From: Dehalococcoidia bacterium | Lineage (GTDB): Bacteria; Chloroflexota; Dehalococcoidia; DSTF01; JACRBR01 | DNA: 64,000 nt | Assembly (NCBI GenBank): GCA_021731085.1 | Contig: JAKFYB010000001.1 | Coordinates: forward strand, 101,266-165,265 | Reading direction: 5' to 3' | Part shown: piece after piece, positions 1 to 64,000 of the stretch | Numbering within the stretch: the first letter of the stretch is position 1 | Layout of the letters: every line of letters starts with the position of its first letter | The notes under the pieces: generated by a model | What the model was told of the DNA's origin: nothing | What the model saw: the letters and a program-made list of their open reading frames with translations, nothing else | Databases searched by the model: none | Made by a program: the position numbers and the translations under genes

Positions 1-701
1 CTGCTAGCCAGGTTCTCGGCGGAGTTCAGCGCGGCTTCGGCCGATGCTACGCCTGCTTCTGCGGCAGCGATGTCTGCATCCGATGGTGTGTCACTGAGCA
101 TCTCGCGGGTTGCCTGCGCGCTCGCGAGCTGCGCCTCGGCAGCGCTGACGCCCTGCTCTGCAGCCGCGAGGTCGGCTGCCGTGCCACCTTCAACGAGCGT
201 GTCATAGTCGTTTTCTGCCTTCGTAAGCGCGGCGGAAGCCTGCGCGACGGCCTGGTCAGCCTGCGCGAACTCTGCCGCGTCGACGCCGGCGAGGAGGTCG
301 GCGAGCTTTAGCTGTGCCGCCCGAACCTGCGCCTGGGCGGACGCGACAGCGTTCCCGAGATCCTCGGAGTCGAGGGTCGCAAGCACCTGGTCGGCCGCCA
401 CGATGTCGCCGGTCTTCACGTTGACGGTTGCGACGCGTCCGGTCGACTGGAATACGAGGCTGCTGTTGAGTTCTGCGTCGGCCGCGCCCGTGATCGAGAG
501 GCTCTGGTTGATCGTGGCGCGTGTGACAGGAATCTCTTCCGTCTCGCGCGTGATGGACACGCTATCGTCGCGAACAAAGAAGTACCAGTATCCGACCGCC
601 ATCGCTGCGATGATCGCGAGCAGGACGAGTCCGGACACGATGCGTCCGCGCCAGGGATTTTCCTCTAGTTCCAAACCGTCGTCGAAATTGATAGCCGTCA
701 C
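1..701 (-). CDS. HlyD-family efflux periplasmic adaptor (membrane fusion protein), N-terminal part; partial at window edge
   Basis: Minus-strand translation gives a GTG start overlapping the TetR stop, one N-terminal TM helix, then an Ala/Gln/Glu-rich coiled-coil typical of MacA/HlyD adaptors. Not in the ORF track because it runs off the edge. Confidence 0.55.
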   Translation of the reverse strand, partial: MTAINFDDGLELEENPWRGRIVSGLVLLAIIAAMAVGYWYFFVRDDSVSITRETEEIPVTRATINQSLSITGAADAELNSSLVFQSTGRVATVNVKTGDIVAADQVLATLDSEDLGNAVASAQAQVRAAQLKLADLLAGVDAAEFAQADQAVAQASAALTKAENDYDTLVEGGTAADLAAAEQGVSAAEAQLASAQATREMLSDTPSDADIAAAEAGVASAEAALNSAENLAS

Positions 702-1369
702 CGGCCCCTCCTCCTGCTGTCGTCTACCGCCGGTGTGTGTGGGATCGCCGCGCCCAAAGAGCGAAGCGCTAACTCCGCCGTGTGTGCTGCGAATGCTGCG
801 TCGTCATGTTCGCTGGGACGGTAAGGGCCGAGCACGAACAGCAGCCCGCTTGTAATGAAGTACGAGGCGAACAGCGGATCGGTCTCATCGAACTCGCCCG
901 CCGCGACCCCGCGGGAAATGATGCCGCGCACCGCCTGTCCGAGTTTAAAAGGTAGTGATGACTCAGGGCCTTCGGGCGCCTCCGGACGTTCGCCGCGCTT
1001 GATCGTTAGTTGCCACCACAGCGCGAAGACGTCGCGGTTCTGACTGCCGACCTCGATGAACCGATGAATGAGGTTGGTGAGCGACTCTGCGGCGGGGCGT
1101 GAAACGTCATCGCCCGCCAGCACAACCTCATCCATCTCGAGACCGGCGTCGGCGAGGATGGCCGCGAGAACCGCTTCCTTATCTGTGAAGTAGCGATAGA
1201 AGGTGCCGAAGCCGAGGTCAGCTTCCTCTGCGATCGCCGCAATCGTGGTTTCCTCGAACCCGTCCCTGGTGAACAGGACGCGCGCGGATGCGAGCAGGGC
1301 GTCGCGGTTGCGCGCACGCTTCCGCTCGAGGCGGGTTTCCGATTCTGTTGTCAAACCTGATACAGCCAT
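698..1369 (-). CDS. TetR family transcriptional regulator
   Basis: N-terminal HTH with the TFYRYFTDKEAVL motif. 223 aa, directly upstream of the adaptor gene. Confidence 0.85.
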   Translation of the reverse strand: MAVSGLTTESETRLERKRARNRDALLASARVLFTRDGFEETTIAAIAEEADLGFGTFYRYFTDKEAVLAAILADAGLEMDEVVLAGDDVSRPAAESLTNLIHRFIEVGSQNRDVFALWWQLTIKRGERPEAPEGPESSLPFKLGQAVRGIISRGVAAGEFDETDPLFASYFITSGLLFVLGPYRPSEHDDAAFAAHTAELALRSLGAAIPHTPAVDDSRRRGR

Positions 1370-1593
1370 CAGGGACGAATCCTACACATCGCCTGAGCTT
1401 AATGTCCTGCGAAAGTGTTACGCCTAGCGCTTGTCAAGAATTAAGTGACATAACGGACAGGGAGGGGCCGCGTCCGGCCAGCCGATCTCGGGACAAGGCT
1501 TAAGGGCCGCCCCTTACGGGCCGAAACTATGAGAAGAAGCGATGAATGTGGGTTTGAAGCGCCCGGGCAGTCTGCTGCGGGTGAGGGGGTGCG

Positions 1594-4176
1594 ATGCGAA
1601 TCCGAATAACTGTGCTTGCCGCGATCGCCGGCGCGGCACTCGTAGCAGGTTTTGGCAGCGACCCGACCGACAAACGCGCGCAAGCGCAGGCGCCGACCGT
1701 CGAATACACGGGCGATGTGATCGTGAAATTCGACGCGGGCGTGACGCTTCCGGAAGTGGCGCAGGCGATCAGTGATGCAGATGGTTCGGCCGTGGCGACC
1801 AGCGCCGGTTCCGGCCTCGTGCTTGTCGAGCCTGCGGACGGCCAGTCACTTCAGGATGCGCTCAGTGAGTTGAAAGCGAACCCGGACGTAGCGTTCGCCG
1901 AGGCGGATACCGTCATGCGGGCCGACCTCATGCCCAACGATCCGCTTGCCAACAACGCGAGCTACAACTGGAGCTTGACCGAGATCGGCGCGCCCACCGC
2001 GTGGGACACGACGACGGGCAATGCGAACGTCATTGTGGCGGTGGTGGACACGGGCGTGGATGGCACGCCAGGCGACCTCATCGGCAAACTGACCTCCGGG
2101 GCGAACGCGGGCAAGAACTTCATCCAGATCGGCGTGAACACGTCCGTGAACGCGTCTGGTACAGCACGCATCCGGACGACGACAGCGCACCCGTATCGTT
2201 CGGGGGACTTCATCACGATCGCCGGCCACAGCGTCGCGGCCTACAACGGCTCGCGCGAGGTCTTCGTTCCCTCGACGAACATCAGCTCCGTCAGCAATTC
2301 AAGCGGTTCGGTGCTTGTCACAACATCCGCAGCCCACCAGCTTGCAACCGGCGATATGGTCAGCATCCGCAGCAACAGCGCGAACGTGACCTACCTTGCC
2401 GCGTCAACATCGATCAACCGCGAGTGGACGGTGACTGTCACGAGCACGACGCAGTTCACGCTGAACAGCGCGACCTACAACACTGCCGGCACCGGCGGGC
2501 AGGCGCGCGTCGCCTCCTACATGAATCTCGTGAGCGTGCCGTACACAAGCGCCGGGGCCGGTGGCACGGCGACCAACGACTCGCCGCGCGACGACCACAG
2601 CCACGGCACGTTCGTATCGGGCATCATCGCCGCGAATTCGAACAACGGTACAGGCATGGCGGGCGTCTGCTGGTCGTGCAAGATCATGCCGGTTAAGGTG
2701 CTGGACCACGAGGGCTATGGAAGTTCGTTCGGCGTCTCGCAAGGCATCGACTGGGCGGTCGCGAATGGCGCCGACGTTATCAACCTGAGCCTCGGCGGGG
2801 GCGGCACGGCAGGCTTGCAGACGTCGGTGAACAACGCATGGGCTGCCGGCGTGATCGTTGTCGCGGCGACGGGCAATGACAACGGGCCTGTGTCGTTCCC
2901 CGCTGCGTACTCCAACGCGATTGCCGTTGGCTCGACGCAACAAGGTGGCTCGCGGTCGTCATTCAGCAACTTCGGCCCGGAGATCGACATCGTCGCTCCC
3001 GGTAGCAGCGTGCTCGGCACATTGTGCCAGTGCAACGGTGGTGCAGGTGGCTACGGCACGGGCAGCGGCACGTCGTTCTCGACGCCATATGTCGCGGGTG
3101 CTGCGGCGCTCCTCATCGCGTCGGGGGTGACGGATAAGGCGCAGATCCGCTCGAAACTGCTGACGACGGCCACGGATCTTGGTACCGGCGGCTTCGACAA
3201 CCTCTATGGCAACGGTCGTCTCAACGTTGGCTCAGCGATCGCCACCCCAGGGACGGCCACACCAACCAACACTCCGACGAACACGGCAACGCCCACGAAC
3301 ACGGCCACGCCAACATCGACGCCGACGCCCGACACGACTGATCCTTCCGCGAACATCACAGCGCCTACGAACGGCGCCGTACTCGCGCTCGGCAATGTTG
3401 TGATAAACGCGTTTGCTGCGGATGGCGGCGGCGTGAACAAGGTTCGGTTCTGGGTGGACTCGACGTACCTGGGATTCGATAGTGCCGCTCCGTACACCAG
3501 GACCTGGGACGCGAGTAGTGCTGGACCTGGCAGCAGTCACGTAATCAAGATCGAAGCGATCGACAACTCGAACAACTCGACCATCCGAACCATCACGGTC
3601 ACGATGGCTGGTGCGGACGGAACGCCACCGACGGCGAGCATTACCTCGCCTGTGGCTGGTGCGAGCGTCTCCGGCATGGTGCCGGTCAACGCTACGGCCA
3701 GTGACGCCGGTGGCATCAACAAGGTGCGGTTCTGGGCGGGTTCGACCTATCTCGGCTTCGACGCAACAGCGCCGTACTCCAGGACGTGGGACTCTTCCCT
3801 CTCCGTATCGGGGCCAGTGACGTTGAAAATCGAAGCCATTGACAACGCGAACAACTCAACGTTCCGGACGATTGTAGTGACAAACGTGTCAACTGATGTG
3901 ACGCCGCCGACGGCGACGATCACTGTCCCTGCTGACGGCGCCACCGTCTCTGGCACGGTCGCGTTAACGGCAACGGGATCCGACGCCGGCGGTATCCAGA
4001 AGATTCGGTTCTGGGTCGACGCGACGTACCTTGGTTACGACTCTACGAGTCCGTACCAGCGTTCGTGGAACACAACTCTCGTGCCGAACGGCGTCTACGT
4101 CCTCAAGGCACAGGCTGTCGATCTGGCAAATAACGAAAGCACGATCGTCACCATCACCGTGACCGTGTCGAATTAG
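1594..4176 (+). CDS. Secreted S8 subtilisin-like serine protease with Thr/Pro linker and three C-terminal Ig-like repeats
   Basis: Catalytic triad motifs VVDTGVD, HGTFVSGIIAA and GTSFSTPYVAGAAALL. N-terminal signal peptide. About 185 aa inserted between the Asp and His motifs. GAGGGGG RBS upstream of the ATG. Confidence 0.85.
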   Translation: MRIRITVLAAIAGAALVAGFGSDPTDKRAQAQAPTVEYTGDVIVKFDAGVTLPEVAQAISDADGSAVATSAGSGLVLVEPADGQSLQDALSELKANPDVAFAEADTVMRADLMPNDPLANNASYNWSLTEIGAPTAWDTTTGNANVIVAVVDTGVDGTPGDLIGKLTSGANAGKNFIQIGVNTSVNASGTARIRTTTAHPYRSGDFITIAGHSVAAYNGSREVFVPSTNISSVSNSSGSVLVTTSAAHQLATGDMVSIRSNSANVTYLAASTSINREWTVTVTSTTQFTLNSATYNTAGTGGQARVASYMNLVSVPYTSAGAGGTATNDSPRDDHSHGTFVSGIIAANSNNGTGMAGVCWSCKIMPVKVLDHEGYGSSFGVSQGIDWAVANGADVINLSLGGGGTAGLQTSVNNAWAAGVIVVAATGNDNGPVSFPAAYSNAIAVGSTQQGGSRSSFSNFGPEIDIVAPGSSVLGTLCQCNGGAGGYGTGSGTSFSTPYVAGAAALLIASGVTDKAQIRSKLLTTATDLGTGGFDNLYGNGRLNVGSAIATPGTATPTNTPTNTATPTNTATPTSTPTPDTTDPSANITAPTNGAVLALGNVVINAFAADGGGVNKVRFWVDSTYLGFDSAAPYTRTWDASSAGPGSSHVIKIEAIDNSNNSTIRTITVTMAGADGTPPTASITSPVAGASVSGMVPVNATASDAGGINKVRFWAGSTYLGFDATAPYSRTWDSSLSVSGPVTLKIEAIDNANNSTFRTIVVTNVSTDVTPPTATITVPADGATVSGTVALTATGSDAGGIQKIRFWVDATYLGYDSTSPYQRSWNTTLVPNGVYVLKAQAVDLANNESTIVTITVTVSN
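3343..4173 (+). repeat. Three tandem ~280-nt coding repeats (~93-aa Ig-like modules) in the protease C-terminus
   Basis: The protein repeats the pattern TPPTA(T/S)IT.P..GA.VSG.V...A..SDAGGI.K(V/I)RFW...TYLG(F/Y)D...PY.R(T/S)W three times. Confidence 0.7.
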
Positions 4177-4243
4177 TGATTGGAGCAGGGTCGCACAACC
4201 CGCCACCGGATAGTGCGACCCTGCGATCTCTCCTGCTTACTTG

Positions 4244-5371
4244 TCATGCGGCTCGAGCTGCTGTGCGTTCCTCGACATTTCCGGCAATCGCTTCGATATA
4301 GCGGTCGGCCGTGCGACCCCAACCGAAGTTGTCCAGCGTGTACGACCGCATGCGGGCCCCGGCGTCCACGATCGCCTGTCGCGGCAACGAGAGGAGACCG
4401 CGAATCTCAGCGGCCCACGCAGACGCGTCTAGCGGCGGAACAAGCACGCCGTTCCCTCCGTGATGGATCGCCTCGGGGATTCCGTCGAGATTCGAAGCCA
4501 GGACGGGAAGCCCGGAAGCGGAAGCCTCAAGTGCGACCAGGCCAAAGCCCTCCATATCGCCAGTCACAGGCACGTTTGGCATGACGAAGAGATCAGACGA
4601 GGCGTAAGCCGCCGCCAGAACCGAGTCGGTGACGCTTCCCAACATTCGAATGCGGTCATGCACACCCGCGATTGCAGCGGCTCGTTCGATTTCCCCCTTC
4701 ATCGCTCCGACACCGATGATGCAGTACGTGACATCCTCGGGAAGGCGTGGTAGCACATGCTCCACAAACCATGCGACGCCCTTGCGTTCGATCAGGCGAC
4801 CGACGGTCAGAACCACTCGCTCCCCTTCCCGCACTGCGGCCAGTTTGCTGAACTGTTGTCGCGCCTCCGTGGTTGGTTCAGGCAACGGGTTTATTCCCAA
4901 CGGGATCACTTCTGACATTGGATTGGGGCCAGTCCGCTCGTGCATCGCGGCCTCGGTTGCTGCACTGATCGGCATCGCCAAATCGATGCGGCGCAGGCCG
5001 TTGGTGATCACCCGCTGATAGATTTCGTTTTCGTACGTGACATCAAGACCGCACACCGACGCGGTCACTCGAATCCCGGTTGCGGCTTTGATCGCCGCGC
5101 CGACCGGTGCGAGCAACGCGTCTGCAAGATGGACGCTAGTAAAGCCGCCGGAGCGCACCTGACGGACTGCTGCTGTCGCCGCATACGGAAGAAACAGTGG
5201 CAGCGCCTTCTTTCCCCGATGGTTGATGAGGGAAACAATCTCGACGCGTTCCTCGAGGTGATTGTGGAGCTGCAACGCAAGGTTTTCCATCCCGCCCTGG
5301 GTCGGTGGATATGCGCGGGCAATGAACAGGATCTTCAAGTCTGTCGCGCGAACGGCACTAGCGAGACGCAT
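4244..5371 (-). CDS. Glycosyltransferase family 4 (GT-B)
   Basis: EGFGLVALEASASGLPV motif and overall GT4 architecture; 375 aa. Confidence 0.8.
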   Translation of the reverse strand: MRLASAVRATDLKILFIARAYPPTQGGMENLALQLHNHLEERVEIVSLINHRGKKALPLFLPYAATAAVRQVRSGGFTSVHLADALLAPVGAAIKAATGIRVTASVCGLDVTYENEIYQRVITNGLRRIDLAMPISAATEAAMHERTGPNPMSEVIPLGINPLPEPTTEARQQFSKLAAVREGERVVLTVGRLIERKGVAWFVEHVLPRLPEDVTYCIIGVGAMKGEIERAAAIAGVHDRIRMLGSVTDSVLAAAYASSDLFVMPNVPVTGDMEGFGLVALEASASGLPVLASNLDGIPEAIHHGGNGVLVPPLDASAWAAEIRGLLSLPRQAIVDAGARMRSYTLDNFGWGRTADRYIEAIAGNVEERTAARAA

Positions 5372-7091
5372 TGGGCTCCTCCTCCAGTGTCTTCACCTCG
5401 TATAGGCGAAGGCCGTGTTCTATGTCTCGACCCCGTAGCGCCACCTTTTCATTGGTTGTCGTCATTTGGACCAGCTCGAAGTATTCGGACGGCGTGTTTA
5501 GTTGTAGAAACGACCGCATGCCATCTCTCGGCATCGCATCGACGTAAGCCCCGGGTGGATCCGAGATCAGCACGTAATCGATCCCGTATGCATTCAAAAT
5601 CTCATTCGCGCGGCGCGGCTCGCCTGTTGTGATCGCGTCGACCACCCACGCATTCCCATAGAACGTCACCCACGCCACATTGCGTTCCCATGTAAGCAGC
5701 GCCGTGTATGTCCTCGGTGTAAGGATTATGGTGTCGGGGGGAGTGTTGGCGTTAACCCACGCCCCCATCTCCGCGTATTCGGCGCCTCGAAAGTTCCGCA
5801 AATCGCGATCGCCCGTACGCAAGTACATATCCACCTCACGTGAGCTGTGAGGCGCGAGCCCGTAGAGTGCAGCGGCGATCAACGCAGCCGCCGTTGCGGC
5901 GCCAACAATGCGCAAGGCGTTGAGTTCTTCCCGAAGCCAACGGGCGCCAGCGGCGACTATCGCGTACAGGCCGAATGCGAACGCCGTGTGGAAGAGGATC
6001 TGCGAAGTGATGACGTACCGCGGATTCCCGTGAAGGAACACGAGCATCGCCGCGTCGATGGCGACTTGTGCCACGATCCAGCGCGCGAAAAAGCGGCTCG
6101 CACCTCCGCGGCCATGAAGGTACGCCACGCCTACCATCGATGTACCGATGACGAGCGCGGACATCCACTCGGGTGTCCAGCTCTCGGTGTACACCAGCGC
6201 GGTGCGGTATTTGTCTAGCCAGACGGTCGGCGATCCGTCCGGCTTGGTGATGCTGGCTATATAGGCATTTGCAGTCGGATCGATAGCCAGTGATGGGCTC
6301 ATGCCTGGCAGCCAGTTGTCCGCGTAGCCAATCGCCCCCGTGCGCATGGCAAGAAACAACAGTGCGGGGACTGAGGTCGCGAGGAGGCCCGCTACGAGCG
6401 TTGTGGTCCACGGCCATTCATGGAGGATCAGGCGTGGACGCCACGCGGCACGCTCTGCGATCCCAAACGCCACCACGAGGCTGAGCGCGAGGATGACGAA
6501 GAGGGCGTTCTGCCGCGTTGCAAGCCCCAATCCCAACAAGAGGCCGCTCAGGATCGCATAGCGTGGACGGCGCGTGTCGAATGCTACATAGGCCATCCAT
6601 GCGCCCGCGAACAAGAACGCCAGCATGACCGGTTCCATATACGGGCTTCGGTAGGGCCCTAAGACCGCAGGCGAAGACAGAAACACCAGCGAGGCAGCCG
6701 CGGCGACAATCGTTGGCGTTCCGCGTTTCGTAAACATGAACACTGAGCAAGCAACGACGCCTGCCGAAATCGCATTCAAGGCGATTACGCCTGCCAGCCC
6801 CGCAATCGTATACGCGGCTGCTCCGAGCACGTGGTACAGGGGTGGGTAGGCATAAGGGAACATCGCGACGATCTCCCCGCCTTCCTCCACGCGCGCCGGC
6901 GTGTGGGGCAGCTCAGTCGGTATGGAGCCACTCGCGGCGATGTCCTTGATAAGCCGGAGGTGCAGCGCTGGATCGCCATCGGGCGTCTCCGTGAAGTTTG
7001 CGCGAAGCAGCACGTACACAGCGGCGATGATCGCAACTCCGATGAGGATGGCGTACGCTCCGAACCACGTCGTCAGCCTCGTCCGCGTCAT
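5358..7091 (-). CDS. GT-C membrane glycosyltransferase (PMT_2/ArnT-like, GT39/GT83 family)
   Basis: At least ten predicted TM helices, the YPPLYH loop motif characteristic of ArnT/PMT-like enzymes, and a C-terminal soluble domain. Confidence 0.6.
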   Translation of the reverse strand: MTRTRLTTWFGAYAILIGVAIIAAVYVLLRANFTETPDGDPALHLRLIKDIAASGSIPTELPHTPARVEEGGEIVAMFPYAYPPLYHVLGAAAYTIAGLAGVIALNAISAGVVACSVFMFTKRGTPTIVAAAASLVFLSSPAVLGPYRSPYMEPVMLAFLFAGAWMAYVAFDTRRPRYAILSGLLLGLGLATRQNALFVILALSLVVAFGIAERAAWRPRLILHEWPWTTTLVAGLLATSVPALLFLAMRTGAIGYADNWLPGMSPSLAIDPTANAYIASITKPDGSPTVWLDKYRTALVYTESWTPEWMSALVIGTSMVGVAYLHGRGGASRFFARWIVAQVAIDAAMLVFLHGNPRYVITSQILFHTAFAFGLYAIVAAGARWLREELNALRIVGAATAAALIAAALYGLAPHSSREVDMYLRTGDRDLRNFRGAEYAEMGAWVNANTPPDTIILTPRTYTALLTWERNVAWVTFYGNAWVVDAITTGEPRRANEILNAYGIDYVLISDPPGAYVDAMPRDGMRSFLQLNTPSEYFELVQMTTTNEKVALRGRDIEHGLRLYEVKTLEEEPNASR

Positions 7092-8143
7092 GCGGACCTC
7101 CGTTCGGTCACGGCCGTGACGGGTGGCGCGCTAGCTGGTGACGGTGGGACGGTCTGCAGCGCTGCCTTGGTGCGTACCGCGTGCCACGCGACGTGTGTTC
7201 CAGCGACCACATCGATGATGAACGCGAGCACGAATAGCGCCAGGTCTGCGATCACCATCAGCAGGCGTAGCATGATGGCCGCCAGCGCGGCCACTTCCAC
7301 CGTAAAACGCGAGGCCAACAACGCTGTCAGCGCGCCGTCTCGCACGCCAAGTCCCGCTGGCACGAGTACGACGAGGATTCCAGCGACGCCCGCGAGCGAC
7401 AGCGCTCCTGTCGCGAGGAAGATGTCATCGACGGAGGCGCCGCCTACCGCGCGCAGGATGATCCACAGCGCAACGCCGTTGATTGCCTGGTTCGTGGCGA
7501 CGAAGAACGATGCGGCCATGAGCGCGCACGTAGGTGGTAGTGCGCCATCGGGCAGCGGCTCACGTCGCAGAATGCGCAGCGATGCATCGACGATGCGACG
7601 GAGGACGGACGGGTGCAACGCAGCAAGCGCGACCGAAGGCAGGAGTGCCAGCACGATGTATCGCCCGCCGCCGGCCGTCAGCCCCTGCGCGGCAACGATC
7701 ATCGTTGCACCGACCACCGTAGAGACCAGGATCTCAAGTACGTTCTGGACGGCAGTCGTCACGACAAGCGGTCGCGTGCCGTAGCCGATGCGTGTACCGA
7801 GGTACACCTTGCCGGCGAAGAACGGCAGGGTGCCAGGCACATAGCGGCCGAGCCACGAGTAAGAGAACGCCAGCATCAGACGACCGCGGCGGTGCGGCTC
7901 GGCCGCCGCTACGCTTTCGATGAGCACGATCCAGGCCGCGCCGAGGCAGAGGGTCGCCAGCATGAATAGACCGGTTGCCAGTGCAAACCACTCCGCATCG
8001 GCGACGAGGGCTGCTGTGTCCACGGATCCCGCGCCGTCGACGAGGCTGCGAGACGCGAACCACAGCATCGCTCCGAGCAGGGCGATGGCGATGGTGGCGC
8101 GCATGCCGTGCGCCCGAATCCAGCTTGAACGTGCGAGGTGCAT
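7088..8143 (-). CDS. Flippase-like membrane protein (lysylphosphatidylglycerol-synthase TM-region family)
   Basis: Polytopic membrane protein resembling the MprF TM domain. The long ORF-track N-terminus looks spurious; a start at MHLARSS (8143) is proposed. Confidence 0.5.
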   Translation of the reverse strand: MHLARSSWIRAHGMRATIAIALLGAMLWFASRSLVDGAGSVDTAALVADAEWFALATGLFMLATLCLGAAWIVLIESVAAAEPHRRGRLMLAFSYSWLGRYVPGTLPFFAGKVYLGTRIGYGTRPLVVTTAVQNVLEILVSTVVGATMIVAAQGLTAGGGRYIVLALLPSVALAALHPSVLRRIVDASLRILRREPLPDGALPPTCALMAASFFVATNQAINGVALWIILRAVGGASVDDIFLATGALSLAGVAGILVVLVPAGLGVRDGALTALLASRFTVEVAALAAIMLRLLMVIADLALFVLAFIIDVVAGTHVAWHAVRTKAALQTVPPSPASAPPVTAVTERRSA

Positions 8144-8492
8144 CGGCAATCCAGTCCGGGGTCCGGTCGCCCTGAAGCGGATCCGGCAGCAATCGGGCCG
8201 GGCGTCTTGCCCGGATCTCTGCTTCTCGCGCCCGCGTCTCTCGCGGCTTCGGCCCAGTTTCAGGGTGTGACCTCGATGAGTCAGTAGGGGGAGACCTGAG
8301 ACAGCCGGGTATGAACCCCTGCTTCCAGAATCGACCGCTGGCGATGAATCTGGATCACAGACGTTTAACAAACCGAGGCGTCTGAACCCCTCAAGTTGGG
8401 TTCGAGGTGGGCCGAACATCAGACGAGACCAGAATGGGGTTACGGGTTCGGTGGGTTGCCGTTCGACGTGCCTAAGCTAACAGGAGGACTGG

Positions 8493-8849
8493 ATGTTCAA
8501 GACAAAAGGAGCGATGTTCGGCATTGCTGCGGCGCTCGTCGTGGCCGGCCTGACCTTCGCCAGCATGGCAGTGACCACGACTTCAGGCGCGGGCACGGAC
8601 GAGGTAGAGAACACGCCGGTGGCCGCGCCGCCGCAGGCTCCGATCGAGGCGCCCGCGGACACGACGGTCGACCCGACTGGTGGCCAGCAGGGCGCTGGCA
8701 CGGGCCCTGGCGGCCTTCCCGACGCGGGCTACGGCCCGGCGGAGAACAGCGGCACGAACACGATGCTGCTTGGCCTGGCAGGAATTGTCCTGATGGCTGG
8801 TAGCGGACTGATGTTCGCGGCGAGCAAGGCCAGCGACCGAAGGTCCTAG
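8493..8849 (+). CDS. Small secreted Pro/Thr-rich protein with C-terminal cell-wall-sorting-like signal (LPDAG + TM + basic tail)
   Basis: N-terminal signal peptide and a Pro/Ala/Thr-rich body. The C-terminus reads LPDAG, a 12-aa spacer, a hydrophobic helix, then SKASDRRS. Confidence 0.45.
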   Translation: MFKTKGAMFGIAAALVVAGLTFASMAVTTTSGAGTDEVENTPVAAPPQAPIEAPADTTVDPTGGQQGAGTGPGGLPDAGYGPAENSGTNTMLLGLAGIVLMAGSGLMFAASKASDRRS

Positions 8850-9120
8850 TCTCGCGCAAACGAAAATCGAAGAGTTTGAAGGAGGCCCTGCACTGCCGCA
8901 GGGCCTCCTTCTCTATTTTCGCGCGAGTCTGACGCCGATTGACGCGCAGGTCTCGCCGCATGGTGCGATGGGGGGCGCTCTCGTAGGGTCGTTTGTGGTG
9001 TGGTTGGGGATTCGCCTGATGGTGATGGGTACGGGCGCGCGGGATGATGGCCGCATGATGGGAACCGGCGCAATCGCGTCATCTGTTGCTGTGCGCCATC
9101 CGCGCGTCCGCTGGCGCGCA

Positions 9121-11091
9121 ATGTCCTTGCCACTCGCGCTCGTCGCGGTCGCAGCGCTTTTGGCCCCGCTGTTCCTCGCCGCACCGTCGCATCTCACATC
9201 CGACGAATCGCTGTATCTGGCCGAGGCGTACAACCTCGCCGAGGGCCACGGCCTGACGTATCCCTCGGGCGAGGCAATCGTCCATCGTGCGCCGCTGTAC
9301 CCAGCCTTGCTGGCGCCAGCCGTGGCGCTTGGCGGTCCTGATGCTGCATATGGCGTCGCGAAGCTAGTTATCGCGATCAACACTGTGCTCGTGATGGCAC
9401 TGGCGTGGCGGCTCGGCGGACAAGTTGCGGGCTGGGCTGCTGGCCTCGCGGCAGCAGCATCCGCATATCTCTCGGAACTTGGCACGACGCTCTATCTCGA
9501 TCCCATGCAGTGCACGTTCTTGCTCCTGAGCTTGATCGCGCTCCATTCCGCCGTCGAGAAGCGTCGCGCGCATTGGTGGGCCGCCGCGGGATTGTCGGCT
9601 GGGCTCGCCTTCCTGGTAAAAGAATCCGCGATCCAGTGGGCACCGCTCGCCGTCGTCGTCGTGCTAACGTTGCCCTCACAACGCGACCGTATCGGTGTGC
9701 GAGGAGCTGCAATATTCACCGCTGTCTTCGTCGCGGCGATCGCGCCGTGGTGGGTGTGGGTGTATGGCCATACCGGCGATCTGTTTCTGCTCGGCGATCC
9801 GCAGCGAGTCGCCATCGAAGCCATCGCGGCGCTGGCGCTTGCACTTGGAGCTGCCTTTGTCCTGCGACGAAAGACGCTGCCCGTATCGTGGGCGATGCCT
9901 GCAGCGACCGTGATTGTCGCCGGCTGGGGCGTATTCCTCCTGTACGGACTGACCGTGTTCTCCAGCTATCCGGCTCCGAATGACTACCTCACGTCAATCC
10001 CGCGCTACCTCCTGCAGGTCGCCCCGCAGGTGCAGCCATACTTTCCGATCGTGGCCGCATGGGCATGGGTATCGTGGCGTGCGGCCCAGGGCGACGAGCG
10101 TGCGAGGCTGCTCGTCGTCGCGGCGGCGTTGTTCGTGCCTTTTGCACTGTTCGCCGCGAACCGCTGGCTGCAGTTGCGTGATGCGCTTCCGCTCGTGTAC
10201 CTGTCCTACGTCGCGCTCGGCCTCGCTGCGGCGCAGTTGTGGAACAGCGTGCGCTCCCGCGTGGAAGGAACCAACGCGCTCCCTATCGTTCTCGCAGCAA
10301 CCGGCATCGCGACTGTGGCGTTCGTCACCCACGAAGCAATGGTCTTCGACCGCACCACGGACCGTGAGGCGATCGCGCGCGATCAGGCCGGATCATGGGA
10401 CAGTCCGTACACCCGCGAAGTGGCCGCTTGGATGACGGCGAATATTCCCGCGGGGTCGGAGGTCATGACGAGTCGCCAGTACTTCTCTAGCTTGCACGTC
10501 GAGACAGAGGCCCGGTTCGAGGTCCGGCAACTGCCCACCGTGCGCGTTGCTTTCGATCCGAACTCCGATGCATTCGCGCAGGCGCGGTCGAATCTCTTCC
10601 GCTGGGAAGACGACGAGCTTCGCGAGACGCAGCCAGGTGATACGTGGCTGCATCTGCAGCAGTTTCCGAACAAGGGCTATTGGGTCGGCCTGAGCGAAAA
10701 GGAATTGTTGGCCTTCATCGCCGCGAACAACATCGAGTATGTCGTGCTCACCGGCGATGACATCGCCTTCAGTTCGTCCGCATACGCCTGGTACTTCACA
10801 GCCAACCCGGCGTTTGCGTTGTTGGGAACGGTGGAGGGCACTGGCGGCGATCGCATGTTCGCGTACGCAGTCGATCGCACACGGTTAACGTCGCTCTCAC
10901 ACTCAACGTCGATACACCCGCGCAGCATGAGCGAACTGCAGAGCCTGCTCGGCCTCGATGTGAGCGAGATCTCAGGCGCCCTCGCCACTCCACTTCACGT
11001 CACCGATGAGGATGGTGGCTTGAGCCAACGAGAGCTCGAGGCCGCGCTCGCGGGTACGGATCTCGGCATGAAGGACGAGACAGCGCCATGA
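9121..11091 (+). CDS. GT-C membrane glycosyltransferase (PMT_2/ArnT-like) with C-terminal soluble domain
   Basis: First loop carries TSDESLYLAEAYNLAEGHG (DE motif) and HRAPLYPALL (PPL-like motif). Multiple TM helices. Start chosen at MSLPLALVAV; the ORF track begins at 8968. Confidence 0.6.
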   Translation: MSLPLALVAVAALLAPLFLAAPSHLTSDESLYLAEAYNLAEGHGLTYPSGEAIVHRAPLYPALLAPAVALGGPDAAYGVAKLVIAINTVLVMALAWRLGGQVAGWAAGLAAAASAYLSELGTTLYLDPMQCTFLLLSLIALHSAVEKRRAHWWAAAGLSAGLAFLVKESAIQWAPLAVVVVLTLPSQRDRIGVRGAAIFTAVFVAAIAPWWVWVYGHTGDLFLLGDPQRVAIEAIAALALALGAAFVLRRKTLPVSWAMPAATVIVAGWGVFLLYGLTVFSSYPAPNDYLTSIPRYLLQVAPQVQPYFPIVAAWAWVSWRAAQGDERARLLVVAAALFVPFALFAANRWLQLRDALPLVYLSYVALGLAAAQLWNSVRSRVEGTNALPIVLAATGIATVAFVTHEAMVFDRTTDREAIARDQAGSWDSPYTREVAAWMTANIPAGSEVMTSRQYFSSLHVETEARFEVRQLPTVRVAFDPNSDAFAQARSNLFRWEDDELRETQPGDTWLHLQQFPNKGYWVGLSEKELLAFIAANNIEYVVLTGDDIAFSSSAYAWYFTANPAFALLGTVEGTGGDRMFAYAVDRTRLTSLSHSTSIHPRSMSELQSLLGLDVSEISGALATPLHVTDEDGGLSQRELEAALAGTDLGMKDETAP

Positions 11092-11191
11092 GCATTACGT
11101 GCAGACTGACGGCCACAACAGGGATTTCACCCACGTCGATCGATGAGGGAACTGCCGATATGTTCCAGAACAGACGGAAGGGAGTCCGCGC

Positions 11192-12226
11192 GTGAAACTG
11201 ATTGTCACTATCCCCGCGCTTAACGAAGAGCCGACGATCGCCGGCGTCATCCGCGAGATCCCCCGCCGGATACCCGGGTTCGATTCCGTCGAAGTGCTCG
11301 TCATCGACGACGGCTCGACGGACGCGACGGTGCAGCAGGCATTGCGGGCAGGCGCGGACTACGTCGTCTCAAACCGCGTCACGCGTGGCCTGGCGACCAG
11401 TTTCAAGACGGCCTTGCAGGAAGCGCTCGCGCGGGGCGCTGACATCATCGTCAACACCGACGCCGACAACCACTACGACCAGTCGCGCATTCCCGAACTC
11501 GTCGCACCGCTGCTCACCAACGAGGCCGATATAACCATCGGTAGCCGCCTCATCGACGAATTGCCGATGAAGGCCGCCAACAAGTACGGCAACAAGGTTG
11601 CAAACTACATCATGCAGCACGCGCTCGGTATCCCGGGCGTCGATGTGTCCACCGGCTTCCGTGGCTACACAGCTGAAGCGGCGATGAAGCTCAACGTCCT
11701 CTCGGACCACACGTATACACACGAGACGCTGATCAATGCGCTCGACCAGCGCATGAGGATCGTCAACGTGCCCATCGCGGCTCGCCATGTCGAGCGCCCC
11801 TCGCGCTTGATCAAGAGCATCGCCAGCCATGTGGTGCGCGCCGGCGGCGTCATCCTGCGAAGTTTCCTGCTGTACAGGCCGATGCAGGTCTACGGCACGC
11901 TCGGCGCACTGTTCTTGCTTGCGGGCGCGATTCCCTTTGCGCGCTTCGCAGTGCTCGTTGCGATCGGACAGAGCGAAGGCCACGTACAGTCGCTCGTCGT
12001 CGGCACCGCGCTGACGTTCTTCGGCGGTCAGATGATCATTACAGGCATGCTTGCCACGGCCATCTCGTGGAATCGTCGCATGATCGAGGACGTCCTCTTC
12101 CGCATGAAGTCGGAACCAATCAGCACAACGCGCGAGCGACCACGCCTGCGCATCGTACGGACACCAGGTGACGAAGAGTATGGGAGCACAACAGCAAATG
12201 GCAGCACCTCACGCAATGCCGCATAG
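11192..12226 (+). CDS. GT2 polyprenol-phosphate sugar synthase (DPM1/GtrB-like) with C-terminal TM anchor
   Basis: KLIVTIPALNEE...VLVIDDGSTD GT2 signature, DxD region, and two C-terminal TM helices. Confidence 0.8.
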   Translation: MKLIVTIPALNEEPTIAGVIREIPRRIPGFDSVEVLVIDDGSTDATVQQALRAGADYVVSNRVTRGLATSFKTALQEALARGADIIVNTDADNHYDQSRIPELVAPLLTNEADITIGSRLIDELPMKAANKYGNKVANYIMQHALGIPGVDVSTGFRGYTAEAAMKLNVLSDHTYTHETLINALDQRMRIVNVPIAARHVERPSRLIKSIASHVVRAGGVILRSFLLYRPMQVYGTLGALFLLAGAIPFARFAVLVAIGQSEGHVQSLVVGTALTFFGGQMIITGMLATAISWNRRMIEDVLFRMKSEPISTTRERPRLRIVRTPGDEEYGSTTANGSTSRNAA

Positions 12227-13076
12227 GACAGCAGCACCAATCGGTATCATCGGGGCGGGCGTCGTTGGCGGCGCCCTCCAGTCGTATCTGGAGGCGCGAG
12301 GCGCTGATGTGCGTCTCTACGACCCCCCGAAGGGCCACGCGTCGATGAGCGCGCTCAATGACGCCGAGATCGTCTTCGTCTGCGTCCCGACGCCGTATGC
12401 CCCGGGCCGGGGATTCGATGATTCGCATTTGCTATCTGCAGTATCGACTTTGGACGGCGGACGCGTCGTCATCATTAAGTCCACCGTGCTCCCGGGTACC
12501 ACACAGATGCTGCAGGAGCGAATGCCGCAGCACCGTTTCCTCTTCAACCCGGAGTTCCTGCGGGAAGCGACAGCCTACGACGACTTCATCAATCCCGACC
12601 GCCAGATCGTCGGCTGCACGTATGCAAGTCTCGGTGATGCTCATCGCATCATGGAGATACTGCCCCGCGCGCCGTTCGAGCGCATCTGCCCATCCAGCGA
12701 CGCCGAAATGGCGAAATACGTCGCGAATGCATTTCTTGCCGTGAAGGTCAGCTATGCCAACGAGGTGTACGACCTCTGCGACCGGCTGCACATCGATTAC
12801 GACTCCGTGAAGGACATCGTGGCCGCGGACGAACGCATCGGCGAGTCCCACATGAACGTGCTCGACAGTGGCTATCGGGGCTACGGCGGCAAGTGCCTAC
12901 CGAAGGACAGCAAGGCATTGCTCGATCTCGCCCGCACGCTCGGCGTCGACCTCCGCGTGCTCCGCGCAGCAGATCGCGCAAATGCGTTGTTGGTCGGCGA
13001 AGAACTCGGTGCCCGCATCACGCCGATCAAGCCCATGGCGATCGCGAAGGTCGAGGCCGAAGAGGTCGCCGCGTAA
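12198..13076 (+). CDS. UDP-glucose/GDP-mannose dehydrogenase family protein (short form)
   Basis: N-terminal GIIGAGVVGG Rossmann motif and the catalytic-Cys motif GGKCLPKD. The start overlaps the upstream gene and is uncertain (12168, 12198 or 12216). Confidence 0.6.
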   Translation: MAAPHAMPHRTAAPIGIIGAGVVGGALQSYLEARGADVRLYDPPKGHASMSALNDAEIVFVCVPTPYAPGRGFDDSHLLSAVSTLDGGRVVIIKSTVLPGTTQMLQERMPQHRFLFNPEFLREATAYDDFINPDRQIVGCTYASLGDAHRIMEILPRAPFERICPSSDAEMAKYVANAFLAVKVSYANEVYDLCDRLHIDYDSVKDIVAADERIGESHMNVLDSGYRGYGGKCLPKDSKALLDLARTLGVDLRVLRAADRANALLVGEELGARITPIKPMAIAKVEAEEVAA

Positions 13077-13110
13077 GCACGGAACGCCCTCGGACTCGAT
13101 ATTAGACAAC

Positions 13111-13150
13111 GGAGCGCGGGCCCGCCCATGGCGGCTTTCAGCCCGCGTGT
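13111..13150. repeat. REP-like GC hairpin, divergent copy (GCGGGCCCGC ... GGCGGCTTTCAGCCCGCGTGTTC)
   Basis: Shares CTTTCAGCCCGCGTGTTC with the copy at 18774, and lies ~40 bp after the stop of the dehydrogenase-like gene. Confidence 0.5.
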
Positions 13151-13243
13151 TCGCGATGGCTCCGACCGTGCGCACTTGCGCCAAGTACAGCGACGACCGT
13201 CCGCTATTCTGAGTTCGAGATCTGAATCGAGGAGGAACCACGC

Positions 13244-13720
13244 ATGGCGGCGCCGTTTGGACATGGGTTCGTGGGGATGGCGCTCGCGCGGCGCATGGGT
13301 GTGAAGTCACCTCTCGGACTGGCGGCGGCCTTCTTCGCAGCGAGCATCCCTGATGTGGATGTCCCGATCGGCGCGATCATCGGCAAGGACATCCACCGGC
13401 AGGGCACGCACACGCCGAACTTCGCGTTGACGGCAGGCATGCTTGCTGGCATGACGGGCGTGCTCGCGGCCGAGAGCGTTGAAGGCGAACGTGACCTCAT
13501 CCTCGACGCGATGACGGGCGCCGTGATCGTCGGATCCCACCTGGTGCTGGACAAGGCGCCGTACTTCCCGGACATCCCCTTCGGCCCGAAGCTGATAGGT
13601 ATGCCGGTGGCGAACTGGGTCGTGGATGCCATCCAGTGGGGCATCGTTGCCTACTTGATCTGGCCCAAGGGCGAAGTTGATGCGCTCGGTGAACCTACGC
13701 CGGAGCATGTCGTCGCCTAG
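13244..13720 (+). CDS. Membrane-bound metal-dependent hydrolase (YdjM/DUF457-like)
   Basis: Small polytopic protein with conserved His/Asp positions as in the YdjM family. Confidence 0.45.
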   Translation: MAAPFGHGFVGMALARRMGVKSPLGLAAAFFAASIPDVDVPIGAIIGKDIHRQGTHTPNFALTAGMLAGMTGVLAAESVEGERDLILDAMTGAVIVGSHLVLDKAPYFPDIPFGPKLIGMPVANWVVDAIQWGIVAYLIWPKGEVDALGEPTPEHVVA

Positions 13721-13901
13721 CCCCAAACTTGACATCCTGGCCCTGCCCCGAAGCCGCTAATCGAACCTGAGAGCGGCTTTTTCGTGTGCCCAACTGCGAA
13801 GTTGACACGCTCGCGTGTGATTGGCGTTTGGATCAGCACGCAAGGAATGCGGCCTGCCACCGGCGGTCCCGCCGGAACCAACCCCGTAAGGCAGTCCAAA
13901 G

Positions 13902-14504
13902 ATGCACCGTATTTCCGCGCCACTGCGCGGCCGCGTGATCGCGCTGGCCGTTTCGATCTCCATCGTAATCACCGCTGCTGGCTGTGGCTCGATCGGGTTC
14001 AACCAGGCGCCAGCGAATGGGTATGTTTGGGGCTCGCAACAGCCGTTGCGCATTGCCGTCATCAACCAAGCCGGGCCGGAGTGGTCTTCGTCGCTACAGT
14101 CGTCTCTGCGGCAGTACGAGGAGGGTGCTGGCGGAAACCTGCAATTCCAGAACACGCCCGACGGCGCGAATATCGTCATCACGGTGAAGACATACACCGA
14201 CACAGCACCGCCGGACCTCGAAGGCTACGACTTTCCGCAGGGCGCAGGTGGCTTCGCGACTGTGTACGACGCGCAGGGTCTCGCGTGCAACTACCCACCG
14301 TCGACGCTGCCGCTCAACTGTTCCGGCGAGATCACCCGCACGGAGATTTGGCTGAACCTCGCTATCCCCGCGGGAAGTGACATAGAAGCGCGGCGCGGCC
14401 GACTGCTGCTCCACGAACTCGGGCACGCGATGGGGCTGACACGCCACGCGCCGACGCTCGACATCGGCATGCTCGAACAACGTTACGGCTGGGAGCACCA
14501 GTAG
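13902..14504 (+). CDS. Small secreted metzincin-like zinc metalloprotease
   Basis: Signal peptide plus the HELGHAMGLTRH motif (HExxHxxGxxH). Confidence 0.6.
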   Translation: MHRISAPLRGRVIALAVSISIVITAAGCGSIGFNQAPANGYVWGSQQPLRIAVINQAGPEWSSSLQSSLRQYEEGAGGNLQFQNTPDGANIVITVKTYTDTAPPDLEGYDFPQGAGGFATVYDAQGLACNYPPSTLPLNCSGEITRTEIWLNLAIPAGSDIEARRGRLLLHELGHAMGLTRHAPTLDIGMLEQRYGWEHQ

Positions 14505-15191
14505 TCAGGTGCGCTTCTCGCCGTAGCGGTTCCAGTGCGTCACCTGTTCGGCAGGACGGCGCGGCGCTATGCCGAACTTCCCCTTCGGCCGGCCCATCGG
14601 CACGAGCGCCACGATCTCGAACGACTCCGGCACGCCGAGGATCTCGCGCACCTCGTCTTCATGCACGCGGTAGACCGTCGTGAATGCGGTGCCGATACCC
14701 AGCGCGCGGGCGGCCAGAATGAAGTTCTGCACCGCGGGAAAGACGGACGCGTGCGTCGTCCCGATAAAGATCGGCCCCTGTTCGTCGCGCATCGTCAGGT
14801 CGATCTTCGGCATCAAGAACGCGACCATCGCTGGCGCTTCGCCGATCGTGTCGGCGAGATACCGTGATGCACGTTTCATCCTGTCGCGATGCTCGGCATC
14901 CTTCTCGTTGCGCGGCAGTGGCGCGATCTTGTTGTACGTGTTCTCAAAGCGGTGGTACGACTTCCCGTACACCTCGCCGACCGCGCGCTTGGTGCCCGGG
15001 TCGGTGATGACGAGAAACTGCCACGGTTGGATATTGCCGTTGTTTGGCGCTTGCACAGCTGCGCGCAGGCATGTCGCGATCTCTTCGTCCGTGACAGGCT
15101 CGTCGGTGTACCGGCGGATTGCCCGCGTCGTCATGATGGCGTCGAGTAGCGCTTGGTCGTTAGTCGTTGAGCGTTGGGGATCGTCAGACAT
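14505..15191 (-). CDS. Nitroreductase family protein
   Basis: RAIRRYTDEPVTDEEI N-terminal motif and nitroreductase-like length. Confidence 0.75.
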   Translation of the reverse strand: MSDDPQRSTTNDQALLDAIMTTRAIRRYTDEPVTDEEIATCLRAAVQAPNNGNIQPWQFLVITDPGTKRAVGEVYGKSYHRFENTYNKIAPLPRNEKDAEHRDRMKRASRYLADTIGEAPAMVAFLMPKIDLTMRDEQGPIFIGTTHASVFPAVQNFILAARALGIGTAFTTVYRVHEDEVREILGVPESFEIVALVPMGRPKGKFGIAPRRPAEQVTHWNRYGEKRT

Positions 15192-15255
15192 GGACGTACT
15201 CCTTCGGCATGCATTCGTCGCCCAACGACCAGGCCCAACGACTAGCGACCACCGG

Positions 15256-16443
15256 CTAGACCATCGGTGTCCCAGGATCGAGGCCGAGCATCACGCGCCC
15301 CGCCAGCTCGTAGTTCGGCAGGGCATGCATGATGTGTTGCGTCGCGGCGTGCGCGTCGCGTAGGCAGCGCTGCAGCACGCTCTTCTCGTACAGCGATGTG
15401 CCGCCGCCGAGCGTGTAGGCGATGTCAGTCGCGCGAGCGCCCTCGAACGCGGCGTGTGCGCACGCCATCCGCAGCATCGCGCGATCATGCATCGTAATCT
15501 CGACGTCGCGCACGGCCTTGTCCCACAGTTCGTCCGTAAGCTCAAACAACCAAGCACGTGCCGACCGCAGGATGGCCTCCGCCTTCGCGATCTCGACCTG
15601 CGTGATCGCCTTGTCACGAAGCTTGTTGAACGAGCCCATCGGCGTCTTCGCAGAAGCCAGCGCAACCAGCTCGTCGATCGCCCGTCGCGCGATGCCCAAC
15701 GGGATCGGCGCGATTGTCAGTGCGAGGAAGCCCAGCGTCGGGAAACGATAGTTCGGGCCGTCGACGACAGCGTTGCCGCCGTACATCTTCAGCATCCGGC
15801 CCTCGGGCACGAAGACGTCCTTCACTTCGACGTCGCGGCTGCCAGTTCCACGCAGGCCTGAGACGTGCCATGTGTCGATGATCTCGACATCCTCGACTGG
15901 AAAGACCGCTGTGCGAAAGTCCGGCATGCCGTTATTGAGCGCAGGTGAGTCGCCATCCATGACGAACGTGCCGCCGACGATGATCGAACAGTGCGTGCTG
16001 CCGCTCCCGAACGGCCACCGTCCGCTGACGCGATAGCCACCTTCGACCGGCGTCGCGCGTCCGTTCGGCGCCTGTGCGCCGCCTGATACGGCGCGTGCCG
16101 TATACATCGAGCGCGCGATGTCCTCCGGCAAGAACGCCGACACAACGGCCGTACCGTTGCCGATGCCTACCACCCAGCCGACCGATGCATCGTGGATCGA
16201 GAGTTCCTCGAGTACGCGGACCAGGTTCGGGATGGCGTCTTCGAGGCCGCCGTACACCTTGGGCGTGAAGAGATCGAACATGCGGTGCTGGTGCAGGATG
16301 TCGACGAGCGCTGGCGGGCACTGGCGCGTCTGCTCGGCTTCGTCCGCGTACTGGCGAATCGTCGGGCCGAGTTCGCGTGCTGTTGCAAGCATGTCGGTCG
16401 TCGTGGGTTGGGAAGCTGTCGCAGTCATTGTCGGCTCTCGCAT
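15256..16443 (-). CDS. Acyl-CoA dehydrogenase family protein (type-2, flavin-dependent monooxygenase-like)
   Basis: ACAD fold signatures across the 395-aa length. Confidence 0.65.
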   Translation of the reverse strand: MREPTMTATASQPTTTDMLATARELGPTIRQYADEAEQTRQCPPALVDILHQHRMFDLFTPKVYGGLEDAIPNLVRVLEELSIHDASVGWVVGIGNGTAVVSAFLPEDIARSMYTARAVSGGAQAPNGRATPVEGGYRVSGRWPFGSGSTHCSIIVGGTFVMDGDSPALNNGMPDFRTAVFPVEDVEIIDTWHVSGLRGTGSRDVEVKDVFVPEGRMLKMYGGNAVVDGPNYRFPTLGFLALTIAPIPLGIARRAIDELVALASAKTPMGSFNKLRDKAITQVEIAKAEAILRSARAWLFELTDELWDKAVRDVEITMHDRAMLRMACAHAAFEGARATDIAYTLGGGTSLYEKSVLQRCLRDAHAATQHIMHALPNYELAGRVMLGLDPGTPMV

Positions 16444-16562
16444 GCTGTTGGATGTGCTGTGCCGCGAGTATATCGCCGCGAGGCGCCAACTGGCCTGCGC
16501 TCAAGCCTGAGAAACGGATTAAAAGCGCTGCTGTGTAGGGGCGGACGCCGTTCCGTTCTCCA

Positions 16563-17672
16563 TTAGTCGACCGTGATCTTGTGGACTTTGCCGTCGAGCC
16601 CGAGCCAGTACAGAACGCCGTCCGGGCCGACGTCCAGGTCCACCGGTTGGGATAGTCCTGACATGAAGGGCACAGCGGCATACGTAGGAGCATCGAGGCG
16701 CATGATGAATCCACCATACGCGTCCGCGAAGAAGTAGTCTCCATCGAACTCGCTGGGGAAATTGTCGGCCCGGTAGAACACGGCGCCGGTTATCGCGCGT
16801 CCGGCGCTATGGTCGTACTGGTGAATCGGATCGATGCGGAATCCGTTGCAAGCTCCTTCGCAGCCGGGCCACCCGTAGTTACCGCCCTTGAAGACGAGAT
16901 TGACCTCTTCCCAATCGCTGTTTCCAACGTCATTCACGAACAACGCGCCATTCGGAGGATCAAAAGCGAAACTGAAGGGGTTTCGAAGCCCCATCGCCCA
17001 TATGCTGCGGTACTTTCCCGTCGCGAACAGGCTGAACGGATTGTCCTCGGGGACGGTCCCATCGGGGTTGACGCGCAGGATTTTCCCGTGAGTGCTCGTT
17101 AATGACTGGGCAGTGGCAGCGTCAGTGGTGTCGCCGGCTCCGATGTACAGCATCCCATCCCGGCCGAACTTGATCTCACCACCGTTGTGCTGGAGCGTTG
17201 AGCCGAGATTGCCGTCGAGCTCGAACACGACGGTTTCGCTGCCGGGGATCGACACGTCGCCGTCCGCGGTCAGGCGACTGACGCGTCCATGCGGCGGGGT
17301 GCCGGGGACGGTGTAGTGGACGTAGACGTAGGGGCTGGTGGGAAATGCTGGATCGAGCGTGATTCCGATCAGCCCTGCCTCCTGAGACGAACTCTCGACG
17401 GTCAGCACGGCAAACGGATTCGGGAGACTCTTCCCATCCTTGACCACGCTGATGATGCCGGGACGATGCGCGATGAAGATGCGACCGTCGCTGGCGACCA
17501 CGAAGGAGGAGGTAGGCACGCCCGTGTCGACGATCTCACTACTGGTGAAGCTGGCCGAGGGGCAATCCTGCCCCTCGCGATCGACGCAGTTGTCGGCGCC
17601 GTCGCCAGAGCCGTCGCCGGAACCTAGTCCGCAGCTCACGAGGAGAGGCAGGAACACCACAAGCAGCAACAT
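16563..17672 (-). CDS. PQQ-dependent soluble sugar (glucose/sorbosone) dehydrogenase, lipoprotein
   Basis: Lipobox LLVSCGL plus the GLRNPFSFAFDP and GGNYGWP beta-propeller motifs. Confidence 0.75.
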   Translation of the reverse strand: MLLLVVFLPLLVSCGLGSGDGSGDGADNCVDREGQDCPSASFTSSEIVDTGVPTSSFVVASDGRIFIAHRPGIISVVKDGKSLPNPFAVLTVESSSQEAGLIGITLDPAFPTSPYVYVHYTVPGTPPHGRVSRLTADGDVSIPGSETVVFELDGNLGSTLQHNGGEIKFGRDGMLYIGAGDTTDAATAQSLTSTHGKILRVNPDGTVPEDNPFSLFATGKYRSIWAMGLRNPFSFAFDPPNGALFVNDVGNSDWEEVNLVFKGGNYGWPGCEGACNGFRIDPIHQYDHSAGRAITGAVFYRADNFPSEFDGDYFFADAYGGFIMRLDAPTYAAVPFMSGLSQPVDLDVGPDGVLYWLGLDGKVHKITVD

Positions 17673-17833
17673 CGCTACTTTGTTAATTCAGCACCTCGCT
17701 TCGTGACTTGCCTGCTCGCGTGACGCCCGTAGCGGCTTCCGCGGCATCTTAGCATCGTCCGGTGCAAACACAGGAGCGTCGGCCGCCAGAGTGTGCGGCC
17801 GGCGCCCGCTGTGCCACGGGAATCCATCCAGTT

Positions 17834-18721
17834 CTACGGCCGGACGCCGATGAGCTTCGCGACCTTGATCGCGTTGAACAGCGCGAGGGCGACGTACCAC
17901 TTCACGCGGGTGCGCGTAGCGTCCTTCGTCTCGAGGCTGCCGATCGTCTCGACCTGCAGGCCGCCGGGGGACGTCAAGCCGGCGACCGCGCCTTCGCCGA
18001 TCTGCAGCGCGTAGATGGTCGAGCAGTCGCTGCTGCTGCCGACGGTCTTCGCATCGCCGATGTAGTCGCTGATGGCGACGGGGATGCCGTCGTAGAACTG
18101 CACCATCTGGCCGAAGTCGTTGCGGTCGGCCTGCAGCAGGCTGCCCGTCGCGCGGGCGAGCGTGTTCAGCGAGCGTCGGGTGCGCTTGCTCATGAGGAGC
18201 ATGGCCGGCGGGCCGCCCTTCACTGCGTCCACCAACTCATCGAGCTTGGCGAGCGTGAGCGACGCGCCGTTTGCGCCCAGCGTCAGCGACTGGCCGCCGA
18301 CGGTGAGCTTATCGATGCCGTCGAAGGACTTCGTGTCGACGGCTGAGTCGCCGTTGAGGAACGTGTCCTCGAACTTCTGCTGCACGGCCTTCGCGCGGAG
18401 GCGAATGACGGCCGCCTGCAGGTCCTGCACGTTATTGCGCGTCGTCAGCAGGTAGTTGTCGATGTCGGCGTCGCCGCCAATGATCTTGAGCGGCGTCGTG
18501 ATCTGCGTGAACGTCGGCGTGCCCTCCGTCCATGTGTCGCCGACGTCGAAGAACGTTGCGGCGGGGTTCACGTTCTCGCGGTTGTAGGTGAGGCCGTTGC
18601 CGGTGATCTCGACGAAGGGCAGCATCTGGAGGATGGGCGACTCCTGCACGATCGTCTCGATGACGCCCTGGAGGATGATGTCGTTCGAGAGCTTCGCGCC
18701 CTCGGCCAGTGTGAGTGCCAA
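17834..18721 (-). CDS. HK97-family phage major capsid protein-like (no delta domain), TTG start
   Basis: Matches the Phage_capsid pattern: N-terminal VIETIVQESPILQMLPFVEITGNGLTY, FLNGDSAVDTKSFDGI (LNGDG motif), YDGIPVAISDYIGD (LLGRPV-like) and a C-terminal AIKVAKL. AAGGA RBS 8 nt upstream of the TTG. Confidence 0.65.
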   Translation of the reverse strand: MALTLAEGAKLSNDIILQGVIETIVQESPILQMLPFVEITGNGLTYNRENVNPAATFFDVGDTWTEGTPTFTQITTPLKIIGGDADIDNYLLTTRNNVQDLQAAVIRLRAKAVQQKFEDTFLNGDSAVDTKSFDGIDKLTVGGQSLTLGANGASLTLAKLDELVDAVKGGPPAMLLMSKRTRRSLNTLARATGSLLQADRNDFGQMVQFYDGIPVAISDYIGDAKTVGSSSDCSTIYALQIGEGAVAGLTSPGGLQVETIGSLETKDATRTRVKWYVALALFNAIKVAKLIGVRP

Positions 18722-18735
18722 TGTTGGTATCCTTG

Positions 18736-18759
18736 TGATCGGTGATCGGTGATCGGTGC
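18736..18759. repeat. Heptanucleotide tandem repeat (GTGATCG x3) in the capsid gene 5' UTR
   Basis: gtgatcggtgatcggtgatcggtg, 15 nt upstream of the capsid TTG start. Confidence 0.6.
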
Positions 18760-18773
18760 TCGTGAGCCACGTA

Positions 18774-18800
18774 GCGCGGGCTTTTCAGCCCGCGTGTTCA
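18774..18800. repeat. REP-like GC hairpin (AGCGCGGGCTTTTCAGCCCGCGTGTTC)
   Basis: 8-bp stem CGCGGGCT/AGCCCGCG with a TTTC loop, between the scaffold-like and capsid-like genes. Confidence 0.65.
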
Positions 18801-18847
18801 TCACACGCGACCAGGTTCTTGATTCTCGGTTCTCCTTCCTCGCCGGC

Positions 18848-19378
18848 CTACGACGCCCGCTGCGACAGGCCGAGGCGGATCTTCTGCTCCGGCGAGAGCG
18901 TGCTGTAGTCGGGCGCGCCGCGCGGTGGTGCGCCTGCGGGCACGCGCAACGACTGCGCCTGCGTCTCGATGTGCGTGCGGACACGGCTTACGACGTCCTT
19001 TGCGGCGCTCACGGACTGTTCTATCGTTTCGATGTCGTCGCCGCCGATCAGTTCCGCCGGCAGCTCCGGTTCCGCGCGCGCGACGAGATCGCGGTACTTC
19101 TCGGCCGCTGTTCGCAGGCGTGCCTCCGCCTGCTCGACGAACGTGCGCGCGGACTGCGCTTCGTTCGCCGATGACTCCTGCGCTTCCTGTGCCGATGCCA
19201 GTTCGTTGCGCAGCGCCGCCGCTTCGCCAATAGCCGTTGCGGCCCGTGCTTCGGCGTCTGCGGCGCCGATCTGGAGGCGTTCAACCTCCGCTCGTGATTC
19301 GGCGAGCTGTTCCTGGAGCGCCGCCAGTTCCTCGCCCGATGGGGGCGACGCGGCTTGTGAGCCGGGGTCCTTCATCAT
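18848..19378 (-). CDS. Coiled-coil protein, putative capsid scaffolding protein
   Basis: 176 aa of Ala/Glu/Gln-rich heptad-like sequence, a strong AGGAGGTG RBS, GC3-rich codons, immediately upstream of the capsid-like gene. Confidence 0.45.
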   Translation of the reverse strand: MMKDPGSQAASPPSGEELAALQEQLAESRAEVERLQIGAADAEARAATAIGEAAALRNELASAQEAQESSANEAQSARTFVEQAEARLRTAAEKYRDLVARAEPELPAELIGGDDIETIEQSVSAAKDVVSRVRTHIETQAQSLRVPAGAPPRGAPDYSTLSPEQKIRLGLSQRAS

Positions 19379-19531
19379 CCACCTCCTGTGCTATCCCTGA
19401 CCGCTAGGGCGAGAGTAGGCGGGGTGGTAAGCGTGCTCCAAGCCCCGGATGGCACTTCACGCGGAATCATCCGATTTTCCTGAACACACTTCGAGCGTTG
19501 CCCGCCTAGCTGCGGCTATCCTTCCTGACCT

Positions 19532-20584
19532 ATGGAACAATCCGCCTTTGTCTCCGGAGTCGAACTCGCTCGCCGCTACTGGCACGACGCCATCGCGCCT
19601 ATCATCGACGAGTTGCTGCCTGGCATGCCCCGTGCTGCGGCGCGAATCGGGGCGGGTTCGGACGTTCTCGGCTTCGACACCGAGCGCTCGACCGATCACG
19701 GGTGGGGCCCGCGCGTCGTCGTCTTTCTTGAAGACGACTTCGACCTGGGGCGCGAGCGGCACATAGAACTGCTCAAGGCGATCGATGCGCGCATCCCGGC
19801 AGAGTTTTCGGGATACGCGACGCGGTTCGCGGCGTATACGGGCGGTCCGGTGCGTCATCAGGTGGTGTTCACATCGGTTCGCGAGTGGTCCACATTCGCC
19901 CTGGGCTTCGACCCGCGTGAGGAGATCACGGACGCGGATTGGCTCGGTACCCCTGCGCAGCTACTGATCGAGGCTACGGGTGGCGCGGTCTTCGAGGACG
20001 CGACTGGCGAACTGACGCGGGCGCGCGAACGGCTTCGCTGGTATCCCGACGACGTGTGGCTGTACTTGCTGGGCTGCCAGTGGCGGCGCATCGACCAGGA
20101 AGAACCCTTCGTTGGGCGCACGGGCGAGGTCGGCGACGAACTCGGTTCGGCCGTGATCGCGGCGCGACTCGTGCGCGACATCATGCGGCTGTGCTTCCTG
20201 ATCGAGCGGCGGTATGCGCCCTACGCGAAATGGCTCGGCACGGCATTCGCGCAGCTCGACTGTGGCCCAACGTTGGTACCGATGTTGCGCGAAGCACTTG
20301 TGGCAAAGGACTGGCGTGCCCGCGAGGCGGCGCTTGTCCCCGCGTACGAGCACATCGCCGGGATGTTCAACGACCTCGGCGTGATCGAGCTGCAGGAACC
20401 ACACGTGCGCTTCTTTTACGACCGTCCATTCCGCGTGCTCGGCTCCGGGCGCTTTGTCGATGCGTGCTTCGAGAAGACTCCGCTCCGGAGTCTCGGCTAC
20501 AAGGGGGGCGTCGACCAGTTCGTGGACAGCACCGACGTGTTGAGCGACGCTCACACAGCCCGCCACCTCCTTAGTCAGATCTGA
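19532..20584 (+). CDS. Hypothetical protein (DUF4037-like, nucleotidyltransferase-fold)
   Basis: 350-aa ORF with good codon usage; the N-terminus resembles DUF4037 family members. Confidence 0.4.
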   Translation: MEQSAFVSGVELARRYWHDAIAPIIDELLPGMPRAAARIGAGSDVLGFDTERSTDHGWGPRVVVFLEDDFDLGRERHIELLKAIDARIPAEFSGYATRFAAYTGGPVRHQVVFTSVREWSTFALGFDPREEITDADWLGTPAQLLIEATGGAVFEDATGELTRARERLRWYPDDVWLYLLGCQWRRIDQEEPFVGRTGEVGDELGSAVIAARLVRDIMRLCFLIERRYAPYAKWLGTAFAQLDCGPTLVPMLREALVAKDWRAREAALVPAYEHIAGMFNDLGVIELQEPHVRFFYDRPFRVLGSGRFVDACFEKTPLRSLGYKGGVDQFVDSTDVLSDAHTARHLLSQI

Positions 20585-20629
20585 GCAGCTCACCGATAAC
20601 TCATCTTCATTTGGCGACGAGGGAGAATA

Positions 20630-21661
20630 GTGATGGCAAACAAACCGAAATACTGGGGCACGCTCGTGCCGCTGCCGGCGCCGGTGATAGCGGCGCAATG
20701 CCAGCAGTTCGAGGCGATGGGGCTAGAGGGAGCGTTCGCGCCGCAGGTCTCGTCGACGCCGTTCGCAGTGCTCGGGGCCGCAGCTGCCGTCTCGACGAAG
20801 ATGCGCCTCGCGTCCGGCATCGGACTGGCGTTCGTGCGCAGTCCTTTCGAGACAGCACTGCACGCGCTCGACCTCGACAAGCTCAGCGGCGGCCGCTTCA
20901 CGCTGGGTCTCGGCACGAGCGTCGAGTCGTGGACAGAGGGCTTCTATGGCATGCACTACGGCAAGCCGCTTGAGCATCTGCGCGAAGTCGTCGAGATCGT
21001 GCGGCTCGTCATCGCGAAAGGTCACACGGGCGAGCTGACGCGCTTCGAAGGCAAGTACTGGGAGCTGGACTTCAGCGAATGGCAGCCCTCTGGCCCGCCC
21101 GTGCGCGACAACATTCCGATCTGGATCGCCGCCCTCCGCACGCCGCTGATCCGCCTCGCGGCCGAAATTGGCGATGGCGTGATGGGGCACCCGATTTGGT
21201 CGCTCGACTGGGCGTCAACGAAGGTACAGGACGACCTCAAGGCCGGGCTTGCGGCGGGCGGTAAGCAGCGCAGCGACATCGACTTCAATGTTTGGCTCTG
21301 GGTCGCGCCGAACCCTGACCGAAAGCAGGCGATCGAGGACGCGCGCGGCACCGTCGCGTTCTATGCCGGCGTCGCGCAGTACGAGGAGTACTTCGCCGCG
21401 CACGGCTTTCGCGCCGAGGCCCGGGCGCTGCAAGAAGGCGTACAGCGCGGCGACTACCTCTCGGTGAAGCACCTTGTGACGGACGAGATGGCGCAGACGT
21501 TCGTCGTCTGCGGCACGCCGGACGAAGTGCGCGAGCGCGTCTCAGCGACCTGGGAGTTTGCGGATAGCGCCTGCCTCAATCCCCCCGCGTACGGGTTGGA
21601 GATGGGCGCAATGCTTCGGTATGGGGCCGCCATCGCGGACTTGTTTTACGCATCCCAGTAG
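20630..21661 (+). CDS. LLM-class F420-dependent oxidoreductase
   Basis: Luciferase-like monooxygenase TIM-barrel signatures. The window also encodes the F420 chromophore synthase genes cofG and cofH. Confidence 0.7.
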   Translation: MMANKPKYWGTLVPLPAPVIAAQCQQFEAMGLEGAFAPQVSSTPFAVLGAAAAVSTKMRLASGIGLAFVRSPFETALHALDLDKLSGGRFTLGLGTSVESWTEGFYGMHYGKPLEHLREVVEIVRLVIAKGHTGELTRFEGKYWELDFSEWQPSGPPVRDNIPIWIAALRTPLIRLAAEIGDGVMGHPIWSLDWASTKVQDDLKAGLAAGGKQRSDIDFNVWLWVAPNPDRKQAIEDARGTVAFYAGVAQYEEYFAAHGFRAEARALQEGVQRGDYLSVKHLVTDEMAQTFVVCGTPDEVRERVSATWEFADSACLNPPAYGLEMGAMLRYGAAIADLFYASQ

Positions 21662-23796
21662 CCGTGGAGCGACGCGATCTTGCCGTCGCTGTCAAGCGCG
21701 AGGACGATGACGCCGCTGAACGGGGGTGTTGTTCCATCGCGGTCCTCGACGCGCGTTGCGATTGCTGCTTCGTTTCCCGCGACGCAGATCGTCTCAATGC
21801 TCACGGAGTGGTTCGCGAACCGAATGAGCATCTGGTCGAACACCTGACCGATCGCTTCGATGCCGATCATCGGAATCATGCCTGGTGGATCCTGGCGCAT
21901 ACCGTGCTCTGACCACAGAGCGAGAAAGCTCTCGCGGTTCCCGGCGTTGATCGCGGCGACGTATGCCTCCGCCATCGCATACGGCCGCTGGTCGTCGACG
22001 TCGCGGAGCGGTCGAAACGATGTGACGGCCGAAAGCAGTCCCTCGTGTGAGGTCAGCACCTCGATGCCACGCGCCGCCGTGATGGTTCCCGGCGATTGAT
22101 CAAGATCCGTCCAGACGATGGCAACGTCGTCGCGCACGGCATACGCACTATCAAGGCGCAGGTCGTGTTGGCTGTGAGGCATTGCGTGATCCCACCACCT
22201 GGCAAGGCCGTCGATTCCGATGAACGGGGCCTCGTGATAGGGCACCTGCGCTACACAGTCTTCAGCAAACATGCCGAGAAATTCATCGCGGTCGCGCTTG
22301 TTGAGCACTTCGATGAAACGGTCGGCGAGGTTGCGCAGGCCTTCGAGCCAGGCACTTCGGTCTACATCGTCCACCTGTTCCACCCAGGGCGCCTCGTCGG
22401 ACTCCCAGTACGAATGTGCAGACGCGATCTTGCCGTCGCTATCGATACCCAGGATGTCCACGCCGACGCCTTCAGTTCGTGCGCCGTTGTCCTCGTACTT
22501 CGCACGCCACGCGATCGCGAGTTCATTCCCAGCGACGCAAACATGGTCGATGCTGAATGCGAGAGACGGATGAATGGCTGTCACGTCGTCCCACCAAGCA
22601 CGGATAGCAGCGTGCCCGATCCGCGGTGGCGTCCCGACTGGGTCCTGCTGAACGGCCTCGGGAGCAAACAGCGCGAGGAACGCCGCGCCATCACGCTCGC
22701 CAACCGCGCGAATGTACTGTGTCGCCAGATTCTGCATGGCCGGTTCTGTTGTTTTGCTCCGCGACCAGTAGGAGTGGCATGAAGCGATGAGATCGCCATC
22801 AAAGGACAGGATTTCGACACCACGCGCGTGGTGTATCTCGCCGTCTCGCTTATGCGCGATCGTCCACAAGATTGCCGCTTCCTCGCCCGTGATGTTGGAA
22901 GTTTCGAGGCGCACGTCGTATTCGTTATCGAGGGTGATTAACGCATCCCACCAGAGGCCGATCGCCTCATGGCCAATGTGGGGTGACTCGTCGATCGGAT
23001 CCTGGATGATGCCGTCCGGCGCGAAGAGTGCGATGAAGGCCGCGCGATCGCGGCGATTCAGCGTGTCCACGAACTCCTCGATGATCGCCCGCAGATCCGC
23101 CCTCCTGTTGCGCACGCTTGTGCTCGCGAATGCTGACGCGAGAGTCGCTGCCGCGGCGGTCGCATCATCGGCGCTGCACACTGCGCTGATGACGGCTGCC
23201 GCATCCGCGCCCGCGGCGATCACCTCCACGATGTTGTCGGCGTTGATGCCACCAATTGCGACGACGGGCACGTTGACGGCTGCCTTCACCGCACGGATGC
23301 GGTCGAGGTTCGCGGGGCGGGTGTCTTCCTTCGACGACGTCGGGAAGATGGCGCCGACGGCAACATAGTCCGCGCCGCCTGCCTCCGCTGCGAGCGCCTC
23401 GGCCGCGTTGTTCGTTGACACGCCGATGATGGCATCGGGGCCGAGGAGAGCGCGCGCTGCTGCAAATGGAAGGTCGTGCTGTCCCAGATGGACGCCGTGT
23501 GCGCCCGCCGCCGTCACTAGGTCAGCATGGTCGTTGATGATCAGATGCGCGCCGCGCTCACTACAGAGCTGAGCTATTGCGTGCGCATCCGCGATCTGTT
23601 CGCCTTTGTCGCGGCGTTTGTCCCGCCACTGGAGGATGTTCGCGCCGCCTTCGAGCGCGCCGCGTGCGACATCAACGGGCGAGCGATCACCGCACGCATC
23701 GGGATCGATGATGACGTAGAGTCCCTGAATTCGGTGCGGTGTCGCCATATTCGTTGCTGAGGGCTGGGTCATATATGATCTCATATTCCGGACCAA
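21646..23796 (-). CDS. thiE: Thiamine-phosphate synthase (ThiE) fused to four tandem NTF2-like (SnoaL/DUF4440-like) domains
   Basis: N-terminal ~210 aa has ThiE motifs (YVIIDPD, VSTNNAAEALAAEAGGADYVAVGAIFPTSSK). Four ~120-aa repeats follow, each beginning F(V/I)..LN.RDR..F..LFA. Confidence 0.7.
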   Translation of the reverse strand: MVRNMRSYMTQPSATNMATPHRIQGLYVIIDPDACGDRSPVDVARGALEGGANILQWRDKRRDKGEQIADAHAIAQLCSERGAHLIINDHADLVTAAGAHGVHLGQHDLPFAAARALLGPDAIIGVSTNNAAEALAAEAGGADYVAVGAIFPTSSKEDTRPANLDRIRAVKAAVNVPVVAIGGINADNIVEVIAAGADAAAVISAVCSADDATAAAATLASAFASTSVRNRRADLRAIIEEFVDTLNRRDRAAFIALFAPDGIIQDPIDESPHIGHEAIGLWWDALITLDNEYDVRLETSNITGEEAAILWTIAHKRDGEIHHARGVEILSFDGDLIASCHSYWSRSKTTEPAMQNLATQYIRAVGERDGAAFLALFAPEAVQQDPVGTPPRIGHAAIRAWWDDVTAIHPSLAFSIDHVCVAGNELAIAWRAKYEDNGARTEGVGVDILGIDSDGKIASAHSYWESDEAPWVEQVDDVDRSAWLEGLRNLADRFIEVLNKRDRDEFLGMFAEDCVAQVPYHEAPFIGIDGLARWWDHAMPHSQHDLRLDSAYAVRDDVAIVWTDLDQSPGTITAARGIEVLTSHEGLLSAVTSFRPLRDVDDQRPYAMAEAYVAAINAGNRESFLALWSEHGMRQDPPGMIPMIGIEAIGQVFDQMLIRFANHSVSIETICVAGNEAAIATRVEDRDGTTPPFSGVIVLALDSDGKIASLHGYWDA

Positions 23797-23865
23797 ATGT
23801 GGTCGTTTTCGAACCGAAAGATGTCAACTAAGGCGATTCTTGGTGTCCTCCGCGGGCTTCGGGAG

Positions 23866-24585
23866 TCAAATCGTGAGGGCCTGGGCCGCTGCCGCGTCGA
23901 GCAGCCACGTCACGCTCGGGTGCTCCTGCAGCCACGATGCCGGGGTTTCAGGCCGTATCGGACCTTCGATCGCGCTACGGATGATGTCGGCTTTATGACC
24001 GCCGGTCGCCAGCACGATGATCGTCGTCGATTCAAGAAGGTCGGCGATGCCGAGCGTCATGCCATGGGTGGGCACGCCCTCGATGCCGCCGAAACTCGCC
24101 GCGTGAGCCTGGCGCGATGTGGCGGTGAGCTCGATGACGCGCGCCGGGCTATCGCGGGCCGAGCCCGGTTCGTTGAACGCGATGTGGCCAGTCTGGCCGA
24201 TGCCGAGGACGCAAAGATCGAGGCTGCCGCCGCGCCGGATTGCCTCTGCGTATGCGCGGATGTGGAGGTCGGGTTCGGTCGCGGATGGATTCGGGCAGTA
24301 CAGCGCGCGAGTACGAAAGCGAATGTGCTCGCGATAGAACTGCGTGTTCGTGCCCGGCGTCGTTCGCCTGGCATCGCAGAACTCGTCGATCGCGTAAACG
24401 AGCACCGCGGAGGGGTCGCACGCGCCACCGGCTGCACGTAGGTTCAGTTCTTCATATAGAGGAATAGGTGTGCCGCCGGTGGGGAGCCCCAGGTTCGCCC
24501 GTGGCTTTGCGGCGACAGCCGCGCAGATGAGGTCGGCGGCATATTTGGCGACAGCGGCGGCGTCGGGGAGCACTCTTATCGCCAT
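23866..24585 (-). CDS. nagB: Glucosamine-6-phosphate deaminase
   Basis: LPTGGTP and GIGQTGHIAFNEPGS motifs. Confidence 0.8.
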   Translation of the reverse strand: MAIRVLPDAAAVAKYAADLICAAVAAKPRANLGLPTGGTPIPLYEELNLRAAGGACDPSAVLVYAIDEFCDARRTTPGTNTQFYREHIRFRTRALYCPNPSATEPDLHIRAYAEAIRRGGSLDLCVLGIGQTGHIAFNEPGSARDSPARVIELTATSRQAHAASFGGIEGVPTHGMTLGIADLLESTTIIVLATGGHKADIIRSAIEGPIRPETPASWLQEHPSVTWLLDAAAAQALTI

Positions 24586-24697
24586 AGGCGAATGCTAACA
24601 CCCGCGCGCGGCGTGGCTGCTGCGCTTCGGGGCTGCTACTGTCTCTGGCGAGAGCAACAGCACGGATCCAAGCAAACTCAACTGAGGAGACAACACG

Positions 24698-25702
24698 ATG
24701 GCGAAGCGACTGGGACTGCAGATTGGATTCACGGGCGGGCGCGAGGAGCGGCTTGAGGTCGTCGAGCGTGTGAAGATCGCCGAGGACCTGGGTGTGGAAT
24801 CCGTGTGGGTAGCGGAGGCTTGGGGGCGCGATGCCTTCAGCATCCTGACGCAGCTAGCGCTGGCGACGGAGAAGATTCAGCTTGGCACAGCGATCGTCAA
24901 CGTGTTCAGCCGTACGCCGGCGGTGCTGGCGATGACGTTCGGGACACTGGACGACCTTTCGCAGGGTCGTGCGATCGTCGGTCTTGGCAGCAGCGGGTCG
25001 AACGTGATCGAGCACTGGCACGGCGTGCCGTTCGAGAAGCCGGCCACCCGCCTGCGGGAGTACATCCAGATCATCAACACGATCATGAAGCAGGAGAAGC
25101 TGAACTACGACGGCAAAGTCTTCAAGCTGGAGCGTGGCTTCACGGCCCAGTTCCCGACATACCGCGATCACATCCCCACGTACATCGCCTCGATCACGAC
25201 GAAGAGCGTCATCCAGACGGGCGAGATCGCAGACGGCTGGATTCCGATCTACTGGTCGAAGGACAAGATCGGCGCGGGCGTGGACATGCTGATGGAGGGC
25301 GCGAAGAAGGCGGGCAGGACGCGTGCGGACATCACGGTCGCGCCGTCCACAGTCGTACAGATCACGGATGCTGGCACCGACGAGCAGGTGCGGATGCAGG
25401 CGCGCGGGCCCATCGCCTTCTACATCGGACGCATGGGCACGTACTACTACGAAATGCTGGAAAGCCACGGCTACGAAGAAGAAGTCGCGAAGGTGAAGGC
25501 AGGTTGGGCGGCGCGCGACCCGAAGGCCGCCGCGCTCGGCGTCAGCGACCGGATGCTGGAGCAGACGGCCGTCGTTGGCCCAGTCGAAAGCTGTGCGGAG
25601 CAGCTCGACGAGCGGCGTGCGCTCGGCGTCGACCTGCCCATCATCAACATGGTCGGCCGCGACGCGATGGAGATGGGCAAGATCCTCGAGAAGCTGCTCT
25701 AG
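24698..25702 (+). CDS. LLM-class flavin/F420-dependent oxidoreductase
   Basis: Luciferase-like monooxygenase signatures; 334 aa. Confidence 0.75.
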   Translation: MAKRLGLQIGFTGGREERLEVVERVKIAEDLGVESVWVAEAWGRDAFSILTQLALATEKIQLGTAIVNVFSRTPAVLAMTFGTLDDLSQGRAIVGLGSSGSNVIEHWHGVPFEKPATRLREYIQIINTIMKQEKLNYDGKVFKLERGFTAQFPTYRDHIPTYIASITTKSVIQTGEIADGWIPIYWSKDKIGAGVDMLMEGAKKAGRTRADITVAPSTVVQITDAGTDEQVRMQARGPIAFYIGRMGTYYYEMLESHGYEEEVAKVKAGWAARDPKAAALGVSDRMLEQTAVVGPVESCAEQLDERRALGVDLPIINMVGRDAMEMGKILEKLL

Positions 25703-25750
25703 CCGGGCCATACTCGGATCGAGATGACGGAGCGCGGGCTTTTCACCCCG

Positions 25751-25776
25751 CGCTTCTTCGTGTGTCGGGAGAGCTT
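25751..25776. repeat. REP-like GC hairpin, variant (AGCGCGGGCTTTTCACCCCGCGC)
   Basis: Same element with one arm substitution, ~50 bp after the LLM gene stop. Confidence 0.6.
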
Positions 25777-26190
25777 GTCCCGCAGCCGCGCGATGTGGCC
25801 CGCCGTCCCCCGGCTGTGCAGTCGTCGCCTGTCGTCCGACCCACTAGAGGTCACTACTAGTCATAACGACCGTTCCCTGGCAGAAATGCAAGGCCAGCAC
25901 GCGCGATCTGGCGCCAAATCCAACTGCTGACGCTTGTAAGCCAAACAGGTTCGGCTCACGCGGCCGATACTTCTGACGGAACACCCGCGGAAGTGAGTGC
26001 CGCAGGAGAAGTCTCGCTTACGCGTAAGAAATCCGGGCCGTAACAGGCTGTCAAGTACGGCGTTTGGATAGCTGTCAAGGGCTCAATGTCGGCTGCGATG
26101 GGGCATCGGTACGCAGACGTGAGCGGGAGTGACGTGATGGGGACTTCAGCGAACAGCCGCATCCCGCGCAAAGGGCGTCGCCGCAAGGGC

Positions 26191-26577
26191 ATGCGCCGCG
26201 GCGAGATCGGCCAGAGCCTGGTCGAGCTGGGCATGATGCTCCCGCTGATTCTGATCCTCGTCATTGGCGTGATCGAGGTGAACAGCGCACTCAACGCGTA
26301 CATCACCGTCGTGAACTCCGCCCGAGACGGGGCGCGTCTCGGCTCGAAAGGCGCCGCCACAGACGCGGAGATCCGAACCCTGGTTCGCAAGGACCTGGAG
26401 CGGCTTCCGCAGGCGACGGTCGATGGCGACATCACCATCTCGCACCCGACCGTCAACAGCGTCGCAGCCATCAAAGTCATGTCCTGTTACGACCACGAGA
26501 CGATCTTGCAAGTCGACTTGCTGATGCCAGATACGTTCCGCATCTGCTCCGACACGACGATGCCCGAATTGAATTGA
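26191..26577 (+). CDS. TadE-like pilus assembly protein (minor pseudopilin)
   Basis: N-terminal GQSLVELGMMLPLILILVIGVIE TadE-family TM segment. Start moved to MRRGE. Confidence 0.6.
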   Translation: MRRGEIGQSLVELGMMLPLILILVIGVIEVNSALNAYITVVNSARDGARLGSKGAATDAEIRTLVRKDLERLPQATVDGDITISHPTVNSVAAIKVMSCYDHETILQVDLLMPDTFRICSDTTMPELN

Positions 26578-26585
26578 GGTAGCTC

Positions 26586-27884
26586 ATGAAGAAGTTGCTC
26601 CTCCGTTTCCACCAGCAAGAAAACGCGCAGGTCCTCTGGATCTTCGCGCTGCTCGCGTTCATCCTCATCGGCCTGATGGGACTTGCGACCGACATCGGCC
26701 GCATCTATGTAGCCCGCGCCGAACTTGGACGCTCGGTCGATGCCGCGGCCTTGGCCGGCGCGAAACAGCTCCCGGACATCGTTGCTGCCGACGCGAAGGC
26801 GCGGTCGTTCATCACACAGAATGAACCAAACGCCAACGTGAACGTCGAGGTCTACCCGAACGTCCCGGCACAGCAAGTTGAGGTGCGCGCGGTCAAGACC
26901 GTCAACACCGTCTTCCTTCGCGCGCTCGGTGTCGGCAGCGTCGCCGTCCGCAACCAGGCGACCGCGGGATTCGGCGTTATTCCTGTGGACGCGTACCTGA
27001 CTATCGATGCCACTGGTTCCATGCACAACGGCTGCAACGCGGCCGAAACCAGCACAGGCGGTGTGTGTCCCATCAAGGAAGCCAAGGATGGGGCGACGGC
27101 GTTCATCAACACGTTACTCGTCACCGGCAGCACCAACACCAATACGGTTGTGGGCCTCGGCGCATTCCGTGGTTGCTACAACCTTCCACGGAACAACACG
27201 CGATGCGTTGATGCGACCGCGCCGAACTCCCTGATCACAAACCTGACCAGCAACAAGACGACGTTGACCGCCGGCGTGAGCGCTATTCATGCGATTGGTG
27301 GACCGGGACAGGACACGAGTGGTTCGGGGACGAACATCTGCCAGGCGCTGAAGAAGGCGCAAGATGTCCTCTTCAACTACGGAGGCGGCCACACAGCGTC
27401 GAACACACAGCGCGTCATCGTGATCCTTAGTGACGGTGACAACGTGTACAACGCCGACCAGGTGAACGCGAGCAGCCCGCAATCGCCCGAGAGTCCTTGC
27501 CGGCCAACAAGCCCTTCGACCAATGATGGGGATGTCGGCACGAGTTGCCTAAACAACACACAAACGCAGGAAGCGAAAGTGGACTTGATGTCGCACAACA
27601 TGGCGACGACTTTGAAGAACGCGACGAATAACGTCGAAATCTTCGTCATCGCCTGGAGCGTGTGCGGTGGAATTCAGTCGTCGTCAACGCTCTGCAACAC
27701 AACGGGTATTGGATCGACCGGGACCGGTCACCCTGACAGCACAGCCGACCACCGCCTGCTGAAGTGCATCGCGTCGTCTTCGCCTGGGACGAACGACCAC
27801 TACTTTGAGACGGCTACGGCGTCCGAGCTCCCAGGCATTTTCCAGCAGATCGCGCAGCAAGTGTCATTCAGGTTGATTAAGTGA
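26586..27884 (+). CDS. TadG-like Flp pilus-assembly protein with vWA domain
   Basis: N-terminal TadG-like TM segment (LWIFALLAFILIGLMGLATDIGRIY) and a vWA region (YLTIDATGSM ... VIVILSDGDN). Confidence 0.6.
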   Translation: MKKLLLRFHQQENAQVLWIFALLAFILIGLMGLATDIGRIYVARAELGRSVDAAALAGAKQLPDIVAADAKARSFITQNEPNANVNVEVYPNVPAQQVEVRAVKTVNTVFLRALGVGSVAVRNQATAGFGVIPVDAYLTIDATGSMHNGCNAAETSTGGVCPIKEAKDGATAFINTLLVTGSTNTNTVVGLGAFRGCYNLPRNNTRCVDATAPNSLITNLTSNKTTLTAGVSAIHAIGGPGQDTSGSGTNICQALKKAQDVLFNYGGGHTASNTQRVIVILSDGDNVYNADQVNASSPQSPESPCRPTSPSTNDGDVGTSCLNNTQTQEAKVDLMSHNMATTLKNATNNVEIFVIAWSVCGGIQSSSTLCNTTGIGSTGTGHPDSTADHRLLKCIASSSPGTNDHYFETATASELPGIFQQIAQQVSFRLIK

Positions 27885-28375
27885 TGAAGACCATGTTGAA
27901 CTGGCTCAAGGGGCGCGGAGAATACGGACAGACGCTGGCAGAGTTCGCCATGCTCATGCCCATCATCACGCTCGTCATCTTTGGTCTGGTTGACATGTCT
28001 CGCGCAATGCAGGCGTACGTCACCATCCAGGAGGCCGCGCGCGATGGCACGCGGTACGCGGTGACCGGTCGCATCGACTGCGACAACGTCGCGGTGCAGA
28101 ACAGGGCCAACTGCATTGAGGAAGCCGTGAACAATCGGACCGACCATCTCGCGAACACGGACTCGATCACTGTGTCGACGAGGCACTGGAACTTCCCGTT
28201 GTACGCCGACCCGGCCACCGAGAACGACCCTGGAACGCAGTGCGACGCCGTAGAAGTAGAAGTCCACTACACCTACGAGCCGATCACGCCGGTGTTCCGC
28301 CAGCTCGTGAAGAACAGCGTCGGCATGAGTGCGAGGGAGCGTCTTGTGAACGAACCCTACGGCACCTGCGAATAG
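27881..28375 (+). CDS. TadE/TadF-like pilus assembly protein
   Basis: GQTLAEFAMLMPIITLVIFGLVD TadE-family N-terminus; overlaps the tadG-like stop. Confidence 0.6.
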   Translation: MMKTMLNWLKGRGEYGQTLAEFAMLMPIITLVIFGLVDMSRAMQAYVTIQEAARDGTRYAVTGRIDCDNVAVQNRANCIEEAVNNRTDHLANTDSITVSTRHWNFPLYADPATENDPGTQCDAVEVEVHYTYEPITPVFRQLVKNSVGMSARERLVNEPYGTCE

Positions 28376-28467
28376 CCCTCCTGCGTACGAACACACAAAG
28401 AGGCCTGCTTTTCCGAGAAGCGGGCCTTTCTGTGCCACCGGAGCCGCCCTCCTGAAGCTGGAACGTC

Positions 28468-28496
28468 TTGACACTAGATAGGGCCGGTAGTACATT
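28468..28496 (+). promoter_or_regulatory. Candidate sigma70-type promoter for the cytochrome bc operon (TTGACA-17-TACATT)
   Basis: Perfect -35, 17-nt spacer and a 4/6 -10 hexamer, ~55 nt upstream of the first ORF of the operon. Confidence 0.4.
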
Positions 28497-28550
28497 CCCG
28501 TTTGAAACAGGATTCACAATCGGTCCGCCAACGGGCGGGCGAGGTGGACG

Positions 28551-28721
28551 ATGCCCGTTCCTCTGTTGAACTTCTTCGGCGGACTCGCGGACTACATCGA
28601 CAGTCTGTTCAACTGGCCGCCCACACCGCAGTCGGACCAGGGCGAGCTGATCTGGGTGGGCGCGACGATGGCGCTCTCGCTGGGCTTGATGGTTGTGCTC
28701 GGCCGTTGGTGGCAGAGGTAG
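28551..28721 (+). CDS. Small single-TM membrane protein, possible accessory subunit of the bc complex
   Basis: 56-aa ORF absent from the track (below the 60-aa cutoff). GAGGTG RBS 5 nt upstream and a C-terminal hydrophobic helix, directly ahead of cytochrome b. Confidence 0.3.
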   Translation: MPVPLLNFFGGLADYIDSLFNWPPTPQSDQGELIWVGATMALSLGLMVVLGRWWQR

Positions 28722-28739
28722 TCGAGGGAGGCAGGCCAG

Positions 28740-29495
28740 ATGGCGCGCACGGAACAGCCGAGGGGACCAGGGTTCGGCGACTTCCTGTACGACAAACTGT
28801 TTCATAACTATATCTGGCGGTCGATCTTCCGCTCCGGCTACCCCAACACCCCCCGCAACCAAATGCTGGCCGTCGCGACCAGCGTGTTCCTTCACCTCCA
28901 CCCGACGCGCATCCACAAGACGCACGTCAAGATTACGCACACCTACTGCCTCGGCGGGCTGAGCTTCTTCATGTTCCTGGGGCTCACCGTCACCGGCGTC
29001 ATGCTGATGTTCTACTACGTGCCGTCTGTCGACCGCGCGTACACCGACATCGCAGCGCTCGAAACGAACGTGCGCTTCGGCATGCTAATCCGCAACCTGC
29101 ACCGCTGGATGGCGCACGCGATGGTCATCACAGTGTTGCTGCACATGATGCGCGTCTTCTACATGGGCGCCTACAAGCCGCCGCGCGAGTTCAACTGGGT
29201 CGTTGGCGTCATCCTGCTCGTGCTCACGCTGCTGCTGTCATTCACGGGCTACTTGTTGCCTTGGGACCAGCTCGCGCTCTGGGCTATCACCGTCGGAAGC
29301 AACATTGCCGGCGCCGCTCCGACGCTCGGCGCGCAGACGCGCATTGTCATGCTTGGTGGCATTGAGGTCGGCCCCGGGACGCTGATCCGCTTCTACACAC
29401 TGCACGTCATCGCGCTGCCGCTGCTGGCCGCGATCTTCATGTCGGTCCACTTCTGGCGCATCCGCCGCGATGGCGGACTCGCGCGACCCCTGTAG
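28740..29495 (+). CDS. Cytochrome b6-type subunit (cytochrome b N-terminal domain) of a bc complex
   Basis: Four-helix cytochrome b core with conserved heme-ligand His positions ([11 protein letters not shown]..., [10 protein letters not shown]). Confidence 0.85.
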
Positions 29496-29519
29496 GCAAC
29501 CGGGAAAGGAAGAGGGCAC

Positions 29520-30677
29520 ATGGCCATCATCACCCGCACCCCACAGGGCTCGAAAGAGACCGTCCGCCAGAAGCGCGAGCGCGATCAGGAGCTGCTCGTC
29601 TGGCCAGACCTGGTATTCGTCGAGTTCATCTGCGCGCTGCTGTTCACCATCACGTTCGTGGTGCTGTCGGTTCTCGTCGACGCGCCGCTTCTGAACAAGG
29701 CAAACCCGAACATCACGCCGAACCCCTCGAAAGCGCCGTGGTATCTCCTGAACCTGCAGGAATTGCTGCTGCACATGGAGGCCGGTCTCGCCGGCGTCGT
29801 CGTGCCGACCATCGCGCTCGTCGTGCTCATCGCCATGCCATACATCGACCGCAGCAACGAAGGTCAAGGTGTGTGGTTCGGCACAAAGAACGCCGTCCGC
29901 ATCACGCTCTTCGCGTTCACGTTTGCTTCCCTCTACATCACAGCCTGCATCCTCTGGGATGATGGCGCTCATGTGAGAGTCTACGAACAGGCATCCGTCA
30001 CCTTCGGGTTTAGAGAAGAGGGTGACGAGTGGACATGGCCGGGTGAAATAAATCCGTTCCGCGAAGACGATCCCGACGACGGAGCGTTGTCCTTCCTGAA
30101 CCCTGCCGAAGGCGCGCTGCTTCCGATCTGGGACTTCATCTTCTTCGAGAACCGCGTTGCCATCCGGGAGACGTGGACGTGGAGTATGCCTGTACCCATT
30201 CAGCCCGGTGATGGCGACCACGACGGCCGGCTGGACTGGCCGCAAGACTTCGCGAACGTTCCGATTCCACTGAACGGCACTTGGATTATCACGTTCGACG
30301 AGCCGGAGTGGATGCCAGGCTGGATGCAGCGCCTGTACTGGTACGACCGGCACCTCGATGTTCCGGAGATTATGGCCATCTATGTGCTGCCGTTGACAGC
30401 GATCATCGCTGGCATCGTGATCATGCTCGTGACCCTCTTCAAGCTGGGTTGGGCGACGACGGTGCGCGACGCGTTCATCGCGATGTTCACCGGCTTCATG
30501 CTGACCTATCTTGCGCTGACCCTGATCGGCGCCGCCTTCCGTGGCAAGGGCCAGGAGTTGGTGCCGCCGACTCACGTCCCGAATCTCGAAGAATTCCCGA
30601 ACATTTCGCGCGAGGTCGAACCGCCATCGCAGTACGCACTCTTGGATGCGCAAGTTAGCGCGCGGGTAGAGGTCTAA
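29520..30677 (+). CDS. Cytochrome b C-terminal domain (subunit IV-like), unusually extended to 385 aa
   Basis: PEWY-region equivalent (KAPWYLLNLQE) and subunit-IV-like TM helices. A ~130-aa Trp/acidic-rich soluble insertion and extra C-terminal TM helices follow. Confidence 0.7.
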   Translation: MAIITRTPQGSKETVRQKRERDQELLVWPDLVFVEFICALLFTITFVVLSVLVDAPLLNKANPNITPNPSKAPWYLLNLQELLLHMEAGLAGVVVPTIALVVLIAMPYIDRSNEGQGVWFGTKNAVRITLFAFTFASLYITACILWDDGAHVRVYEQASVTFGFREEGDEWTWPGEINPFREDDPDDGALSFLNPAEGALLPIWDFIFFENRVAIRETWTWSMPVPIQPGDGDHDGRLDWPQDFANVPIPLNGTWIITFDEPEWMPGWMQRLYWYDRHLDVPEIMAIYVLPLTAIIAGIVIMLVTLFKLGWATTVRDAFIAMFTGFMLTYLALTLIGAAFRGKGQELVPPTHVPNLEEFPNISREVEPPSQYALLDAQVSARVEV

Positions 30678-30683
30678 GGCACG

Positions 30684-31406
30684 ATGGCTGACGAAGAAAC
30701 ACCAAAGGAAGAAGCGGCGTCAGAGCCTGCACCGAAGCCGGCGAAAGAAGCGGCGCCGAAGGCCGAGAAGGCCGTCGTTGCCGCATCGGATGCGGGACAG
30801 GTCGTCGCCGCGGGCGCTGGTCCGCCGGCCATTGTCGTCGTCCAGCCGCCACCGACGGGATTCACGGCGCCGGAGGTCACGCGTAGGCGTGTGCTTGCGA
30901 TTGGTTTCTGGGCGGGGCTGCTGGGTGTTCTCGGCGCGATTGGTGCGACGTTCCTCAACTTCTTCTACCCACGCGGACTAACGGGCTTCGGTACCGCCAT
31001 TGCCGTCGGCTCGCTCGATCAGCTGGCGCCGGGCGGCTTCATTCGAAGCCTGGAGGCGAAAGCATGGGTGATGCGCGTTGGCCCGCAGCAGGCGCCGCGC
31101 GAAGGCGCCCCTGACGGCTCGATCATCGCGCTGTACCACGTCTGCCCCCATCTCGGCTGCACCGTTCCCTGGCGGCCAGAGTTCCCATTCTCGGACCCAC
31201 GCAACGGCGGAGAAGTCTATACCGGCTGGTTCCGCTGCCCGTGCCACGGCTCCACGTACAGTTTTACCGGCGTGCGCGTCTTCGGTCCCGCACCGCGTTC
31301 GATGGACGTATTCGAGGTGACGATCGAAGACGGCGCGATTATCGTGAACACGGGCGCCATCACGAAGGGCACCACAGACAATCCTTCTTTGGCGATCGAG
31401 CCCTAG
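30684..31406 (+). CDS. Rieske [2Fe-2S] iron-sulfur protein
   Basis: CPHLGC and CPCHGS Rieske boxes, a TM anchor, and an Ala/Lys/Glu/Pro-rich low-complexity N-terminus. Confidence 0.85.
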   Translation: MADEETPKEEAASEPAPKPAKEAAPKAEKAVVAASDAGQVVAAGAGPPAIVVVQPPPTGFTAPEVTRRRVLAIGFWAGLLGVLGAIGATFLNFFYPRGLTGFGTAIAVGSLDQLAPGGFIRSLEAKAWVMRVGPQQAPREGAPDGSIIALYHVCPHLGCTVPWRPEFPFSDPRNGGEVYTGWFRCPCHGSTYSFTGVRVFGPAPRSMDVFEVTIEDGAIIVNTGAITKGTTDNPSLAIEP

Positions 31407-31430
31407 CAGCGACGGGGCGATGAGGAACGA

Positions 31431-32654
31431 ATGAACACCAGCAAGCAGATCATGATCATCGTGTCGCTGCTGTTCCTGTCGCTCATCGCGACTGGCGCCT
31501 ACACGATGTGGGATCCCAATCGCGCGGAGGAAGCGAAGGAGCGCCAGATCGAAACGGCCGTCTGGCGTGGTGCATTCCTCTTCTCGCAGAACTGCATCGC
31601 CTGTCACGGGGACGCTGGTGAAGGTGGCCAGCGCAGCAACCGCCTTCGCGAAGCGCCTCCCCTCAACCGGCCCGACCTCCAGGGGCGCGAAACCGAGGGT
31701 GGTGAAGTCAGCGAGCCCGCGAAGGATGCGGCGTTTGATACCGTCTTCAACACCATCAATTGCGGCCGCGTCGGCAAGGCGATGCCGACGTGGGGACTCG
31801 ATCATGGTGGCGTCCTCAACGCCGAGCAGATACGCCAGCTCACTCTTCTCATCACGGAAGGCACCGGCTGGGAGGACTCAGAACACTTCGCCATCGAAGG
31901 CTTCCCGGAAGGCGATGTCCACGGCTACGGCGAAGTGCCGTTCGAGCTCGAGGAGCCGATCGCCGAAGCCGACACGGAGATCGCCCTGAGCGACGTGTCG
32001 ACGCTGGCAGTTGGCGAGCGCCTGCAGTTCGCGGAGGAGCTGGCACTCATCACGGCCGTCGATCCTGAAGCGAACACGGTCACGGTCGAGCGCGGCCTGG
32101 GCACAACCGCTGCTGCCGATCACCCGCTCGACGTCGATCTGCTCAAGCCGCCCGTTCCGCCGGACCCGCCGCCGGTGACCGGCGCCGCGTGTGGTCAGTT
32201 CCCGCAGGAAGTCGCGACGGCCGTGCCAGACCCGCCCGGAGTTGACCTGACCATCACGTCCTCAGGCCTCGCGTGGAACAAGACTGAGCTGTATGCACTG
32301 CCTGACGTGCCGCTGACGCTCACGCATCAGAACGAGGACGCCGGCCAGCAGCACAACTGGGCCCTGTACGGGACGGAAGAGGGCGCGATCACAGGCGAAG
32401 GCCTCATTGCCGCCACCGAGATCGAAGTAGGACCGGGCGAGCAGTTCCTGAACTTCGGACCTCTGGCTGTCGGCGAGTACTACTACCAGTGCGACGTCCA
32501 CCCGCAGATGAACGGCTTCGTGATCGTCGCGCCGCCGAGCGCCGATGCTCCCGCTGCTGTACCGCCCGCGACGGATGGTGAGGCGACGGCCGTTCCCGAT
32601 GGTGCTGCGCCGCCTGCGGAAGAGGCGCCTGCGGAGGAAGCTACTGCGCCTTGA
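31431..32654 (+). CDS. Membrane-anchored mono-heme cytochrome c fused to a C-terminal cupredoxin (type-1 copper) domain
   Basis: N-terminal TM helix and CIACHGD (CxxCH) motif. The C-terminal domain has the HNWALYG and GEYYYQCDVHPQMNGFVIV blue-copper ligand pattern (His...Cys-x2-His-x2-Met). Confidence 0.7.
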   Translation: MNTSKQIMIIVSLLFLSLIATGAYTMWDPNRAEEAKERQIETAVWRGAFLFSQNCIACHGDAGEGGQRSNRLREAPPLNRPDLQGRETEGGEVSEPAKDAAFDTVFNTINCGRVGKAMPTWGLDHGGVLNAEQIRQLTLLITEGTGWEDSEHFAIEGFPEGDVHGYGEVPFELEEPIAEADTEIALSDVSTLAVGERLQFAEELALITAVDPEANTVTVERGLGTTAAADHPLDVDLLKPPVPPDPPPVTGAACGQFPQEVATAVPDPPGVDLTITSSGLAWNKTELYALPDVPLTLTHQNEDAGQQHNWALYGTEEGAITGEGLIAATEIEVGPGEQFLNFGPLAVGEYYYQCDVHPQMNGFVIVAPPSADAPAAVPPATDGEATAVPDGAAPPAEEAPAEEATAP

Positions 32655-32755
32655 CGCAGTGCATGGGCCGAATCTAGACTCTCACTCGCAGGACGCGTTT
32701 TGGATACGCGTCCTGCCTGTTTGAACGAAAACACACTCAGCGGAGGTCGACGACT

Positions 32756-33043
32756 ATGGGCGCACAGGTAGGCAAGCGGTACATCGCGGCAAGTGGCGCC
32801 GAGCTCATCGTCACGAAGGGCGGCGACGGCGCGCTGCAGGACGGCGACACGCCGCTGAACATCAAGGAAGACGGCCCGCCTGCATCCGGAAGCGACGCTG
32901 GCGAGGTGCAACTCGGCAAGCGCTACTCGTCGGCGGATGGCGCTGTCGAGGTGCTGTGCATCAAGCCGGGAAAAATCGAACTCAAGTACGAGGGCGCGGC
33001 GATGGAACTTCAGGCGCCGAAGGTGCTTCCGAGCGCTGACTAG
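32756..33043 (+). CDS. Hypothetical small protein with internal duplication
   Basis: 95 aa; VGKRYIAASGAEL is echoed by LGKRYSSADGAVEV. Confidence 0.3.
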   Translation: MGAQVGKRYIAASGAELIVTKGGDGALQDGDTPLNIKEDGPPASGSDAGEVQLGKRYSSADGAVEVLCIKPGKIELKYEGAAMELQAPKVLPSAD

Positions 33044-33123
33044 GCCCACGGATAATGTGGAAAGGGAAAACGCTCGCCCAAAAGGCGAGCGTTTTTCTTT
33101 GCCTACGGCCCTGAGCTTTTGCG

Positions 33124-33537
33124 CTACTTCGCCCGCATGCGGTTGTTCTTCGCATTGTGCTCCACCTCTGCCAGCCCCAGCGCCTCCAGCACAGGCGGCA
33201 CGTACATCCCGAAGCGCCCGCGCAAGCCCTTCTTGATTCCGTACCAGCCCTTCACGGGGTTCTTCTCCGACCGCCCCCATGCTTCGACGGTGCCCTCGGC
33301 CGCCGCCTTCTGCTCGTCCGCGCTGCCCAGCGGCATCCAGTCGCCGTGCTTCTTCAGCATCGCCTGCAGGTCGTCGATCGCGCGCAAGTGGTAGCGCAGC
33401 TGCGTCTTCCCGACCTGCACGACGAGCGCGGGCGGATCCGTTGCTTCATCCCGATGCGCTTCGTACGCCGATGTACCCGGCGGCGTGGTCAGCTGCCAAG
33501 GCGATTCCTTCGTCCCTTTTCCTTTGACGCTCGCCAT
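33124..33537 (-). CDS. Hypothetical protein
   Basis: ORF with reasonable codon usage; start assumed at MASVKGK. Confidence 0.3.
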   Translation of the reverse strand: MASVKGKGTKESPWQLTTPPGTSAYEAHRDEATDPPALVVQVGKTQLRYHLRAIDDLQAMLKKHGDWMPLGSADEQKAAAEGTVEAWGRSEKNPVKGWYGIKKGLRGRFGMYVPPVLEALGLAEVEHNAKNNRMRAK

Positions 33538-33629
33538 CGTGCCTCCCGACCGCAAGTTGGGCGGGCGCTCTGGCCCGTCGCAGAAGTGACTTCCGAATAT
33601 ATAGTGACCGGTCGCTTGCCGCCAAGTCC

Positions 33630-33657
33630 GAGCGCGGGCTTTCAGCCCGCGTCGCCG
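33630..33657. repeat. REP-like GC hairpin (GAGCGCGGGCTTTCAGCCCGCGTCGCCG)
   Basis: ~28 bp after the ABC ATPase stop on the minus strand; near-identical over ~30 nt to the copy at 56550. Confidence 0.65.
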
Positions 33658-33684
33658 TGCGAGATCGATTCGTAGCTTGGCAAT

Positions 33685-34551
33685 CTACGTAGCCGCGTGC
33701 GGCGACTCCACGTCGCCTGTCGTCGGCTCTGGGTGTTCGGCGAGCGCTTCCTGCTCTGGCGTTGCACCTTTGTGGCGGCGCGCGTACGGCATCGCGATCG
33801 TCTTGCCGGGCTGTTTCGGGTGTTCCCGGCTCGCGACCTCCACGCCGAAGACGTCACGCAGCAGTTCGGGCGTGAGCACTTCGTCCGTGGGTCCGCTGCC
33901 GACGATGCGCCCGGCGCCCATCGCCAGCACGCGGTGGGCGTACAGCGCCGCCAGCCACAGCTCGTGCATCGATAGTACGACAGTTACGCCATGCTCCTTC
34001 AGCTCCGACAGCAGATCCATGAGCTCGAACTGGTGCGCGAGGTCCAGGAAGGCCGTCGGCTCGTCGAGCAGCAACACATCCGGCCGCTGGGCGAGCGCCA
34101 TCGTCAGCCACGCGCGCCGCATCTCGCCCTGCGAGAGTTGCCGCAGTGGCCGCGCGCGAAACCCGGCCATGTTCATCGCGCCGAGCGCCCACTCGACCGC
34201 GTGCGTGTCCTCGGCAGCGTTGCGCGAGAGCAGCGACTGGTGAGGGTAGCGCCCTCGATATGCCAGCTCTTCCACCGTCAGGTCTGGGAGCCCGTCGCCG
34301 CCCTGGCCGAGAAACGCCAGTCTCTTCGCGACGGCACGGTTCGGTAGCTGGTGCAGCACTTCGCCGTCGAGCAGCACGACGCCGGTGGTTGGCTTGAGAA
34401 TGCGCGATAACACGCGTAGCAGCGTCGACTTTCCGGCGCCGTTCGGCCCGATCAGCGCCGTGATACGACGCTCCTCTATGACGAGATCGACATCCTCGAT
34501 GTGAAAGCCGTGGCCGTATCCGGCGGATAGCGCGCGTGCCTCGAGCCTCAT
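33685..34551 (-). CDS. ABC transporter ATP-binding protein (iron-siderophore/cobalamin FepC/FecE type)
   Basis: Walker A GPNGAGKST, LSQGE signature and Walker B LLLDEP, plus a ~40-aa C-terminal extension. Confidence 0.85.
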   Translation of the reverse strand: MRLEARALSAGYGHGFHIEDVDLVIEERRITALIGPNGAGKSTLLRVLSRILKPTTGVVLLDGEVLHQLPNRAVAKRLAFLGQGGDGLPDLTVEELAYRGRYPHQSLLSRNAAEDTHAVEWALGAMNMAGFRARPLRQLSQGEMRRAWLTMALAQRPDVLLLDEPTAFLDLAHQFELMDLLSELKEHGVTVVLSMHELWLAALYAHRVLAMGAGRIVGSGPTDEVLTPELLRDVFGVEVASREHPKQPGKTIAMPYARRHKGATPEQEALAEHPEPTTGDVESPHAAT

Positions 34552-35570
34552 GTCTTCGCCCTGACCAGATACAACAGGAACGGCGCGCCCACGACGGCCG
34601 TCACGATCCCGAGCGGGATCTCCGATGGCGCGACGATTACGCGCGCAAAGAGATCGGCATAGACAACGAGCGACGCACCAAGCAGCGCTGACAACGGGAT
34701 CAGCTTGCGGTGATCATCGCCGATGAACGTGCGGCAGATGTGTGGGATCACGAGACCGACGAACGCGACCATACCCGCGGCCGCAACCGACGCACCGGCC
34801 AGCAGCGCCGCCGTCGCGACGGCGAACACGCGCGTGCGCTCGACGCTCAGCCCCAATGACTGCGCTGGTTCATCGCCCAGGGCGAGGATGTTCATGTTGC
34901 GCGCGAGCAGCATGGCTGCCGTGATTCCCACGACCGCGTACGGCCATGTCACCTGTAGGTCGTCCCAGCCGCGCCCGAACAATCCGCCCGCGAGCCACGA
35001 GAGTGCACTCTGGGTACTGAGGTTCGACGTCACAAGCATCGCGTTGATGCCCGCAGTCAGCAGCGCCGCGACGGCGACGCCGGAGAGCGCGAGCCGCACC
35101 GGAGACACGCCCCCGCGCCACGACATGCCATATACAAGCGCCGCCGCAAGGAACGTGCCAAGAAACGCGATCGGCGTCAGCCACGCTGGTCCGATGTCGG
35201 CCGAGATTTTGATCGCGATGCTCACCGCAAGCGCACCGCCGGCCGTAATGCCGAGCACGGTCGGGTCGGCGAGCGGGTTGCGTGTGACGCCCTGCAGCAG
35301 CGCTCCCGCCACCGCAAGACTGGCGCCGACGACGACGGCCAGCAGCACGCGCGGCAGGCGGATCTCCCAGACGACGACGCGGTCGAGCGTCGTTCCGTTG
35401 TCGAGCAGGCCATCGATCACTTGCAACGGGGAGAGGGTCGTCGCACCGAATGACAGCGCCGCGAACACGGCCAGCACTAAGAGCAGCACCGCGAAGCCCC
35501 ACACCGCCACCTCGCGCCCGGAGTTCGAGCGCGAAGGCGTAGCGGTTGGAGTAGTGGCGTGTTGCTGCAT
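34548..35570 (-). CDS. FecCD-family ABC permease
   Basis: Nine or ten TM helices with the FecCD conserved region; overlaps the neighbouring genes. Confidence 0.85.
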   Translation of the reverse strand: MQQHATTPTATPSRSNSGREVAVWGFAVLLLVLAVFAALSFGATTLSPLQVIDGLLDNGTTLDRVVVWEIRLPRVLLAVVVGASLAVAGALLQGVTRNPLADPTVLGITAGGALAVSIAIKISADIGPAWLTPIAFLGTFLAAALVYGMSWRGGVSPVRLALSGVAVAALLTAGINAMLVTSNLSTQSALSWLAGGLFGRGWDDLQVTWPYAVVGITAAMLLARNMNILALGDEPAQSLGLSVERTRVFAVATAALLAGASVAAAGMVAFVGLVIPHICRTFIGDDHRKLIPLSALLGASLVVYADLFARVIVAPSEIPLGIVTAVVGAPFLLYLVRAKT

Positions 35571-36604
35571 CAGTTGAAGATGTCCGGGTAGAGAAGCTTC
35601 GTCAGGATGTCGAGGCCTTCGCCCGCGCGCGGCCCCGGCGCTTGCAGGAAGATCGCGGCGTCGATCTCACTCACGCGTTCGTTGGTGACCGCGGGCACGC
35701 TCGCCCACGCGGGATCGGCCGCCAGCGACTGACTGATCGTCTCGCCCGGTGCCGCCGTGATCGCCAGCACGACTTCAGGCGCCTCGCCGATGATCGTCTC
35801 CAGACTGAGCTTCGCGTAGCCGGGGAACGGCGCGTTGCTCGGCTGTCCCGCAGCAACATTGTCCGCGCCCGCAAGCCGCGCGAGGTCGCCCACGTACGAC
35901 TCCGGCAGCGCGACGAAGAAGTCAGTCGGCGTGCCGTTGAGGATGACGACCTTCGCCTTCTCCGCAGGCAGCTTGCTCTCGATATCCGCGAGCTGCGCCT
36001 CAAGTGCTGCAGCCTGCGTCTCGCCTTCGCCCGTGTTCAGCGCCTGGCCGATGAGCCGATATGCCGTCAGTACGTCCTCGAAGTTCTCTGCGCCGATGTA
36101 GAGCACCGGTATGCCGAGCGCCTCGAGCTGTCCAGCAAGCTGCACCTGCAGCACGCTGTCCGCGACGATGAGGTCGGGCGACGCGCCTGCCAGCAACTCA
36201 ACGTTCGGTTGGTACGCGGAGCCGATGTCCGTCGCCGAGAGCGCTTCCTCCGGGAAGTCCACGGACGCCGTGCGCGTCAGGCTCGTCTCGCCGACGGCGT
36301 ACACGAACTCGACCGTCGTCGGGCTGATGGCGGCGATCGCGGCCGGTTCGGCGTCGATCTTCACGCTGCGGCCAGCCATGTCGGTCACCGTCAGCGGATA
36401 CGTCGTCTCCTCGTCTGCGGCTGCCGTCGGTGAGGTCGATGCGCCCGTCGTCGCTTCGGCGGTCGCGACCGGGGTTGTGTCGTCCGCCGTATCGTCGTCG
36501 TCGCTACATGCTGCTGCCGAGATCAACAGGGCAGGCAGTGCAGCGGCGACGAGCAGGCGCTTCCAGGTCAGGGATGTCCTCATTCGGGTGATGCTCCTCC
36601 ACAT
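35570..36604 (-). CDS. ABC substrate-binding lipoprotein (class III, siderophore/cobalamin-binding)
   Basis: Lipobox LLISAAACSDD and PBP-fold length. Operon with the permease and ATPase. Confidence 0.75.
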   Translation of the reverse strand: MWRSITRMRTSLTWKRLLVAAALPALLISAAACSDDDDTADDTTPVATAEATTGASTSPTAAADEETTYPLTVTDMAGRSVKIDAEPAAIAAISPTTVEFVYAVGETSLTRTASVDFPEEALSATDIGSAYQPNVELLAGASPDLIVADSVLQVQLAGQLEALGIPVLYIGAENFEDVLTAYRLIGQALNTGEGETQAAALEAQLADIESKLPAEKAKVVILNGTPTDFFVALPESYVGDLARLAGADNVAAGQPSNAPFPGYAKLSLETIIGEAPEVVLAITAAPGETISQSLAADPAWASVPAVTNERVSEIDAAIFLQAPGPRAGEGLDILTKLLYPDIFN

Positions 36605-36784
36605 AATGAAGGCGAGGTTAAGCCTCGCCCCGCGTCACGTATGCCAACGCTTCGAGCGTATCTGCGGGCGGTCGCCTCCGGAATAGACAACGGTCCCAAA
36701 TCTGCGCAAATCTGTGCGAACGACGCGCAACCATGCCGATCGGGAGATTCGCCGCCACCCCAGAACCCAGGCGACCGCGCCTGT

Positions 36785-36814
36785 TTGACAGCTTCGTTAT
36801 GCCAGCCGTATACT
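36785..36814 (+). promoter_or_regulatory. Strong sigma70-type promoter (TTGACA-18-TATACT)
   Basis: Perfect -35, 18-nt spacer and a 5/6 -10 hexamer. It would drive a ~260-nt leader ending at the terminator at 37050-37077. Confidence 0.5.
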
Positions 36815-36819
36815 CTCGC

Positions 36820-37080
36820 CACATACAGGCGCAGACGCGCAGCAGTAGGTCTGGAAACAGCCACTAGCGAGCCGGTGATGGTGCAAGACCGGCGGCACGA
36901 CCAGATCGAACTCAGCGCCGAGCTGCCGGGGTGAATGTGGCACAGTCGTCCTCGGCTGTGAGACCTAGCCCCGACCGGGTCGCGACCGTTATCACGCTCC
37001 GAGAGTCCTTCCATGGAAGGAAAGAAGGGTGGCACCGCGGGCCTTCAACCCCGTCCCTTTATGAGGACGGGTTTTTTGTT
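36820..37080 (+). promoter_or_regulatory. Candidate T-box riboswitch leader (specifier-loop candidate GAA-CUC-A, Leu) upstream of ilvBNC-leuACD
   Basis: Exact T-box consensus AGGGUGGCACCGCG at 37026-37039, immediately before a canonical intrinsic terminator whose 5' arm (CCCU) can pair with the T-box AGGG in an antiterminator. Stem-I-like helix GGUCUGG/CCAGAUC, distal hairpin 36871-36892. No credible ORF in the interval. Confidence 0.5.
37050..37077 (+). terminator. Rho-independent terminator (CCCGTCC-ctttatga-GGACGGG + TTTTTTGTT)
   Basis: 7-bp GC-rich stem, 8-nt loop and a U6 tract, on the plus strand only. Confidence 0.7.
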
Positions 37081-37419
37081 AGCCTTCGGACTACGTGAAT
37101 GGCCCCGCTAAGGCGGAGGCAAAGGGATGTCGAAGCGGCATGGCCGATTCGATACTGAACAAGATGACGAACATCAACGCTTCTCCAACGGAGGTCACCC
37201 CGGTCGCAGCGGCCAGCCTACGGGCAATCCCCTGCGACCGCGACGTACTCCTTCCTCTTCTGCCGGTAGTGGGCGGGCTCCTTCCGCTCGTACTGCTTGG
37301 CCTCGCCCTGTAAACGTCCCCTCGGCTTGAACATTGATAGCGCGGGCGGGACGGTAAATTCCCACACAGCGAGACGCACGAGCCGCACGGATGAAGGCTC
37401 GGACGCAGGAGAAGCGAAC

Positions 37420-39132
37420 ATGGCAACCCAAGGCAAGATCAAAGGCGCCGAAATCATCATGGAATCGCTCCGCAAGGAGGGTGTCGACCTGATCTTCGGC
37501 TACCCCGGCGGCGCGAACCTTCCGATGTACGACGCGCTGCACAAGTACCCCGACATCAGGCACATTCTCGTCCGCCACGAGCAGGCCGCCGCCCACGCCG
37601 CCGACGCCTACGCTCGCGTCACTGGCAAGGCCGGCGTCTGTTGGGCGACGTCCGGTCCCGGCGCGACGAACCTCGTCACCGGCATCGCCAACGCATGGAT
37701 GGACTCCGTGCCGCTGGTGTGTATCACGGGACAGGTTGTCTCGTGGCTCCTCGGCCGGGACGGATTCCAGGAAGCGGACATCACGGGCATCACCATCCCG
37801 ATCGTCAAGCAGAACTGGCTCGTCCTCAACGTCGAGGACATCGCACCGACGATCGCCGAAGCGTTCCACGTCGCGACGACGGGACGTCCCGGCCCGGTGC
37901 TCGTCGACATTCCACGCGACGTGCAACAGCAACTGTGCGAGTTCGAGTACCCCGACAAGGTCGACATCCCCGGCTACCAGCCGACCGTGCAGGGCCACCC
38001 ACAGCAGATCAAGAAGGCGGCCGCGCTCATCGCCGAGGCCGAACGCCCGCTGATTCTCGCCGGACACGGTGTCGTTATCGCGCGCGCCGCTGAAGAACTG
38101 CAAGAGCTGGCCGAGAAGGCCGACATCCCCGTCATCACGACGCTGCTCGGGCTGGGCGGCTTCCCTGGTTCGCACGAGCTGTACCAGGGCATGCCCGGCA
38201 TGCACGGCATGTACTGGAACAACATCGCGATCCAGGAGGCTGACGTCCTCATAGCGATCGGCATGCGGTTCGATGACCGCGTCACCGGCTCGCTGAAGGA
38301 CTTCGCGCCGAAAGCGAAGATCATCCACATCGAGGTCGATCCGGCGGAGGTCGGCAAAAACGTGCCGACGGCAATCCCGATCGTCGGCGACGTGAAGGCT
38401 GTTCTGCAGCAGTTGCTGCCGCACGTTGAGCGGGCGCGTCACGACGATTGGCGCAACTGGTTCCGCGAGATGCGCCGCGACCACCCGTCGATCGCCATCC
38501 CGGAGACGGAGAAGATCCTGCCGCAGTACGTCATCAAATCGATCTACGATCGATCGCCCGGCGACGCCTACTATGCGACCGGCGTTGGCCAGCACCAGAT
38601 GTGGGCGGCGCAGTACTTCTGGGGTGACAATCCGTACTCGTTCGTCACGTCCGGCGGGCTCGGAACGATGGGATTCGAAGTGCCGGCGGCGATCGGCGTG
38701 CAGTTCGCGCGCCCGCAGAGCACCGTCTGGTCGTTCTGCGGCGATGGTGGCTTCCAGATGACAATGGAGGAGCTGGCGCTCTGCCGCGAGTACGAACTGC
38801 CGATCAAGTTCGCCATCATCAACAACCACTTTCTCGGCATGGTGCGGCAGTGGCAGGACACCTTCTACGACCACAACCTCTCGCAGGTGAAGATGTTCCA
38901 GCCGGACTTCGTGAAGCTTGCGGAGGCGATGGGCATCGAGGCGATCCGCGTCACGGACAAGGCCATGGTGCCGACGGCGATCGACGCAGCGTTGCAGCAC
39001 CCCGGCGCCGTCCTCATCGACTTCCACGTCGAGCACGTCGAGGACTGCTACCCGATGATGCCGCCTGGCGTCAGCCTCTCCGACACGATCGACCAGCCGC
39101 CGGTCGCCCAACTGCAGGAGGCGCTGCGATGA
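37420..39132 (+). CDS. ilvB: Acetolactate synthase large subunit (biosynthetic type)
   Basis: ThDP-enzyme motifs throughout and an N-terminus (MATQGKIKGAEII) typical of AHAS. AGGAGA RBS. The ORF-track start at 37297 looks like an upstream artefact. Confidence 0.9.
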   Translation: MATQGKIKGAEIIMESLRKEGVDLIFGYPGGANLPMYDALHKYPDIRHILVRHEQAAAHAADAYARVTGKAGVCWATSGPGATNLVTGIANAWMDSVPLVCITGQVVSWLLGRDGFQEADITGITIPIVKQNWLVLNVEDIAPTIAEAFHVATTGRPGPVLVDIPRDVQQQLCEFEYPDKVDIPGYQPTVQGHPQQIKKAAALIAEAERPLILAGHGVVIARAAEELQELAEKADIPVITTLLGLGGFPGSHELYQGMPGMHGMYWNNIAIQEADVLIAIGMRFDDRVTGSLKDFAPKAKIIHIEVDPAEVGKNVPTAIPIVGDVKAVLQQLLPHVERARHDDWRNWFREMRRDHPSIAIPETEKILPQYVIKSIYDRSPGDAYYATGVGQHQMWAAQYFWGDNPYSFVTSGGLGTMGFEVPAAIGVQFARPQSTVWSFCGDGGFQMTMEELALCREYELPIKFAIINNHFLGMVRQWQDTFYDHNLSQVKMFQPDFVKLAEAMGIEAIRVTDKAMVPTAIDAALQHPGAVLIDFHVEHVEDCYPMMPPGVSLSDTIDQPPVAQLQEALR

Positions 39133-39704
39133 GTGGTCGTTTGCACACGATCGTCGCGCTCGTCGAGAACCGGCCCGGCGTCCTGAACAAGATCGCCAGC
39201 AAGTGGCGCCAGCGTGGCTTCAACATCGAGAGCCTGACCGTCGGCCACAGCGAGACGCCCGGGCTGTCGCGCATGACATTCACCGTCGATGGCACCACGA
39301 ACGACATCGAGCAGGTCACGAAGCAGCTCTTCAAGGTGATCGAGGTCGTGAAGATCAGCGACGTCACCGAGCAGGAGACCGTCGCCCGCGAATTGGCGCT
39401 GATCAAAGTCTCGACGACGAAGGAGACCCGCAGCGCCATCATCGAGATCGTCGACATCTTCCGCGCGAAGATCGTCGATGTCGCAGTCGACTCGCTCGTC
39501 GTCGAGACGACCGGCACGGAGGACAAGGTCGATGCGCTGATCAGCATGCTGACCCCGTATGGGTTGAAAGAGCTGGTGCGCACAGGTCGCGTCGCGATGG
39601 TTCGCGGCGGCACCTCGACGGTAGGCGCGCCCCAACGCAACGGCCAGGAACGGCACTTCAAGCCCGCCGGCGAAGGCAAACCCAAAGTCGGGAGTCTAAT
39701 CTAG
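39129..39704 (+). CDS. ilvN: Acetolactate synthase small (regulatory) subunit
   Basis: ACT-domain N-terminus (LVENRPGVLNKIASKWRQRGFNIESL). ATGA overlap with the ilvB stop. ~25-aa C-terminal extension. Confidence 0.85.
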   Translation: MSGRLHTIVALVENRPGVLNKIASKWRQRGFNIESLTVGHSETPGLSRMTFTVDGTTNDIEQVTKQLFKVIEVVKISDVTEQETVARELALIKVSTTKETRSAIIEIVDIFRAKIVDVAVDSLVVETTGTEDKVDALISMLTPYGLKELVRTGRVAMVRGGTSTVGAPQRNGQERHFKPAGEGKPKVGSLI

Positions 39705-39717
39705 GGCACAGAGCACC

Positions 39718-39745
39718 GTAGCGTGGGCTTTTCAGCCCGCGCGGT
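39718..39745. repeat. REP-like GC hairpin, variant (GTAGCGTGGGCTTTTCAGCCCGCGCGG)
   Basis: ~15 bp after the ilvN stop. Confidence 0.6.
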
Positions 39746-39851
39746 CCTGGAAGCGAGGGACAGGTTTTTAGACTAGTCCGGTGGTGATACAGACAGAACA
39801 TCTCGCCCGCACGGAGCAGGCGTATACAAAGAAGAGGGGACTACAAACCGC

Positions 39852-40850
39852 ATGCCAACGATGTACTACGAGAAGGACGCTGACCTCGGCCTGTTGAAGG
39901 GCAAGACCGTCGGCGTGATTGGATTCGGATCGCAGGGCCACGCGCACGCCCAGAACCTGAACGACAGCGGAATCGACGTCATCGTCGGCCTCTACCCAGG
40001 GTCGAAGTCGTGGGCGAAGGTCGAGGCAGCGGGCCTGCGCGTCGGTACCGTGCGTGAGGTAGCGGAAGCCGCTGACCTCATCATGCTGACTGTGCCGGAC
40101 CAGGTCGCGAAGCAGATCTACTACGACCACATCGCCGACGGCCTCAAGCCCGGCAACATGGTGCTGTGGGCCCACGGCTTCAACGTGCACTACGGACAGG
40201 TCGAGTCGCCGGAGGACGTCGACGTGACGATGGTCGCGCCGAAGGGCCCCGGGCATCTCGTGCGCCGCGTATACACCGAGGGTGGCGGCGTGCCGGCGCT
40301 CATCGCCGTCCACCAGAACGCGACCGAGAACGCGAAGCAGATCGCGCTGGCGTACGCCAAAGGCATCGGCGCGACGCGTGGCGGCGTGCTTGAGACGACG
40401 TTCAAGGAAGAGACCGAAACAGACCTCTTCGGCGAGCAGTCCGTCCTCTGCGGCGGTACGACGCAGCTCGTGAAGAGCGCCTTCGAGACGCTCGTCGAGG
40501 CCGGCTACCAGCCGGAGGTCGCGTACTTCGAGTGCATGCACGAGCTCAAGCTCATCGTCGACCTGATGTACGAGGGCGGCATGGAGTACATGCGGTACTC
40601 GATCAGCGAGACGGCTGAGTACGGCGACTACACGCGCGGCCCAGTCGTTGTCGATGCGCATGTGAAGGACAACATGAAAAAGGTGCTAGGCCAAATCCAG
40701 GACGGCACCTTCGCGAAGGAGTGGATCCTCGAGAATCAGGCAGGGCGCCCGAGCTTCAACGCGCTGCGCCGCCAGAACGCCGCACACCAGATTGAAGAAG
40801 TCGGCGCGGAGCTGCGTGGCATGATGCAGTGGCTGAAGAAGAGCAGGTAG
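39852..40850 (+). CDS. ilvC: Ketol-acid reductoisomerase (class I)
   Basis: [13 protein letters not shown] Rossmann motif and full-length similarity to KARI. Confidence 0.9.
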
Positions 40851-40857
40851 GAGTCGC

Positions 40858-41223
40858 ATGAAGTCGCGCGTGGTGTTGCTGTTGTGTGGATTGGTTGTGG
40901 CGGCGGCGATGGCTGCTGCGTGCGGCGGCGGATCCGACGAGAACCTCGGAGGACAGGCGGCTCAGGCTGCAGCGCGATTCTTCGATCAGGAAGCCGCTGC
41001 TGGCAATCTGCCGGAAGGTACGCTCGTCCGACCACGGGGCTCGAAAGCCGTCGTCGAGCTCGACAGCGAGGATGCCGACGCCCGATTCTGTGTGGAGTTC
41101 GAGTACATCCGCGCGCAAACGCCCTTCGATCAGCACGTACGGGTGTACGTGATGACGCTGAACGATGAGGCATGGAGTTTCGAGGTGGTGAACCCGGACG
41201 GCACGTGTGAAGGTGTGGCCTAG
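40858..41223 (+). CDS. Hypothetical lipoprotein
   Basis: Signal peptide with lipobox AAACGG; 121 aa, sitting between ilvC and leuA. Confidence 0.4.
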   Translation: MKSRVVLLLCGLVVAAAMAAACGGGSDENLGGQAAQAAARFFDQEAAAGNLPEGTLVRPRGSKAVVELDSEDADARFCVEFEYIRAQTPFDQHVRVYVMTLNDEAWSFEVVNPDGTCEGVA

Positions 41224-41367
41224 GATGATGTCGCTTCGACCACCCGTGTTGCTCACACTTCCTCGGCCCTCGTCTCGCTAAATGCGGGGCGGAGGGCCGA
41301 CGCGAAGGTTTCGCGCCCTTGTGCGCGGGAAACACTCACACGCAAGCTCTCTGGAGGACAACACGTC

Positions 41368-42912
41368 ATGGTAGACAAGGTACTGATCTTCGATACGACA
41401 CTGCGGGACGGCGAGCAGTCGCCCGGCGTCGCCCTGACCGCCGCCGACAAGATGGAGATCGCGCGCCAGCTCGAGAAGCTGGGCGTGGACATCATTGAGG
41501 CCGGCTTCCCGCGCACGTCACCCGGTGACTTCTCCGCGGTCGAAGCGATAGCGAAAGAAATCAAGAACTCCCAGATCGCTGGACTCGCACACGCTAACCC
41601 CGAGGCGGTCGATGCCTGTTGGGACGCCGTGAAGGTCGGCGTCGCTCCGCGCATCCATGTCTTCCTGTCGAGCAGCGACATTCACATCATGCACCAGCTC
41701 GCCAAGGACAAGGAGACGGTGCTGGAGATGGCACGGACGATGGTCGCCCGCGCGGCAGGCTACTGCTCCGACGTCGAGTTCAGTCCGATGGACGCGACGC
41801 GCAGCGACCGCCAGTTCGTGTACTGGATGCTCGAACAGACGATCGCGGCCGGCGCGACGACAATCAACATCCCGGATACCGTCGGCTACACGGTGCCGGA
41901 GGAGTTCTACCAGTTCATCATCGACATCAAGAACAACGTCCCGAACATCGACAAGGCGCGCATCAGCGTCCACTGCCACAACGACCTCGGCCTCGCCGTC
42001 GCAAACTCGCTGTCTGCCGTGAAGGCGGGCGCGCGACAGATCGAGACGTGCATCAACGGCATCGGTGAGCGTGCAGGTAACGCCGCGCTCGAAGAAGTCG
42101 CGATGGCGATCAAAACGCGCCGCGATTACCTCGGCGTCGAGACGAACATCAAGACGGAGGAGCTGTACCGCACCAGCCGCATGGTCGCGAACCTCACCGG
42201 TATGAGCGTGCAGTCCAACAAGGCGATTGTCGGCCACAACGCCTTTCGCCATCAATCCGGCATCCACCAGGACGGCGTCCTGAAGATGCGCGAGACGTAC
42301 GAGATCATGAACGCGCAGGACATCGGCTGGCCGACATCCGGCGGCGAGATCGTGCTCGGTAAGGTGTCCGGACGCCACGGCTTCAAGTCGCGTCTGGAGG
42401 AGATGGGGTACTTCCTGTCCGAGGAGGAGCTGTCCCGCGCCTTCATGGCGTTCAAGGAGTTAGCCGACAAGAAGGCCGAGATCGACGACCGCGATCTGGA
42501 GGCGATCGTTGCCGACAAGCTGCGGACCGCGCAGGAGGTCTACCACCTCGATTTCGTACAAGTGCAGTGCGGCGACCACGCCGCGCCGACTGCGACGGTT
42601 CGCGTCATCGCGCCGGACGGCTCGATTCGCGCCGACGCCGCGCTCGGCACCGGCCCGGTGGACGCCGTCTACAAGGCGATCAACCGCATCATCCAGGTCG
42701 AGAACGAACTCACCGAGTACCACGTGAAGAGCGTGACCGAGGGCATCGACGCGCAGGGCGAAGTGACGATCCGCGTCGAGGGCGGCGGTCGCAGCTACAC
42801 GGGACGTGGCGCCGACACAGACATCATCGTCGCCTCAGCGAAGGCGTACATGAACGCCCTTAACCGCATGATTTCGGCAGAGAACCCGCAGGACGCGGAA
42901 GTAAGGGTTTGA
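41368..42912 (+). CDS. leuA: 2-isopropylmalate synthase
   Basis: [16 protein letters not shown]-terminal catalytic motif, HxH motifs, and a C-terminal LeuA regulatory domain. Confidence 0.9.
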
Positions 42913-42970
42913 GGAAGGATCCTTTACTAGCGCTAGAAAAGTAAGGTATCATCATCGATCCAAGGAGGCG

Positions 42971-43315
42971 GTGATGCCTAGGAAGAATGAAGAAAACAAG
43001 GTCCGGGAAGCAAAGCTAGAGTACACCGCTGACCGACGACCGCTGTACCCGGAGATGGCTTTCACGAAGCTGAGTTCAAAAAACCAGATCACGCTTCCGG
43101 TCGCATATGTTCGCGATCTTGGTCTTAAACCGGGGGATGAGGTCGTCCTGTGGCTGGACAAGGACCACATCACAGTGGAGCGCCGACTGTATGGCAAGGA
43201 ACTGCTCGACAGCCTGCAGGGCTCGATGAAGAGCGGCGAATGGAGCACGAGAGAGGGTACGTTGGCATGGATCAAGAACATCCGTGACGAGTGGGAGCGT
43301 GAAATACCGCTTTGA
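42971..43315 (+). CDS. vapB: AbrB/MazE/SpoVT-family antitoxin (VapB-like)
   Basis: SpoVT_AbrB swapped-hairpin motif (QITLPVAYVRDLGLKPGDEV). The gene is markedly lower in GC than its flanks. Confidence 0.6.
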   Translation: MMPRKNEENKVREAKLEYTADRRPLYPEMAFTKLSSKNQITLPVAYVRDLGLKPGDEVVLWLDKDHITVERRLYGKELLDSLQGSMKSGEWSTREGTLAWIKNIRDEWEREIPL

Positions 43316-43826
43316 CCAATTGCTTGACGACCTCAAGGCCGTGCGGTCAGCGGTGCTCGACACAAGCGCGTGCGTTTACTTCCTGAACGAAGTAGAACCT
43401 TGGGCGACACTCGTTCGCGTCGTACTGGAACGTGGTGATCGTGGGATCCTTCGCATCATCGTGCCGAGCATCGTGCATCTGGAGTTACTTGCCAAGGCAT
43501 TTCAGGAGCAAAACGAACTTGAGCGTAAGCGGGTCGGCTCCTTTGTGCGTGGCACGCACTTCATCCGTGAGGCACTCTTCGACTTCCAGACGATGCAAAC
43601 ATCGGCTGAGGTCAGGGGGAGGCTACGGTTCAAGGTGGCAGATTCTATCGTCGTCGGCACGGCGTGCGTCGCAGGTGTCGAGGCGTTGATTGGTAACGAC
43701 GGGGCGTTTCGCCGGCTCCGGATCTCGCCACCGCCATCCCTCAGCACCCTGGACATAGCGGCAGGCCTGCCGCGGTACATCCATCTCGACGAGTACATTG
43801 AAGGCGATACAACTGGATTGGACTGA
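43284..43826 (+). CDS. vapC: PIN-domain ribonuclease toxin (VapC-like)
   Basis: Acidic residues in PIN positions (VLDTSA ... IGNDGAF). Overlaps the antitoxin gene; the exact start is uncertain. Confidence 0.6.
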   Translation: MTSGSVKYRFDQLLDDLKAVRSAVLDTSACVYFLNEVEPWATLVRVVLERGDRGILRIIVPSIVHLELLAKAFQEQNELERKRVGSFVRGTHFIREALFDFQTMQTSAEVRGRLRFKVADSIVVGTACVAGVEALIGNDGAFRRLRISPPPSLSTLDIAAGLPRYIHLDEYIEGDTTGLD

Positions 43827-43829
43827 TAC

Positions 43830-45230
43830 ATGCCGAAGACACTCTCTGAAAAGATCTGGGACGCCCATCTCGTCCGGCGCGAGGACGGGAAGCCGGATCT
43901 GCTCTACATCGACCTTCATCTCGTGCATGAGGTCACGTCAGCGCAGGCGTTCGATGGACTGCGTCTCGCGAACCGCAAGGTGCGCCGGCCGGATCTCACG
44001 CTGCTGACCGTCGACCACAACGTACCGACGGCTGACCGCGACAAGCCGTGGTCGGACCCCCTGTCCGTCGCTCAGGTCGCGGCCATCAGCAACAACGCCG
44101 ATGAGTTCGGCCTGACGTACTTCGGCGTGAACGACCGCCGCCAGGGAATCGTTCACGTCGTCGGGCCGGAGCAGGGGCTCACGCAGCCCGGCATGACGAT
44201 CGTCTGCGGCGACAGCCACACATCCACCCACGGCGCGCTCGGCGCGCTCGCGTTCGGCATCGGTACGTCCGAGGTTGAGCATGTACTCGCGACGCAGACG
44301 CTTCCGCAGGGGACACCGAAGACCATGGCCGTCGAGGTCAACGGAGAACTCGCGTTCGGCGTGACCGCCAAGGACGTGATTCTTGCGATCATCCGCACGA
44401 TCGGCGTCTCCGGCGGCATCGGCAGCATCATCGAGTACCGCGGCGATGTCATTCGCGGCTTCTCGATGGAGGGCCGCATGACGGTCTGCAACATGTCAAT
44501 CGAGGGCGGCGCCCGCGCCGGTCTCATCGCGCCGGACGAGACGACGTTCGCGTACGTCGAGGGGCGCAACTACGCGCCCAAGGGCGCCGATTGGGAGAAG
44601 GCGCTCGACGACTGGCGCGCGCTCCCGACCGACGATGGGGCCGAGTTTGATCGCGTCGTCGAACTCAAGGCCGAGGAGATCGAGCCCTGCGTAACGTGGG
44701 GTACGACGCCGGCACAGAGCGTCAACATCAAGGGCCGCGTGCCCGACCCGAACGGCATGGAAGACCCGCGTGCGCGTGAACTCGCCGAGCGCTCCCTGAC
44801 GTACATGGACCTCAAGCCGGGCACCGCGATCGAAGACATCCCCCTCGACCGCATCTTCCTCGGCTCGTGCACGAACGGGCGTATCGAAGACCTTCGGGCA
44901 GCCGCCGAGATCGTGCGCGGCAAGAAGACGGCGTCGACGCTGTCGGCGATGGTGGTGCCAGGCTCAGGCCTCGTGAAGGCGCAGGCGGAGCAAGAGGGTC
45001 TCGACAGGATCTTTATCGACGCTGGCTTCGACTGGCGCGACGCCGGCTGTTCGATGTGCCTTGGCATGAACCCTGACATCCTGCTACCCGGCGAGCGTTG
45101 CGCATCGACCTCGAACCGCAACTTCGAAGGACGGCAGGGCCCAGGCGGCCGCACACACCTCGTCAGCCCGCAGATGGCCGCCGCCGCCGCCATCGCCGGC
45201 CACTTCGTCGATATCCGCGAGTGGAAGTAA
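43830..45230 (+). CDS. leuC: 3-isopropylmalate dehydratase large subunit
   Basis: Aconitase-family motifs and the Fe-S cysteine ligands ([15 protein letters not shown]). Confidence 0.9.
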
Positions 45231-45348
45231 GGTCTAGTAGCTGCGTAGCTTTAGCTGCGCCCGAGAGCGTCAGTACTAGCGGAGCTTTAGCTCCGCCGCA
45301 GAGTTCGAGCCAAGACGGGGCCTCGCCTGGCGAGTGAAAGGCAACACG

Positions 45349-45948
45349 ATGGAACCTGTACGCAAGATTCACGGCAAGGCACTGCCCCTCCCGCGCGCTG
45401 ACATCGACACGGACCAGATCATCCCCGCGAAGTACCTCAAGCGCATCGAACGCACGGGATTCGGCGAGTTCGCGTTTGACGCCTGGCGCAAGGACCCCGA
45501 TTTCGTGCTCAACGACCACCGTTACGACGGTGCGGAGATCCTCATCACCGGCCCGAACTTCGGCTGCGGCTCATCGCGCGAGCATGCGCCGTGGGCGCTG
45601 CAGCAGATGGGCCTCAAGGCGATCATCGCGCCGTCGTTCGCCGATATCTTCAAAAACAACTGCGCGAAGGTCGGACTACTGACCGTCGAACTGCCCCAGG
45701 ACAGCATCGACCGCCTGATCGCGCGCGCTGAAGACTCTCCCGGCTGGGAGATGGAGGTCGATCTTGAATCACAGACGGTGTCGCTCGGCAACGGCAAGTC
45801 GCGCGAGTTCGACATCGACCCGTTCGTGAAGCACTGCCTGCTCAACGGCCTCGACGACATCGGCCTCACCCTCGCCAACGAAGGTGACATCACCGCGTAT
45901 GAGTCATCGCGACCTGCGTACAAGCCACAAACAGCGCCCGCTGTTTAA
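45349..45948 (+). CDS. leuD: 3-isopropylmalate dehydratase small subunit
   Basis: Aconitase swivel-domain signatures (GPNFGCGSSREHA). ATG at 45349 preferred over the upstream GTG at 45334. Confidence 0.85.
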   Translation: MEPVRKIHGKALPLPRADIDTDQIIPAKYLKRIERTGFGEFAFDAWRKDPDFVLNDHRYDGAEILITGPNFGCGSSREHAPWALQQMGLKAIIAPSFADIFKNNCAKVGLLTVELPQDSIDRLIARAEDSPGWEMEVDLESQTVSLGNGKSREFDIDPFVKHCLLNGLDDIGLTLANEGDITAYESSRPAYKPQTAPAV

Positions 45949-46037
45949 CGAGGAGGACGGGTGCCCTCGCCCGTCGGTTCGCTGGCAATCGCACACGGCC
46001 AGTAGTGCTTGTCGCCACACCTTTCAGACAAGGAGAA

Positions 46038-46061
46038 GGGGAGTCGCCTAGGCGACTCCCC
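46038..46061. terminator. Perfect 10-bp GC-rich hairpin (GGGGAGTCGC-ctag-GCGACTCCCC), probably a terminator between the convergent leuD and htrA genes
   Basis: Palindrome lying ~35 bp downstream of the htrA stop on the minus strand, where it is followed by a T-rich run (TTCTCCTTGTCT). Confidence 0.45.
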
Positions 46062-46098
46062 TTCCGTGCTCCGATCCCGTTTGCGCCCTACACAAACA

Positions 46099-47238
46099 TC
46101 ATGCGGAGGAATCCCATGACTCAAGCGTCGCTGTCAGCTCGATCTGCTCGCCGTCGCGTTCGACCAGCAGCGTGACTTCATCGCCCACATCCTTCGAGTC
46201 GATGTAGTCGGCCAAATCTTCGAAGTCGTTCATCGGCTGTCCGTCGATCTCGAGAATGATGTCGCCTTCGCCCGCCGCCGACGACTCCAATCCAGCCTCG
46301 TCAGCCGCGCTGCCCGTCTCGACGCTCAGCACTGCGACGCCGTACTCGATGTTGAGATCCTCGGCCTGCGATGGCGTAATCGACCGGCCGGAGATGCCCA
46401 GGCGCGGGTGGTCGATCGTCTCGCCCGCGACGAGCTGCGTCAGGAAGCGCTTCGGCGTATTGATCGGCACTGCGTACGCCACGCCAGCGAAGCCAGCGCC
46501 GTTCGGGTTCTCGATCGCCGTGTTGATGCCGACGACCTCACCCTGCAGGTTGATAAGCGCCCCACCGGAGTTACCGGGGTTCACGGCGGTGTCCGTCTGG
46601 AGAAGACCGCGAATCGGGCGGCCATCCGCGCTCGAAGGCAGCGTCCGGTCGAGCCCACTGATCACGCCGGTCGTGAACGACCCGTCGAGCCCGAACGGAT
46701 TGCCGATGGCGGCGACGATCGAGCCGACGGCGATGCTGTCCGAATCGCCGAGCTTTGCCGGCTGGAGGACGCTCATGTCATCGAGCGTCACCTTCACGAT
46801 GGCGACGTCGTTACCGGGATCCTGGCCGACGACTTCAGCCGTACCCGTCGTGCCGTCTTCGAACGTCACCGTGACTTCGTCATAGCCGGTCACGACGTGG
46901 TAGTTCGTCATGATGTGGCCGTCAGTGTCGATCACGATGCCGGAGCCGAGGCCCTCTTGCCCGAAGTCGAACGGGCTATCCTCGACCTCGCCGGTCGTGA
47001 TGCGCACGATAGACGGCCGCACGTCCTCGAACAGTTCCGTGTAGTCCGACTGGGTGGCCGATGCGCCGTCACCGGATGAGCCGGTGTCGCTCACCGTCTC
47101 GCTGTCGTTGCTGTCGGTAACCGCCGCCGGTTGCGACGAGCCGCTGTCGTCATCGCCCAGGTCGAACGCCCAGACGGCGCCACCGACGATCGCTGCGCCG
47201 ACGACCACGCCGCCCAAGCCCGTAAGAAATCCTCTCAT
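46099..47238 (-). CDS. HtrA/DegP-family trypsin-like serine protease with PDZ domain
   Basis: N-terminal TM helix, S1C catalytic residues including GNSGGALINLQGEVVGINTAI, and a C-terminal PDZ domain. Confidence 0.85.
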   Translation of the reverse strand: MRGFLTGLGGVVVGAAIVGGAVWAFDLGDDDSGSSQPAAVTDSNDSETVSDTGSSGDGASATQSDYTELFEDVRPSIVRITTGEVEDSPFDFGQEGLGSGIVIDTDGHIMTNYHVVTGYDEVTVTFEDGTTGTAEVVGQDPGNDVAIVKVTLDDMSVLQPAKLGDSDSIAVGSIVAAIGNPFGLDGSFTTGVISGLDRTLPSSADGRPIRGLLQTDTAVNPGNSGGALINLQGEVVGINTAIENPNGAGFAGVAYAVPINTPKRFLTQLVAGETIDHPRLGISGRSITPSQAEDLNIEYGVAVLSVETGSAADEAGLESSAAGEGDIILEIDGQPMNDFEDLADYIDSKDVGDEVTLLVERDGEQIELTATLESWDSSA

Positions 47239-47760
47239 GTCCTATCGCCTCTTTCTCAACGTCTCATTTCCGCTGAAGTCAGTATGCGCACCGGTCGGGT
47301 GCGATCGTGCTTCAAACTTGTTAAGGGCGATTTGGTAGGAATGTTCAGACTGGGACGCACCCAAAATGAAGAGCCACGCTGGGCAAACGTGGCTCTTCGA
47401 AGGGATATTGGCTCACCGTCGCAGTGAGCCCCCGAGGGAGGGCGAGTTCATGGCGAGGTTACGAATCAACCGCCCGAAGGCTTTGAATCGAGCCGTTCGC
47501 CGTTCCTCATCACCCAACCGGAGAACCGGCTGGGAGTAGCTGCCTTTGCGGCGTCCGGAACACCCATTCTGGGTGCGAACCGGCTCGCCGGCTGTGTGCC
47601 ATTGATGTCGCTTGAGCAGATGCGGTACGTCCTCGCACTCACCTGTTCGAGCTTCTTCTTTGTGCTCACGAGGTCAGACTAGGTGTGGGGGATTATCAGC
47701 AGGTTAACGGCGATTATGGCCACGTAAAGCTTCGCCTGGCTTCGGGAGCCGGCTCAAGAC

Positions 47761-48874
47761 CTATTCGAACCCGATTCCCAGCTCCTCTACGGCCTCGGCG
47801 GTCCCTGCAATCAGTCCGTCGATATCCTCCGGGAATACATGGCCGATCGTGCCCACGCGGAACGTCTCCGCCTGCGAAATCTTTCCCGGATACAACACGA
47901 ATCGACGCTTCTTCATCGCGGTGTAGAACGCATCGAACGAGAACGCAGCGTTCGGATACAGGAATGACGTGATGATGGGCGACCGCAAATCCGCCGGCAG
48001 CAGCGTGCGAAACCCGATGCACTCGTACCCGGCGACCAGTCTGCGCGCGTTCTCGGTGTACCGCTCGTGCCGACGTTCAAGGCCGCCTTCGCCGTGCAAT
48101 TCCTGCAGCGCCTGCGCGAACGCCCGCACGATGTGGGTCGGCGACGTGTAGCGCCACTTCCCGCCCTTGTCCTCCATCTCCCGCCACTGGTCGTACAGAT
48201 CGAGACTCAGCGAGCGCGCTTGCCCGCCCGTCGCTTCCATCGCCGCCCGCCGCGCGATGACGAATGCGAATCCCGGCACGCCCTGGATGCACTTGTTCGC
48301 CGATGAGATCAGCCAATCAGCACCCATACCATCCATCGACATCGGTACGCCACCGAACGACGACATCGCATCCAGGGATGAAGCTCTTGTTGTACGTCCG
48401 CGCGATCTCGCCCGCCTCGGCCGCCGGGTTCAACATGCCCGTCGTCGTTTCGCAGTGCACCATCGCGACGTGTGTGATCGCGCGATCCACCTCAAGCGTC
48501 GCGACCATCTTGCGCAGATCCGTCGGCTCGGTCTCGGGCTGTGCGATCTCGGTGTGCGCGATGCCGAGGCGCGCAGCCATCTGCACCATGCGCGCGCCGT
48601 ACGCTCCGTTGTTCATGATCAGCAGATTGCCGTCGCGCGGAACACCCGTCCCCAGCGTCGCCTCGACAGCGAAACTGCCGCTGCCCTGCATCAGCACTGT
48701 GGTCAAATCCCGGCCGCCGCCTGCCAGCCGAACCAGTTCCGCGCGAATCTCCTGCACGATCGAGTGGTAGTCGTCGTCCCACGTGCAGAAGTCCTGCATC
48801 ATCACGGCTTTGACTGTCCGCGAAGTGGACAGCGGCCCCGGCGTCAGCAGCAGGTAAGGGATGTCATCGTCCAT
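47761..48874 (-). pseudogene. phnW: 2-aminoethylphosphonate:pyruvate aminotransferase (class V), interrupted by a +1 frameshift
   Basis: Two overlapping ORFs (48317-48874 and 47761-48366). The N-terminal half reads LLTPGPL..., the C-terminal half carries the PLP-lysine motif SSANKCIQG. Removing one C from the CCC run at ~48375-48377 (minus-strand sense) restores NKSFILDAMSSFGG. Confidence 0.6.
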
Positions 48875-48943
48875 GTTGAGAAGGTTACTGGTGACCGGTT
48901 ACAGGTGACAGCGCGCGGAGGGCAAAGGTGCATGGAGAATCTG

Positions 48944-49011
48944 ACCGACGACCGACGACCGACGACCGACGACCGACGACCGACGACCGACGACCGACGA
49001 CCGACGACCGA
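48944..49011. repeat. Heptanucleotide tandem repeat (GACCGAC), about 9.7 copies, between phnX and phnW
   Basis: Directly visible as gaccgacgaccgac... spanning ~68 nt in the intergenic spacer. Confidence 0.8.
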
Positions 49012-49012
49012 C

Positions 49013-49834
49013 CTACGGCCTCTCGCCGGACGAGATCCGCGCGTCGACCTCCTCGACGAGCCGCGGCACGTCGCGGATCGAATCGACGACGTCGTGTGCA
49101 CCCGCATCGAGCAGCTTGTCGCGGATCACGTCGAGCCTTCGCGATCGTTCCGCCGGGGGCATCGCCGTCAGATCCGCCGCCGACAGACCCATCTCGTTGC
49201 CCGTGGTAACGACGCCCGCGCTCCAGCAGCCCGCGCTCAGCCCTTCGCCGATGTCCGGCACGGTATCGCCAACCTTCAGCACGGCCTCCGCCGGATAGAC
49301 GCCGAGCGCCTCCATGTTGCGGTACATCATCCACGGAGCCGGGCGCGCCTGCGGGACGTCCGATGCGCACACCGCAAAGTCCGGCTTGTAGCCCTGCTTC
49401 TCGGCCGCCGCGTAACACGCCAACGCCGCCTCTTTGAAGTAGCCTGTGCTCGCGCCGACCTTGATGCCCCGCGCTCGCAGCTCCTCCGCGACGTTCGTGA
49501 TGCCCGCGATCAATCCGCTGTGCTTGGCGACACTCTCGACGGCCAGCGGGATCATGTCGAGGTAGATGCGCTCGATGTCCGACTTGGTAACAGGATTCGG
49601 GTGCGCGTCGAGCCACTGCCGCTCAGCGTCGGGCGCGGCCAGCAACGCCCGCAGATGGTCCTTCTTGTCGAGCCCCATCGGGCCGCGCGCGTCCGCATCG
49701 CTGATCGCGACACCCGCCCGCCGCAGCGCCTCAACGAACGGCGCCACCGGCGCGAAGCACCCGTGATCCACCGTCGTCCCAGCCCAGTCGAACACCACCA
49801 GTCGTATGCGCTCCGCCATCCAGACAGTATTCAC
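49013..49834 (-). CDS. phnX: Phosphonoacetaldehyde hydrolase (phosphonatase), HAD family
   Basis: HAD motif I in VVFDWAGTTVD, then the HAD core, directly upstream of phnW. Confidence 0.8.
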   Translation of the reverse strand: MNTVWMAERIRLVVFDWAGTTVDHGCFAPVAPFVEALRRAGVAISDADARGPMGLDKKDHLRALLAAPDAERQWLDAHPNPVTKSDIERIYLDMIPLAVESVAKHSGLIAGITNVAEELRARGIKVGASTGYFKEAALACYAAAEKQGYKPDFAVCASDVPQARPAPWMMYRNMEALGVYPAEAVLKVGDTVPDIGEGLSAGCWSAGVVTTGNEMGLSAADLTAMPPAERSRRLDVIRDKLLDAGAHDVVDSIRDVPRLVEEVDARISSGERP

Positions 49835-50006
49835 GGATCCGCCGCTGGCGGTAGCTCCGAGGTCCTCAAGCGACGTTGATAACCCCTAAGTGGCGTAGGG
49901 GCCGACCTGTGTGTCGGCCCGCATGCGACGGTGCTACGTCCCGTACCGGAACGTCGGTTGGCGTGCAGCGCAAGCCCCTGGCGGCCGATATCTAAGGGGT
50001 ACACCT

Positions 50007-51263
50007 ATGCGAACATGGCTGATCCTCGCTGGCCTTGCCGTATTCGGCGCATACATGAGTGCGTCCATCTTCGGATGGTGGGCACAGCCGATCGCCGCTT
50101 TCTTCGGCCGCCGCGAGTTCTGGTGGGATGCGGAAGACTTCGCCGTGTTTTACGCGGCAGGCACCCTCGTGGCGCGCGGCGACTTCGGCGACCTTTACAA
50201 CGCCAACGCCCACGCGGGGATCCAGATGCCGTTGCTCGTCGGCCATGACGAGCCGCTCGGTTTCTACAACCCTGCCTTCTTCGCGCTGCTGTTCGTCCCG
50301 TTCTCGTGGCTCCCGGCCGAAGATGCATATCGCGCATGGACCGGCGTGAACGTGCTCCTGATAGCCGTCGTCTGTGCGCTGCTCTGGCGCATCGCGGCCC
50401 CGCTCGACACGGTGTGGCGCGTCGTGCTCATCGTCGCGTTTCTCACGATGTACCCGCTGCCGTTCGGACTGCGCCTCGGACAGTTCTCACTCATCCTCGC
50501 AGCGTCGTGGGCGGGCGCCTACGTGCTCCTCCGCGAGGGCCGCGATCGAGCAGCCGGCTTCGCGCTGGCCCCGATGCTCATCAAGCCAGAGTTGCTCATT
50601 CCCATCACGATCTTCCTCGCCTGGAAGCGTCAATGGGACGTCCTTCGCACGCTCCTGCCAGTCGCCGCCGCGGCTGTCGTGATCTCCGTCGCGATGATCG
50701 GGCCCGTGGGCGTCTGGGACTACACCCTGCACATCGCTGATGCTGCGGGAGAGGGCGCCGGCAACATGTATGGCTGGAACGGCTTCCTCGCGCCGCTCTT
50801 CGCGCCCGGTGATCCGGGAAGCATGACGCCGTACGCGCTGCCGCTCGCGCTCATCACGTTCTCGGGTACGGCATTCCTCTGGCGCGGAGCCGTTTCCGCC
50901 ACGAGCAGCGCATTCCCGGTGCAGTGGCTCGCACTCACGCTCGCGACCGCGCTCTGGGACGCGCACATCTACATGCAGGACCTGATCATCATCGCCCCGG
51001 CCGCTGTGGCAGTCGTTGCGACTGCAACTGAGTGGCGGCGAACCCTCGCGGGCGCGGCGATTTTCGTTGGCTGGTTCATTATCGGCTATGGCAGCACACC
51101 GAGCGCGCAGTGGGGATTCAACCTCTTCACCGCGTACCTCGCCGCATGCCTCACGGCCATCGTCGCCTGGGAAGTGGGCGCCGCCATCCGCGCACGCACG
51201 CCGTCCGCTACGAACATCGACGCGGTTCCACCGTCGATCGCCCTCGAACGGAGGGCCGCCTGA
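50007..51263 (+). CDS. Polytopic membrane glycosyltransferase-like protein (DUF2029/GT87-like)
   Basis: About 11 TM helices and an MLIKPELLIP motif reminiscent of GT87. Start moved to MRTWLILAGL, which has an AAGGGG RBS. Confidence 0.5.
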   Translation: MRTWLILAGLAVFGAYMSASIFGWWAQPIAAFFGRREFWWDAEDFAVFYAAGTLVARGDFGDLYNANAHAGIQMPLLVGHDEPLGFYNPAFFALLFVPFSWLPAEDAYRAWTGVNVLLIAVVCALLWRIAAPLDTVWRVVLIVAFLTMYPLPFGLRLGQFSLILAASWAGAYVLLREGRDRAAGFALAPMLIKPELLIPITIFLAWKRQWDVLRTLLPVAAAAVVISVAMIGPVGVWDYTLHIADAAGEGAGNMYGWNGFLAPLFAPGDPGSMTPYALPLALITFSGTAFLWRGAVSATSSAFPVQWLALTLATALWDAHIYMQDLIIIAPAAVAVVATATEWRRTLAGAAIFVGWFIIGYGSTPSAQWGFNLFTAYLAACLTAIVAWEVGAAIRARTPSATNIDAVPPSIALERRAA

Positions 51264-52141
51264 TGCGCCTCCTCCGCAACGAAGCGCTGATGCCGCTCTT
51301 CGCCCCGCTCCAGCGGGCCCACTCCCGCCTGACATCTAAGGACTGGGATTGGAAATTCTGGGCCAAGCGGTTCGCGCTCCTGATCCCGGCCTTCTTCCTA
51401 TTCGCCTTCGCCAACCTGATTCACGCAACACTGCGGGGCTTCGCGATCGACGTTGCACCGTTCGCGCCCGTCAATGCCGCACAGTGGGATATCGCCGTCT
51501 TCCGCAGCGTTCCTTCGATGTGGATGCAAGACGTTCTTGGCACGACCGGTTTCTGGGCGGAGTTAGCGTTCTTCTACTGGTCCAGCCTTTTCTGGCTGCC
51601 CACGCTCCTCGTCGCGCTCGTCGTCGTCGCACGAGGGCGCTGGTACTTCACGCGGCTCATCCTGCTCCAGATCGCCGTCGTCCTCTCAGCCGATGTCATC
51701 TACGCCATCGTGCCGACCCGCCCGCCATGGATGGATGTCGATGTCGTGCGCATCATCGCCATAAACAGCGACAACGGAGTGCACATCGACCGCAACCAGT
51801 ACGCCGCGCTTCCCAGCTTGCACGTCGCCGTTCCGCTCGCCTTCGCCCTTTGGTTTCATGCCTTCGAGAAGTCGGAGCCGTTGCGAAAGCTGAGTCCGCT
51901 GCTGTTTGCGTGGGCGCTCGGTATGGGATGGTCTGTGATCTACACCGGCGAGCACTACGTCGTCGACGTCGTCACCGGCTACATCTGGGCGGGCCTCATC
52001 TTCTTCGCCCTCAATCGCCTCGGCGTACTTCACGCTCGCCGTGCCGTTCAAGAAGCCGAGGCTGAGCCGGCGCCCCTACCTCTGCATCCTCCCGCACTGG
52101 AGATCCCGCTTCCCGCACCAGCGAGCGAACAGGCGGCATAG
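51263..52141 (+). CDS. PAP2-superfamily membrane phosphatase/phosphotransferase
   Basis: PAP2 motifs VPTRPPW, ALPSLHVA and YTGEHYVVDVVTG. TGATG overlap with the upstream gene. Confidence 0.65.
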   Translation: MRLLRNEALMPLFAPLQRAHSRLTSKDWDWKFWAKRFALLIPAFFLFAFANLIHATLRGFAIDVAPFAPVNAAQWDIAVFRSVPSMWMQDVLGTTGFWAELAFFYWSSLFWLPTLLVALVVVARGRWYFTRLILLQIAVVLSADVIYAIVPTRPPWMDVDVVRIIAINSDNGVHIDRNQYAALPSLHVAVPLAFALWFHAFEKSEPLRKLSPLLFAWALGMGWSVIYTGEHYVVDVVTGYIWAGLIFFALNRLGVLHARRAVQEAEAEPAPLPLHPPALEIPLPAPASEQAA

Positions 52142-52153
52142 CCATGGGTTGGC

Positions 52154-53095
52154 CTAGATGCGATCCGTATTCCACCACCGCACCGGCTCCGACCGCAGCG
52201 GTTTGCCGCGCACATCCAGCGCCTGAACCATCATCGGATGCTCGACATCCATCGTCTCGACCGTCGACGCCAGCGATCGCAGCGCTGCCGCCAGCGGGTG
52301 CGCATCCGGCGCGAGGGCGATGATGCGCTCGCCGTGCGCGACAGCCCGCTGACCAACGGCCGCGAGCAGTGCGGCGATCGCACCTTCCTGACCCGGACTG
52401 CACTCCGCCTCCAGCACCGCATGCCCATACGACCGGCACCGCGACCGGATATAGCCAGAGACGACACCATCGCGCACGGCGACGAGGCATCCGCCGTCAT
52501 CCTCATCGAGCCACGCCTGCGGGTCGCGCCACGTCCGCGCAGTACGCACGATCGCGCCCGTCGAACCAGCGATCGCCCGACGATATAGGGCCACCACTCC
52601 CGGCACGTCAGCGTCGGACATCGGCCGAACATCCCACGAACCCGCGTCCGCGAGACCAGCGACCTCCCGTGCGTCAGCCGTGAACGACGGCTCTCGCACA
52701 ATCTGATACCCAACCCGCTCGTAGAAGCCGGGGATGCCGGTGAACAGAAACGACGCCGCCATTCCCGAACGGTGCATCTCCGCGATCGCGTCCTCCAGCA
52801 GCGCCGTCGCGATGCCATGCGACCGCGCATCCGGATGCGTCGCCACCGACCCGATGCCACCGACAAGGACCGGCGTGCCGGCGATCAGCATCGTCCGCGC
52901 GAAGATCCGCACATACCCGACGACGCGCCCATCGACCACCGCCACCCGTCCGTGTCGTAACCGGAACGTAGAGTCATGCTCCGTCTGCGCCGCGAACCTC
53001 ACCGGCGATCCTTCCTTGGTGGCAAAGACAAGGTTCAGGAGCTCATAGACCTGCGTAAGCTCAGCACGCCGAACGGCTCGAATCTTGGGTTCCAT
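52154..53095 (-). CDS. GNAT-family N-acetyltransferase (two-domain)
   Basis: Two GNAT-like halves, each with acetyl-CoA-binding-like segments. Confidence 0.6.
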   Translation of the reverse strand: MEPKIRAVRRAELTQVYELLNLVFATKEGSPVRFAAQTEHDSTFRLRHGRVAVVDGRVVGYVRIFARTMLIAGTPVLVGGIGSVATHPDARSHGIATALLEDAIAEMHRSGMAASFLFTGIPGFYERVGYQIVREPSFTADAREVAGLADAGSWDVRPMSDADVPGVVALYRRAIAGSTGAIVRTARTWRDPQAWLDEDDGGCLVAVRDGVVSGYIRSRCRSYGHAVLEAECSPGQEGAIAALLAAVGQRAVAHGERIIALAPDAHPLAAALRSLASTVETMDVEHPMMVQALDVRGKPLRSEPVRWWNTDRI

Positions 53096-53160
53096 GCGGG
53101 AATCGTACCGACTGCGCCTGATAGGTCTTCGCCTGGGTCACTGCGCTAAGCTTAGGCACA

Positions 53161-53634
53161 ATGCGTAGAGTGCCGAGCCACGTCACGCTAGCCCGCTGCA
53201 GCGCCAGCGCCGTTGAGCTAGTCGCACTGATTTGCACCGGCGTCTTGCTTCTGTCGCACTCTGACTCAACATCCAGGTACGCCACGGGACTCACAGTCTG
53301 CGCCGCCATGACGGGGGCGGGTTGGCTTCTCCTGCGGATGCCGTACGTTGGTGCGCCGATCTGGCTTGGTCGTGCATTTCTCGTCGTGCTTTCTCTGAGC
53401 GCCTGGAGTTGGGTCCATGAGCGCACGAGCGCAAATCCATGTGCGCGCCAGTCGGACAGTGCCTGGGAAGACTGTGTCCAGCGGGGCGAGTACGCCGCCT
53501 ACTTCTTCGGAGGGGCAGCAGTGCTCGTACAGGTCTCGTCAACCCTCGGGGTGGTCGTGGTTCCCAATCCCGGATCCCGCCAGCCACCGAAATTGTTCAA
53601 GCCCACGGAAGGCTCGGAGGCAGGGCCTACCTGA
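53161..53634 (+). CDS. Hypothetical membrane protein
   Basis: Three or four hydrophobic helices and no recognisable motifs. Confidence 0.3.
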   Translation: MRRVPSHVTLARCSASAVELVALICTGVLLLSHSDSTSRYATGLTVCAAMTGAGWLLLRMPYVGAPIWLGRAFLVVLSLSAWSWVHERTSANPCARQSDSAWEDCVQRGEYAAYFFGGAAVLVQVSSTLGVVVVPNPGSRQPPKLFKPTEGSEAGPT

Positions 53635-53858
53635 CGCTCCTTGACTCCACCCCCGCACTGTACTTATGATCGTGGGTAGAACCGAATACGACCTGGCGGT
53701 CATACCTGCTGGCGGTACAAGCCAGTCGCCGGGCCTAGAGATTGCGAGAGCGATCCCAGGGCGCCGGCCTTTTTGTTCCCATATAGAACTCCTCCCCCCT
53801 CCACGACGTGGAGAGGGGGCCGGCCGAAGGGTCGCCTTTGGAGACGAGGTGAGGTGCA

Positions 53859-55085
53859 GTGACAGCTCCATCCGCGATACCAGCGACCACAGCCCCGATC
53901 GAAGAGATCGCCGAGCGCGCTTTGGGCGGCGAAAGCCTCACTGCGGCCGACGGCTACGCCCTCATACACGCCGACGCCACCGACCTCACGCGCATGATGG
54001 CCGCCGCCTCCGAACTGCGCGACCGCCATCATGGCCGCACGATCACGTACTCCCGCAAAGTCTTCATCCCGCTCACAAACCTCTGCCGCCAGAAGTGCGG
54101 CTACTGCACCTTTGCCCGCGGCCCCCGCGACGAGATGGCGCACACGATGTCGCCCGACGAGGTGCTCGCCGTTGCCCGAGCAGGCAAGCGGCAGGGCTGC
54201 AAGGAAGCGCTCTTCTCGCTCGGCGAGCGGCCGGAGGAGACGTACGACTTCGTCCGCGACGACCTCGCCCGCTTCGGCCACAAGACGACATCCTCGTACG
54301 TGCGAGAGATGGCAGAACTCGTTCTACGTGAGACCGGCCTCCAACCGCACATCAACCAGGGCCTCATGGAGCGCGACCAGATCGTGTCGCTGCGTGAAGT
54401 CAGCGCCTCGATGGGCATGATGCTCGAGGTCGTCTCGATGCGCCTGCACGAAAAGGGCGGCGCACACTGGAACTGCCCCGGCAAGATCCCCGAGGACCGT
54501 CTCCGCACGATGCGCATCGCCGGCGAGGAGAAGGTCGCCTGGACGACGGGCATTCTCATCGGCATCGGCGAAACGCGTGAAGAGCGCGTCGACTCGTTGC
54601 TCGCCATCCGCGACCTGCACGAGGAGTACGGCAACATCCAGGAGGTCATCGTCCAGAACTTCCGCGTGAAGGACGACATCGCCATGCGCCACAAGGACGA
54701 GCCGTCCGTGTTCGAGATGATGCGCACGATCGCGACCGCGCGCATGCTGCTCGGCGGGGAGATGAACATCCAGGCGCCACCGAACCTCACGCCCGACGCG
54801 CACGGCATGTACCTGCTCGCCGGCATCAACGACTGGGGCGGCATCTCGCCCGTCACGAAAGACCACATCAACCCCGAACGCCCGTGGCCGAACATCCTCG
54901 ACCTGCGCGAGACCTGCGCCGACGCTGGCTTCACCCTCCGCGAGCGCTTCGGCATCTACCCCGAGTACATGCGCGAAGACCCCGGCTACGAAGGCTTCGT
55001 CCCAACCCGCATCCGCGAAACAATCGAATCAATGACCGACAAAGAGGGCCTAGTAAGCAAAGAAGCAGAAGCATGGACCCTGTAG
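53859..55085 (+). CDS. cofG: FO synthase subunit 1 (7,8-didemethyl-8-hydroxy-5-deazariboflavin synthase), radical SAM
   Basis: CRQKCGYCTF radical-SAM cluster motif and CofG-like length, directly upstream of cofH. Confidence 0.85.
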   Translation: MTAPSAIPATTAPIEEIAERALGGESLTAADGYALIHADATDLTRMMAAASELRDRHHGRTITYSRKVFIPLTNLCRQKCGYCTFARGPRDEMAHTMSPDEVLAVARAGKRQGCKEALFSLGERPEETYDFVRDDLARFGHKTTSSYVREMAELVLRETGLQPHINQGLMERDQIVSLREVSASMGMMLEVVSMRLHEKGGAHWNCPGKIPEDRLRTMRIAGEEKVAWTTGILIGIGETREERVDSLLAIRDLHEEYGNIQEVIVQNFRVKDDIAMRHKDEPSVFEMMRTIATARMLLGGEMNIQAPPNLTPDAHGMYLLAGINDWGGISPVTKDHINPERPWPNILDLRETCADAGFTLRERFGIYPEYMREDPGYEGFVPTRIRETIESMTDKEGLVSKEAEAWTL

Positions 55086-55196
55086 GGCGGCCCTGCGTGG
55101 CCGCCCATCGCTGAGCAGAACGAGATAGTAGGGGCGGCCCTATGTGGGCGCCCATCGTGGACAACACAGAGCGCGATAGCGAAAGCAGACAGCCGA

Positions 55197-55224
55197 TGAC
55201 CGACGACCGACGACCAACGACCGA
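55197..55224. repeat. Heptanucleotide tandem repeat (GACCGAC x4, one variant) just 5' of the cofH start
   Basis: gaccgacgaccgacgaccaacgaccgac, the same unit as the phnX/phnW spacer repeat. Confidence 0.6.
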
Positions 55225-55237
55225 CTTCGCTCTGCCG

Positions 55238-56524
55238 ATGCGCGTCGACACCGCCGTCGCTCGCATCCTCGAACGCGCCCTCGAAGGCCACGACATCACC
55301 GTCGACGAAGCCGTCACGCTGTTCGAGACCAGCGGCCCGTCGCTTACGGCGACGATCCAAGTGGCCGACGAACTACGCCGCCGCACCGTCGGCGATGTCG
55401 TCACGTACGTCATCAACCGCAACATCAACTTCACCAACGTCTGCATCAAGCACTGCGGTTTCTGCGCCTTCTCTCGCGAATACCGGGAGGAGGCCGGCTA
55501 TTTCCTCCCGCCCGAGGAGGTCATCCGCCGCTCGCAGGAAGCGTGGGATCTCGGTGCGCGCGAGATCTGCGTGCAGGCGGGTCTGCCGCCCAAGATGGAC
55601 GGCAACTACTACATCGAGCTCACGCAGGCGATCAAGCGCGCCCTCCCCGACATGCACATCCACGGCTTCTCGCCCGAGGAAGTGCTGTACGGCGCCGTCC
55701 GATCACGCTGCACCATCCCGGAGTTCGTACAGCGACTCAAAGACGCCGGCGTCGGCAGCCTCCCCGGGACCTCCGCCGAGATTCTCGACCAGGAAGTGCG
55801 CGACGTCATCGCCCCCGGTCGCATCACGAAAGATCAGTGGATCGAGGTCATCACTTCAGCCCACAAGACCGGTATGCGCACGACGTCGACCATCATGTAC
55901 GGCCACGTCGAGACCGTCCGCCACCGCGCCGAACATATCGGCCTGCTGCGCGACATCCAGAAGGAGACCGGCGGCTTCACCGAGTTCGTGCCGCTGAGCT
56001 TCATCGCCGAAGAGGCGCCGATGTTCAAGAAGGGCCTCATCGAAGGACTGAAAGGCGGCGCGACCGGCGCCGAGGTTATCAAGATGTACGCCGTCTCACG
56101 CATCATGCTCAACAACTGGATCCCAAACATTCAGGCGTCGTGGGTGAAGGAAGGCCCGAAGCTCGCGCAGATGGCTCTCGACGCCGGCTGCAACGACTTC
56201 ATGGGCACCCTCATCAACGAAAGCATCAGCACGTCGGCCGGCGCCATCTTCGGCCAGCGCATGGCTCCGCGCGAAATGCGCGCCCTCATCCGCGAGATGG
56301 GCCGCATCCCCGCCGAGCGCAACACCCTCTACGGCATCAAGAAGCAGTTCGGCACGGTCGAAGACGAACACTTCGACCCCCTCGACCTCGTCGACGGAAG
56401 CGACGAACGCTTCGGCAGCTACGTCATGCTCACCCAAGACGACCGCTTCAAGTTCGAAGACAACTACCACCGGGCCGAACTCCCCGAGAAGCCAGCGCCC
56501 GAAAAAGTTGCGACTCAGCTCTAG
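55238..56524 (+). CDS. cofH: FO synthase subunit 2, radical SAM
   Basis: CIKHCGFCAF radical-SAM motif and CofH-like sequence throughout. Start chosen at MRVDTAV after the heptamer repeat; the ORF track begins at 55142. Confidence 0.85.
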   Translation: MRVDTAVARILERALEGHDITVDEAVTLFETSGPSLTATIQVADELRRRTVGDVVTYVINRNINFTNVCIKHCGFCAFSREYREEAGYFLPPEEVIRRSQEAWDLGAREICVQAGLPPKMDGNYYIELTQAIKRALPDMHIHGFSPEEVLYGAVRSRCTIPEFVQRLKDAGVGSLPGTSAEILDQEVRDVIAPGRITKDQWIEVITSAHKTGMRTTSTIMYGHVETVRHRAEHIGLLRDIQKETGGFTEFVPLSFIAEEAPMFKKGLIEGLKGGATGAEVIKMYAVSRIMLNNWIPNIQASWVKEGPKLAQMALDAGCNDFMGTLINESISTSAGAIFGQRMAPREMRALIREMGRIPAERNTLYGIKKQFGTVEDEHFDPLDLVDGSDERFGSYVMLTQDDRFKFEDNYHRAELPEKPAPEKVATQL

Positions 56525-56549
56525 CTCCTCGTCAGCTGCCGCGGACCCG

Positions 56550-56577
56550 GAGCGCGGGCTTTCAGCCCGCGTCGCCG
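56550..56577. repeat. REP-like GC hairpin (GAGCGCGGGCTTTCAGCCCGCGTCGCCG)
   Basis: ~27 bp after the cofH stop. Confidence 0.65.
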
Positions 56578-56720
56578 AGCATGACCAGAGCCACATGCGC
56601 CAGGCGCGATCAAAGTCCGCGTTGGGGGCGCCGCTTGCCGCGCCCTCGTCGGGAGCGAAGGGGGCTCGTGCAACAAGCGCGTGAGGTCATGAGTAACGAC
56701 ATGCCGAGTTCACTCGCTGC

Positions 56721-56936
56721 TTAGACCTTCGTAACCCCATCCAATAGCCGCGCCGACGCCGCCGTTATCTCATCAACCGCAGCCTCAAAGGCCGCAGCCT
56801 TCTTTGGCGACGGCTGCCGGTAGCCCGAGATCTTCCGCACGTACTGCAGCGCCGCCTCCCGGATCGCCTCGTCCGAAGCGATCTCATCCCGCTCCCGCAA
56901 CCGCTTGATACTCCGACACATAGCAACCCCGCGCAT
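56721..56936 (-). CDS. Hypothetical small protein
   Basis: 71-aa ORF; weak evidence. Confidence 0.3.
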   Translation of the reverse strand: MRGVAMCRSIKRLRERDEIASDEAIREAALQYVRKISGYRQPSPKKAAAFEAAVDEITAASARLLDGVTKV

Positions 56937-57272
56937 GAACCCCGTCCGTCCGATAGGCCAACCCTATCACACCAAAGCTCCCCCTCTCCACGTCGTTGAG
57001 AGGGGGCCGGGGGTTGAGGTGCTCGAACCGTCACCGGCCTTCCGAGGTGTGCCAGCGCTCGCTTGGAGCCCTTGCCCGCAATCGTCGAAAATCGCCGGGC
57101 GGATCGCACGTCTATCTGTCGTCCTATGGCAGCCAACGCCCCGTACTCAACGCAGAAAGTGCGAAACGAGATGGAACCGTTGTCGAAGCCGCAAGAACCA
57201 GCGTCCGAAGCTAACAGCCGCAAGGAGCCAGATTCAACGGAGATGCTGAAACACCAAAACTGGCAAACGAAC

Positions 57273-58715
57273 TCACGGCCCGATCGGTACCACCGTCTCC
57301 CCGCGAGGGATCCGGAACTCCGGCGTCCGCGTCGCGGTCGCCGTGGCCGTCTTGGTCGATGTGTGAGTGGGCGTAGGCGTACGGGTCGGCGTAGGCGTGG
57401 CCGTCGGCATGCTGACGCCAGGCAGCGCGAGCCCACCAGCGGCGTAGTACGCCGCCGACCTCTGGTCGAAGAACCCGCCGTCGTCGTCCGCAGACAGCGA
57501 CATCAGCGTGTTGCCGTTGATCGCCGCCGGATTCGTGACGCCGTCGCCCATCCCGTCGCAGGCGCACGTTGTCCCACCAGCGCCACCACCGAACATGAAT
57601 GCAATCACGCCCGCGTTCGCGTAGTCCGCTATGTGCGTCCGCGCCGCCTCATCGAACAGCCACTCGACATGGTTGTCCTGGTAGTGGCCCCACGTGTTGT
57701 TCATCGCCCGCATCTTCGTGTTGCCCAGCGGCAACTGCCAGATCACCAGCCGCTCCTGCGCAACCGACGCGAACTTGCTCAGCATCCGTACGCTCTTCCG
57801 GTAGTCATCTGCGTCATACCAGGCCGCCGCATTCCCGTCGATGTACTGCTTGAACCCGGCATCGCGGTCGAGTTGGTCCGTGAACACGACATCGAAGTCG
57901 GCGCCGAGCGAGTTGTAGAACGTCGCCGCGCGCGTTCCCAGCGTGTCGAGCTGCGCGTCGGTGAAGTTGCCGTAGATGATGTCGAAGTTCGTGCCCCAGA
58001 CGCTCATGTGATACGCCACATCGACGTTCGGCGCGTACTGATCGCGCAGCCGCATCACCGCCTGCGCGACCCCCGCGACTGTGTTCGGCAGCCCTGCCAG
58101 CTCCGGCAGTCCCGTCGCCGCGACCTTCGCCGTCACCGTCGTCGCGTTGTCGTTGGTCGAGCGGTTTTCCATGTAGCCCCACATGTCGGGCTCGACGTGA
58201 AACACCACTTTGTTGTTCGGGAACGCGCCCGCCCGCTGCATGAACAGCTTCACGTCGTTGTACCAGGCCGTCATCGTCGCCGTGTTCTGGAGGTTGTTGT
58301 AGACGCCGTCCGGCTCGTTCTGCGACGCGCCCGGCGTCGACTGGCGGATCTGGTAGTACGGAAATACCGGCACGACGCCGTTCGCCACGGAGTCCTGAAT
58401 GTAGTACGTGACGAACGCGCCGTTCGTGTTCCAGTTCGCCCAGCCGTTCCCCGTGTTCACGCCACCAGCGAGATACTGATACCGAAACCCGTACGGCGCT
58501 GTCGCCTTCAGCGCTGCCGCCCCGCCCGGCGCATCGGCCGCGCCGATCTGCAACGTCGTCGGCCACCCATCAGGCATAGGCGGCATCGGCGAAGCCGCCT
58601 GTCCCGAGACCGACGTGATCATCGGCGGCCTCGGACGCCGACGCGCTTCAGTGCCTGTAGTGACGGTCACGGCAGCAACCGCGCCGATCAACGCAACGAG
58701 AAGAAATCGATGCAA
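57273..58715 (-). CDS. Secreted protein with Thr/Pro-rich linker, possible glycoside-hydrolase-like catalytic domain
   Basis: Signal peptide and a large domain rich in aromatic residues and Asn/Asp. A TATPTPTRTPTPTHTSTKTATATATRTPE linker resembles the one in the S8 protease. Family not resolved. Confidence 0.45.
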   Translation of the reverse strand: MHRFLLVALIGAVAAVTVTTGTEARRRPRPPMITSVSGQAASPMPPMPDGWPTTLQIGAADAPGGAAALKATAPYGFRYQYLAGGVNTGNGWANWNTNGAFVTYYIQDSVANGVVPVFPYYQIRQSTPGASQNEPDGVYNNLQNTATMTAWYNDVKLFMQRAGAFPNNKVVFHVEPDMWGYMENRSTNDNATTVTAKVAATGLPELAGLPNTVAGVAQAVMRLRDQYAPNVDVAYHMSVWGTNFDIIYGNFTDAQLDTLGTRAATFYNSLGADFDVVFTDQLDRDAGFKQYIDGNAAAWYDADDYRKSVRMLSKFASVAQERLVIWQLPLGNTKMRAMNNTWGHYQDNHVEWLFDEAARTHIADYANAGVIAFMFGGGAGGTTCACDGMGDGVTNPAAINGNTLMSLSADDDGGFFDQRSAAYYAAGGLALPGVSMPTATPTPTRTPTPTHTSTKTATATATRTPEFRIPRGETVVPIGP

Positions 58716-58904
58716 TCCCCACCCCTGGCGCCGAGATCCGACGCAGAACTGACCCTATGATCAGAATCGGATTCTGGCGGCAGATCTGTGAATCGACTGT
58801 GATATCCGACGAGGCGGTACGACGGCCGTTGTGCAATGAGTCGCGTTGCATTTGTGCATCGATGGTGCTGTTATAGTGCGCACGAAGAGCCGGAGGCCCC
58901 ACCC

Positions 58905-59525
58905 ATGCAGGCAACACGGCAAGACATCCTCGACTTCCTCCGCCGGCATCACGCCGCGTCCGTGAAAGACCTCGCGGCGCATCTCGCCCTAACACCAACG
59001 GCCGTTCGCCAGCATCTCACCATCCTCGAACGCGACGGGCTGATTGATTCGAGCGAGCAGCGCGGCCACGTCGGGCGCCCCGCGCTTGTCTACAGCCTGT
59101 CATCCAGCGGCGACAGCCTCTATCCCAAGCTGTACGACGACCTCGCCAACGCCATGATCACCGAAGCCCGCGAGCTTCTCGGCCCCGACGCCCAGCAGAA
59201 GCTGCTGAAGAACGTCGCGACCAGATTCGCCCGCCAGTATTCATCCCGCCTCGAGGGCAAATCGCCATCAGAGCGCCTGACCGAGACCGCGAAGATCGTC
59301 GGCGATCGCGGCAACGTCGTCGAAGCGGAATGGGCCGACGGCGACTACCTCGTCCGCAAGTACACATGCCCGTTCTGGAACGTCGCGAAGCAGAACAGCG
59401 CCGTCTGCGCCCTCGATGTCGAGTTTGTGCGCCAAATCGCAGGCGCCGACGCACGCCTCAGCACGAGCCTTCTGCGCGGCGACGAAGCCTGCACCTTCCG
59501 CATCCGCCCGCGTGCCGTCGGTTGA
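58905..59525 (+). CDS. Winged-helix transcriptional regulator (ArsR/MarR-like)
   Basis: N-terminal HTH ILDFLRRHHAASVKDLAAHLALTPTAVRQHLTILERDGLI. Start moved to MQATRQ. Confidence 0.5.
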   Translation: MQATRQDILDFLRRHHAASVKDLAAHLALTPTAVRQHLTILERDGLIDSSEQRGHVGRPALVYSLSSSGDSLYPKLYDDLANAMITEARELLGPDAQQKLLKNVATRFARQYSSRLEGKSPSERLTETAKIVGDRGNVVEAEWADGDYLVRKYTCPFWNVAKQNSAVCALDVEFVRQIAGADARLSTSLLRGDEACTFRIRPRAVG

Positions 59526-59629
59526 TGAGTGTGATGTGGCACAGCCGCCCCGGCTGTGACTGTGATCGTTCACAGCCGCCCGCCTGTCAGCGTGTGGTGC
59601 AGCCGCCCCCGGCTGTGAGCGAGCCAGAC

Positions 59630-60529
59630 CTACCAGTTGATGTCCGTCCACACCGCGATCGCAAACCCGAACGCGAGCAGAACGCCGAACAGCATGTGCA
59701 ACCCAGCCGTCTGCGCAAGCACCATGTTCAGCGCCCGCGACGACGTCTGCTGCATCTCGAACCGCACGAGCCGCAACGCTATGGGCAGCGTCACCAGCGT
59801 GATGAGCACCGTCCACGGCGCTGCGCCACCCACGATCATCGCGACGATCACGGCGTACGCGCCAAGCGTCAACGCAATAAATTCATAGTCGGCGAGAGGA
59901 CGGCCTGCCAGTGCGGCCAGCGTCCACTTATTGTTGCGACGATCATTCTCGATGTCGCGCACATTGTTAGCGTGCAGGATCGCTGCCACGAGCAGTCCGA
60001 TCGGAATCGACGCGATGAGCGGTTCCCACGCAAATGCTTCGACCTGCACGTAGTACGCACCCATCACGATCACCGGCCCCATGAACACGAACACAACGAC
60101 CTCGCCCAGCCCACGATACGCAAGCGAAAACGGCGATGCTGTGTAGAAGTAACCAGCAAGCACGCTAGCGATACCCAGCGCCAGCACGGGCCACCCCGTC
60201 ATCGCGGTGATCGTGAGACCGATCGCAGCGCCGATTACGAACGCAACGAGGCCGCCGACGAGCACCGCCCGTGGCGAAAGTATCCCGCGTTGAATGACGC
60301 CGCTCTGTCCGAGCGATTCGTCGTTGTCCGTGCCCTTCACGTGGTCGAAGTAGTCGTTCACGAGGTTTGTTCCCGCGTGAATCGCGACGGACCCGGCCAG
60401 CGCAAGCACGAACAACAGCCAGTTAAACGACTCCTGTGCCGCAATTGCCGTCCCGACCAGAACGGGAATCACGGATGCGGTGAACGAAACGGGCCGAAGC
60501 GCTGTAACCCAGACTTTGAGTGACTTCAT
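59630..60529 (-). CDS. menA: 1,4-dihydroxy-2-naphthoate polyprenyltransferase (UbiA superfamily)
   Basis: NDYFDHVKGTDND Asp-rich motif and eight or nine TM helices. Start at MKSLKVW; the long upstream extension in the ORF track is spurious. Confidence 0.75.
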   Translation of the reverse strand: MKSLKVWVTALRPVSFTASVIPVLVGTAIAAQESFNWLLFVLALAGSVAIHAGTNLVNDYFDHVKGTDNDESLGQSGVIQRGILSPRAVLVGGLVAFVIGAAIGLTITAMTGWPVLALGIASVLAGYFYTASPFSLAYRGLGEVVVFVFMGPVIVMGAYYVQVEAFAWEPLIASIPIGLLVAAILHANNVRDIENDRRNNKWTLAALAGRPLADYEFIALTLGAYAVIVAMIVGGAAPWTVLITLVTLPIALRLVRFEMQQTSSRALNMVLAQTAGLHMLFGVLLAFGFAIAVWTDINW

Positions 60530-60819
60530 ATGGAGCCATCGTATGGTGCGTGCAGGCGAGCGGCAATTCACACGATGCAGTGGCGGAATCAAGCGAACAG
60601 CGACATAAGTAACCCGTTCGTAGCAGGTTCGCGTACGCTTGCGCTCGATTGACCCGGTGCCGTGCGTATAATGCTCCGAACCCCAACGGGCGCCAACGCA
60701 GCATCTCCCGCGTCTCATTCGTCCGCGCATCCAGCGCACACGACGTGATCGCTCGCCGCGAGGAGCCTGAGGGAACGAAGACAGAATCCGCGCGACGGGA
60801 ATCGGCGCGCTCGGGGAGG

Positions 60820-62925
60820 GGCATGGTTGCCAGGACATGGGTAGGGCGCTTCTGCGTGGCCGACGGTCACGTTGACGAAGAAGGTCCGTGGTTAAGCTCG
60901 CTCATCAGACAACGCCCGGACGACGAGCCCGACGAACTGTATGTGCTTGTTGAACCCGCGTCTCCAGATAGTGCTCAGTACACGGCGCAGCTCGTCGAAG
61001 TGATCGCCCAGCTCTACCGCAAGGATGCGCTGTCTCTGACCGGCGCCCTCACGCGCGCCCTCCGTGCCGCGCACGAGCATTTGCTCGACTGGAACTCCAA
61101 GAGTCTGCCCGAACATCGCATCGGCGCAGGCTCTAGCTGCCTCGCGCTCAGTGGCGTCGACGCGTATCTCGCGCAAGTGGGTCCGAGTCTTGCCTACGTG
61201 CGCAAGGCCGACGGCACGTTGCGTCGTCTGCACGCGGCCGAGAATGATTTCGACAACGCGCTCGGCATGGCACCCGACTTTACACCGCACCTCACACGCA
61301 TAGCGTTCGAGCCAGGTGACCTCGCCGTGATCGCATCATCGTCGCTCGACACCGTCGCTCCGGAAGCAGTCGTCGAGCGTATTCTCTCCCGTCCGACTGA
61401 CGACATCCTTGCCGAGTTCTACCTGCTCGGCAAAGACACGCCGAACCTCGCGTTCGTCCTGCTGTCCTGCTTCGATGAGCCGCTCGATACGCCGCCGGAC
61501 TACCTCACCCACGAAGGCGCCGCGCGCGAAGCGCAGGGCGTACCGCTCGACGATCAGCAGCCGACGGAAATCGAGGGCATTCTCGTGCCTGTCGCAGCCG
61601 GCGACTCGCCCGAACTAGCAGAAGCATCGCTCGCGCACACCATCCCGGGCGACGACTGGCATCTCGCAAAGATGCCGATCAAACAGCAGGTCGACGAAAT
61701 CAAGGAATCCGCTGCTCCTCTCGCATCACCCGGCGTTTCGATCCGCGGCGGCGGCTCGAACATTCGCTACAAGAAGACCACCGGACCCGGCCTGCCCATC
61801 CCGCAGCTTCAGATTCCAAAGCTCGCAATATTCGCGGCGCTCGCGATCGCGCTCGTCGCGTTCGTCGTCTGGTGGCAACTTCCCGGTTCCGTCGCCGAAA
61901 GCCGCGAGGATCGCTTCGTCGAGCACGTGGCCGCCGCCCGCGAGTACAACGCTCGCGCTCAGGCCGCCTCGGATCCGGGCCTGAAGCGCCAGCTACTCAC
62001 GGACGCCCGCGCCAGCCTCGATGACGCCGCGAACATTCACGACGACGACCCCGACGTCGTGGCACTGCAGGCCGACATTACGGCCGCGCTCAACGTCCTC
62101 AACGCGGTCTACGAAGTGAAAGAGACCGCCGTCGTCGTGGACCTCGCGCAGATTGTGACGGGCGATCTCGGTGCGACGCAAATCGCGCTCGGTGGCGACT
62201 CTACCTACGTGCTCGATGCCGAGGGTGGGCGTGTGCTGCGTGTGCCTGTCGCGGGCGGTGTCGCCGAGACGATCTATGAACAGGGCACGATGGTAAACCT
62301 GACGACGGAAGGTCAGCCGATCGAGATCACGTGGTCCGACGCGACGGCAAGCCTGATCATCCTCGACGACCAGCGGCAGGCCTTCACGCACTTTCCCGGC
62401 CAGGGGACGCTGCCGCTCGTAGTCCGCGGCACAGAAAGCCTCGGCTCACTTGACTCGATCTCGACGTCGGCGGGTAATCTCTACGTGCTCGACCGCGGCC
62501 AGAACCAGGTCTGGCGCTACCTGCCCGGGCAGGGAGGCTACGACAGCGAGCGCACCGCCCTCCTCGATAGCGCAAATCTAACGAACGCAACCGAACTCGC
62601 CGTCGCGCAGGATGTCTACGTGCTCGACGCGCAGGCGGGCGTCCGGCGCTTCGTACTGAAAACCGAGGCGCCGTTCACGCTCGCCGGCATCGATACACCG
62701 CTCGTCGCGCCCGCCTCGATCGCGGTGCTACCGGGCTCGAACCGCGTCGTGTTCGCCGACACCGGCAACAAGCGCATCATCGTCGCTACCAGCGACGGCC
62801 GCTTCCTGCGCCAGATCGTGAGCCCCAGCTTCACCGACCTCCGCGCCGTCAGCATCGATGAAGGCACCGGCGCCATGTACATCCTCAACGGCGACACCGT
62901 CCTCCGTGCGACGTTTCCTCCGTGA
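60820..62925 (+). CDS. Membrane-anchored protein with cytoplasmic N-terminal domain and extracellular beta-propeller (NHL-like) repeats
   Basis: One central TM helix (LAIFAALAIALVAFVVWW) and C-terminal repeated YVLD/MYIL motifs typical of propeller blades. Start uncertain (60649 or 60820). Confidence 0.4.
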   Translation, partial: GMVARTWVGRFCVADGHVDEEGPWLSSLIRQRPDDEPDELYVLVEPASPDSAQYTAQLVEVIAQLYRKDALSLTGALTRALRAAHEHLLDWNSKSLPEHRIGAGSSCLALSGVDAYLAQVGPSLAYVRKADGTLRRLHAAENDFDNALGMAPDFTPHLTRIAFEPGDLAVIASSSLDTVAPEAVVERILSRPTDDILAEFYLLGKDTPNLAFVLLSCFDEPLDTPPDYLTHEGAAREAQGVPLDDQQPTEIEGILVPVAAGDSPELAEASLAHTIPGDDWHLAKMPIKQQVDEIKESAAPLASPGVSIRGGGSNIRYKKTTGPGLPIPQLQIPKLAIFAALAIALVAFVVWWQLPGSVAESREDRFVEHVAAAREYNARAQAASDPGLKRQLLTDARASLDDAANIHDDDPDVVALQADITAALNVLNAVYEVKETAVVVDLAQIVTGDLGATQIALGGDSTYVLDAEGGRVLRVPVAGGVAETIYEQGTMVNLTTEGQPIEITWSDATASLIILDDQRQAFTHFPGQGTLPLVVRGTESLGSLDSISTSAGNLYVLDRGQNQVWRYLPGQGGYDSERTALLDSANLTNATELAVAQDVYVLDAQAGVRRFVLKTEAPFTLAGIDTPLVAPASIAVLPGSNRVVFADTGNKRIIVATSDGRFLRQIVSPSFTDLRAVSIDEGTGAMYILNGDTVLRATFPP

Positions 62926-62938
62926 TACGCTCCGGCAA

Positions 62939-63232
62939 ATGAAGAAGAGTAACCATCCTGAATACGTCGTCGTTACGGCCGCTTGCGCGCGCCCATTTGT
63001 GATCGAGGCGACGTTCATCGACGGCTTCTCGCGCGAGATCGATATGTCCGAAGAACTTTGGGGAGAGGTATTCGAGCCTCTAACGGATCCTGCATTCTTC
63101 ATGCAAGGCAGGTTCGACGAAGAGGCGGGAACGATCGTGTGGCCGAACGACGCCGACCTCGCGCCGGAGTTCCTCCGTTGGGGCCGCCACGTTCCATCGG
63201 AGATCGGTGTGTGTGGCAGCGGGATGGCGTAG
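62939..63232 (+). CDS. DUF2442-like small protein
   Basis: ~98 aa with a VWPNDADLAPE motif resembling DUF2442; local GC is lower than elsewhere. Confidence 0.35.
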   Translation: MKKSNHPEYVVVTAACARPFVIEATFIDGFSREIDMSEELWGEVFEPLTDPAFFMQGRFDEEAGTIVWPNDADLAPEFLRWGRHVPSEIGVCGSGMA

Positions 63233-63865
63233 CTACCTACGCAGGCTCCTCGCCCAAGCGCGAGCGTCAGCGTCGGGCGCTTTCGAGTAGCCGTCCGTCC
63301 ATCCTACGAGGTGCCGCCTCGTGTCGCTGCATATCGTGTCCATGAACGACCAGATCTCATTGAACCGCCGATCAACCGCGATGTGTCGGTTCGAATCCCA
63401 AGACACGTCGAACCCGTCCGCTGCGAATCGAAGCAATTCGTTTGTTGCCTGACACATGCGATCGAATTCGACCGCCTCCGCTCGTGTCATCCGCGCAATG
63501 GTCTCGTCGAAGACAGTTGGATCGAACAGCCCGCGGTCCTTCACGTTCCGAAAGTCTCGCCCATGATCCCAGATCACTCGGCGGAGAACCGGCAGCTTGC
63601 GCTTCTGCACGAAATCCCTGGTGACCTCGTAGAGCGAGATGTTGTACCGAGGTTTGTCCCAGTGCCCCTCGGTTCGTTGAAATTCATGAGTTTGGATGTA
63701 CCAAGTAACGCCTGGTAGCTCAAAGTCGGGCGGATGAAGATGACAGGGACCTTTGAACCGGGCAAGCCCGATTGCTATTCGATGTGATATTCGCTTTGAG
63801 AGCGCCCTCGTGGGGGCAACGCGAAACCGCGTTTTCTTCGGACTAACGCACCCATCCGTCTTCAT
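63233..63865 (-). CDS. Hypothetical protein (lower-GC segment)
   Basis: 210-aa ORF with no motif recognised. ATGA overlap with the upstream partial gene. Confidence 0.3.
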
Positions 63866-64000
63866 GCAGATGGCCGCGTAATCGCACCCTCGCTCGCGCT
63901 CGACACGAGCGCAGCGTACTTCGCCATCACGCCCGTCGTGTAGCGCGGCGCCGGCGGCGACCAGTCGCGCAGTCGTGATGCGATCTCATCGTCCGAAAGC
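63862..64000 (-). CDS. C-terminal fragment of an unidentified protein (partial at window edge)
   Basis: Open frame ending ...[23 protein letters not shown]; translationally coupled to the downstream gene. Confidence 0.3.

Follow-up and report, generated by a model that had tools for sequence, protein, structure and literature searches.

A thiamine-phosphate synthase fused to paired ketosteroid isomerase-like NTF2 domains in an uncultured Dehalococcoidia lineage

Here we describe a thiamine-phosphate synthase (ThiE) whose polypeptide continues into four NTF2-like domains, a new domain architecture made of known families. Taken as a whole, we give an even chance to the reading that this is a genuine, selected protein in which pairs of NTF2 domains form an acid-base enzyme module and ThiE works independently.

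Results

A single reading frame encodes an intact ThiE and four NTF2-like domains

The ORF lies at positions 21646..23796 on the minus strand of the window, that is, the whole 64-kb stretch of DNA analyzed. It consists of 716 codons plus a stop codon, counted from a TTG. A single 716-aa ORF with no in-frame stop had also been described in an earlier reading made from the sequence alone (the sequence-only reading). An identical database protein of 712 amino acids (P0001) begins at the ATG at 23784 (M5), which is the likely start of the ORF; additional in-frame ATGs are present at 23772 and 23748, which leaves an uncertainty of up to 16 codons in the start position.

The ThiE TIM-barrel domain (23131..23721, minus strand, aa 26-222) is supported by Pfam, NCBIfam, residue mapping, and Foldseek. 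It matches TMP-TENI (PF02581) over aa 26-206 (E 3.5e-60, score 202.9 against a cutoff of 27) and the thiE model TIGR00693 (198.6 bits; cutoff, 145.1). The residues that bind HMP-PP, thiazole-phosphate, and Mg2+ in Bacillus subtilis ThiE (Q57, R59, K61, N92, D93, D112, S130, T156, T158, K159, G188, I208, and S209) were used as reference positions, and they align with Q56, R58, K60, N88, D89, D108, S127, T153, S155, K156, G183, I203, and S204 of the ORF. At these binding or catalytic positions 12 of the 13 residues are identical, and the remaining one is a conservative T158S replacement (S155). The same 13-position pattern is held across the clade and in bona fide ThiD-ThiE proteins. Judged by these residues and by the predicted fold, the N-terminal domain is a predicted thiamine-phosphate synthase with both its structure and its catalytic residues intact, as the sequence-only reading had anticipated in calling the ThiE domain complete, and its core belongs to the ordinary ThiE clade of the lineage. 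In a Foldseek comparison the domain had a TM score of 0.92 to 1xi3 and 0.83-0.86 to 2tps and 3o15, versus 0.80 to TenI; its sequence matched ThiE at E 2e-38 versus 7.5e-15 for TenI. By sequence, the domain is thus clearly assigned to ThiE and not to TenI.

After ThiE, Pfam reports four stretches of SnoaL_2 (PF12680, E 1.9e-56), and each of the four repeats (R1 to R4) has both a SnoaL_2 profile match and an α+β cone fold. The four tandem NTF2/SnoaL-type domains proposed from the sequence alone are therefore present, with the domain scan supporting TMP-TENI followed by four SnoaL_2 stretches and a repeat HMM placing the repeats at aa 231-346, 351-466, 484-597, and 604-716. Self-BLASTP of the ORF did not detect internal repeats that the HMM did, because they are too divergent: pairwise protein identity is 21-40%, which indicates old duplications and not DNA-level repeats, and rules out a recent tandem duplication at the DNA level. 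The proposed repeat motif, F(V/I)..LN.RDR..F..LFA...YW, is exact in R1; R2 and R4 start with Tyr instead, and R3 ends in SFR.

The linker from ThiE to R1 (23107..23130, minus strand, aa 223-230) is modeled inside a single long helix (aa 212-248) in which the last helix of ThiE continues into the first helix of R1, and the linker sequence differs from homolog to homolog. The junction thus lies at ∼23107-23130 and not at ∼23150-23200, where it had first been placed. GC3 is alike in all domains (0.69-0.78) and shows no shift in composition at the ThiE/NTF2 junction, and a foreign origin of the repeat region is ruled out.

The fusion recurs in independent assemblies and is under purifying selection

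At least 12 metagenome assemblies, independent of one another and from different samples or sources, contain the ThiE-NTF2 fusion at 47-54% identity, and the linker is unbroken in all fused homologs. One homolog carries four repeats (P0002, 54% identity), P0003-P0012 carry two, P0123, P0124, and P0159 are fusion fragments, and locus L007 encodes at least four repeats, possibly six; most family members have a 2-repeat A1-B2 form (repeat classes are defined below) that lacks class B1. In comparison with a close relative, dN/dS on R3 and R4 was 0.08-0.14. The repeats, R3 included, are under purifying selection (dN/dS ∼0.1).

These results bear on the possibility that the fusion is an artefact or a pseudogene, in which an error of sequencing or assembly, or the recent loss of a stop codon, merged two adjacent genes. 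The general prior for MAG-derived sequence is all that favors this explanation, together with the fact that the exact protein has one database record. Against it stand the continuous frame in the independent assemblies, the conservation of orthologous repeat classes, the low dN/dS, the confident helix predicted across the junction, and the failure to find a stand-alone gene of this NTF2 subfamily as a possible source of the fusion. We therefore consider an artefact extremely improbable, and the lost stop between two genes that the sequence-only reading had allowed for did not survive the recurrence at ∼50% identity, the unbroken linker, and the dN/dS values.

A word-indexed database search with the repeat region alone returned 4 proteins only. 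By exhaustive HMMER analysis of 1.84 billion representatives, all relatives of this NTF2 subfamily at E ≤ 1e-30 were ThiE fusions or fragments, and no stand-alone close relative was found at that threshold; the module is thus never seen alone, and a functional link with ThiE may be the reason. A metagenome scan with the full-length alignment was dominated by ThiE motifs and recovered generic ThiE loci, and when all 89 loci were searched by tblastn the repeats were found in L001, L002, L003, and L007 only.

Unfused members of the ThiE clade have 62-67% identity to the ThiE core. In sister lineages the same core stands without a fusion partner or has a NagB-like or an HpcH-aldolase domain as its partner. 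The repeat array was first joined to ThiE, after which its repeat units were duplicated or deleted.

The ORF follows a conserved NagB-like gene

A NagB/Pgl-superfamily gene of 239 aa (23866..24585, minus strand) lies 69 bp upstream of the ORF on the same strand. It is a conserved operon partner of the ThiE-NTF2 gene, and its ortholog in sister lineages forms the N-terminal domain of NagB::ThiE fusions (61% identity). Its scores stay under the cutoffs of all NCBIfam equivalog models. A promoter and terminator scan found no terminator-like site between this gene and the ThiE ORF; the scan predicted no promoters, and its single terminator-like site was below chance and on the wrong strand. Other neighbors include LLM-class oxidoreductases, Tad pilus genes, and cytochrome bc genes, and the LLM-class oxidoreductases are syntenic with or without NTF2 domains on ThiE. 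No steroid-degradation genes were recognized among the neighbors.

The repeats form two pairs related to ketosteroid isomerase and MonB

The four repeats fall into four classes in the order (A-B)(A-B), and the C-terminal half of the protein is thereby shown to be two consecutive A-B pairs of NTF2 domains of the ketosteroid isomerase (KSI) family. Among the repeats, buried Asp, Glu, His, and Tyr residues are conserved class by class at KSI positions 14, 38, 86, and 99; three of the four classes retain buried acidic side chains at the catalytic positions.

R1 (class A1; 22759..23106, minus strand, aa 231-346) has F242, D266, and E328 at KSI positions 14, 38, and 99, as well as a conserved pocket His, H315. 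R2 (class B1; 22399..22746, minus strand, aa 351-466) carries the complete set of KSI-type residues, Y361, D385, and D447, and the Tyr14/Asp38/Asp99 set is present in all class B1 members; R2 also aligns end to end with Comamonas testosteroni KSI (E 1.4e-11, ∼30% identity). R3 (class A2; 22006..22347, minus strand, aa 484-597) has F494, V518, and E579, and the catalytic Asp is gone in all class A2 members. R4 (class B2; 21649..21987, minus strand, aa 604-716) has Y612, D636, and I697; the equivalent of Asp99 that is gone here is Asp or Glu in most relatives. The catalytic positions are thus incomplete in three of the four repeats of this ORF and variable within class B2. The positions of an Asp base and a Tyr acid are both occupied in R2 and R4, the Asp alone is found in R1, and R3 has neither. 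With the most complete predicted active site, R2 is the best candidate for a catalytic domain.

The nearest characterized relatives of the repeats are enzymes, namely KSI, the polyether epoxide hydrolases MonBI and MonBII, and Lsd19, with sequence matches at 7e-13 for MonBI/II and 1e-11 for C. testosteroni KSI (tKSI). Among the NCBIfam models, the KSI-related TIGR02096 scored 87.4 against a cutoff of 97.1, below it even when summed over the four repeats, and the sigma-70/SigX5 models (PRK08241 and TIGR02960) matched the repeats partially. A SnoaL polyketide cyclase proper is ruled out, as the match to PF07366 is much weaker than those to SnoaL_2 and KSI/MonB.

A model of the A-B pair had a pLDDT of 91.8 and a pTM of 0.88. 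The two domains of each pair are predicted to form a single rigid unit with the two-domain geometry of the polyether epoxide-opening enzymes Lsd19 and MonBI-MonBII. The model of ThiE together with the repeats had a pTM of 0.44, at which the placement of ThiE relative to the NTF2 pairs is not defined.

Discussion

Possible roles of the NTF2 module

We infer that the NTF2 pairs would constitute an acid-base enzyme module that acts on a small hydrophobic substrate, as an isomerase or as a hydrolase or cyclase that opens epoxides. Lsd19 comprises two catalytic NTF2 domains in which Asp serves as the base and Tyr as the acid, and MonBI is inactive alone, yet it activates MonBII (PMC8827043); an alignment places a His of MonBI at the KSI Tyr position. 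By analogy, degenerate domains such as R3 would probably be structural or activating partners, as MonBI is for MonBII. The fusion to ThiE would more probably reflect the fusion-proneness of the locus than a shared pathway, and in that case the synthesis of thiamine phosphate by ThiE would not depend on the NTF2 module. Several observations weigh against an acid-base enzyme module: the catalytic positions are incomplete in most repeats and variable in class B2, identity to MonB and Lsd19 is only ∼19-20%, and the model leaves the relative placement of ThiE and the pairs undefined. In addition, no PKS or FAD-epoxidase genes are present in the window; the neighborhood has the LLM-class oxidoreductases but neither a polyketide nor an epoxidase cluster.

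The finding that all close NTF2 relatives are fused to ThiE could instead mean coupling, and it is an argument for a role of the NTF2 pairs with ThiE in thiamine metabolism, which we consider unlikely. As a TenI-independent thiazole tautomerase, the module would aromatize the ThiG product by a KSI-style 1,3-proton shift; as a repair or salvage enzyme, it would be an isomerase or hydrolase acting on a damaged thiazole or pyrimidine precursor that is then handed to ThiE. The persistence of the fusion to ∼50% divergence under purifying selection and the KSI-type proton-shuttle triad kept by R2 speak for such a role. So does the fact that TenI, a ThiE paralog, catalyzes a tautomerization and is absent from most bacteria. 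However, the 2-repeat form found in most members lacks B1, the sole full-triad class, and sister lineages have the same ThiE with no NTF2 module. The genomic context also argues against a thiamine role, as the 64-kb window contains no TPP riboswitch (RF00059) and no thiD, thiM, thiG, or second thiE, and Pfam scans of 51 of its 55 predicted genes found no thi families other than this ORF. We know of no NTF2-fold protein in thiamine metabolism; a search of the accessible literature found none and returned nothing relevant on ThiE with SnoaL, ThiE with NTF2-like, or SAR202 with KSI, and the paper on OarX thiamin salvage does not mention an NTF2 protein. That the pairs supply an unrecognized thiamine-pathway activity, replacing TenI or repairing or salvaging a precursor, with the product channeled to a coupled ThiE, is in our view distinctly improbable; the number of repeats would then be tuned among Dehalococcoidia lineages.

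The degenerate catalytic residues of R1, R3, and R4 can also be read as a sign that the NTF2 domains are non-catalytic and serve as ligand-sensing modules or oligomerization scaffolds that control the activity, stability, or localization of ThiE, in line with the ligand sensing or scaffolding suggested by the sequence-only reading and as the regulatory role of SnoaL_2 C-terminal extensions of ECF sigma factors would suggest. A variable number of repeats (2, 4, or more) is likewise more typical of scaffolds than of enzymes. We doubt this explanation, because the buried Asp, Glu, and His residues are conserved class by class, which would be costly unless they are functional, the nearest homologs are all enzymes, the model (pTM 0.44) predicts no defined interface of ThiE with the cones, and close unfused ThiE proteins evidently work without the module.

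If the NTF2 pairs are enzymes, as in the acid-base reading that we prefer, they would be the first paired module of the Lsd19/MonB type outside polyether antibiotic clusters and the first to be doubled or further expanded in one chain. Their presence in an uncultured Dehalococcoidia (Chloroflexota) lineage rich in flavin and F420 oxidoreductases points to unexplored small-molecule chemistry. If they are coupled to ThiE, they would represent a new accessory step or control point in a vitamin pathway that shapes microbial interdependence. Either way, a housekeeping enzyme has gained different partners (NagB-like, HpcH, and two, four, or at least four NTF2 domains) at one syntenic locus, which makes the ThiE locus useful for the study of the origin and persistence of gene fusions. 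The naming of the whole 716-aa protein as "thiamine phosphate synthase" is also a caution on automatic annotation.

Comparison with known systems

The N-terminal domain has its fold and its binding residues in common with ThiE of B. subtilis (2TPS/1G4T) and Pyrococcus furiosus (1XI3). Database proteins often contain ThiE fused to ThiD, ThiM, ThiD2/RNase H, or other partners. In the known fusions ThiD-ThiE and ThiM-ThiE (THI6) the partners are thiamine-pathway enzymes, whereas the partner here is a tandem NTF2 array, which to our knowledge has no thiamine role.

ECF sigma factors resemble this protein in that SnoaL_2 is appended C-terminally to an unrelated protein, but they carry a single regulatory domain, whereas here there are four, arranged in catalytic-type pairs, on an enzyme. 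The repeats share the single-domain fold of KSI from C. testosteroni (tKSI) and Pseudomonas putida (pKSI) with TM scores of 0.85-0.88; KSI is a single-domain homodimer, in contrast to the covalently linked hetero-pairs described here. Two NTF2 domains as a hetero-pair are found in Lsd19 (LasB; PDB 3RGA/4RZM) and MonBI-MonBII (9KW6/9KW8), as is predicted for this protein, at an identity of just ∼19-20%. Unlike Lsd19 and MonB, the Dehalococcoidia protein has two pairs per chain, is fused to ThiE, and comes from a host that is not Streptomyces.

Gene structure and domain layout

The ThiE-NTF2 gene occupies positions 21646–23796 of the minus strand, a small correction to the sequence-only reading, and has 716 codons when counted from a TTG. 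The identical NCBI record (P0001, 712 aa, from a 214-kb contig) starts at the ATG at 23784, and further in-frame ATGs are found at 23772 and 23748. The proposal that one ORF encodes ThiE followed by four NTF2-like repeats was confirmed by the ORF call, Pfam (TMP-TENI at aa 26–206, E 3.5e-60; four SnoaL_2 stretches, E 1.9e-56), NCBIfam (TIGR00693, the thiE equivalog domain, 198.6 bits; cutoff, 145.1), and a repeat HMM, which placed R1 at aa 231–346, R2 at 351–466, R3 at 484–597, and R4 at 604–716. The motif that the sequence-only reading quoted for each repeat is exact for R1 and inexact for R2–R4, and the ThiE/NTF2 junction lies at 23107–23130, not at ∼23150–23200. The repeats share 21–40% pairwise identity, and GC3 is 0.69–0.78 across all domains of the gene. 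Its 3' end overlaps that of a convergent LLM-class oxidoreductase gene (20630–21661, plus strand) by 16 bp (21646–21661).

In a tree of all repeats, four orthologous classes were found (A1, B1, A2, and B2 for R1 to R4, respectively). R1 groups with R3 and R2 with R4, so the array order is (A-B)(A-B). A full-length AlphaFold model (mean pLDDT 83.4, pTM 0.44) contains five well-folded domains whose mutual arrangement is undefined, with a helix (aa 212–248) bridging ThiE to R1.

Recurrence and rarity of the fusion

A word-indexed search of 5.8 billion proteins recovered the same fusion in related sequences, a check that had been proposed for this ORF. P0002 (706 aa, four repeats) is 54% identical to the window protein over its full length, and ten proteins of 457–470 aa (P0003–P0012, 48–53% identity) carry ThiE plus two repeats, of the order A1-B2 except in P0005 (A1-B1). 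These homologues come from different samples in Logan, ENA, and JGI assemblies. An exhaustive HMMER search added P0159 (ThiE plus one repeat, ended by a contig edge), P0123 (a fragment that starts with a ThiE C terminus), and P0124 (a fragment of an R3-R4-type array). In a further contig, L007, an ORF open at its 5' end at the contig edge encodes R3-like and R4-like repeats (71 and 80% identity, respectively, with those of the window) and then an extra A/B pair. The count is thus four or more (A2-B2-A2'-B2'), or six if R1-R2 precede, so the array grows past four repeats in a close relative of the window organism. The gene caller's product for this ORF (3–1466, plus strand; P0121, 326 aa) begins at an internal Met.

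Nei-Gojobori dN/dS values compared with L007 were 0.14 for R3 and 0.08 for R4. Compared with the related locus L001, where dS is near saturation, they were 0.16–0.40 for R1, R3, and R4 and 0.19 for ThiE; R2 has no value because its dS is saturated. With recurrence across assemblies and low dN/dS, misassembly or the loss of a stop codon between two genes is excluded for practical purposes, and we consider any artefact to be extremely improbable. The ThiE::(A-B)2 protein is real and under selection.

When the four-repeat region was searched by phmmer against 1.84 billion representatives, 571 proteins matched at E ≤ 1e-3 and five at E ≤ 1e-30, all five being ThiE fusions or their fragments. Among the best 150 of the 571, no other protein had four matched stretches; the next highest count was three, reached by an unrelated DUF4440 x3 protein. 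A secreted two-domain protein (33% identity) is the first relative that clearly stands alone, and nothing on a ThiE-NTF2 fusion was found in the literature searched. As a domain architecture, ThiE::NTF2 is new, a variant assembled from known families, and it occurs only in an uncultured Dehalococcoidia clade.

The ThiE domain and its alternative partners

All 13 literature ThiE positions are present in the window protein by HMMER alignment to B. subtilis ThiE and by multiple alignment. The B. subtilis residues Q57, R59, K61, N92, D93, D112, S130, T156, T158, K159, G188, I208, and S209 correspond to Q56, R58, K60, N88, D89, D108, S127, T153, S155, K156, G183, I203, and S204. The B. subtilis numbering is that of the 2TPS papers and agrees with a chain offset that stays at 8 throughout. 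T158S is the sole substitution and is shared by ordinary ThiD-ThiE proteins. The domain is much nearer ThiE (2e-38) than TenI (7.5e-15) by HMMER, and its AlphaFold model has TM scores of 0.92 to P. furiosus ThiE and 0.83 to B. subtilis ThiE. The alignments show an intact ThiE active site.

The clade of this ThiE core (62–70% identity) contains four architectures: unfused ThiE (L009–L011, 205–222 aa), NagB-like::ThiE (L004/L005 and about ten proteins), HpcH-aldolase::ThiE (L006 and about nine proteins), and ThiE::NTF2(n), comprising the window protein and its fusion homologues. In L004/L005 (10001–11332/4360–5691), a NagB/Pgl-like domain is fused N-terminally to the orthologous ThiE, and in L006 (10001–11449) an HpcH/HpaI aldolase domain takes that place; L004 and L006 have aconitase, MarR, and methyltransferase neighbours in common. 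A separate NagB-like gene lies directly upstream in 4/4 NTF2-type loci with upstream sequence (window, L001, L002, and L003), and its window product shares 61% identity with the N-terminal fusion domain of P0023. The flanks keep their synteny independent of the ThiE partner, with luciferase-like (LLM/F420-type) oxidoreductases, Tad pilus genes, a cytochrome bc cluster, and an encapsulin-like pair. The HpcH::ThiE relative P0022 is annotated as a Dehalococcoidia bacterium protein, and the window IlvB has 82–83% identity with proteins whose names assign them to MAGs of Dehalococcoidia and Chloroflexota.

Coupling of the NTF2 module to ThiE draws its strongest point from the subfamily never being seen apart from ThiE. 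The strongest points against it are that partners are interchangeable in sister lineages, unfused ThiE proteins are viable, and thiamine context is totally absent: Rfam found no TPP riboswitch in the 64-kb window (its sole match being a T-box upstream of ilvB), tblastn found no thiD, thiM, thiG, or second thiE there, and Pfam scans covering 51 of the 55 predicted window genes found no thi families. We regard a thiamine-linked catalytic role of the module as unlikely, and action of the module in thiamine metabolism, which would be of much greater interest, as quite improbable.

Other features of the window

A 295-aa HK97/Phage_capsid-fold protein (17834–18721, minus strand; PF05065, E 2e-14) adjoins a 176-aa protein with no Pfam match (18848–19378, minus strand). 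L004 and L007 have a like adjacent pair (a 164–175-aa protein and a 295-aa capsid-fold protein), and capsid-fold genes lie close to the locus in L002 and L006. The pair looks like an encapsulin shell and cargo operon, not a prophage. A T-box leader (RF00230, 36823–37061, plus strand, 110 bits) directly precedes an ilvB-like acetolactate synthase gene (37297–39132, plus strand), followed by ilvC (39852–40850), leuA (41368–42912), and leuC/leuD (43830–45948); these genes make up a branched-chain amino-acid operon under T-box control in a Dehalococcoidia genome. Two adjoining plus-strand radical-SAM genes (53859–55085 and 55142–56524, of which the latter ends in a CofH/MqnC domain) may encode FO synthase (CofG/CofH) for F420 biosynthesis, which would fit the abundance of F420-type LLM oxidoreductases in the window. 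A DUF6855 gene (33124–33555, minus strand, E 4e-70) adjoins a FecCD/ABC ATPase/periplasmic-binding-protein transporter (33685–36604, minus strand), an association that recurs in L002. Six large window ORFs (397–758 aa) with high GC3 or long open frames had no Pfam match at E ≤ 1e-6; the unmatched ORFs lie at 5358–8419 (minus), 48167–49879 (plus), 57273–58715 (minus), and 59330–62925 (plus).

KSI catalytic positions in the repeats and comparison with known NTF2 pairs

The best solved relatives of the repeats by sequence are MonBI/MonBII (9kw6, E 7e-13), C. testosteroni KSI (E 1e-10 to 1e-11), which aligns end to end with R2, and Lsd19/LasB. At the KSI catalytic positions 14/38/99, class B1 has Tyr/Asp/Asp in 3/3 members (Y361, D385, and D447 in R2). 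In class A1, position 14 is Phe or Tyr apart from one member with Leu, 38 is Asp (but Glu in 2/12), and 99 is Glu in 10/12; H315 is a conserved pocket His of this class. No member of class A2 retains Asp38 (V518 in the window), but Glu99 is kept. In class B2, position 14 varies, and the usual residues are Asp at 38 and Asp/Glu at 99; R4 of the window has I697 at position 99. Among the window repeats, the KSI-like residues are complete in R2 only.

That the NTF2 domains are non-catalytic, with a sensing or scaffolding role, seems to us doubtful. The reading we favor, and to which we give about an even chance, is that the NTF2 pairs form an acid-base enzyme module joined to ThiE at a fusion-prone locus, not through a shared pathway. 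A small share of the probability falls to none of the named readings. Complete and degenerate domains would cooperate in this probable module, and the fusion would probably reflect the fusion-proneness of this ThiE locus. The predicted pair geometry is Lsd19/MonB-like in the models. According to a review (PMC8827043), Lsd19 is built from two NTF2 domains, both catalytic, in which Asp serves as the base and Tyr as the acid, and MonBI is inactive alone yet strongly enhances MonBII. The Tyr14 position is occupied in the HMMER alignments by Tyr in MonBII and by His in MonBI, and both keep the Asp of the EDPVG motif.

Follow-up and report, generated by a model that had tools for sequence, protein, structure and literature searches.

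What complex do the five tightly spaced open reading frames at positions 28551-32654 encode, and to what would it pass its electrons? These frames, listed at 56, 251, 385, 240 and 407 aa, lie on the + strand of the window (the whole 64,000-nucleotide stretch of DNA that was analysed); the gaps between them measure 18, 24, 6 and 24 nt in gene order, and every start is preceded 5-10 nt upstream by a Shine-Dalgarno-like GAGG or GGAGG. The order proposed in an earlier note on this DNA, namely a small transmembrane ORF, cytochrome b6, subunit IV, a Rieske protein and cytochrome c, holds for all five genes. The best explanation of the locus as a whole, at a probability of about 0.7, is a single operon for a b6c-type Rieske/cytochrome b quinol oxidoreductase (respiratory complex III) of Dehalococcoidia-class Chloroflexota, whose gene content, ligands, folds and conservation are described below. 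A candidate sigma-70-like promoter (TTGACA-17-TACATT, 28468..28496, + strand; a consensus match only, 10/12 in the scan) sits 55 nt upstream of the first gene, and the last is followed by a possible terminator read from the sequence, a stem-loop (32688..32716, + strand) with a 10-bp G+C-rich stem and a 9-nt loop. Folding adds a closing U-A pair, giving 11 bp and a 7-nt loop, and the structure dominates the 81-nt fold (-27.9 kcal/mol, z = -3.1); its T run is too short for a classic intrinsic terminator. The operon is flanked by Tad pilus and ABC importer genes.

Cytochrome b6 (28740..29495, + strand) is a split cytochrome b of four helices whose N-terminus carries a conserved extension of 45 aa; the assignment to the split type, made earlier from the sequence, agrees with a PF00033 match at 2e-45, and the nearest solved relatives are the b6 subunits of b6f complexes (E 4e-50). 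All four histidine ligands are present, with histidines in LHRW, LLHMMRV, TLHV and SVHF, and YCLGG aligns with the heme-cn Cys35 motif; among the Dehalococcoidia loci, identity in this protein is 77-96%. Its top NCBIfam model is Geobacter ExtP (equivalog NF040969), scored at 292.3 bits with a cut-off of 290, and automatic annotation would accordingly call the operon an ExtP/ExtQ-type selenite/tellurite reduction module. The ExtQ model, however, which is 134 positions long, reaches 52.7 bits where 150 are required and matches only the core of subunit IV, covering the first 137 of its 385 residues; and instead of multiheme cytochromes or other Ext genes, none of which is found near the operon, there are Rieske and cytochrome c-cupredoxin subunits. 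The ExtQ score failure and the gene context effectively refute such a module, which deserves hardly any weight, and the match to the ExtP model reflects common APWY-clade ancestry.

It is the Qo motif of subunit IV (385 aa, 29520-30677, + strand) that assigns the complex to this "APWY clade", a placement by motif; to our knowledge, no member of the clade has been characterised biochemically. PF00032 matches subunit IV at 1e-7, covering only aa 60-142; in a profile alignment, aa 28-131 fall on helices E-F of cytochrome b and on subunit IV of b6f, and APWY (aa 72-75) lies opposite PEWY; in 32 homologues K71, A72 and W74 are invariant, and P73 and Y75 are kept in at least 90%. The core (helices E, F and G, aa 1-149, 29520..29966, + strand) is followed by an acidic, Trp-rich insertion predicted to lie on the outer (p) side (aa 150-280, 29967..30359, + strand) and by two extra transmembrane helices (aa 281-309 and 315-344; AF2 and hydropathy) with a 40-aa outer tail (30360..30677, + strand). 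What had been described as an over-long subunit IV with a Trp-rich, acidic insertion of ~130 aa and extra helices is borne out: the protein has five hydrophobic helices, and its loop of 132 aa (aa 147-278) holds 26 D/E, 8 K/R and 10 Trp residues. Dehalococcoidia relatives retain both this outer domain and the two extra helices, in whose region R316, F323, G325, Y330, T334, G337 and F340-R341-G342 are invariant across the 32 homologues. With other members of the clade, which include the Geobacter ExtP/ExtQ-like proteins, the complex shares the split cytochrome b and the APWY motif. The clade was defined by Kao and Hunte 2014, who counted Chloroflexi among its members (PMC4122944); an extended subunit IV, a small subunit or a cytochrome c-cupredoxin subunit does not form part of their account.

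The Rieske iron-sulfur protein (240 aa, 30684..31406, + strand; PF00355 at 7e-9) has the b6f Rieske proteins as its best solved relatives (E 1e-11), and the CPHLGC and CPCHGS boxes align with theirs. It is built from a low-complexity cytoplasmic tail (aa 1-60), an RRR Tat motif, a membrane helix (aa 70-88) and a b6f-type cluster domain; the Ala/Lys/Glu/Pro-rich N-terminus remarked on earlier is found in its first 60 residues, ahead of the Tat motif and the helix. The complex resembles b6f and the firmicute b6c complex in its split cytochrome b, its heme-cn Cys, its ef-loop Qo motif and its b6f-type Rieske protein, and differs from them in having APWY in place of PEWY or PDWY, a subunit IV of five helices plus outer domain in place of three helices, and the order b6-IV-Rieske-c without cytochrome f. 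Apart from APWY, the catalytic core of the proposed mechanism is conventional: b6 would bind two b hemes and supply the heme-cn Cys, the Qo site would be formed by subunit IV, and the Rieske protein would be exported by the Tat pathway. To this core the lineage would have added a 56-aa single-helix subunit, the enlarged subunit IV, and a high-potential, N-terminally anchored heme c-spacer-copper subunit.

The first of these additions, the candidate small subunit (28551..28721, + strand), is an ORF with GAGGTGG 6 nt upstream; described in the earlier note as a single-TM ORF with a strong ribosome-binding site heading the operon, it recurs at this position in over 30 genomes and is annotated as a gene in NCBI's public entry for the contig. 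By hydropathy it has an acidic N-tail, a helix at aa 33-51 and a K/R-containing C-end, and its predicted N-out/C-in topology is similar to that of the small single-helix subunits that accompany the b6f core. It has no Pfam or NCBIfam match, and no homologue among PetG/L/M/N or in other families was detected; its dN/dS is 0.2-0.9, a noisy value from only 30 codons, and its N-terminal half is poorly conserved in 33 loci. These features would suit an ORF standing outside the complex, as a conserved upstream peptide with a regulatory or unrelated membrane role, which we consider unlikely but worth keeping in mind: position, frame, stop and a 25-residue helix motif ending WW-x-R (EL..V..T...S...MV..G.WW.R-stop) are kept in the 33 genomes, where the other subunits have diverged to 40-60% identity and the b6 start follows the stop after 4-35 nt, in most cases about 20, and both the strong ribosome-binding site and the b6f-like topology argue the same way. 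We infer that the protein belongs to the complex as a subunit.

The last gene (31431-32654, + strand) encodes a 407-aa protein composed of an anchor, a heme c domain, a beta spacer of ~80 aa and a type-1 copper domain. The anchor (aa 7-25) and the class-I heme c domain (aa 40-156) occupy 31431..31898 (+ strand), where a membrane-anchored CxxCH cytochrome c had been read correctly: PF13442 and PF00034 together span aa 46-136, C55xxC58H59 and M118 do not vary among 35 aligned sequences, and the nearest solved relatives are the actinobacterial QcrC cytochrome cc subunits (E 2e-5). The beta-rich spacer domain (aa 165-245, 31923..32165, + strand), modelled by AF2 with four to five strands at pLDDT >90, is matched by no Pfam model and carries the motif TVTVERGxGTT..H, conserved across the 35 sequences. 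It is a variable-copy module: paralogous subunits contain 1-5 of them, and giant surface-type proteins contain 21 and 11; in Tepidiforma, LysM repeats take its place. At the other end, the Pro/Ala/Glu-rich disordered tail (32529..32654 with the stop codon, + strand; pLDDT <50 for aa 376-407) is variable or missing in homologues.

Between spacer and tail lies an auracyanin-like type-1 copper (cupredoxin) domain (aa 254-366, from the conserved Cys254; 32190..32528, + strand). The copper motifs quoted for it, QQHNW ... GEYYYQCDVHPQM, are found in the protein, and neither a loss of ligands nor a different fold came to light: H308, C354, H357 and M360 never vary among 35 homologues with identity down to 45%, and in Foldseek the AlphaFold-modelled domain matches auracyanins best (6kol, 2aan and 1qhq, E 3e-10 to 4e-7), followed by amicyanin and short-loop azurin variants. 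In phmmer the ligands align with those of auracyanin A (E 7e-5); for this protein alone, the PF13473 cupredoxin match at aa 332-366 falls below threshold (17.7 vs 27 bits). The auracyanins of Chloroflexus and Roseiflexus, best match in both structure and sequence, come from the same phylum and share the ligand set and the QQHNW His motif, but auracyanin is a separate membrane-tethered protein, described as typically accepting electrons from Alternative Complex III (PMC5826079) rather than from a Rieske/cytochrome b complex, and auracyanin A has CTVPGHYPLM where the Cu loop here is of short, amicyanin length (C-x2-H-x2-M). Cupredoxin folds also serve non-redox roles, and the surface-protein-repeat and LysM spacers point to the extension having a structural or cell-wall function, as though the domain were a copper-free docking or structural module, or an oxidase copper chaperone, with heme c as the exit. 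This is very improbable, given that all four ligands and the loop length are invariant across the family, that the upstream His is kept in 322 of 336 Cu loops, and that sister lineages swap the domain for a heme c domain, also a one-electron carrier.

Beyond the metal ligands, 138 of the 152 complete two-redox-domain family members contain exactly the CGR + CGQ Cys pair, and most of the remaining 14 contain this pair plus another. C111 adjoins the Met-ligand loop and C254 opens the copper domain; judging by this pattern, a C111-C254 disulfide probably holds heme c and the second redox domain together, with the spacer looping out. AF2 gives pLDDT <50 around C111-M118 and C254, so the model lends the disulfide no structural support. 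For 1-5 spacer domains to loop out between disulfide-linked cysteines would be geometrically unusual, which counts against the disulfide.

The predicted topology places the Qo loop, the insertion, the Rieske head and the cytochrome c and Cu domains all on the outer side. Electrons would pass from quinol at Qo to the Rieske [2Fe-2S] cluster, then to heme c, type-1 Cu and a terminal acceptor, most likely the CuA of a heme-copper oxidase encoded elsewhere; oxidase genes are found neither in the window nor within 7 kb of the operon across 80 related loci. The opposite direction, in which the cupredoxin/heme c subunit would collect electrons from an external high-potential donor and proton-motive force would drive them uphill to the quinone pool, as in the rusticyanin-cytochrome c-bc1 branch of Acidithiobacillus, would fit this lack of linkage, the ExtP model nearest to b6 with its non-respiratory-oxidase context, and the acidic Qo residue missing from APWY, in a clade whose complexes may run in reverse according to Kao and Hunte (PMC4122944). 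We regard it as quite unlikely: the operon is a conserved, housekeeping-like unit in many Dehalococcoidia, among them the aerobic heterotroph Tepidiforma, its flanks hold no genes for a donor-oxidising enzyme, and sister lineages have a diheme cytochrome cc-like subunit like that of forward-running actinobacterial complexes.

For the preferred, quinol-oxidising direction, these actinobacterial complexes offer the closest parallel, their diheme QcrC subunits hard-wiring complex III to the oxidase. QcrC of bcc-aa3 is likewise membrane-anchored, has two redox centres and can stand in for a soluble carrier where the cell is of monoderm type, and the counterpart in sister Dehalococcoidia lineages is truly diheme; the protein here differs in having type-1 copper as its second centre and its anchor at the N-terminus, and the NCBIfam QcrC model fails on the 407-aa protein (29.6 vs 200 bits). 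The copper domain would fill the role of the second heme domain in the diheme subunits, acting as a tethered carrier in a cell without an outer membrane to retain soluble ones. In archaea, sulfocyanin SoxE (Sulfolobus SoxM) and the haloarchaeal halocyanins are blue copper partners of Rieske/cytochrome b systems, a cupredoxin there replacing the cytochrome c carrier on the way to the oxidase; these are separate copper proteins without heme c, whereas here heme c and copper share one bacterial polypeptide. A weak SoxE match occurs at the copper end of some long Dehalococcoidia variants.

The same gene order is found in about 55 Dehalococcoidia genomes and is conserved in loci L002-L061, including the cultured Tepidiforma flava, and its recurrence in dozens of independent genomes makes the arrangement more than chance. 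A cytochrome c with a type-1 Cu loop ends 51 of the 61 Dehalococcoidia-type loci; six others have a second CxxCH domain at the position of the copper domain, and the one of these checked against Pfam has two cytochrome c domains. The literature searched yielded no description of a cytochrome c-auracyanin-like fusion in a Rieske/cytochrome b complex. In sister lineages a second heme c domain can stand in for the cupredoxin, and the design, in which the complex is predicted to carry its own blue-copper acceptor, is not peculiar to this genome but class-wide in aerobic-type Dehalococcoidia and widespread in uncultured relatives.

The five ORFs of the earlier note are found at the same positions on re-examination and are all co-directional: a 56-aa ORF (28551-28721), cytochrome b6 (28740-29495, 251 aa), subunit IV (29520-30677, 385 aa), a Rieske protein (30684-31406, 240 aa) and a cytochrome c-cupredoxin fusion (31431-32654, 407 aa). 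They are separated by 18, 24, 6 and 24 nt, and a GAGG-type ribosome-binding site lies a few bases 5' of every start; a promoter-like site, recognised by sequence resemblance (TTGACA-17-TACATT, 28468-28496), precedes the first gene, and a G+C-rich hairpin of ~10 bp (32688-32716) lies 3' of the last stop codon. Directly upstream (26086-28375) are three Tad-pilus-like genes (TadE, Tad/vWA, TadE), whose functional link to the operon is not evident; downstream are a 95-aa ORF without a Pfam family (32756-33043), preceded by a promoter-like site (32651-32680), and, on the strand opposite to the operon, a DUF6855 gene (33124-33555) and beyond it a FecCD-type ABC importer (33685-36604). Since the flanking genes are unrelated, 28468-32716 is treated as one self-contained operon.

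The product of the last gene had been read as a cytochrome c fused to a type-1 copper domain, to be refuted by missing ligands or by a fold other than cupredoxin; neither is seen and the reading holds, the four copper ligands being invariant and the cupredoxin fold matched. Following an N-terminal helix (aa 7-25), the protein contains a heme domain of class-I cytochrome c type, matched by PF13442 (aa 46-136) as well as by PF00034, with CxxCH and a distal Met. The heme-binding residues C55, C58, H59 and M118, together with P119, are invariant in 35 homologues down to 45% identity, as are the copper-site residues H308-N309, C354, H357 and M360. In the AlphaFold model pLDDT averages 83.9 and rises above 90 over the C-terminal domain, for which Foldseek returns the auracyanins 6kol, 2aan and 1qhq at the top (E 3e-10 to 4e-7, target TM 0.60-0.70, probability 1.00), followed by amicyanin and short-loop azurin variants. 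By sequence, the copper domain aligns to auracyanin A at E 7e-5, with QQHNW over QQHNW and the Cys/His/Met loop in register; the spacing of this loop, C-x2-H-x2-M, equals that of the CTPHPFM loop engineered into azurin (2fta), which we take to be the amicyanin loop. Ligand set and modelled Greek-key fold together lead us to predict a type-1 copper cupredoxin of the auracyanin/amicyanin kind. That the domain retains the cupredoxin fold in a non-redox role is unlikely, because its ligands are invariant.

Among solved structures, the heme domain comes closest (E 2e-5) to diheme QcrC, the subunit of actinobacterial bcc-aa3 supercomplexes whose second heme passes electrons directly to the oxidase. 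QcrC of Actinobacteria has two CxxCH domains, however, whereas the fusion has one, and the protein scores 29.6 bits against a cut-off of 200 in NF050122; an identity as QcrC (diheme cytochrome cc) is thus rejected.

The strongest argument for the copper domain as a high-potential one-electron carrier comes from what takes its place elsewhere. Searches detect 194 cluster representatives of the fusion; wherever these are named, they derive from Chloroflexota / Dehalococcoidia bins, and many carry the JGI label "cytochrome c family protein/plastocyanin". In a genome scan limited to a single genome for each species, 80 loci were recovered. Those from L002 to L061, among them the locus of the cultured Tepidiforma flava (L044), keep one gene order wherever the contig extends far enough: small ORF, b6, long subunit IV, Rieske, cytochrome c; identities are 77-96% for b6 and 30-70% for the remaining subunits. 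One CxxCH is combined with a type-1 copper loop (CDVHPxM, CDYHPxM or CNVPxHYxxGM) in 51 of 61 loci; in six (L021, L024, L039, L041, L042 and L061) a second CxxCH domain replaces the copper domain, and in three the last subunit is cut by contig ends. It is this exchange of copper for heme at the same position that points to electron transfer by the copper domain. Three Limnocylindria-like loci (L070, L071, L080) likewise carry both a cytochrome c and a loop of the auracyanin type. In Anaerolineae / 'Chloroflexia' bins (L066-L068, L072, L074, L075, L077, L078) the operon is of another type, Rieske - b6 - fusion, its third gene encoding a subunit IV fusion of ~700-750 aa with seven CxxCH motifs. 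Many proteins of 300-450 aa in the representative library (in the range P0270-P0392) repeat the cupredoxin domain described above two or three times in tandem and have no cytochrome c; in the same lineages they may serve as multi-copper carriers, free or anchored.

The two redox domains share a further feature, a pair of invariant cysteines outside the metal sites: C111, in TxxCGRxG seven residues ahead of the Met ligand, and C254, in ACGQ, where the second redox domain begins. Every variant has the pair, regardless of the spacer and of whether the second domain binds copper or heme; beyond the metal ligands, exactly this pair is found in 138 of 152 complete two-centre family members, and most of the remainder have it plus one additional pair. 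From this pattern we infer an interdomain disulfide C111-C254, at two sites where the model is unreliable (pLDDT below 50). Between the domains lies a beta spacer of ~80 aa (aa 165-245, 31923-32165; pLDDT >90), for which a Pfam search at E up to 10 yields no model. It is a repeat module, present here as a single copy, in 2-5 copies in bc-operon cytochrome c variants of 450-770 aa, and in 21 and 11 copies in the giant proteins P0297 and P0313 (7472 and 4059 aa) of the representative library; the latter, the sole giant protein scanned for other domains, also contains FG-GAP, cadherin-like and Big_5 domains. In the 621-aa ortholog of Tepidiforma flava (L044:6986-8848, NZ_CP115149.1), five LysM repeats form the spacer between the cytochrome c and a C-terminal CDYHPPM loop; such repeats, which bind peptidoglycan, would tie a subunit of a respiratory complex to the cell wall.

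The remaining subunits define the type of complex to which this exit belongs. The b6 protein is matched by PF00033 at 2e-45, and its nearest solved relatives are the b6 proteins of b6f complexes (E 4e-50); the histidines of LHRW, LLHMMRV, TLHV and SVHF align with the b6 heme ligands in 1q90 and 6rqf, as expected of a four-helix cytochrome b that would bind hemes bL and bH through two His pairs. TYCLGG aligns with FYCIGG / FYCLGG, so that the cysteine predicted to bind heme cn covalently (Cys35 of b6, YC[LI]GG) is also present. The top NCBIfam match of this protein is the Geobacter-type ExtP of a selenite/tellurite reduction operon (equivalog NF040969, built on Geobacter), at 292.3 bits against a cut-off of 290. 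The partner protein falls below the cut-off of the ExtQ model (52.7 vs 150 bits) and no multiheme cytochrome genes lie near the operon, so an ExtP/ExtQ operon is rejected; both scores are attributed to the APWY-clade nature of the proteins, as seen by a model built on Geobacter. Automatic annotation could mis-name this respiratory gene as a selenite/tellurite reduction protein, as it stands just above the ExtP cut-off.

The Rieske protein is likewise closest to that of b6f (E 1e-11), its boxes CPHLGC and CPCHGS aligning to the b6f protein; with CxHxGC / CxCHGS boxes and a Tat signal-anchor, it is predicted to carry the cluster of a membrane-anchored Rieske subunit. The Ala/Lys/Glu/Pro-rich N-terminal tail remarked on in the earlier note is indeed present, as 60 residues ahead of the RRR Tat motif that precedes the membrane helix; from this placement the tail is predicted to be cytoplasmic, and it can be aligned in closer relatives only.

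In subunit IV, the cytochrome b C-terminal match (PF00032, 1e-7) is restricted to aa 60-142 of 385, and aa 28-131 align, in a profile built from 32 homologues, with cytochrome b helices E-F and b6f subunit IV. The Qo motif in the ef loop is APWY (within SKAPWY, aa 70-75) rather than PEWY or PDWY, with Ala at the first position and Pro replacing the acidic residue; K71, A72 and W74 are invariant in the 32 homologues, and P73 and Y75 are conserved to at least 90%. This is a recognised variant: the split cytochromes b that carry it form the "APWY clade" of Kao and Hunte (PMC4122944), which takes in Chloroflexi and delta-proteobacteria and in which, according to these authors, no member has been characterised, whether in vivo or in vitro. 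By its split cytochrome b and APWY motif, the complex is assigned at the sequence level to this clade; a phylogenetic clustering with it would be in line with the Geobacter-type ExtP match, which supports it only indirectly.

The over-long subunit IV proposed earlier, with a soluble Trp/acidic insertion and extra helices, resolves into five helices (aa 31-49, 88-106, 128-146, ~281-309 and ~315-344; hydropathy and AlphaFold model concur) with a 132-aa loop between the third and fourth, in which 26 D/E stand against 8 K/R and 10 residues are Trp. Since the N-terminus is K/R-rich and is placed inside, the APWY loop and the insertion come to lie on the outer (p) side, the side predicted also for the Rieske head and the cytochrome c subunit. 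Homologues of 370-390 aa are plentiful in Dehalococcoidia metagenome bins; W173, L238, W240-P241, P248, P250, N252-G253, W268 and Y273 are invariant in the insertion, and the two extra helices conserve R316, F323, G325, Y330, T334, G337 and F340-R341-G342. Judged by this abundance and these invariant residues, the insertion, for which Pfam at E up to 10 returns nothing, is not junk.

The small ORF at the head of the operon is conserved: an ORF ending 4-35 nt (mostly ~20) 5' of the b6 start is kept in 33 loci, with the C-terminal motif EL..V..T...S...MV..G.WW.R, and dN/dS is below 1 in all computable pairs (0.2-0.9, over 30 codons only). In public records it is annotated as a gene. Its acidic N-tail and basic C-end predict a single helix with N-out/C-in topology, which is the sole parallel to the small subunits of b6f; the protein has no detectable family and no Pfam match even at E up to 10, and PetG, PetL, PetM and PetN are rejected, as their Pfam families are not matched. 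A likeness to PetN (SLSLVVWGR vs SLGLMVVLGR) is regarded as unsupported, since a profile match is absent.

The evidence best supports a complex III that runs forward, with quinol oxidised at the APWY Qo site. One electron would pass from the Rieske cluster to heme c, on to the tethered type-1 copper and from there to a terminal acceptor; the other would pass through the b hemes and heme cn. A partner for the copper was sought by linkage, and neither the window nor the 80 related loci contain heme-copper oxidase, CuA or multicopper signatures. To our knowledge Chloroflexota have no outer membrane, which provides the rationale for a tethered carrier. The main rival is a complex operated in reverse or in some other non-canonical way, as has been suggested for the APWY clade (PMC4122944); we rate it lower for two reasons: the operon resembles a conserved housekeeping unit with no genes for donor oxidation next to it, and the exit subunit of sister lineages is cytochrome cc-like.

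Taking these observations jointly with the forward-running complex, we tentatively propose, at a probability of only about 0.3, that Dehalococcoidia-type Chloroflexota own a distinct, undescribed class of complex III ('b6c-Cu'), in which a disulfide-stapled pair of heme c and type-1 copper would form a hard-wired exit, comparable in function to the diheme cytochrome cc found in Actinobacteria. Between the two cysteines, the variable loop, whether built of LysM or of the beta repeats shared with giant surface proteins, would anchor the complex to the cell wall or determine how far it reaches towards the oxidase; on the outer face, this heme-copper module would dock to a new peripheral scaffold made of the 56-aa peptide and the enlarged subunit IV; and the cultured Tepidiforma would offer the first experimentally tractable APWY-clade enzyme. 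In open-access full texts we find no description of the Dehalococcoidia complex, of a Rieske/cytochrome b operon that encodes a cytochrome c-cupredoxin subunit, of a subunit IV with five helices or of the small subunit; the consulted reviews of bc-complex evolution, PMC4122944 among them, mention none of the last three. The components are of known kinds, the family is abundant in public metagenomes and partly auto-annotated, and the Q-cycle framework is not overturned.

Rieske/cytochrome b complexes have a central place in both respiration and photosynthesis. No part of them has been replaced in evolution as often as the high-potential exit subunit, with cytochrome c1, cytochrome f, diheme cc and tetraheme cytochromes as examples. 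A fusion of heme c and blue copper whose place is taken by a diheme subunit in sister lineages would add one more solution to the exit, and the exchange would let heme and copper carriers be compared in a clean natural experiment. The acidic Qo residue, absent from the APWY clade, is thought to be important for quinol oxidation; as the same operon type is present in cultured Tepidiforma, the question posed by this clade becomes testable. For specialists, the value would lie in the heme-copper exit subunit, in its interchange with a diheme subunit and in a tractable representative of the APWY clade; for the organism, the fusion suggests a way in which soluble carriers need not be lost from a cell that lacks an outer membrane.

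Follow-up and report, generated by a model that had tools for sequence, protein, structure and literature searches.

The ilv-leu locus

The window, the whole stretch of 64 kb that was analysed, comes from an uncultured Dehalococcoidia-type Chloroflexota, and its positions 36785-37419 are the complete 5′ leader of an ilvBNC-leuA-leuCD operon. Behind the leader the genes follow in the order ilvB-ilvN-ilvC-leuA, then a toxin-antitoxin insert, then leuC-leuD, which bears out the operon proposed in the initial annotation.

36785..36814, + strand: sigma-70-type promoter, TTGACA (36785-36790), 18-nt spacer, TATACT (36809-36814), from a consensus scan
37420..39132, + strand: ilvB, acetolactate synthase large subunit (TIGR00118, 777.6 bits)
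39129..39704, + strand: ilvN, acetolactate synthase small subunit (PF10369, PF22629), its start overlapping the ilvB stop codon
39852..40850, + strand: ilvC, ketol-acid reductoisomerase
41368..42912, + strand: leuA, 2-isopropylmalate synthase
43830..45948, + strand: leuC (43830-45230) and leuD (45334-45948)

The promoter matches the consensus at 11 of 12 positions and is the sole promoter-like site of its kind found by the scan in 36000-38000, with 0.2 expected in shuffles. The transcript is predicted to start at about 36821. The TTGACA-18-TATACT promoter first proposed is not peculiar to this genome, as TTGACA-17/18-TAnAnT stands at the same location in all 23 close relatives with sufficient upstream sequence. 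The relatives compared are all metagenome-assembled genomes, and the close-relative alignment of T-box leaders holds 25 orthologous sequences, window included. All the elements named in the initial annotation are present at the locus, with two amendments. The ilvB ATG lies at 37420 and not at 37421, and the spacer between terminator and ilvB, given as an unexplained gap of 340 nt, spans 342 nt (37078-37419) and is not empty, since it carries a leader ORF.

The T-box element

36823..37061, + strand: T-box riboswitch with Stem I, Stem II/IIA-B with CCGUUA, Stem III and antiterminator (Rfam RF00230)
36911..36913, + strand: specifier codon CUC (Leu) in the loop GAA-CUC-A, placed by the covariance-model alignment
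37026..37039, + strand: 14-nt T-box sequence AGGGUGGCACCGCG, with the UGGC bulge at 37030-37033
37050..37077, + strand: intrinsic terminator CCCGUCCC/GGGACGGG followed by a U-run (stem 37050-37071, T-run to 37077), from a terminator scan

The reading of the leader as a T-box is supported by sequence comparison. RF00230 is matched over its full length (model 1-219 of 219) at 110.4 bits, above the curated gathering score of 93 (E 1.6e-23), and this is the only Rfam match across the window. The element is kept in 24 of 24 close relatives, as are the terminator and the spacer, and the 24 orthologous ilvB leaders display covariation as well as conservation. Stem I has the expected specifier loop, with AGUA on the S-turn side, as well as an AG bulge and a distal loop; it aligns to the RF00230 consensus through AGUA, AGCGA, GGUGCAAG and GAA-CUC-A, and its pairs show compensatory variation across the 25 sequences. 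Single-sequence folding recovers both parts of Stem I that had been proposed, the GGUCUGG/CCAGAUC helix and the distal hairpin. The candidate leucine specifier has also held, CUC being invariant in 25 of 25 aligned leaders, window included (columns A97 A98 C99 T100 C101), and GAA-CUC-R recurs in nearly all more distant ilvB T-boxes. Leucine fits the function of the regulated genes (ilvBNC, leuA and leuCD).

The expected 14-nt consensus sequence is found at its place, and the antiterminator folds as ((((((.......(((((...))))))))))) at -13.0 kcal/mol with a 7-nt bulge beginning UGGN, against -24.8 kcal/mol for the fold that includes the terminator. The terminator 5′ arm is at the same time the 3′ strand of the antiterminator, with CCCGUCCCU common to both, so that the two folds are mutually exclusive and the overlap suspected at the outset is confirmed. 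The terminator itself was recovered by the scan and is kept in 25 of 25 aligned sequences. Stem I would offer its CUC specifier to the anticodon of tRNA-Leu(GAG), and the 3′ end of an uncharged tRNA would pair with the UGGC bulge and stabilise the antiterminator (37024-37060). Without uncharged tRNA, the terminator would form and transcription would halt.

Taken alone, this T-box is a new but unremarkable example of a very well-known family, and it extends leucine T-box control of ilv-leu operons to uncultured Dehalococcoidia. It shares with the Bacillus subtilis ilv-leu T-box (tRNA-Leu) the RF00230 family, the CUC leucine specifier, the ilvB...leu operon type and the terminator/antiterminator logic. 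PMC2494555 (ref. B14) and PMC5794164 both cite the CUC triplet for the B. subtilis leader, and for Dehalococcoides early surveys listed only ileS and trp T-boxes (PMC2494555). The present element differs in its host, a Dehalococcoidia-type Chloroflexota, in its UGGC rather than UGGU bulge, and in that a 342-nt regulatory spacer follows the terminator, not the structural gene directly.

The UGGC bulge had been flagged as an oddity, and it is a real and clade-wide one. C37033 faces the discriminator base of the tRNA; this position is C in 24 of 25 clade sequences and U in one (L001); most sister lineages have U, and the two bases have replaced each other repeatedly. tRNA-Leu generally carries A73, whereas the pairing partner of a C would be G73. 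The window contains no tRNA gene, and none of 160 related loci has one for tRNA-Leu. The alternation could mean either that tRNA-Leu here has G73 instead of the near-universal A73, or that the switch tolerates A opposite C or is tuned by it. The mismatch that UGGC would make with the expected A73 counts against the reading of the whole leader that we favour below.

A leucine-rich leader ORF in the spacer

37164..37313, + strand: leader ORF of 49 codons plus TAA, MTNINASPTEVTPVAAASLRAIPCDRDVLLPLLPVVGGLLPLVLLGLAL, with an in-frame alternative ATG at 37140
37248..37310, + strand: Leu-rich C-terminal half (codons 29-49), with 11 Leu codons (CUC x4, CUU x4, CUG x3)

The ORF in the spacer is conserved, frame-keeping and Leu-rich. 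The Leu/Val/Pro-rich small ORF of the initial annotation had the correct end, 37313; its most probable start is the ATG at 37164, and the one at 37140 is an in-frame alternative. The frame is intact in 24 of 25 relatives, the exception being a frameshift in L005. In the same proportion the distance from anchor to stop is a multiple of three, over eight different lengths from 108 to 141 nt. The ATG is conserved, and the stop codon occupies a single alignment column even though it is TAA in 13 sequences, TAG in 10 and TGA in 2. We infer that the ORF is translated. No convincing Shine-Dalgarno was found for the leader start codon in the window.

Leucine makes up 16-23% of the leader in the relatives, compared with 7% of IlvB; in the window it accounts for 11 of 49 codons from ATG 37164, or 13 of 57 (23%) from ATG 37140. 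The last 20 residues hold a mean of 6.2 leucines, against 0.9 in the best minus-strand control ORFs. Homologous leaders in relatives carry plain leucine runs such as LLLLLLL, GLLGLGLLLLVLVLR and LLALLLS. The rare codon CUU represents 18-31% of leader Leu codons and 2-6% of those in ilvB. The enrichment concerns CUC and CUU, codons that would be read by the same tRNA-Leu(GAG).

The homologous family extends to about 110 of 160 related loci. T-box and leader ORF stand in tandem in about 99 of the 160, and in 11 loci the ORF occurs without a T-box within 600 nt. Each of the four leader-only loci inspected (L024, L028, L033 and L035) has a promoter of its own, so the leader module can stand alone. 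The L024 leader also comes with a good Shine-Dalgarno. As T-box-only variants also exist, the two modules are separable.

The spacer might instead be a structured 5′ UTR that codes for nothing and serves, for example, mRNA stability or processing, with the T-box as sole regulator and the Leu-rich ORF a by-product of pyrimidine-rich, GC-rich RNA. GC-rich sequence does leave long open frames here, in several frames and on both strands, one relative has lost the frame, and conservation of the peptide largely coincides with RNA helices, the arms of the P1 hairpin described below encoding EVTPV/RDRxV and the anti-Shine-Dalgarno ASP. However, length changes in multiples of three, a stop fixed in position yet free in sequence, and a conserved ATG all speak for coding, as do the synonymous Leu-codon changes between the window and L001. 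The leucine runs of sister families use mixed codons and not simple pyrimidine tracts, and the leader-only loci with their own promoters also weigh against a non-coding spacer, which we regard as unlikely.

A further reading, that the ORF codes for a small hydrophobic (membrane) peptide with a function of its own and simply shares the transcript of the operon, is extremely improbable. In the window the last 22 residues are hydrophobic, and in some families, such as that with GLLGLGLLLLVLVLR, they resemble a transmembrane helix. Yet what is conserved is leucine richness alone, neither the peptide sequence nor a hydrophobic stretch of transmembrane length, and no such helix is present in families whose leader ends in ...RPGLLALLLS or is interrupted by charged residues. 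The ORF always lies 85-130 nt upstream of ilvB, the peptide has no Pfam match, and its exact sequence is absent from a collection of 15 billion proteins.

Proposed masking of the ilvB ribosome-binding site

37178..37186, + strand: anti-Shine-Dalgarno (anti-SD) CGCUUCUCC, inside leader codons 5-8 (Ala-Ser-Pro)
37190..37194, + strand: internal GGAGG, its GAGG core invariant across the clade
37201..37240, + strand: P1 hairpin inside the ORF, CGGUCGCAG, a variable inner hairpin and CUGCGACCG
37315..37353, + strand: A:B hairpin (CGUCCC.../...GGGACG), beginning 1 nt past the leader stop, from folds of 25 relatives and pair counts
37379..37401, + strand: C:D hairpin directly 5′ of the ilvB ribosome-binding site, conserved in position and variable in sequence
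37408..37416, + strand: ilvB Shine-Dalgarno (SD) region GGAGAAGCG, pairing with the anti-SD

The early codons of the leader ORF are complementary to the SD of ilvB, and this complementarity is conserved and covarying. In the minimum-free-energy fold the two segments form 9 bp, with a duplex energy of -17 to -19 kcal/mol. In 17-18 of 25 relatives no other segment pairs better with the SD than the anti-SD. In 7 of 25 the N-terminal anti-SD is weak, and the segment that fits the SD best is found at another place in the leader transcript, mostly within the Leu-rich part. The summed energy of the sequences' own pairs is -300.6, compared with -255.8 +/- 9.8 for permuted partners, a value reached in 0 of 20000 permutations (z about -4.6). 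With metagenome sequences added, 35 non-identical pairs sum to -417.6 against -357.1 +/- 13.0, which 1 of 20000 permutations reached (z -4.66). Independent compensatory variants are seen in L007 (GCUCCUC/GAGGAGC), L013 (CUGCUCC/GGAGCAG), L015 (CUCCCC/GGGGAG), L021 (GAUGUUCC/GGAGCAUC) and L088. In the sister family ending in ...LLALLLS* the terminal leucine run CUCCUCCUU itself complements UAAGGAGGA, whereas in the window the masking segment is formed by Ala-Ser-Pro codons and not by the leucine run.

Other helices accompany this pairing. P1 has 98.5% of cells paired and two pairs with compensatory change (RNAalifold, pair counts), and single-sequence folds of relatives recover it; in folds, CUCC of the first Leu codons is the predicted partner of GGAGG, a pairing that would close the P1 hairpin. 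Across leader families that otherwise differ greatly, hardly any variation is seen in the P1 arms, the GAGG core or CGUA, and the C:D hairpin loop GGCCCCGAAnnAAUCGGGGCC is conserved in sister families. Such features would suit a binding site for a regulatory protein with the ORF secondary, as proposed for the actinobacterial LEU element, a precedent discussed in PMC1262725. That reading leaves leucine richness and reading-frame conservation unexplained, and we hold it to be very unlikely.

In equilibrium models, opening of the SD would cost 17 kcal/mol in ribosome-free RNA. The cost would drop to about 9 kcal/mol once a ribosome covers the anti-SD, and to about 6 when three ribosomes are queued behind codons 29-33. 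One ribosome alone, stalled at the C-terminal Leu codons, would leave the SD closed, with 13-17 kcal/mol still needed to open it. If the Leu codons are to bring about unmasking in this sequence, ribosome queuing or kinetic effects must therefore be involved. We infer that the masking helix would repress ilvB translation, and that stalling at Leu codons, through ribosome queuing, may relieve the masking.

The suggestion of a second, attenuation-like layer was correct in so far as the ORF is conserved, frame-keeping and Leu-rich and also occurs without the T-box. No intrinsic terminator was found 3′ of it, the only terminator-like site in 36000-38000 being that of the T-box, and runs of at least four T between the leader stop and ilvB occur in only 9 of 114 related leaders. 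It is therefore not a classical transcription attenuator.

The leader ORF could still be a real leucine sensor that acts on transcription or mRNA fate, for instance if Rho terminates transcription, or RNases gain access, in the 106 nt from its stop to ilvB, comparable to what has been proposed for tnaC-type leaders and terminator-less leader peptides. The lack of a terminator and an SD that stays closed behind a single stalled ribosome would accord with this, as would the strong A:B hairpin abutting the leader stop in nearly all relatives and an unpaired C/A-rich stretch (ACCACCAACCAAC) past A:B in many of them. Rho has been suggested for terminator-less actinobacterial leader peptides (PMC1262725). 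Against this route, the post-stop region is short and mostly base-paired, its C does not exceed G (mean C 0.33, G 0.31; window C 31, G 35), and the covarying anti-SD:SD complementarity is left unexplained; we think it improbable.

A proposed pair of sensors in series

The reading that we favour, and consider likely, is that the leader holds two leucine sensors in series, the transcriptional T-box and then a leader-translation-dependent unmasking of the ilvB ribosome-binding site. The second module would be present on read-through transcripts only. In free RNA, codons 5-8 would pair with the ilvB SD and close a domain of about 230 nt that encompasses P1, the Leu codons, A:B and C:D; given this pairing, efficient translation of ilvB would be possible only as long as the 5′ portion of the leader ORF is occupied by ribosomes. 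A shortage of Leu-tRNA would slow ribosomes at the 11 Leu codons within codons 29-49, those behind would back up as far as the anti-SD, and the queue would hold the ilvB ribosome-binding site open. When Leu-tRNA is plentiful, ribosomes would leave the ORF and the masking helix would re-form.

More tentatively, many Dehalococcoidia-type Chloroflexota may possess in one leader an undescribed two-tier sensor of tRNA-Leu charging, where a T-box responding to uncharged tRNA-Leu(GAG) would gate transcription and a Leu-rich ORF would gate ilvB translation through an anti-SD made of its own codons.

Comparison with known leaders

Ribosomes on the upstream ORFs of ermC, cat and secM-secA remodel RNA that masks a downstream ribosome-binding site, as we propose here for ilvB. 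The mgtA/mgtL and mgtCBR leaders of Salmonella (PMC3641672) likewise combine two sensors in one leader, a riboswitch and a leader ORF. What would set the present leader apart from all of these is its signal, tRNA-Leu charging, sensed by RNA directly and by the ribosome.

Escherichia coli leuL, ilvL and ivbL and the Leu-rich attenuator peptide of Staphylococcus aureus ilvD (PMC5794164) similarly place a short ORF rich in the regulatory amino acid directly upstream of ilv/leu genes, charged tRNA presumably being sensed through ribosome speed. These classical attenuators end in an intrinsic terminator overlapping alternative hairpins, which is absent here, and the present leader is longer, at 44-59 codons in the clade, and contains a large internal hairpin. 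From the trpL/leuL/ilvL type it thus has the short ORF enriched in Leu codons and lacks the intrinsic terminator and antiterminator.

The closest parallels are with the actinobacterial LEU element upstream of leuA (Seliverstov et al. 2005, PMC1262725), which has an upstream ORF with Leu codons, no terminator, and a base stem between leader codons and the SD of the biosynthetic gene. In sister families of the present element the leucine run itself pairs with the SD, as in the LEU element. In the window, leader codons do pair with the downstream SD, but the masking segment is codons 5-8 and not the leucine run; the phylum is another, the gene is ilvB and not leuA, and the module lies behind a T-box. 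In Streptomyces coelicolor ilvB/leuA leaders, mutations of the regulatory codons reportedly did not alter regulation as attenuation predicts (discussion in PMC1262725). This result, from analogous actinobacterial leaders, counts against the reading with two sensors in series.

Conclusions

A full-text literature search turned up no report of a leader-peptide module placed behind a T-box. The interest lies in the architecture, with two proposed readers of one signal in series, a tRNA-binding RNA and a tRNA-consuming ribosome, and this tandem arrangement is kept in about a hundred related loci. If the proposed reading is true, these leaders would show in nature how tRNA charging can control transcription and translation in successive layers, and the two modules would account for the 5′ leaders of about 600 nt carried by these operons. 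The leader ORF would add an unannotated small-ORF family to the annotation of Chloroflexota genomes, and would give the actinobacterial LEU element a relative that is tractable.

A leucine T-box ahead of the ilv-leu operon

The leader at 36785-37419 precedes the ilvBNC-leuA-leuCD operon. The genes of the operon and its surroundings are as follows.

37420-39132: ilvB
39129-39704: ilvN, start overlapping the ilvB stop
39852-40850: ilvC
41368-42912: leuA
42971-43315, plus strand: AbrB/MazE-type antitoxin ORF, 114 aa (PF04014, E 8e-07)
43284-43826, plus strand: PIN-domain ORF, 180 aa, overlapping the AbrB/MazE-type ORF (PF01850, E 1.3e-06)
43830-45230: leuC
45334-45948: leuD
35570-36604, minus strand: ABC transporter substrate-binding protein
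34548-35570, minus strand: ABC transporter permease

A toxin-antitoxin-like pair is lodged between leuA and leuC, inside the operon (42971-43826, plus strand), and a divergent iron-siderophore/B12-type ABC transporter (33685-36604, minus strand) ends about 180 nt from the ilv promoter.

When the whole 64-kb window was scanned against Rfam 15 at gathering thresholds, the single match was to the T-box family RF00230, at 36823-37061 on the plus strand, with 110.4 bits against a threshold of 93, an E value of 1.6e-23 and the full length of the model aligned (1-219 of 219). The T-box proposed in the initial annotation was thereby recovered, and its identity is practically certain. In this alignment no expected T-box feature is missing. 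Stem I shows its GA-motif base, a specifier loop with AGUA on one side and GAA-CUC-A on the other, the AG bulge AGCGA and the distal loop GGUGCAAG; CCGUUA in Stem IIA/B, Stem III and the antiterminator follow. The same alignment places three elements:

36911-36913, plus strand: specifier CUC
37026-37039, plus strand: T-box sequence AGGGUGGCACCGCG, within the antiterminator
37030-37033, plus strand: UGGC bulge

The near-consensus promoter and the intrinsic terminator at 37050-37077 claimed from the sequence were both retrieved by a consensus scan of 36000-38000. The sole sigma-70-like promoter of this region (TTGACA at 36785, an 18-nt spacer, TATACT to 36814) matches 11 of 12 consensus positions, with 0.2 such sites expected in shuffles, and the one terminator-like site consists of a stem at 37050-37071 and the T-run TTTTTTGTT. 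The suggested exchange between antiterminator and terminator also holds in folding. Without the terminator 3' arm, 37020-37063 forms the antiterminator at -13.0 kcal/mol, with two helices around a 7-nt bulge UGGCACC, and the terminator prevails once the arm is included (37020-37085, -24.8 kcal/mol). The possibility that the spacer harbours a further, degenerate T-box or a different known RNA family was rejected, since an Rfam scan of 36600-37500 relaxed to E values of 10 gave only chance-level matches besides RF00230. Taken alone, the T-box is an ordinary, regular member of its family, and the B. subtilis ilv-leu CUC T-box is its functional counterpart.

Orthologous leaders and separable modules

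A search with IlvB, limited to one genome per species, gave 80 loci, all from uncultured Dehalococcoidia/Chloroflexota metagenome-assembled genomes, with an IlvB 63-87% identical to that of the window. The 24 closest relatives (L001-L022, L040 and L049) carry the T-box sequence 297-469 nt upstream of ilvB and form, with the window, a clade of 25 sequences. In its T-box alignment, the specifier-loop GAACUC, the F-box, the T-box and the terminator are invariant, the pairs of Stems I, II and III vary in a compensatory manner, and a promoter TTGACA-17/18-TAnAnT is kept in 23/23 relatives having enough upstream sequence. The T-box is therefore real, leucine-specific through the CUC codon first suggested as specifier, and under selection.

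An nhmmer profile built from this alignment found T-boxes in 62 loci of the genome set of 80. Among the matching loci, 17 that are more distant were scanned with Rfam, and eight of them pass the gathering score; L024 and L035, two loci with a leader ORF only, were scanned alongside and gave no T-box match. GAA-CUC-R is present in nearly all of the more distant ilvB T-boxes, and behind most of them, at 240-430 nt from ilvB, comes a small ORF that contains plain Leu runs, such as ...RDRAVLLLLLLLGRAPLG..., ...GLLGLGLLLLVLVLR*, ...RPGLLALLLS* and ...RDRGVILLLLESLLPVS*. A scan of metagenome contigs contributed 80 further loci with the same picture.

Table. Layout upstream of ilvB in 160 related loci
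T-box and Leu-rich leader ORF: 99
Leader ORF, T-box lacking within 600 nt: 11
Leader ORF, undecided for want of upstream sequence: 3
T-box, leader ORF not found under the criteria: 1
Neither T-box nor leader ORF: 12
Start or leader record missing (ilvD-ilvB layouts among them): 34

In the leader-only loci inspected (L024, L028, L033, L035) a promoter lies directly 5' of the ORF, and in L078 a T-box without leader ORF lies 70 nt from ilvB. Where ilvD directly precedes ilvB (L046, L067, L070, L076, L077, L079), the T-box is found about 1.8-2.1 kb upstream, in front of ilvD, and ilvB itself lacks a preceding leader ORF. These layouts make the two modules separable and allow the leader ORF module to stand alone, which argues that it would be a regulator in its own right. 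Two distant relatives also show c-di-GMP-II-GAG riboswitch matches (RF03169) above gathering score (L048:152-279, L071:9-132), located about 2.3 kb 5' of the T-box of ilvB.

The base facing the tRNA discriminator

The UGGC bulge, initially flagged as an oddity, is real and clade-wide. The base facing the tRNA discriminator (37033 in the window) is C in 24 of the 25 clade sequences and U in the clade only in L001, as in the near-identical metagenome sequence L081. A73 is usual in tRNA-Leu, so that UGGC would meet it in an A-C opposition. In sister lineages that share the CUC specifier, UGGU predominates, and another closely related family alternates between C (L118, L123, L127, L128, L132) and U (L121, L124, L126). 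Closely related leaders sharing the CUC specifier (window 37033; L001, L052, L081, L118-L132) differ by U/C alternation only. All ilvB-proximal leaders have either U or C here, and the one A belongs to the T-box of L067, about 1.7 kb upstream. No tRNA gene was found in the window and no tRNA-Leu gene in the 160 fetched loci, which hold only one tRNA-Gly, in two near-identical loci. The U/C-only pattern is what a G73 partner would allow, via G-C or G.U pairing, and the same was noted for Trp T-boxes in the TBDB paper (PMC7778990). A tolerated A-C opposition is equally possible.

A leucine-rich leader ORF in the spacer

Because the ilvB ATG is at 37420, the spacer after the terminator covers 37078-37419. 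The long gap first noticed there stands, at 342 nt and not 340, and a long spacer is conserved in all 25 sequences. The Leu-rich small ORF ending at 37313 is equally present:

37164-37313, plus strand: leader ORF, 49 codons from ATG to TAA, MTNINASPTEVTPVAAASLRAIPCDRDVLLPLLPVVGGLLPLVLLGLAL

A second in-frame ATG is found at 37140. The ORF is intact in 24 of the 25 sequences. The distance from an invariant GAGG anchor to the aligned stop takes eight values (108-141 nt) and is a multiple of three in 24/25, and the stop column is filled by TAA (13), TAG (10) or TGA (2). In the exception, L005 (2730-3000), loss of the inner part of hairpin P1 shifts the frame, so that the N-terminal portion meets an early stop and the Leu-rich portion falls into a different frame. 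Its T-box and the segment complementary to the ilvB Shine-Dalgarno (anti-SD) are kept. Of the leader residues 16-23% are leucine, compared with 7% of those of IlvB; CUU, otherwise rare, is used for 18-31% of the Leu codons in leaders and for 2-6% in ilvB. The last 20 residues hold on average 6.2 Leu, compared with 0.9 in control ORFs from an identical search of the minus strand.

This reading-frame and stop-codon evidence, and the existence of leader-only loci, speak against the view of the spacer as an RNA-only element, which we disfavour. A functional membrane peptide is unlikely, since Leu richness alone is conserved. We consider it probable, from the comparison of these sequences, that the leader ORF is translated and regulatory. 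The peptide matches no Pfam family and its exact sequence is absent from a collection of 15 billion proteins; evidently it is not picked up by gene callers.

Two other frames, open because of GC richness, were rejected. A minus-strand gene at 37091-37426 (111 aa) has starts and stops unconserved in relatives and would cross the ilvB ribosome-binding site, and the minus-strand control ORFs are not Leu-rich. An out-of-frame plus-strand ORF overlapping the leader ORF (37127-37330, 67 codons) has neither start nor stop conserved. An insertion after the T-box terminator of the window (37085-37140), absent from relatives, contains a GGAGG (37114-37118) 8 nt 5' of the out-of-frame ATG at 37127.

Spacer structure without a second terminator

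The spacer folds more strongly than shuffled sequence (z -3.5), with the following predicted elements.

37190-37194, plus strand: invariant GGAGG, predicted to close P1 by pairing with the CUCC found in the first Leu codons
37201-37240, plus strand: P1, long hairpin within the reading frame, formed by CGGUCGCAG and CUGCGACCG, which flank an inner hairpin of variable sequence
37315-37353, plus strand: A:B hairpin, starting 0-3 nt past the stop codon in clade folds
37379-37401, plus strand: C:D hairpin, directly 5' of the ribosome-binding site

P1 was recovered by RNAalifold and by single-sequence folds, with 98.5% of cells paired and compensatory change at two positions (U-A 11, C-G 9; G-C 21, A-U 2). 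A:B has a conserved base, CGUCCC/GGGACG, and a variable top. In the sister families L024, L031, L033, L035 and L043, the leader stop lies within AGGUGAGGU; 3' of it, a 9-bp helix, GGUCCUCGG/CCGAGGACC, stacks on a hairpin whose conserved loop GGCCCCGAAnnAAUCGGGGCC suggests a possible tertiary or protein contact.

A classical attenuator terminator was looked for after the small ORF and rejected: the window has no intrinsic terminator there, and only 9 of 114 related leaders have at least four consecutive T between leader stop and ilvB. The leader module is therefore not a classical transcription attenuator. From the attenuation-like second layer of the initial annotation, the Leu-rich ORF, found to be conserved and frame-keeping, stands and classical transcription attenuation does not.

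Control of Rho-dependent termination or of mRNA decay by the leader ORF is possible, as a strong hairpin lies right at the leader stop codon and is succeeded, in many relatives, by a short unpaired stretch rich in C and A. However, the region after the stop is short, structured and not C-rich over G, and such control leaves the complementarity to the Shine-Dalgarno (SD) unexplained.

Predicted pairing of leader codons with the ilvB Shine-Dalgarno

In the minimum-free-energy fold, CGCUUCUCC (37178-37186, leader codons 5-8), the anti-SD, pairs with GGAGAAGCG (37408-37416), the ilvB SD, in a helix enclosing the whole region between 37186 and 37408. Its codons GCU and UCU are unusual in this GC-rich genome, yet retained in about half of the clade, and the aligned anti-SD is the best SD partner along the whole spacer in 17-18 of 25 relatives. 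SD variants are matched by leader changes in L007 (GCUCCUC/GAGGAGC), L013 (CUGCUCC/GGAGCAG), L015 (CUCCCC/GGGGAG), L021 (GAUGUUCC/GGAGCAUC) and L088. We compared the summed energy of each leader's own duplex with random re-pairing among relatives in 20000 permutations. The 25 sequences gave -300.6 against -255.8 +/- 9.8 kcal/mol, reached by none of the permutations, and 35 non-identical sequences including metagenome ones -417.6 against -357.1 +/- 13.0, reached by one; the test is inflated by the relatedness of the sequences, the compensatory variants nonetheless coming from different branches.

The N-terminal anti-SD is weak in seven relatives, whose SD has its best partner at another place in the transcript of the leader, mostly within the Leu-rich part. 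For the sister family with the ending ...LLALLLS*, the complement of UAAGGAGGA, 8-10 bp long, is the Leu run CUCCUCCUU itself. A local hairpin of the anti-SD with GGAGG as 'on' conformer was rejected on inspection of the spacer alignment, its loop having only 0-4 nt and its helix being far weaker than the SD pairing. Masking of the SD by leader codons appears, on balance, the favoured reading.

In the model, about 17 kcal/mol is needed to open the SD together with the start codon when the window RNA is free, and about 9 kcal/mol with a ribosome footprint over the anti-SD. With a single ribosome at the stop codon or at any of the Leu codons of the C-terminal part, the cost is still 13-17 kcal/mol. 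Direct unmasking by one ribosome stalled on these Leu codons was rejected, having found no support in constrained partition-function folding of the window and 11 relatives. Three ribosomes queued behind a stall at codons 29-33 lower the cost to about 6 kcal/mol. Translation of ilvB would then need ribosomes on the 5' part of the leader ORF, and Leu limitation would prolong this occupancy by stalling and queuing at Leu codons. In about half of the clade the anti-SD is immediately followed by a Leu codon (ASP-L-EV), and a ribosome stalled on it would itself cover the anti-SD; the window has Thr there. The specific queuing logic is put forward tentatively.

Comparison with known systems and significance

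Comparative analysis shows a Leu T-box with its terminator, a conserved, frame-keeping Leu-rich ORF that would be transcribed only on read-through, and a conserved, covarying complementarity between this ORF and the ilvB ribosome-binding site, with no second terminator. The initial observation is confirmed and its interpretation supported. The leader module resembles stalled-ribosome translational attenuation in general and, lacking a terminator, fails the defining test of a classical attenuator. In its working it would come closest to the actinobacterial LEU element, where Leu codons of a leader ORF pair with the leuA SD and a terminator is absent (PMC1262725). For that precedent a protein-binding element was proposed, an improbable reading for the spacer here. 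In the same source, mutagenesis of leader codons in Streptomyces coelicolor is reported to have departed from the predictions of attenuation (PMC1262725), which warns against over-reading Leu runs.

In S. aureus, a Leu-rich attenuator peptide takes the place of the T-box (PMC5794164), whereas the genomes studied here carry both types, in series. Full-text literature of incomplete coverage yielded no account of a leader-peptide module placed behind a T-box, which gives no proof of novelty. The conserved tandem of a T-box and a Leu-rich, putatively SD-masking leader ORF is a new combination of known parts, widespread in an uncultured lineage and testable.
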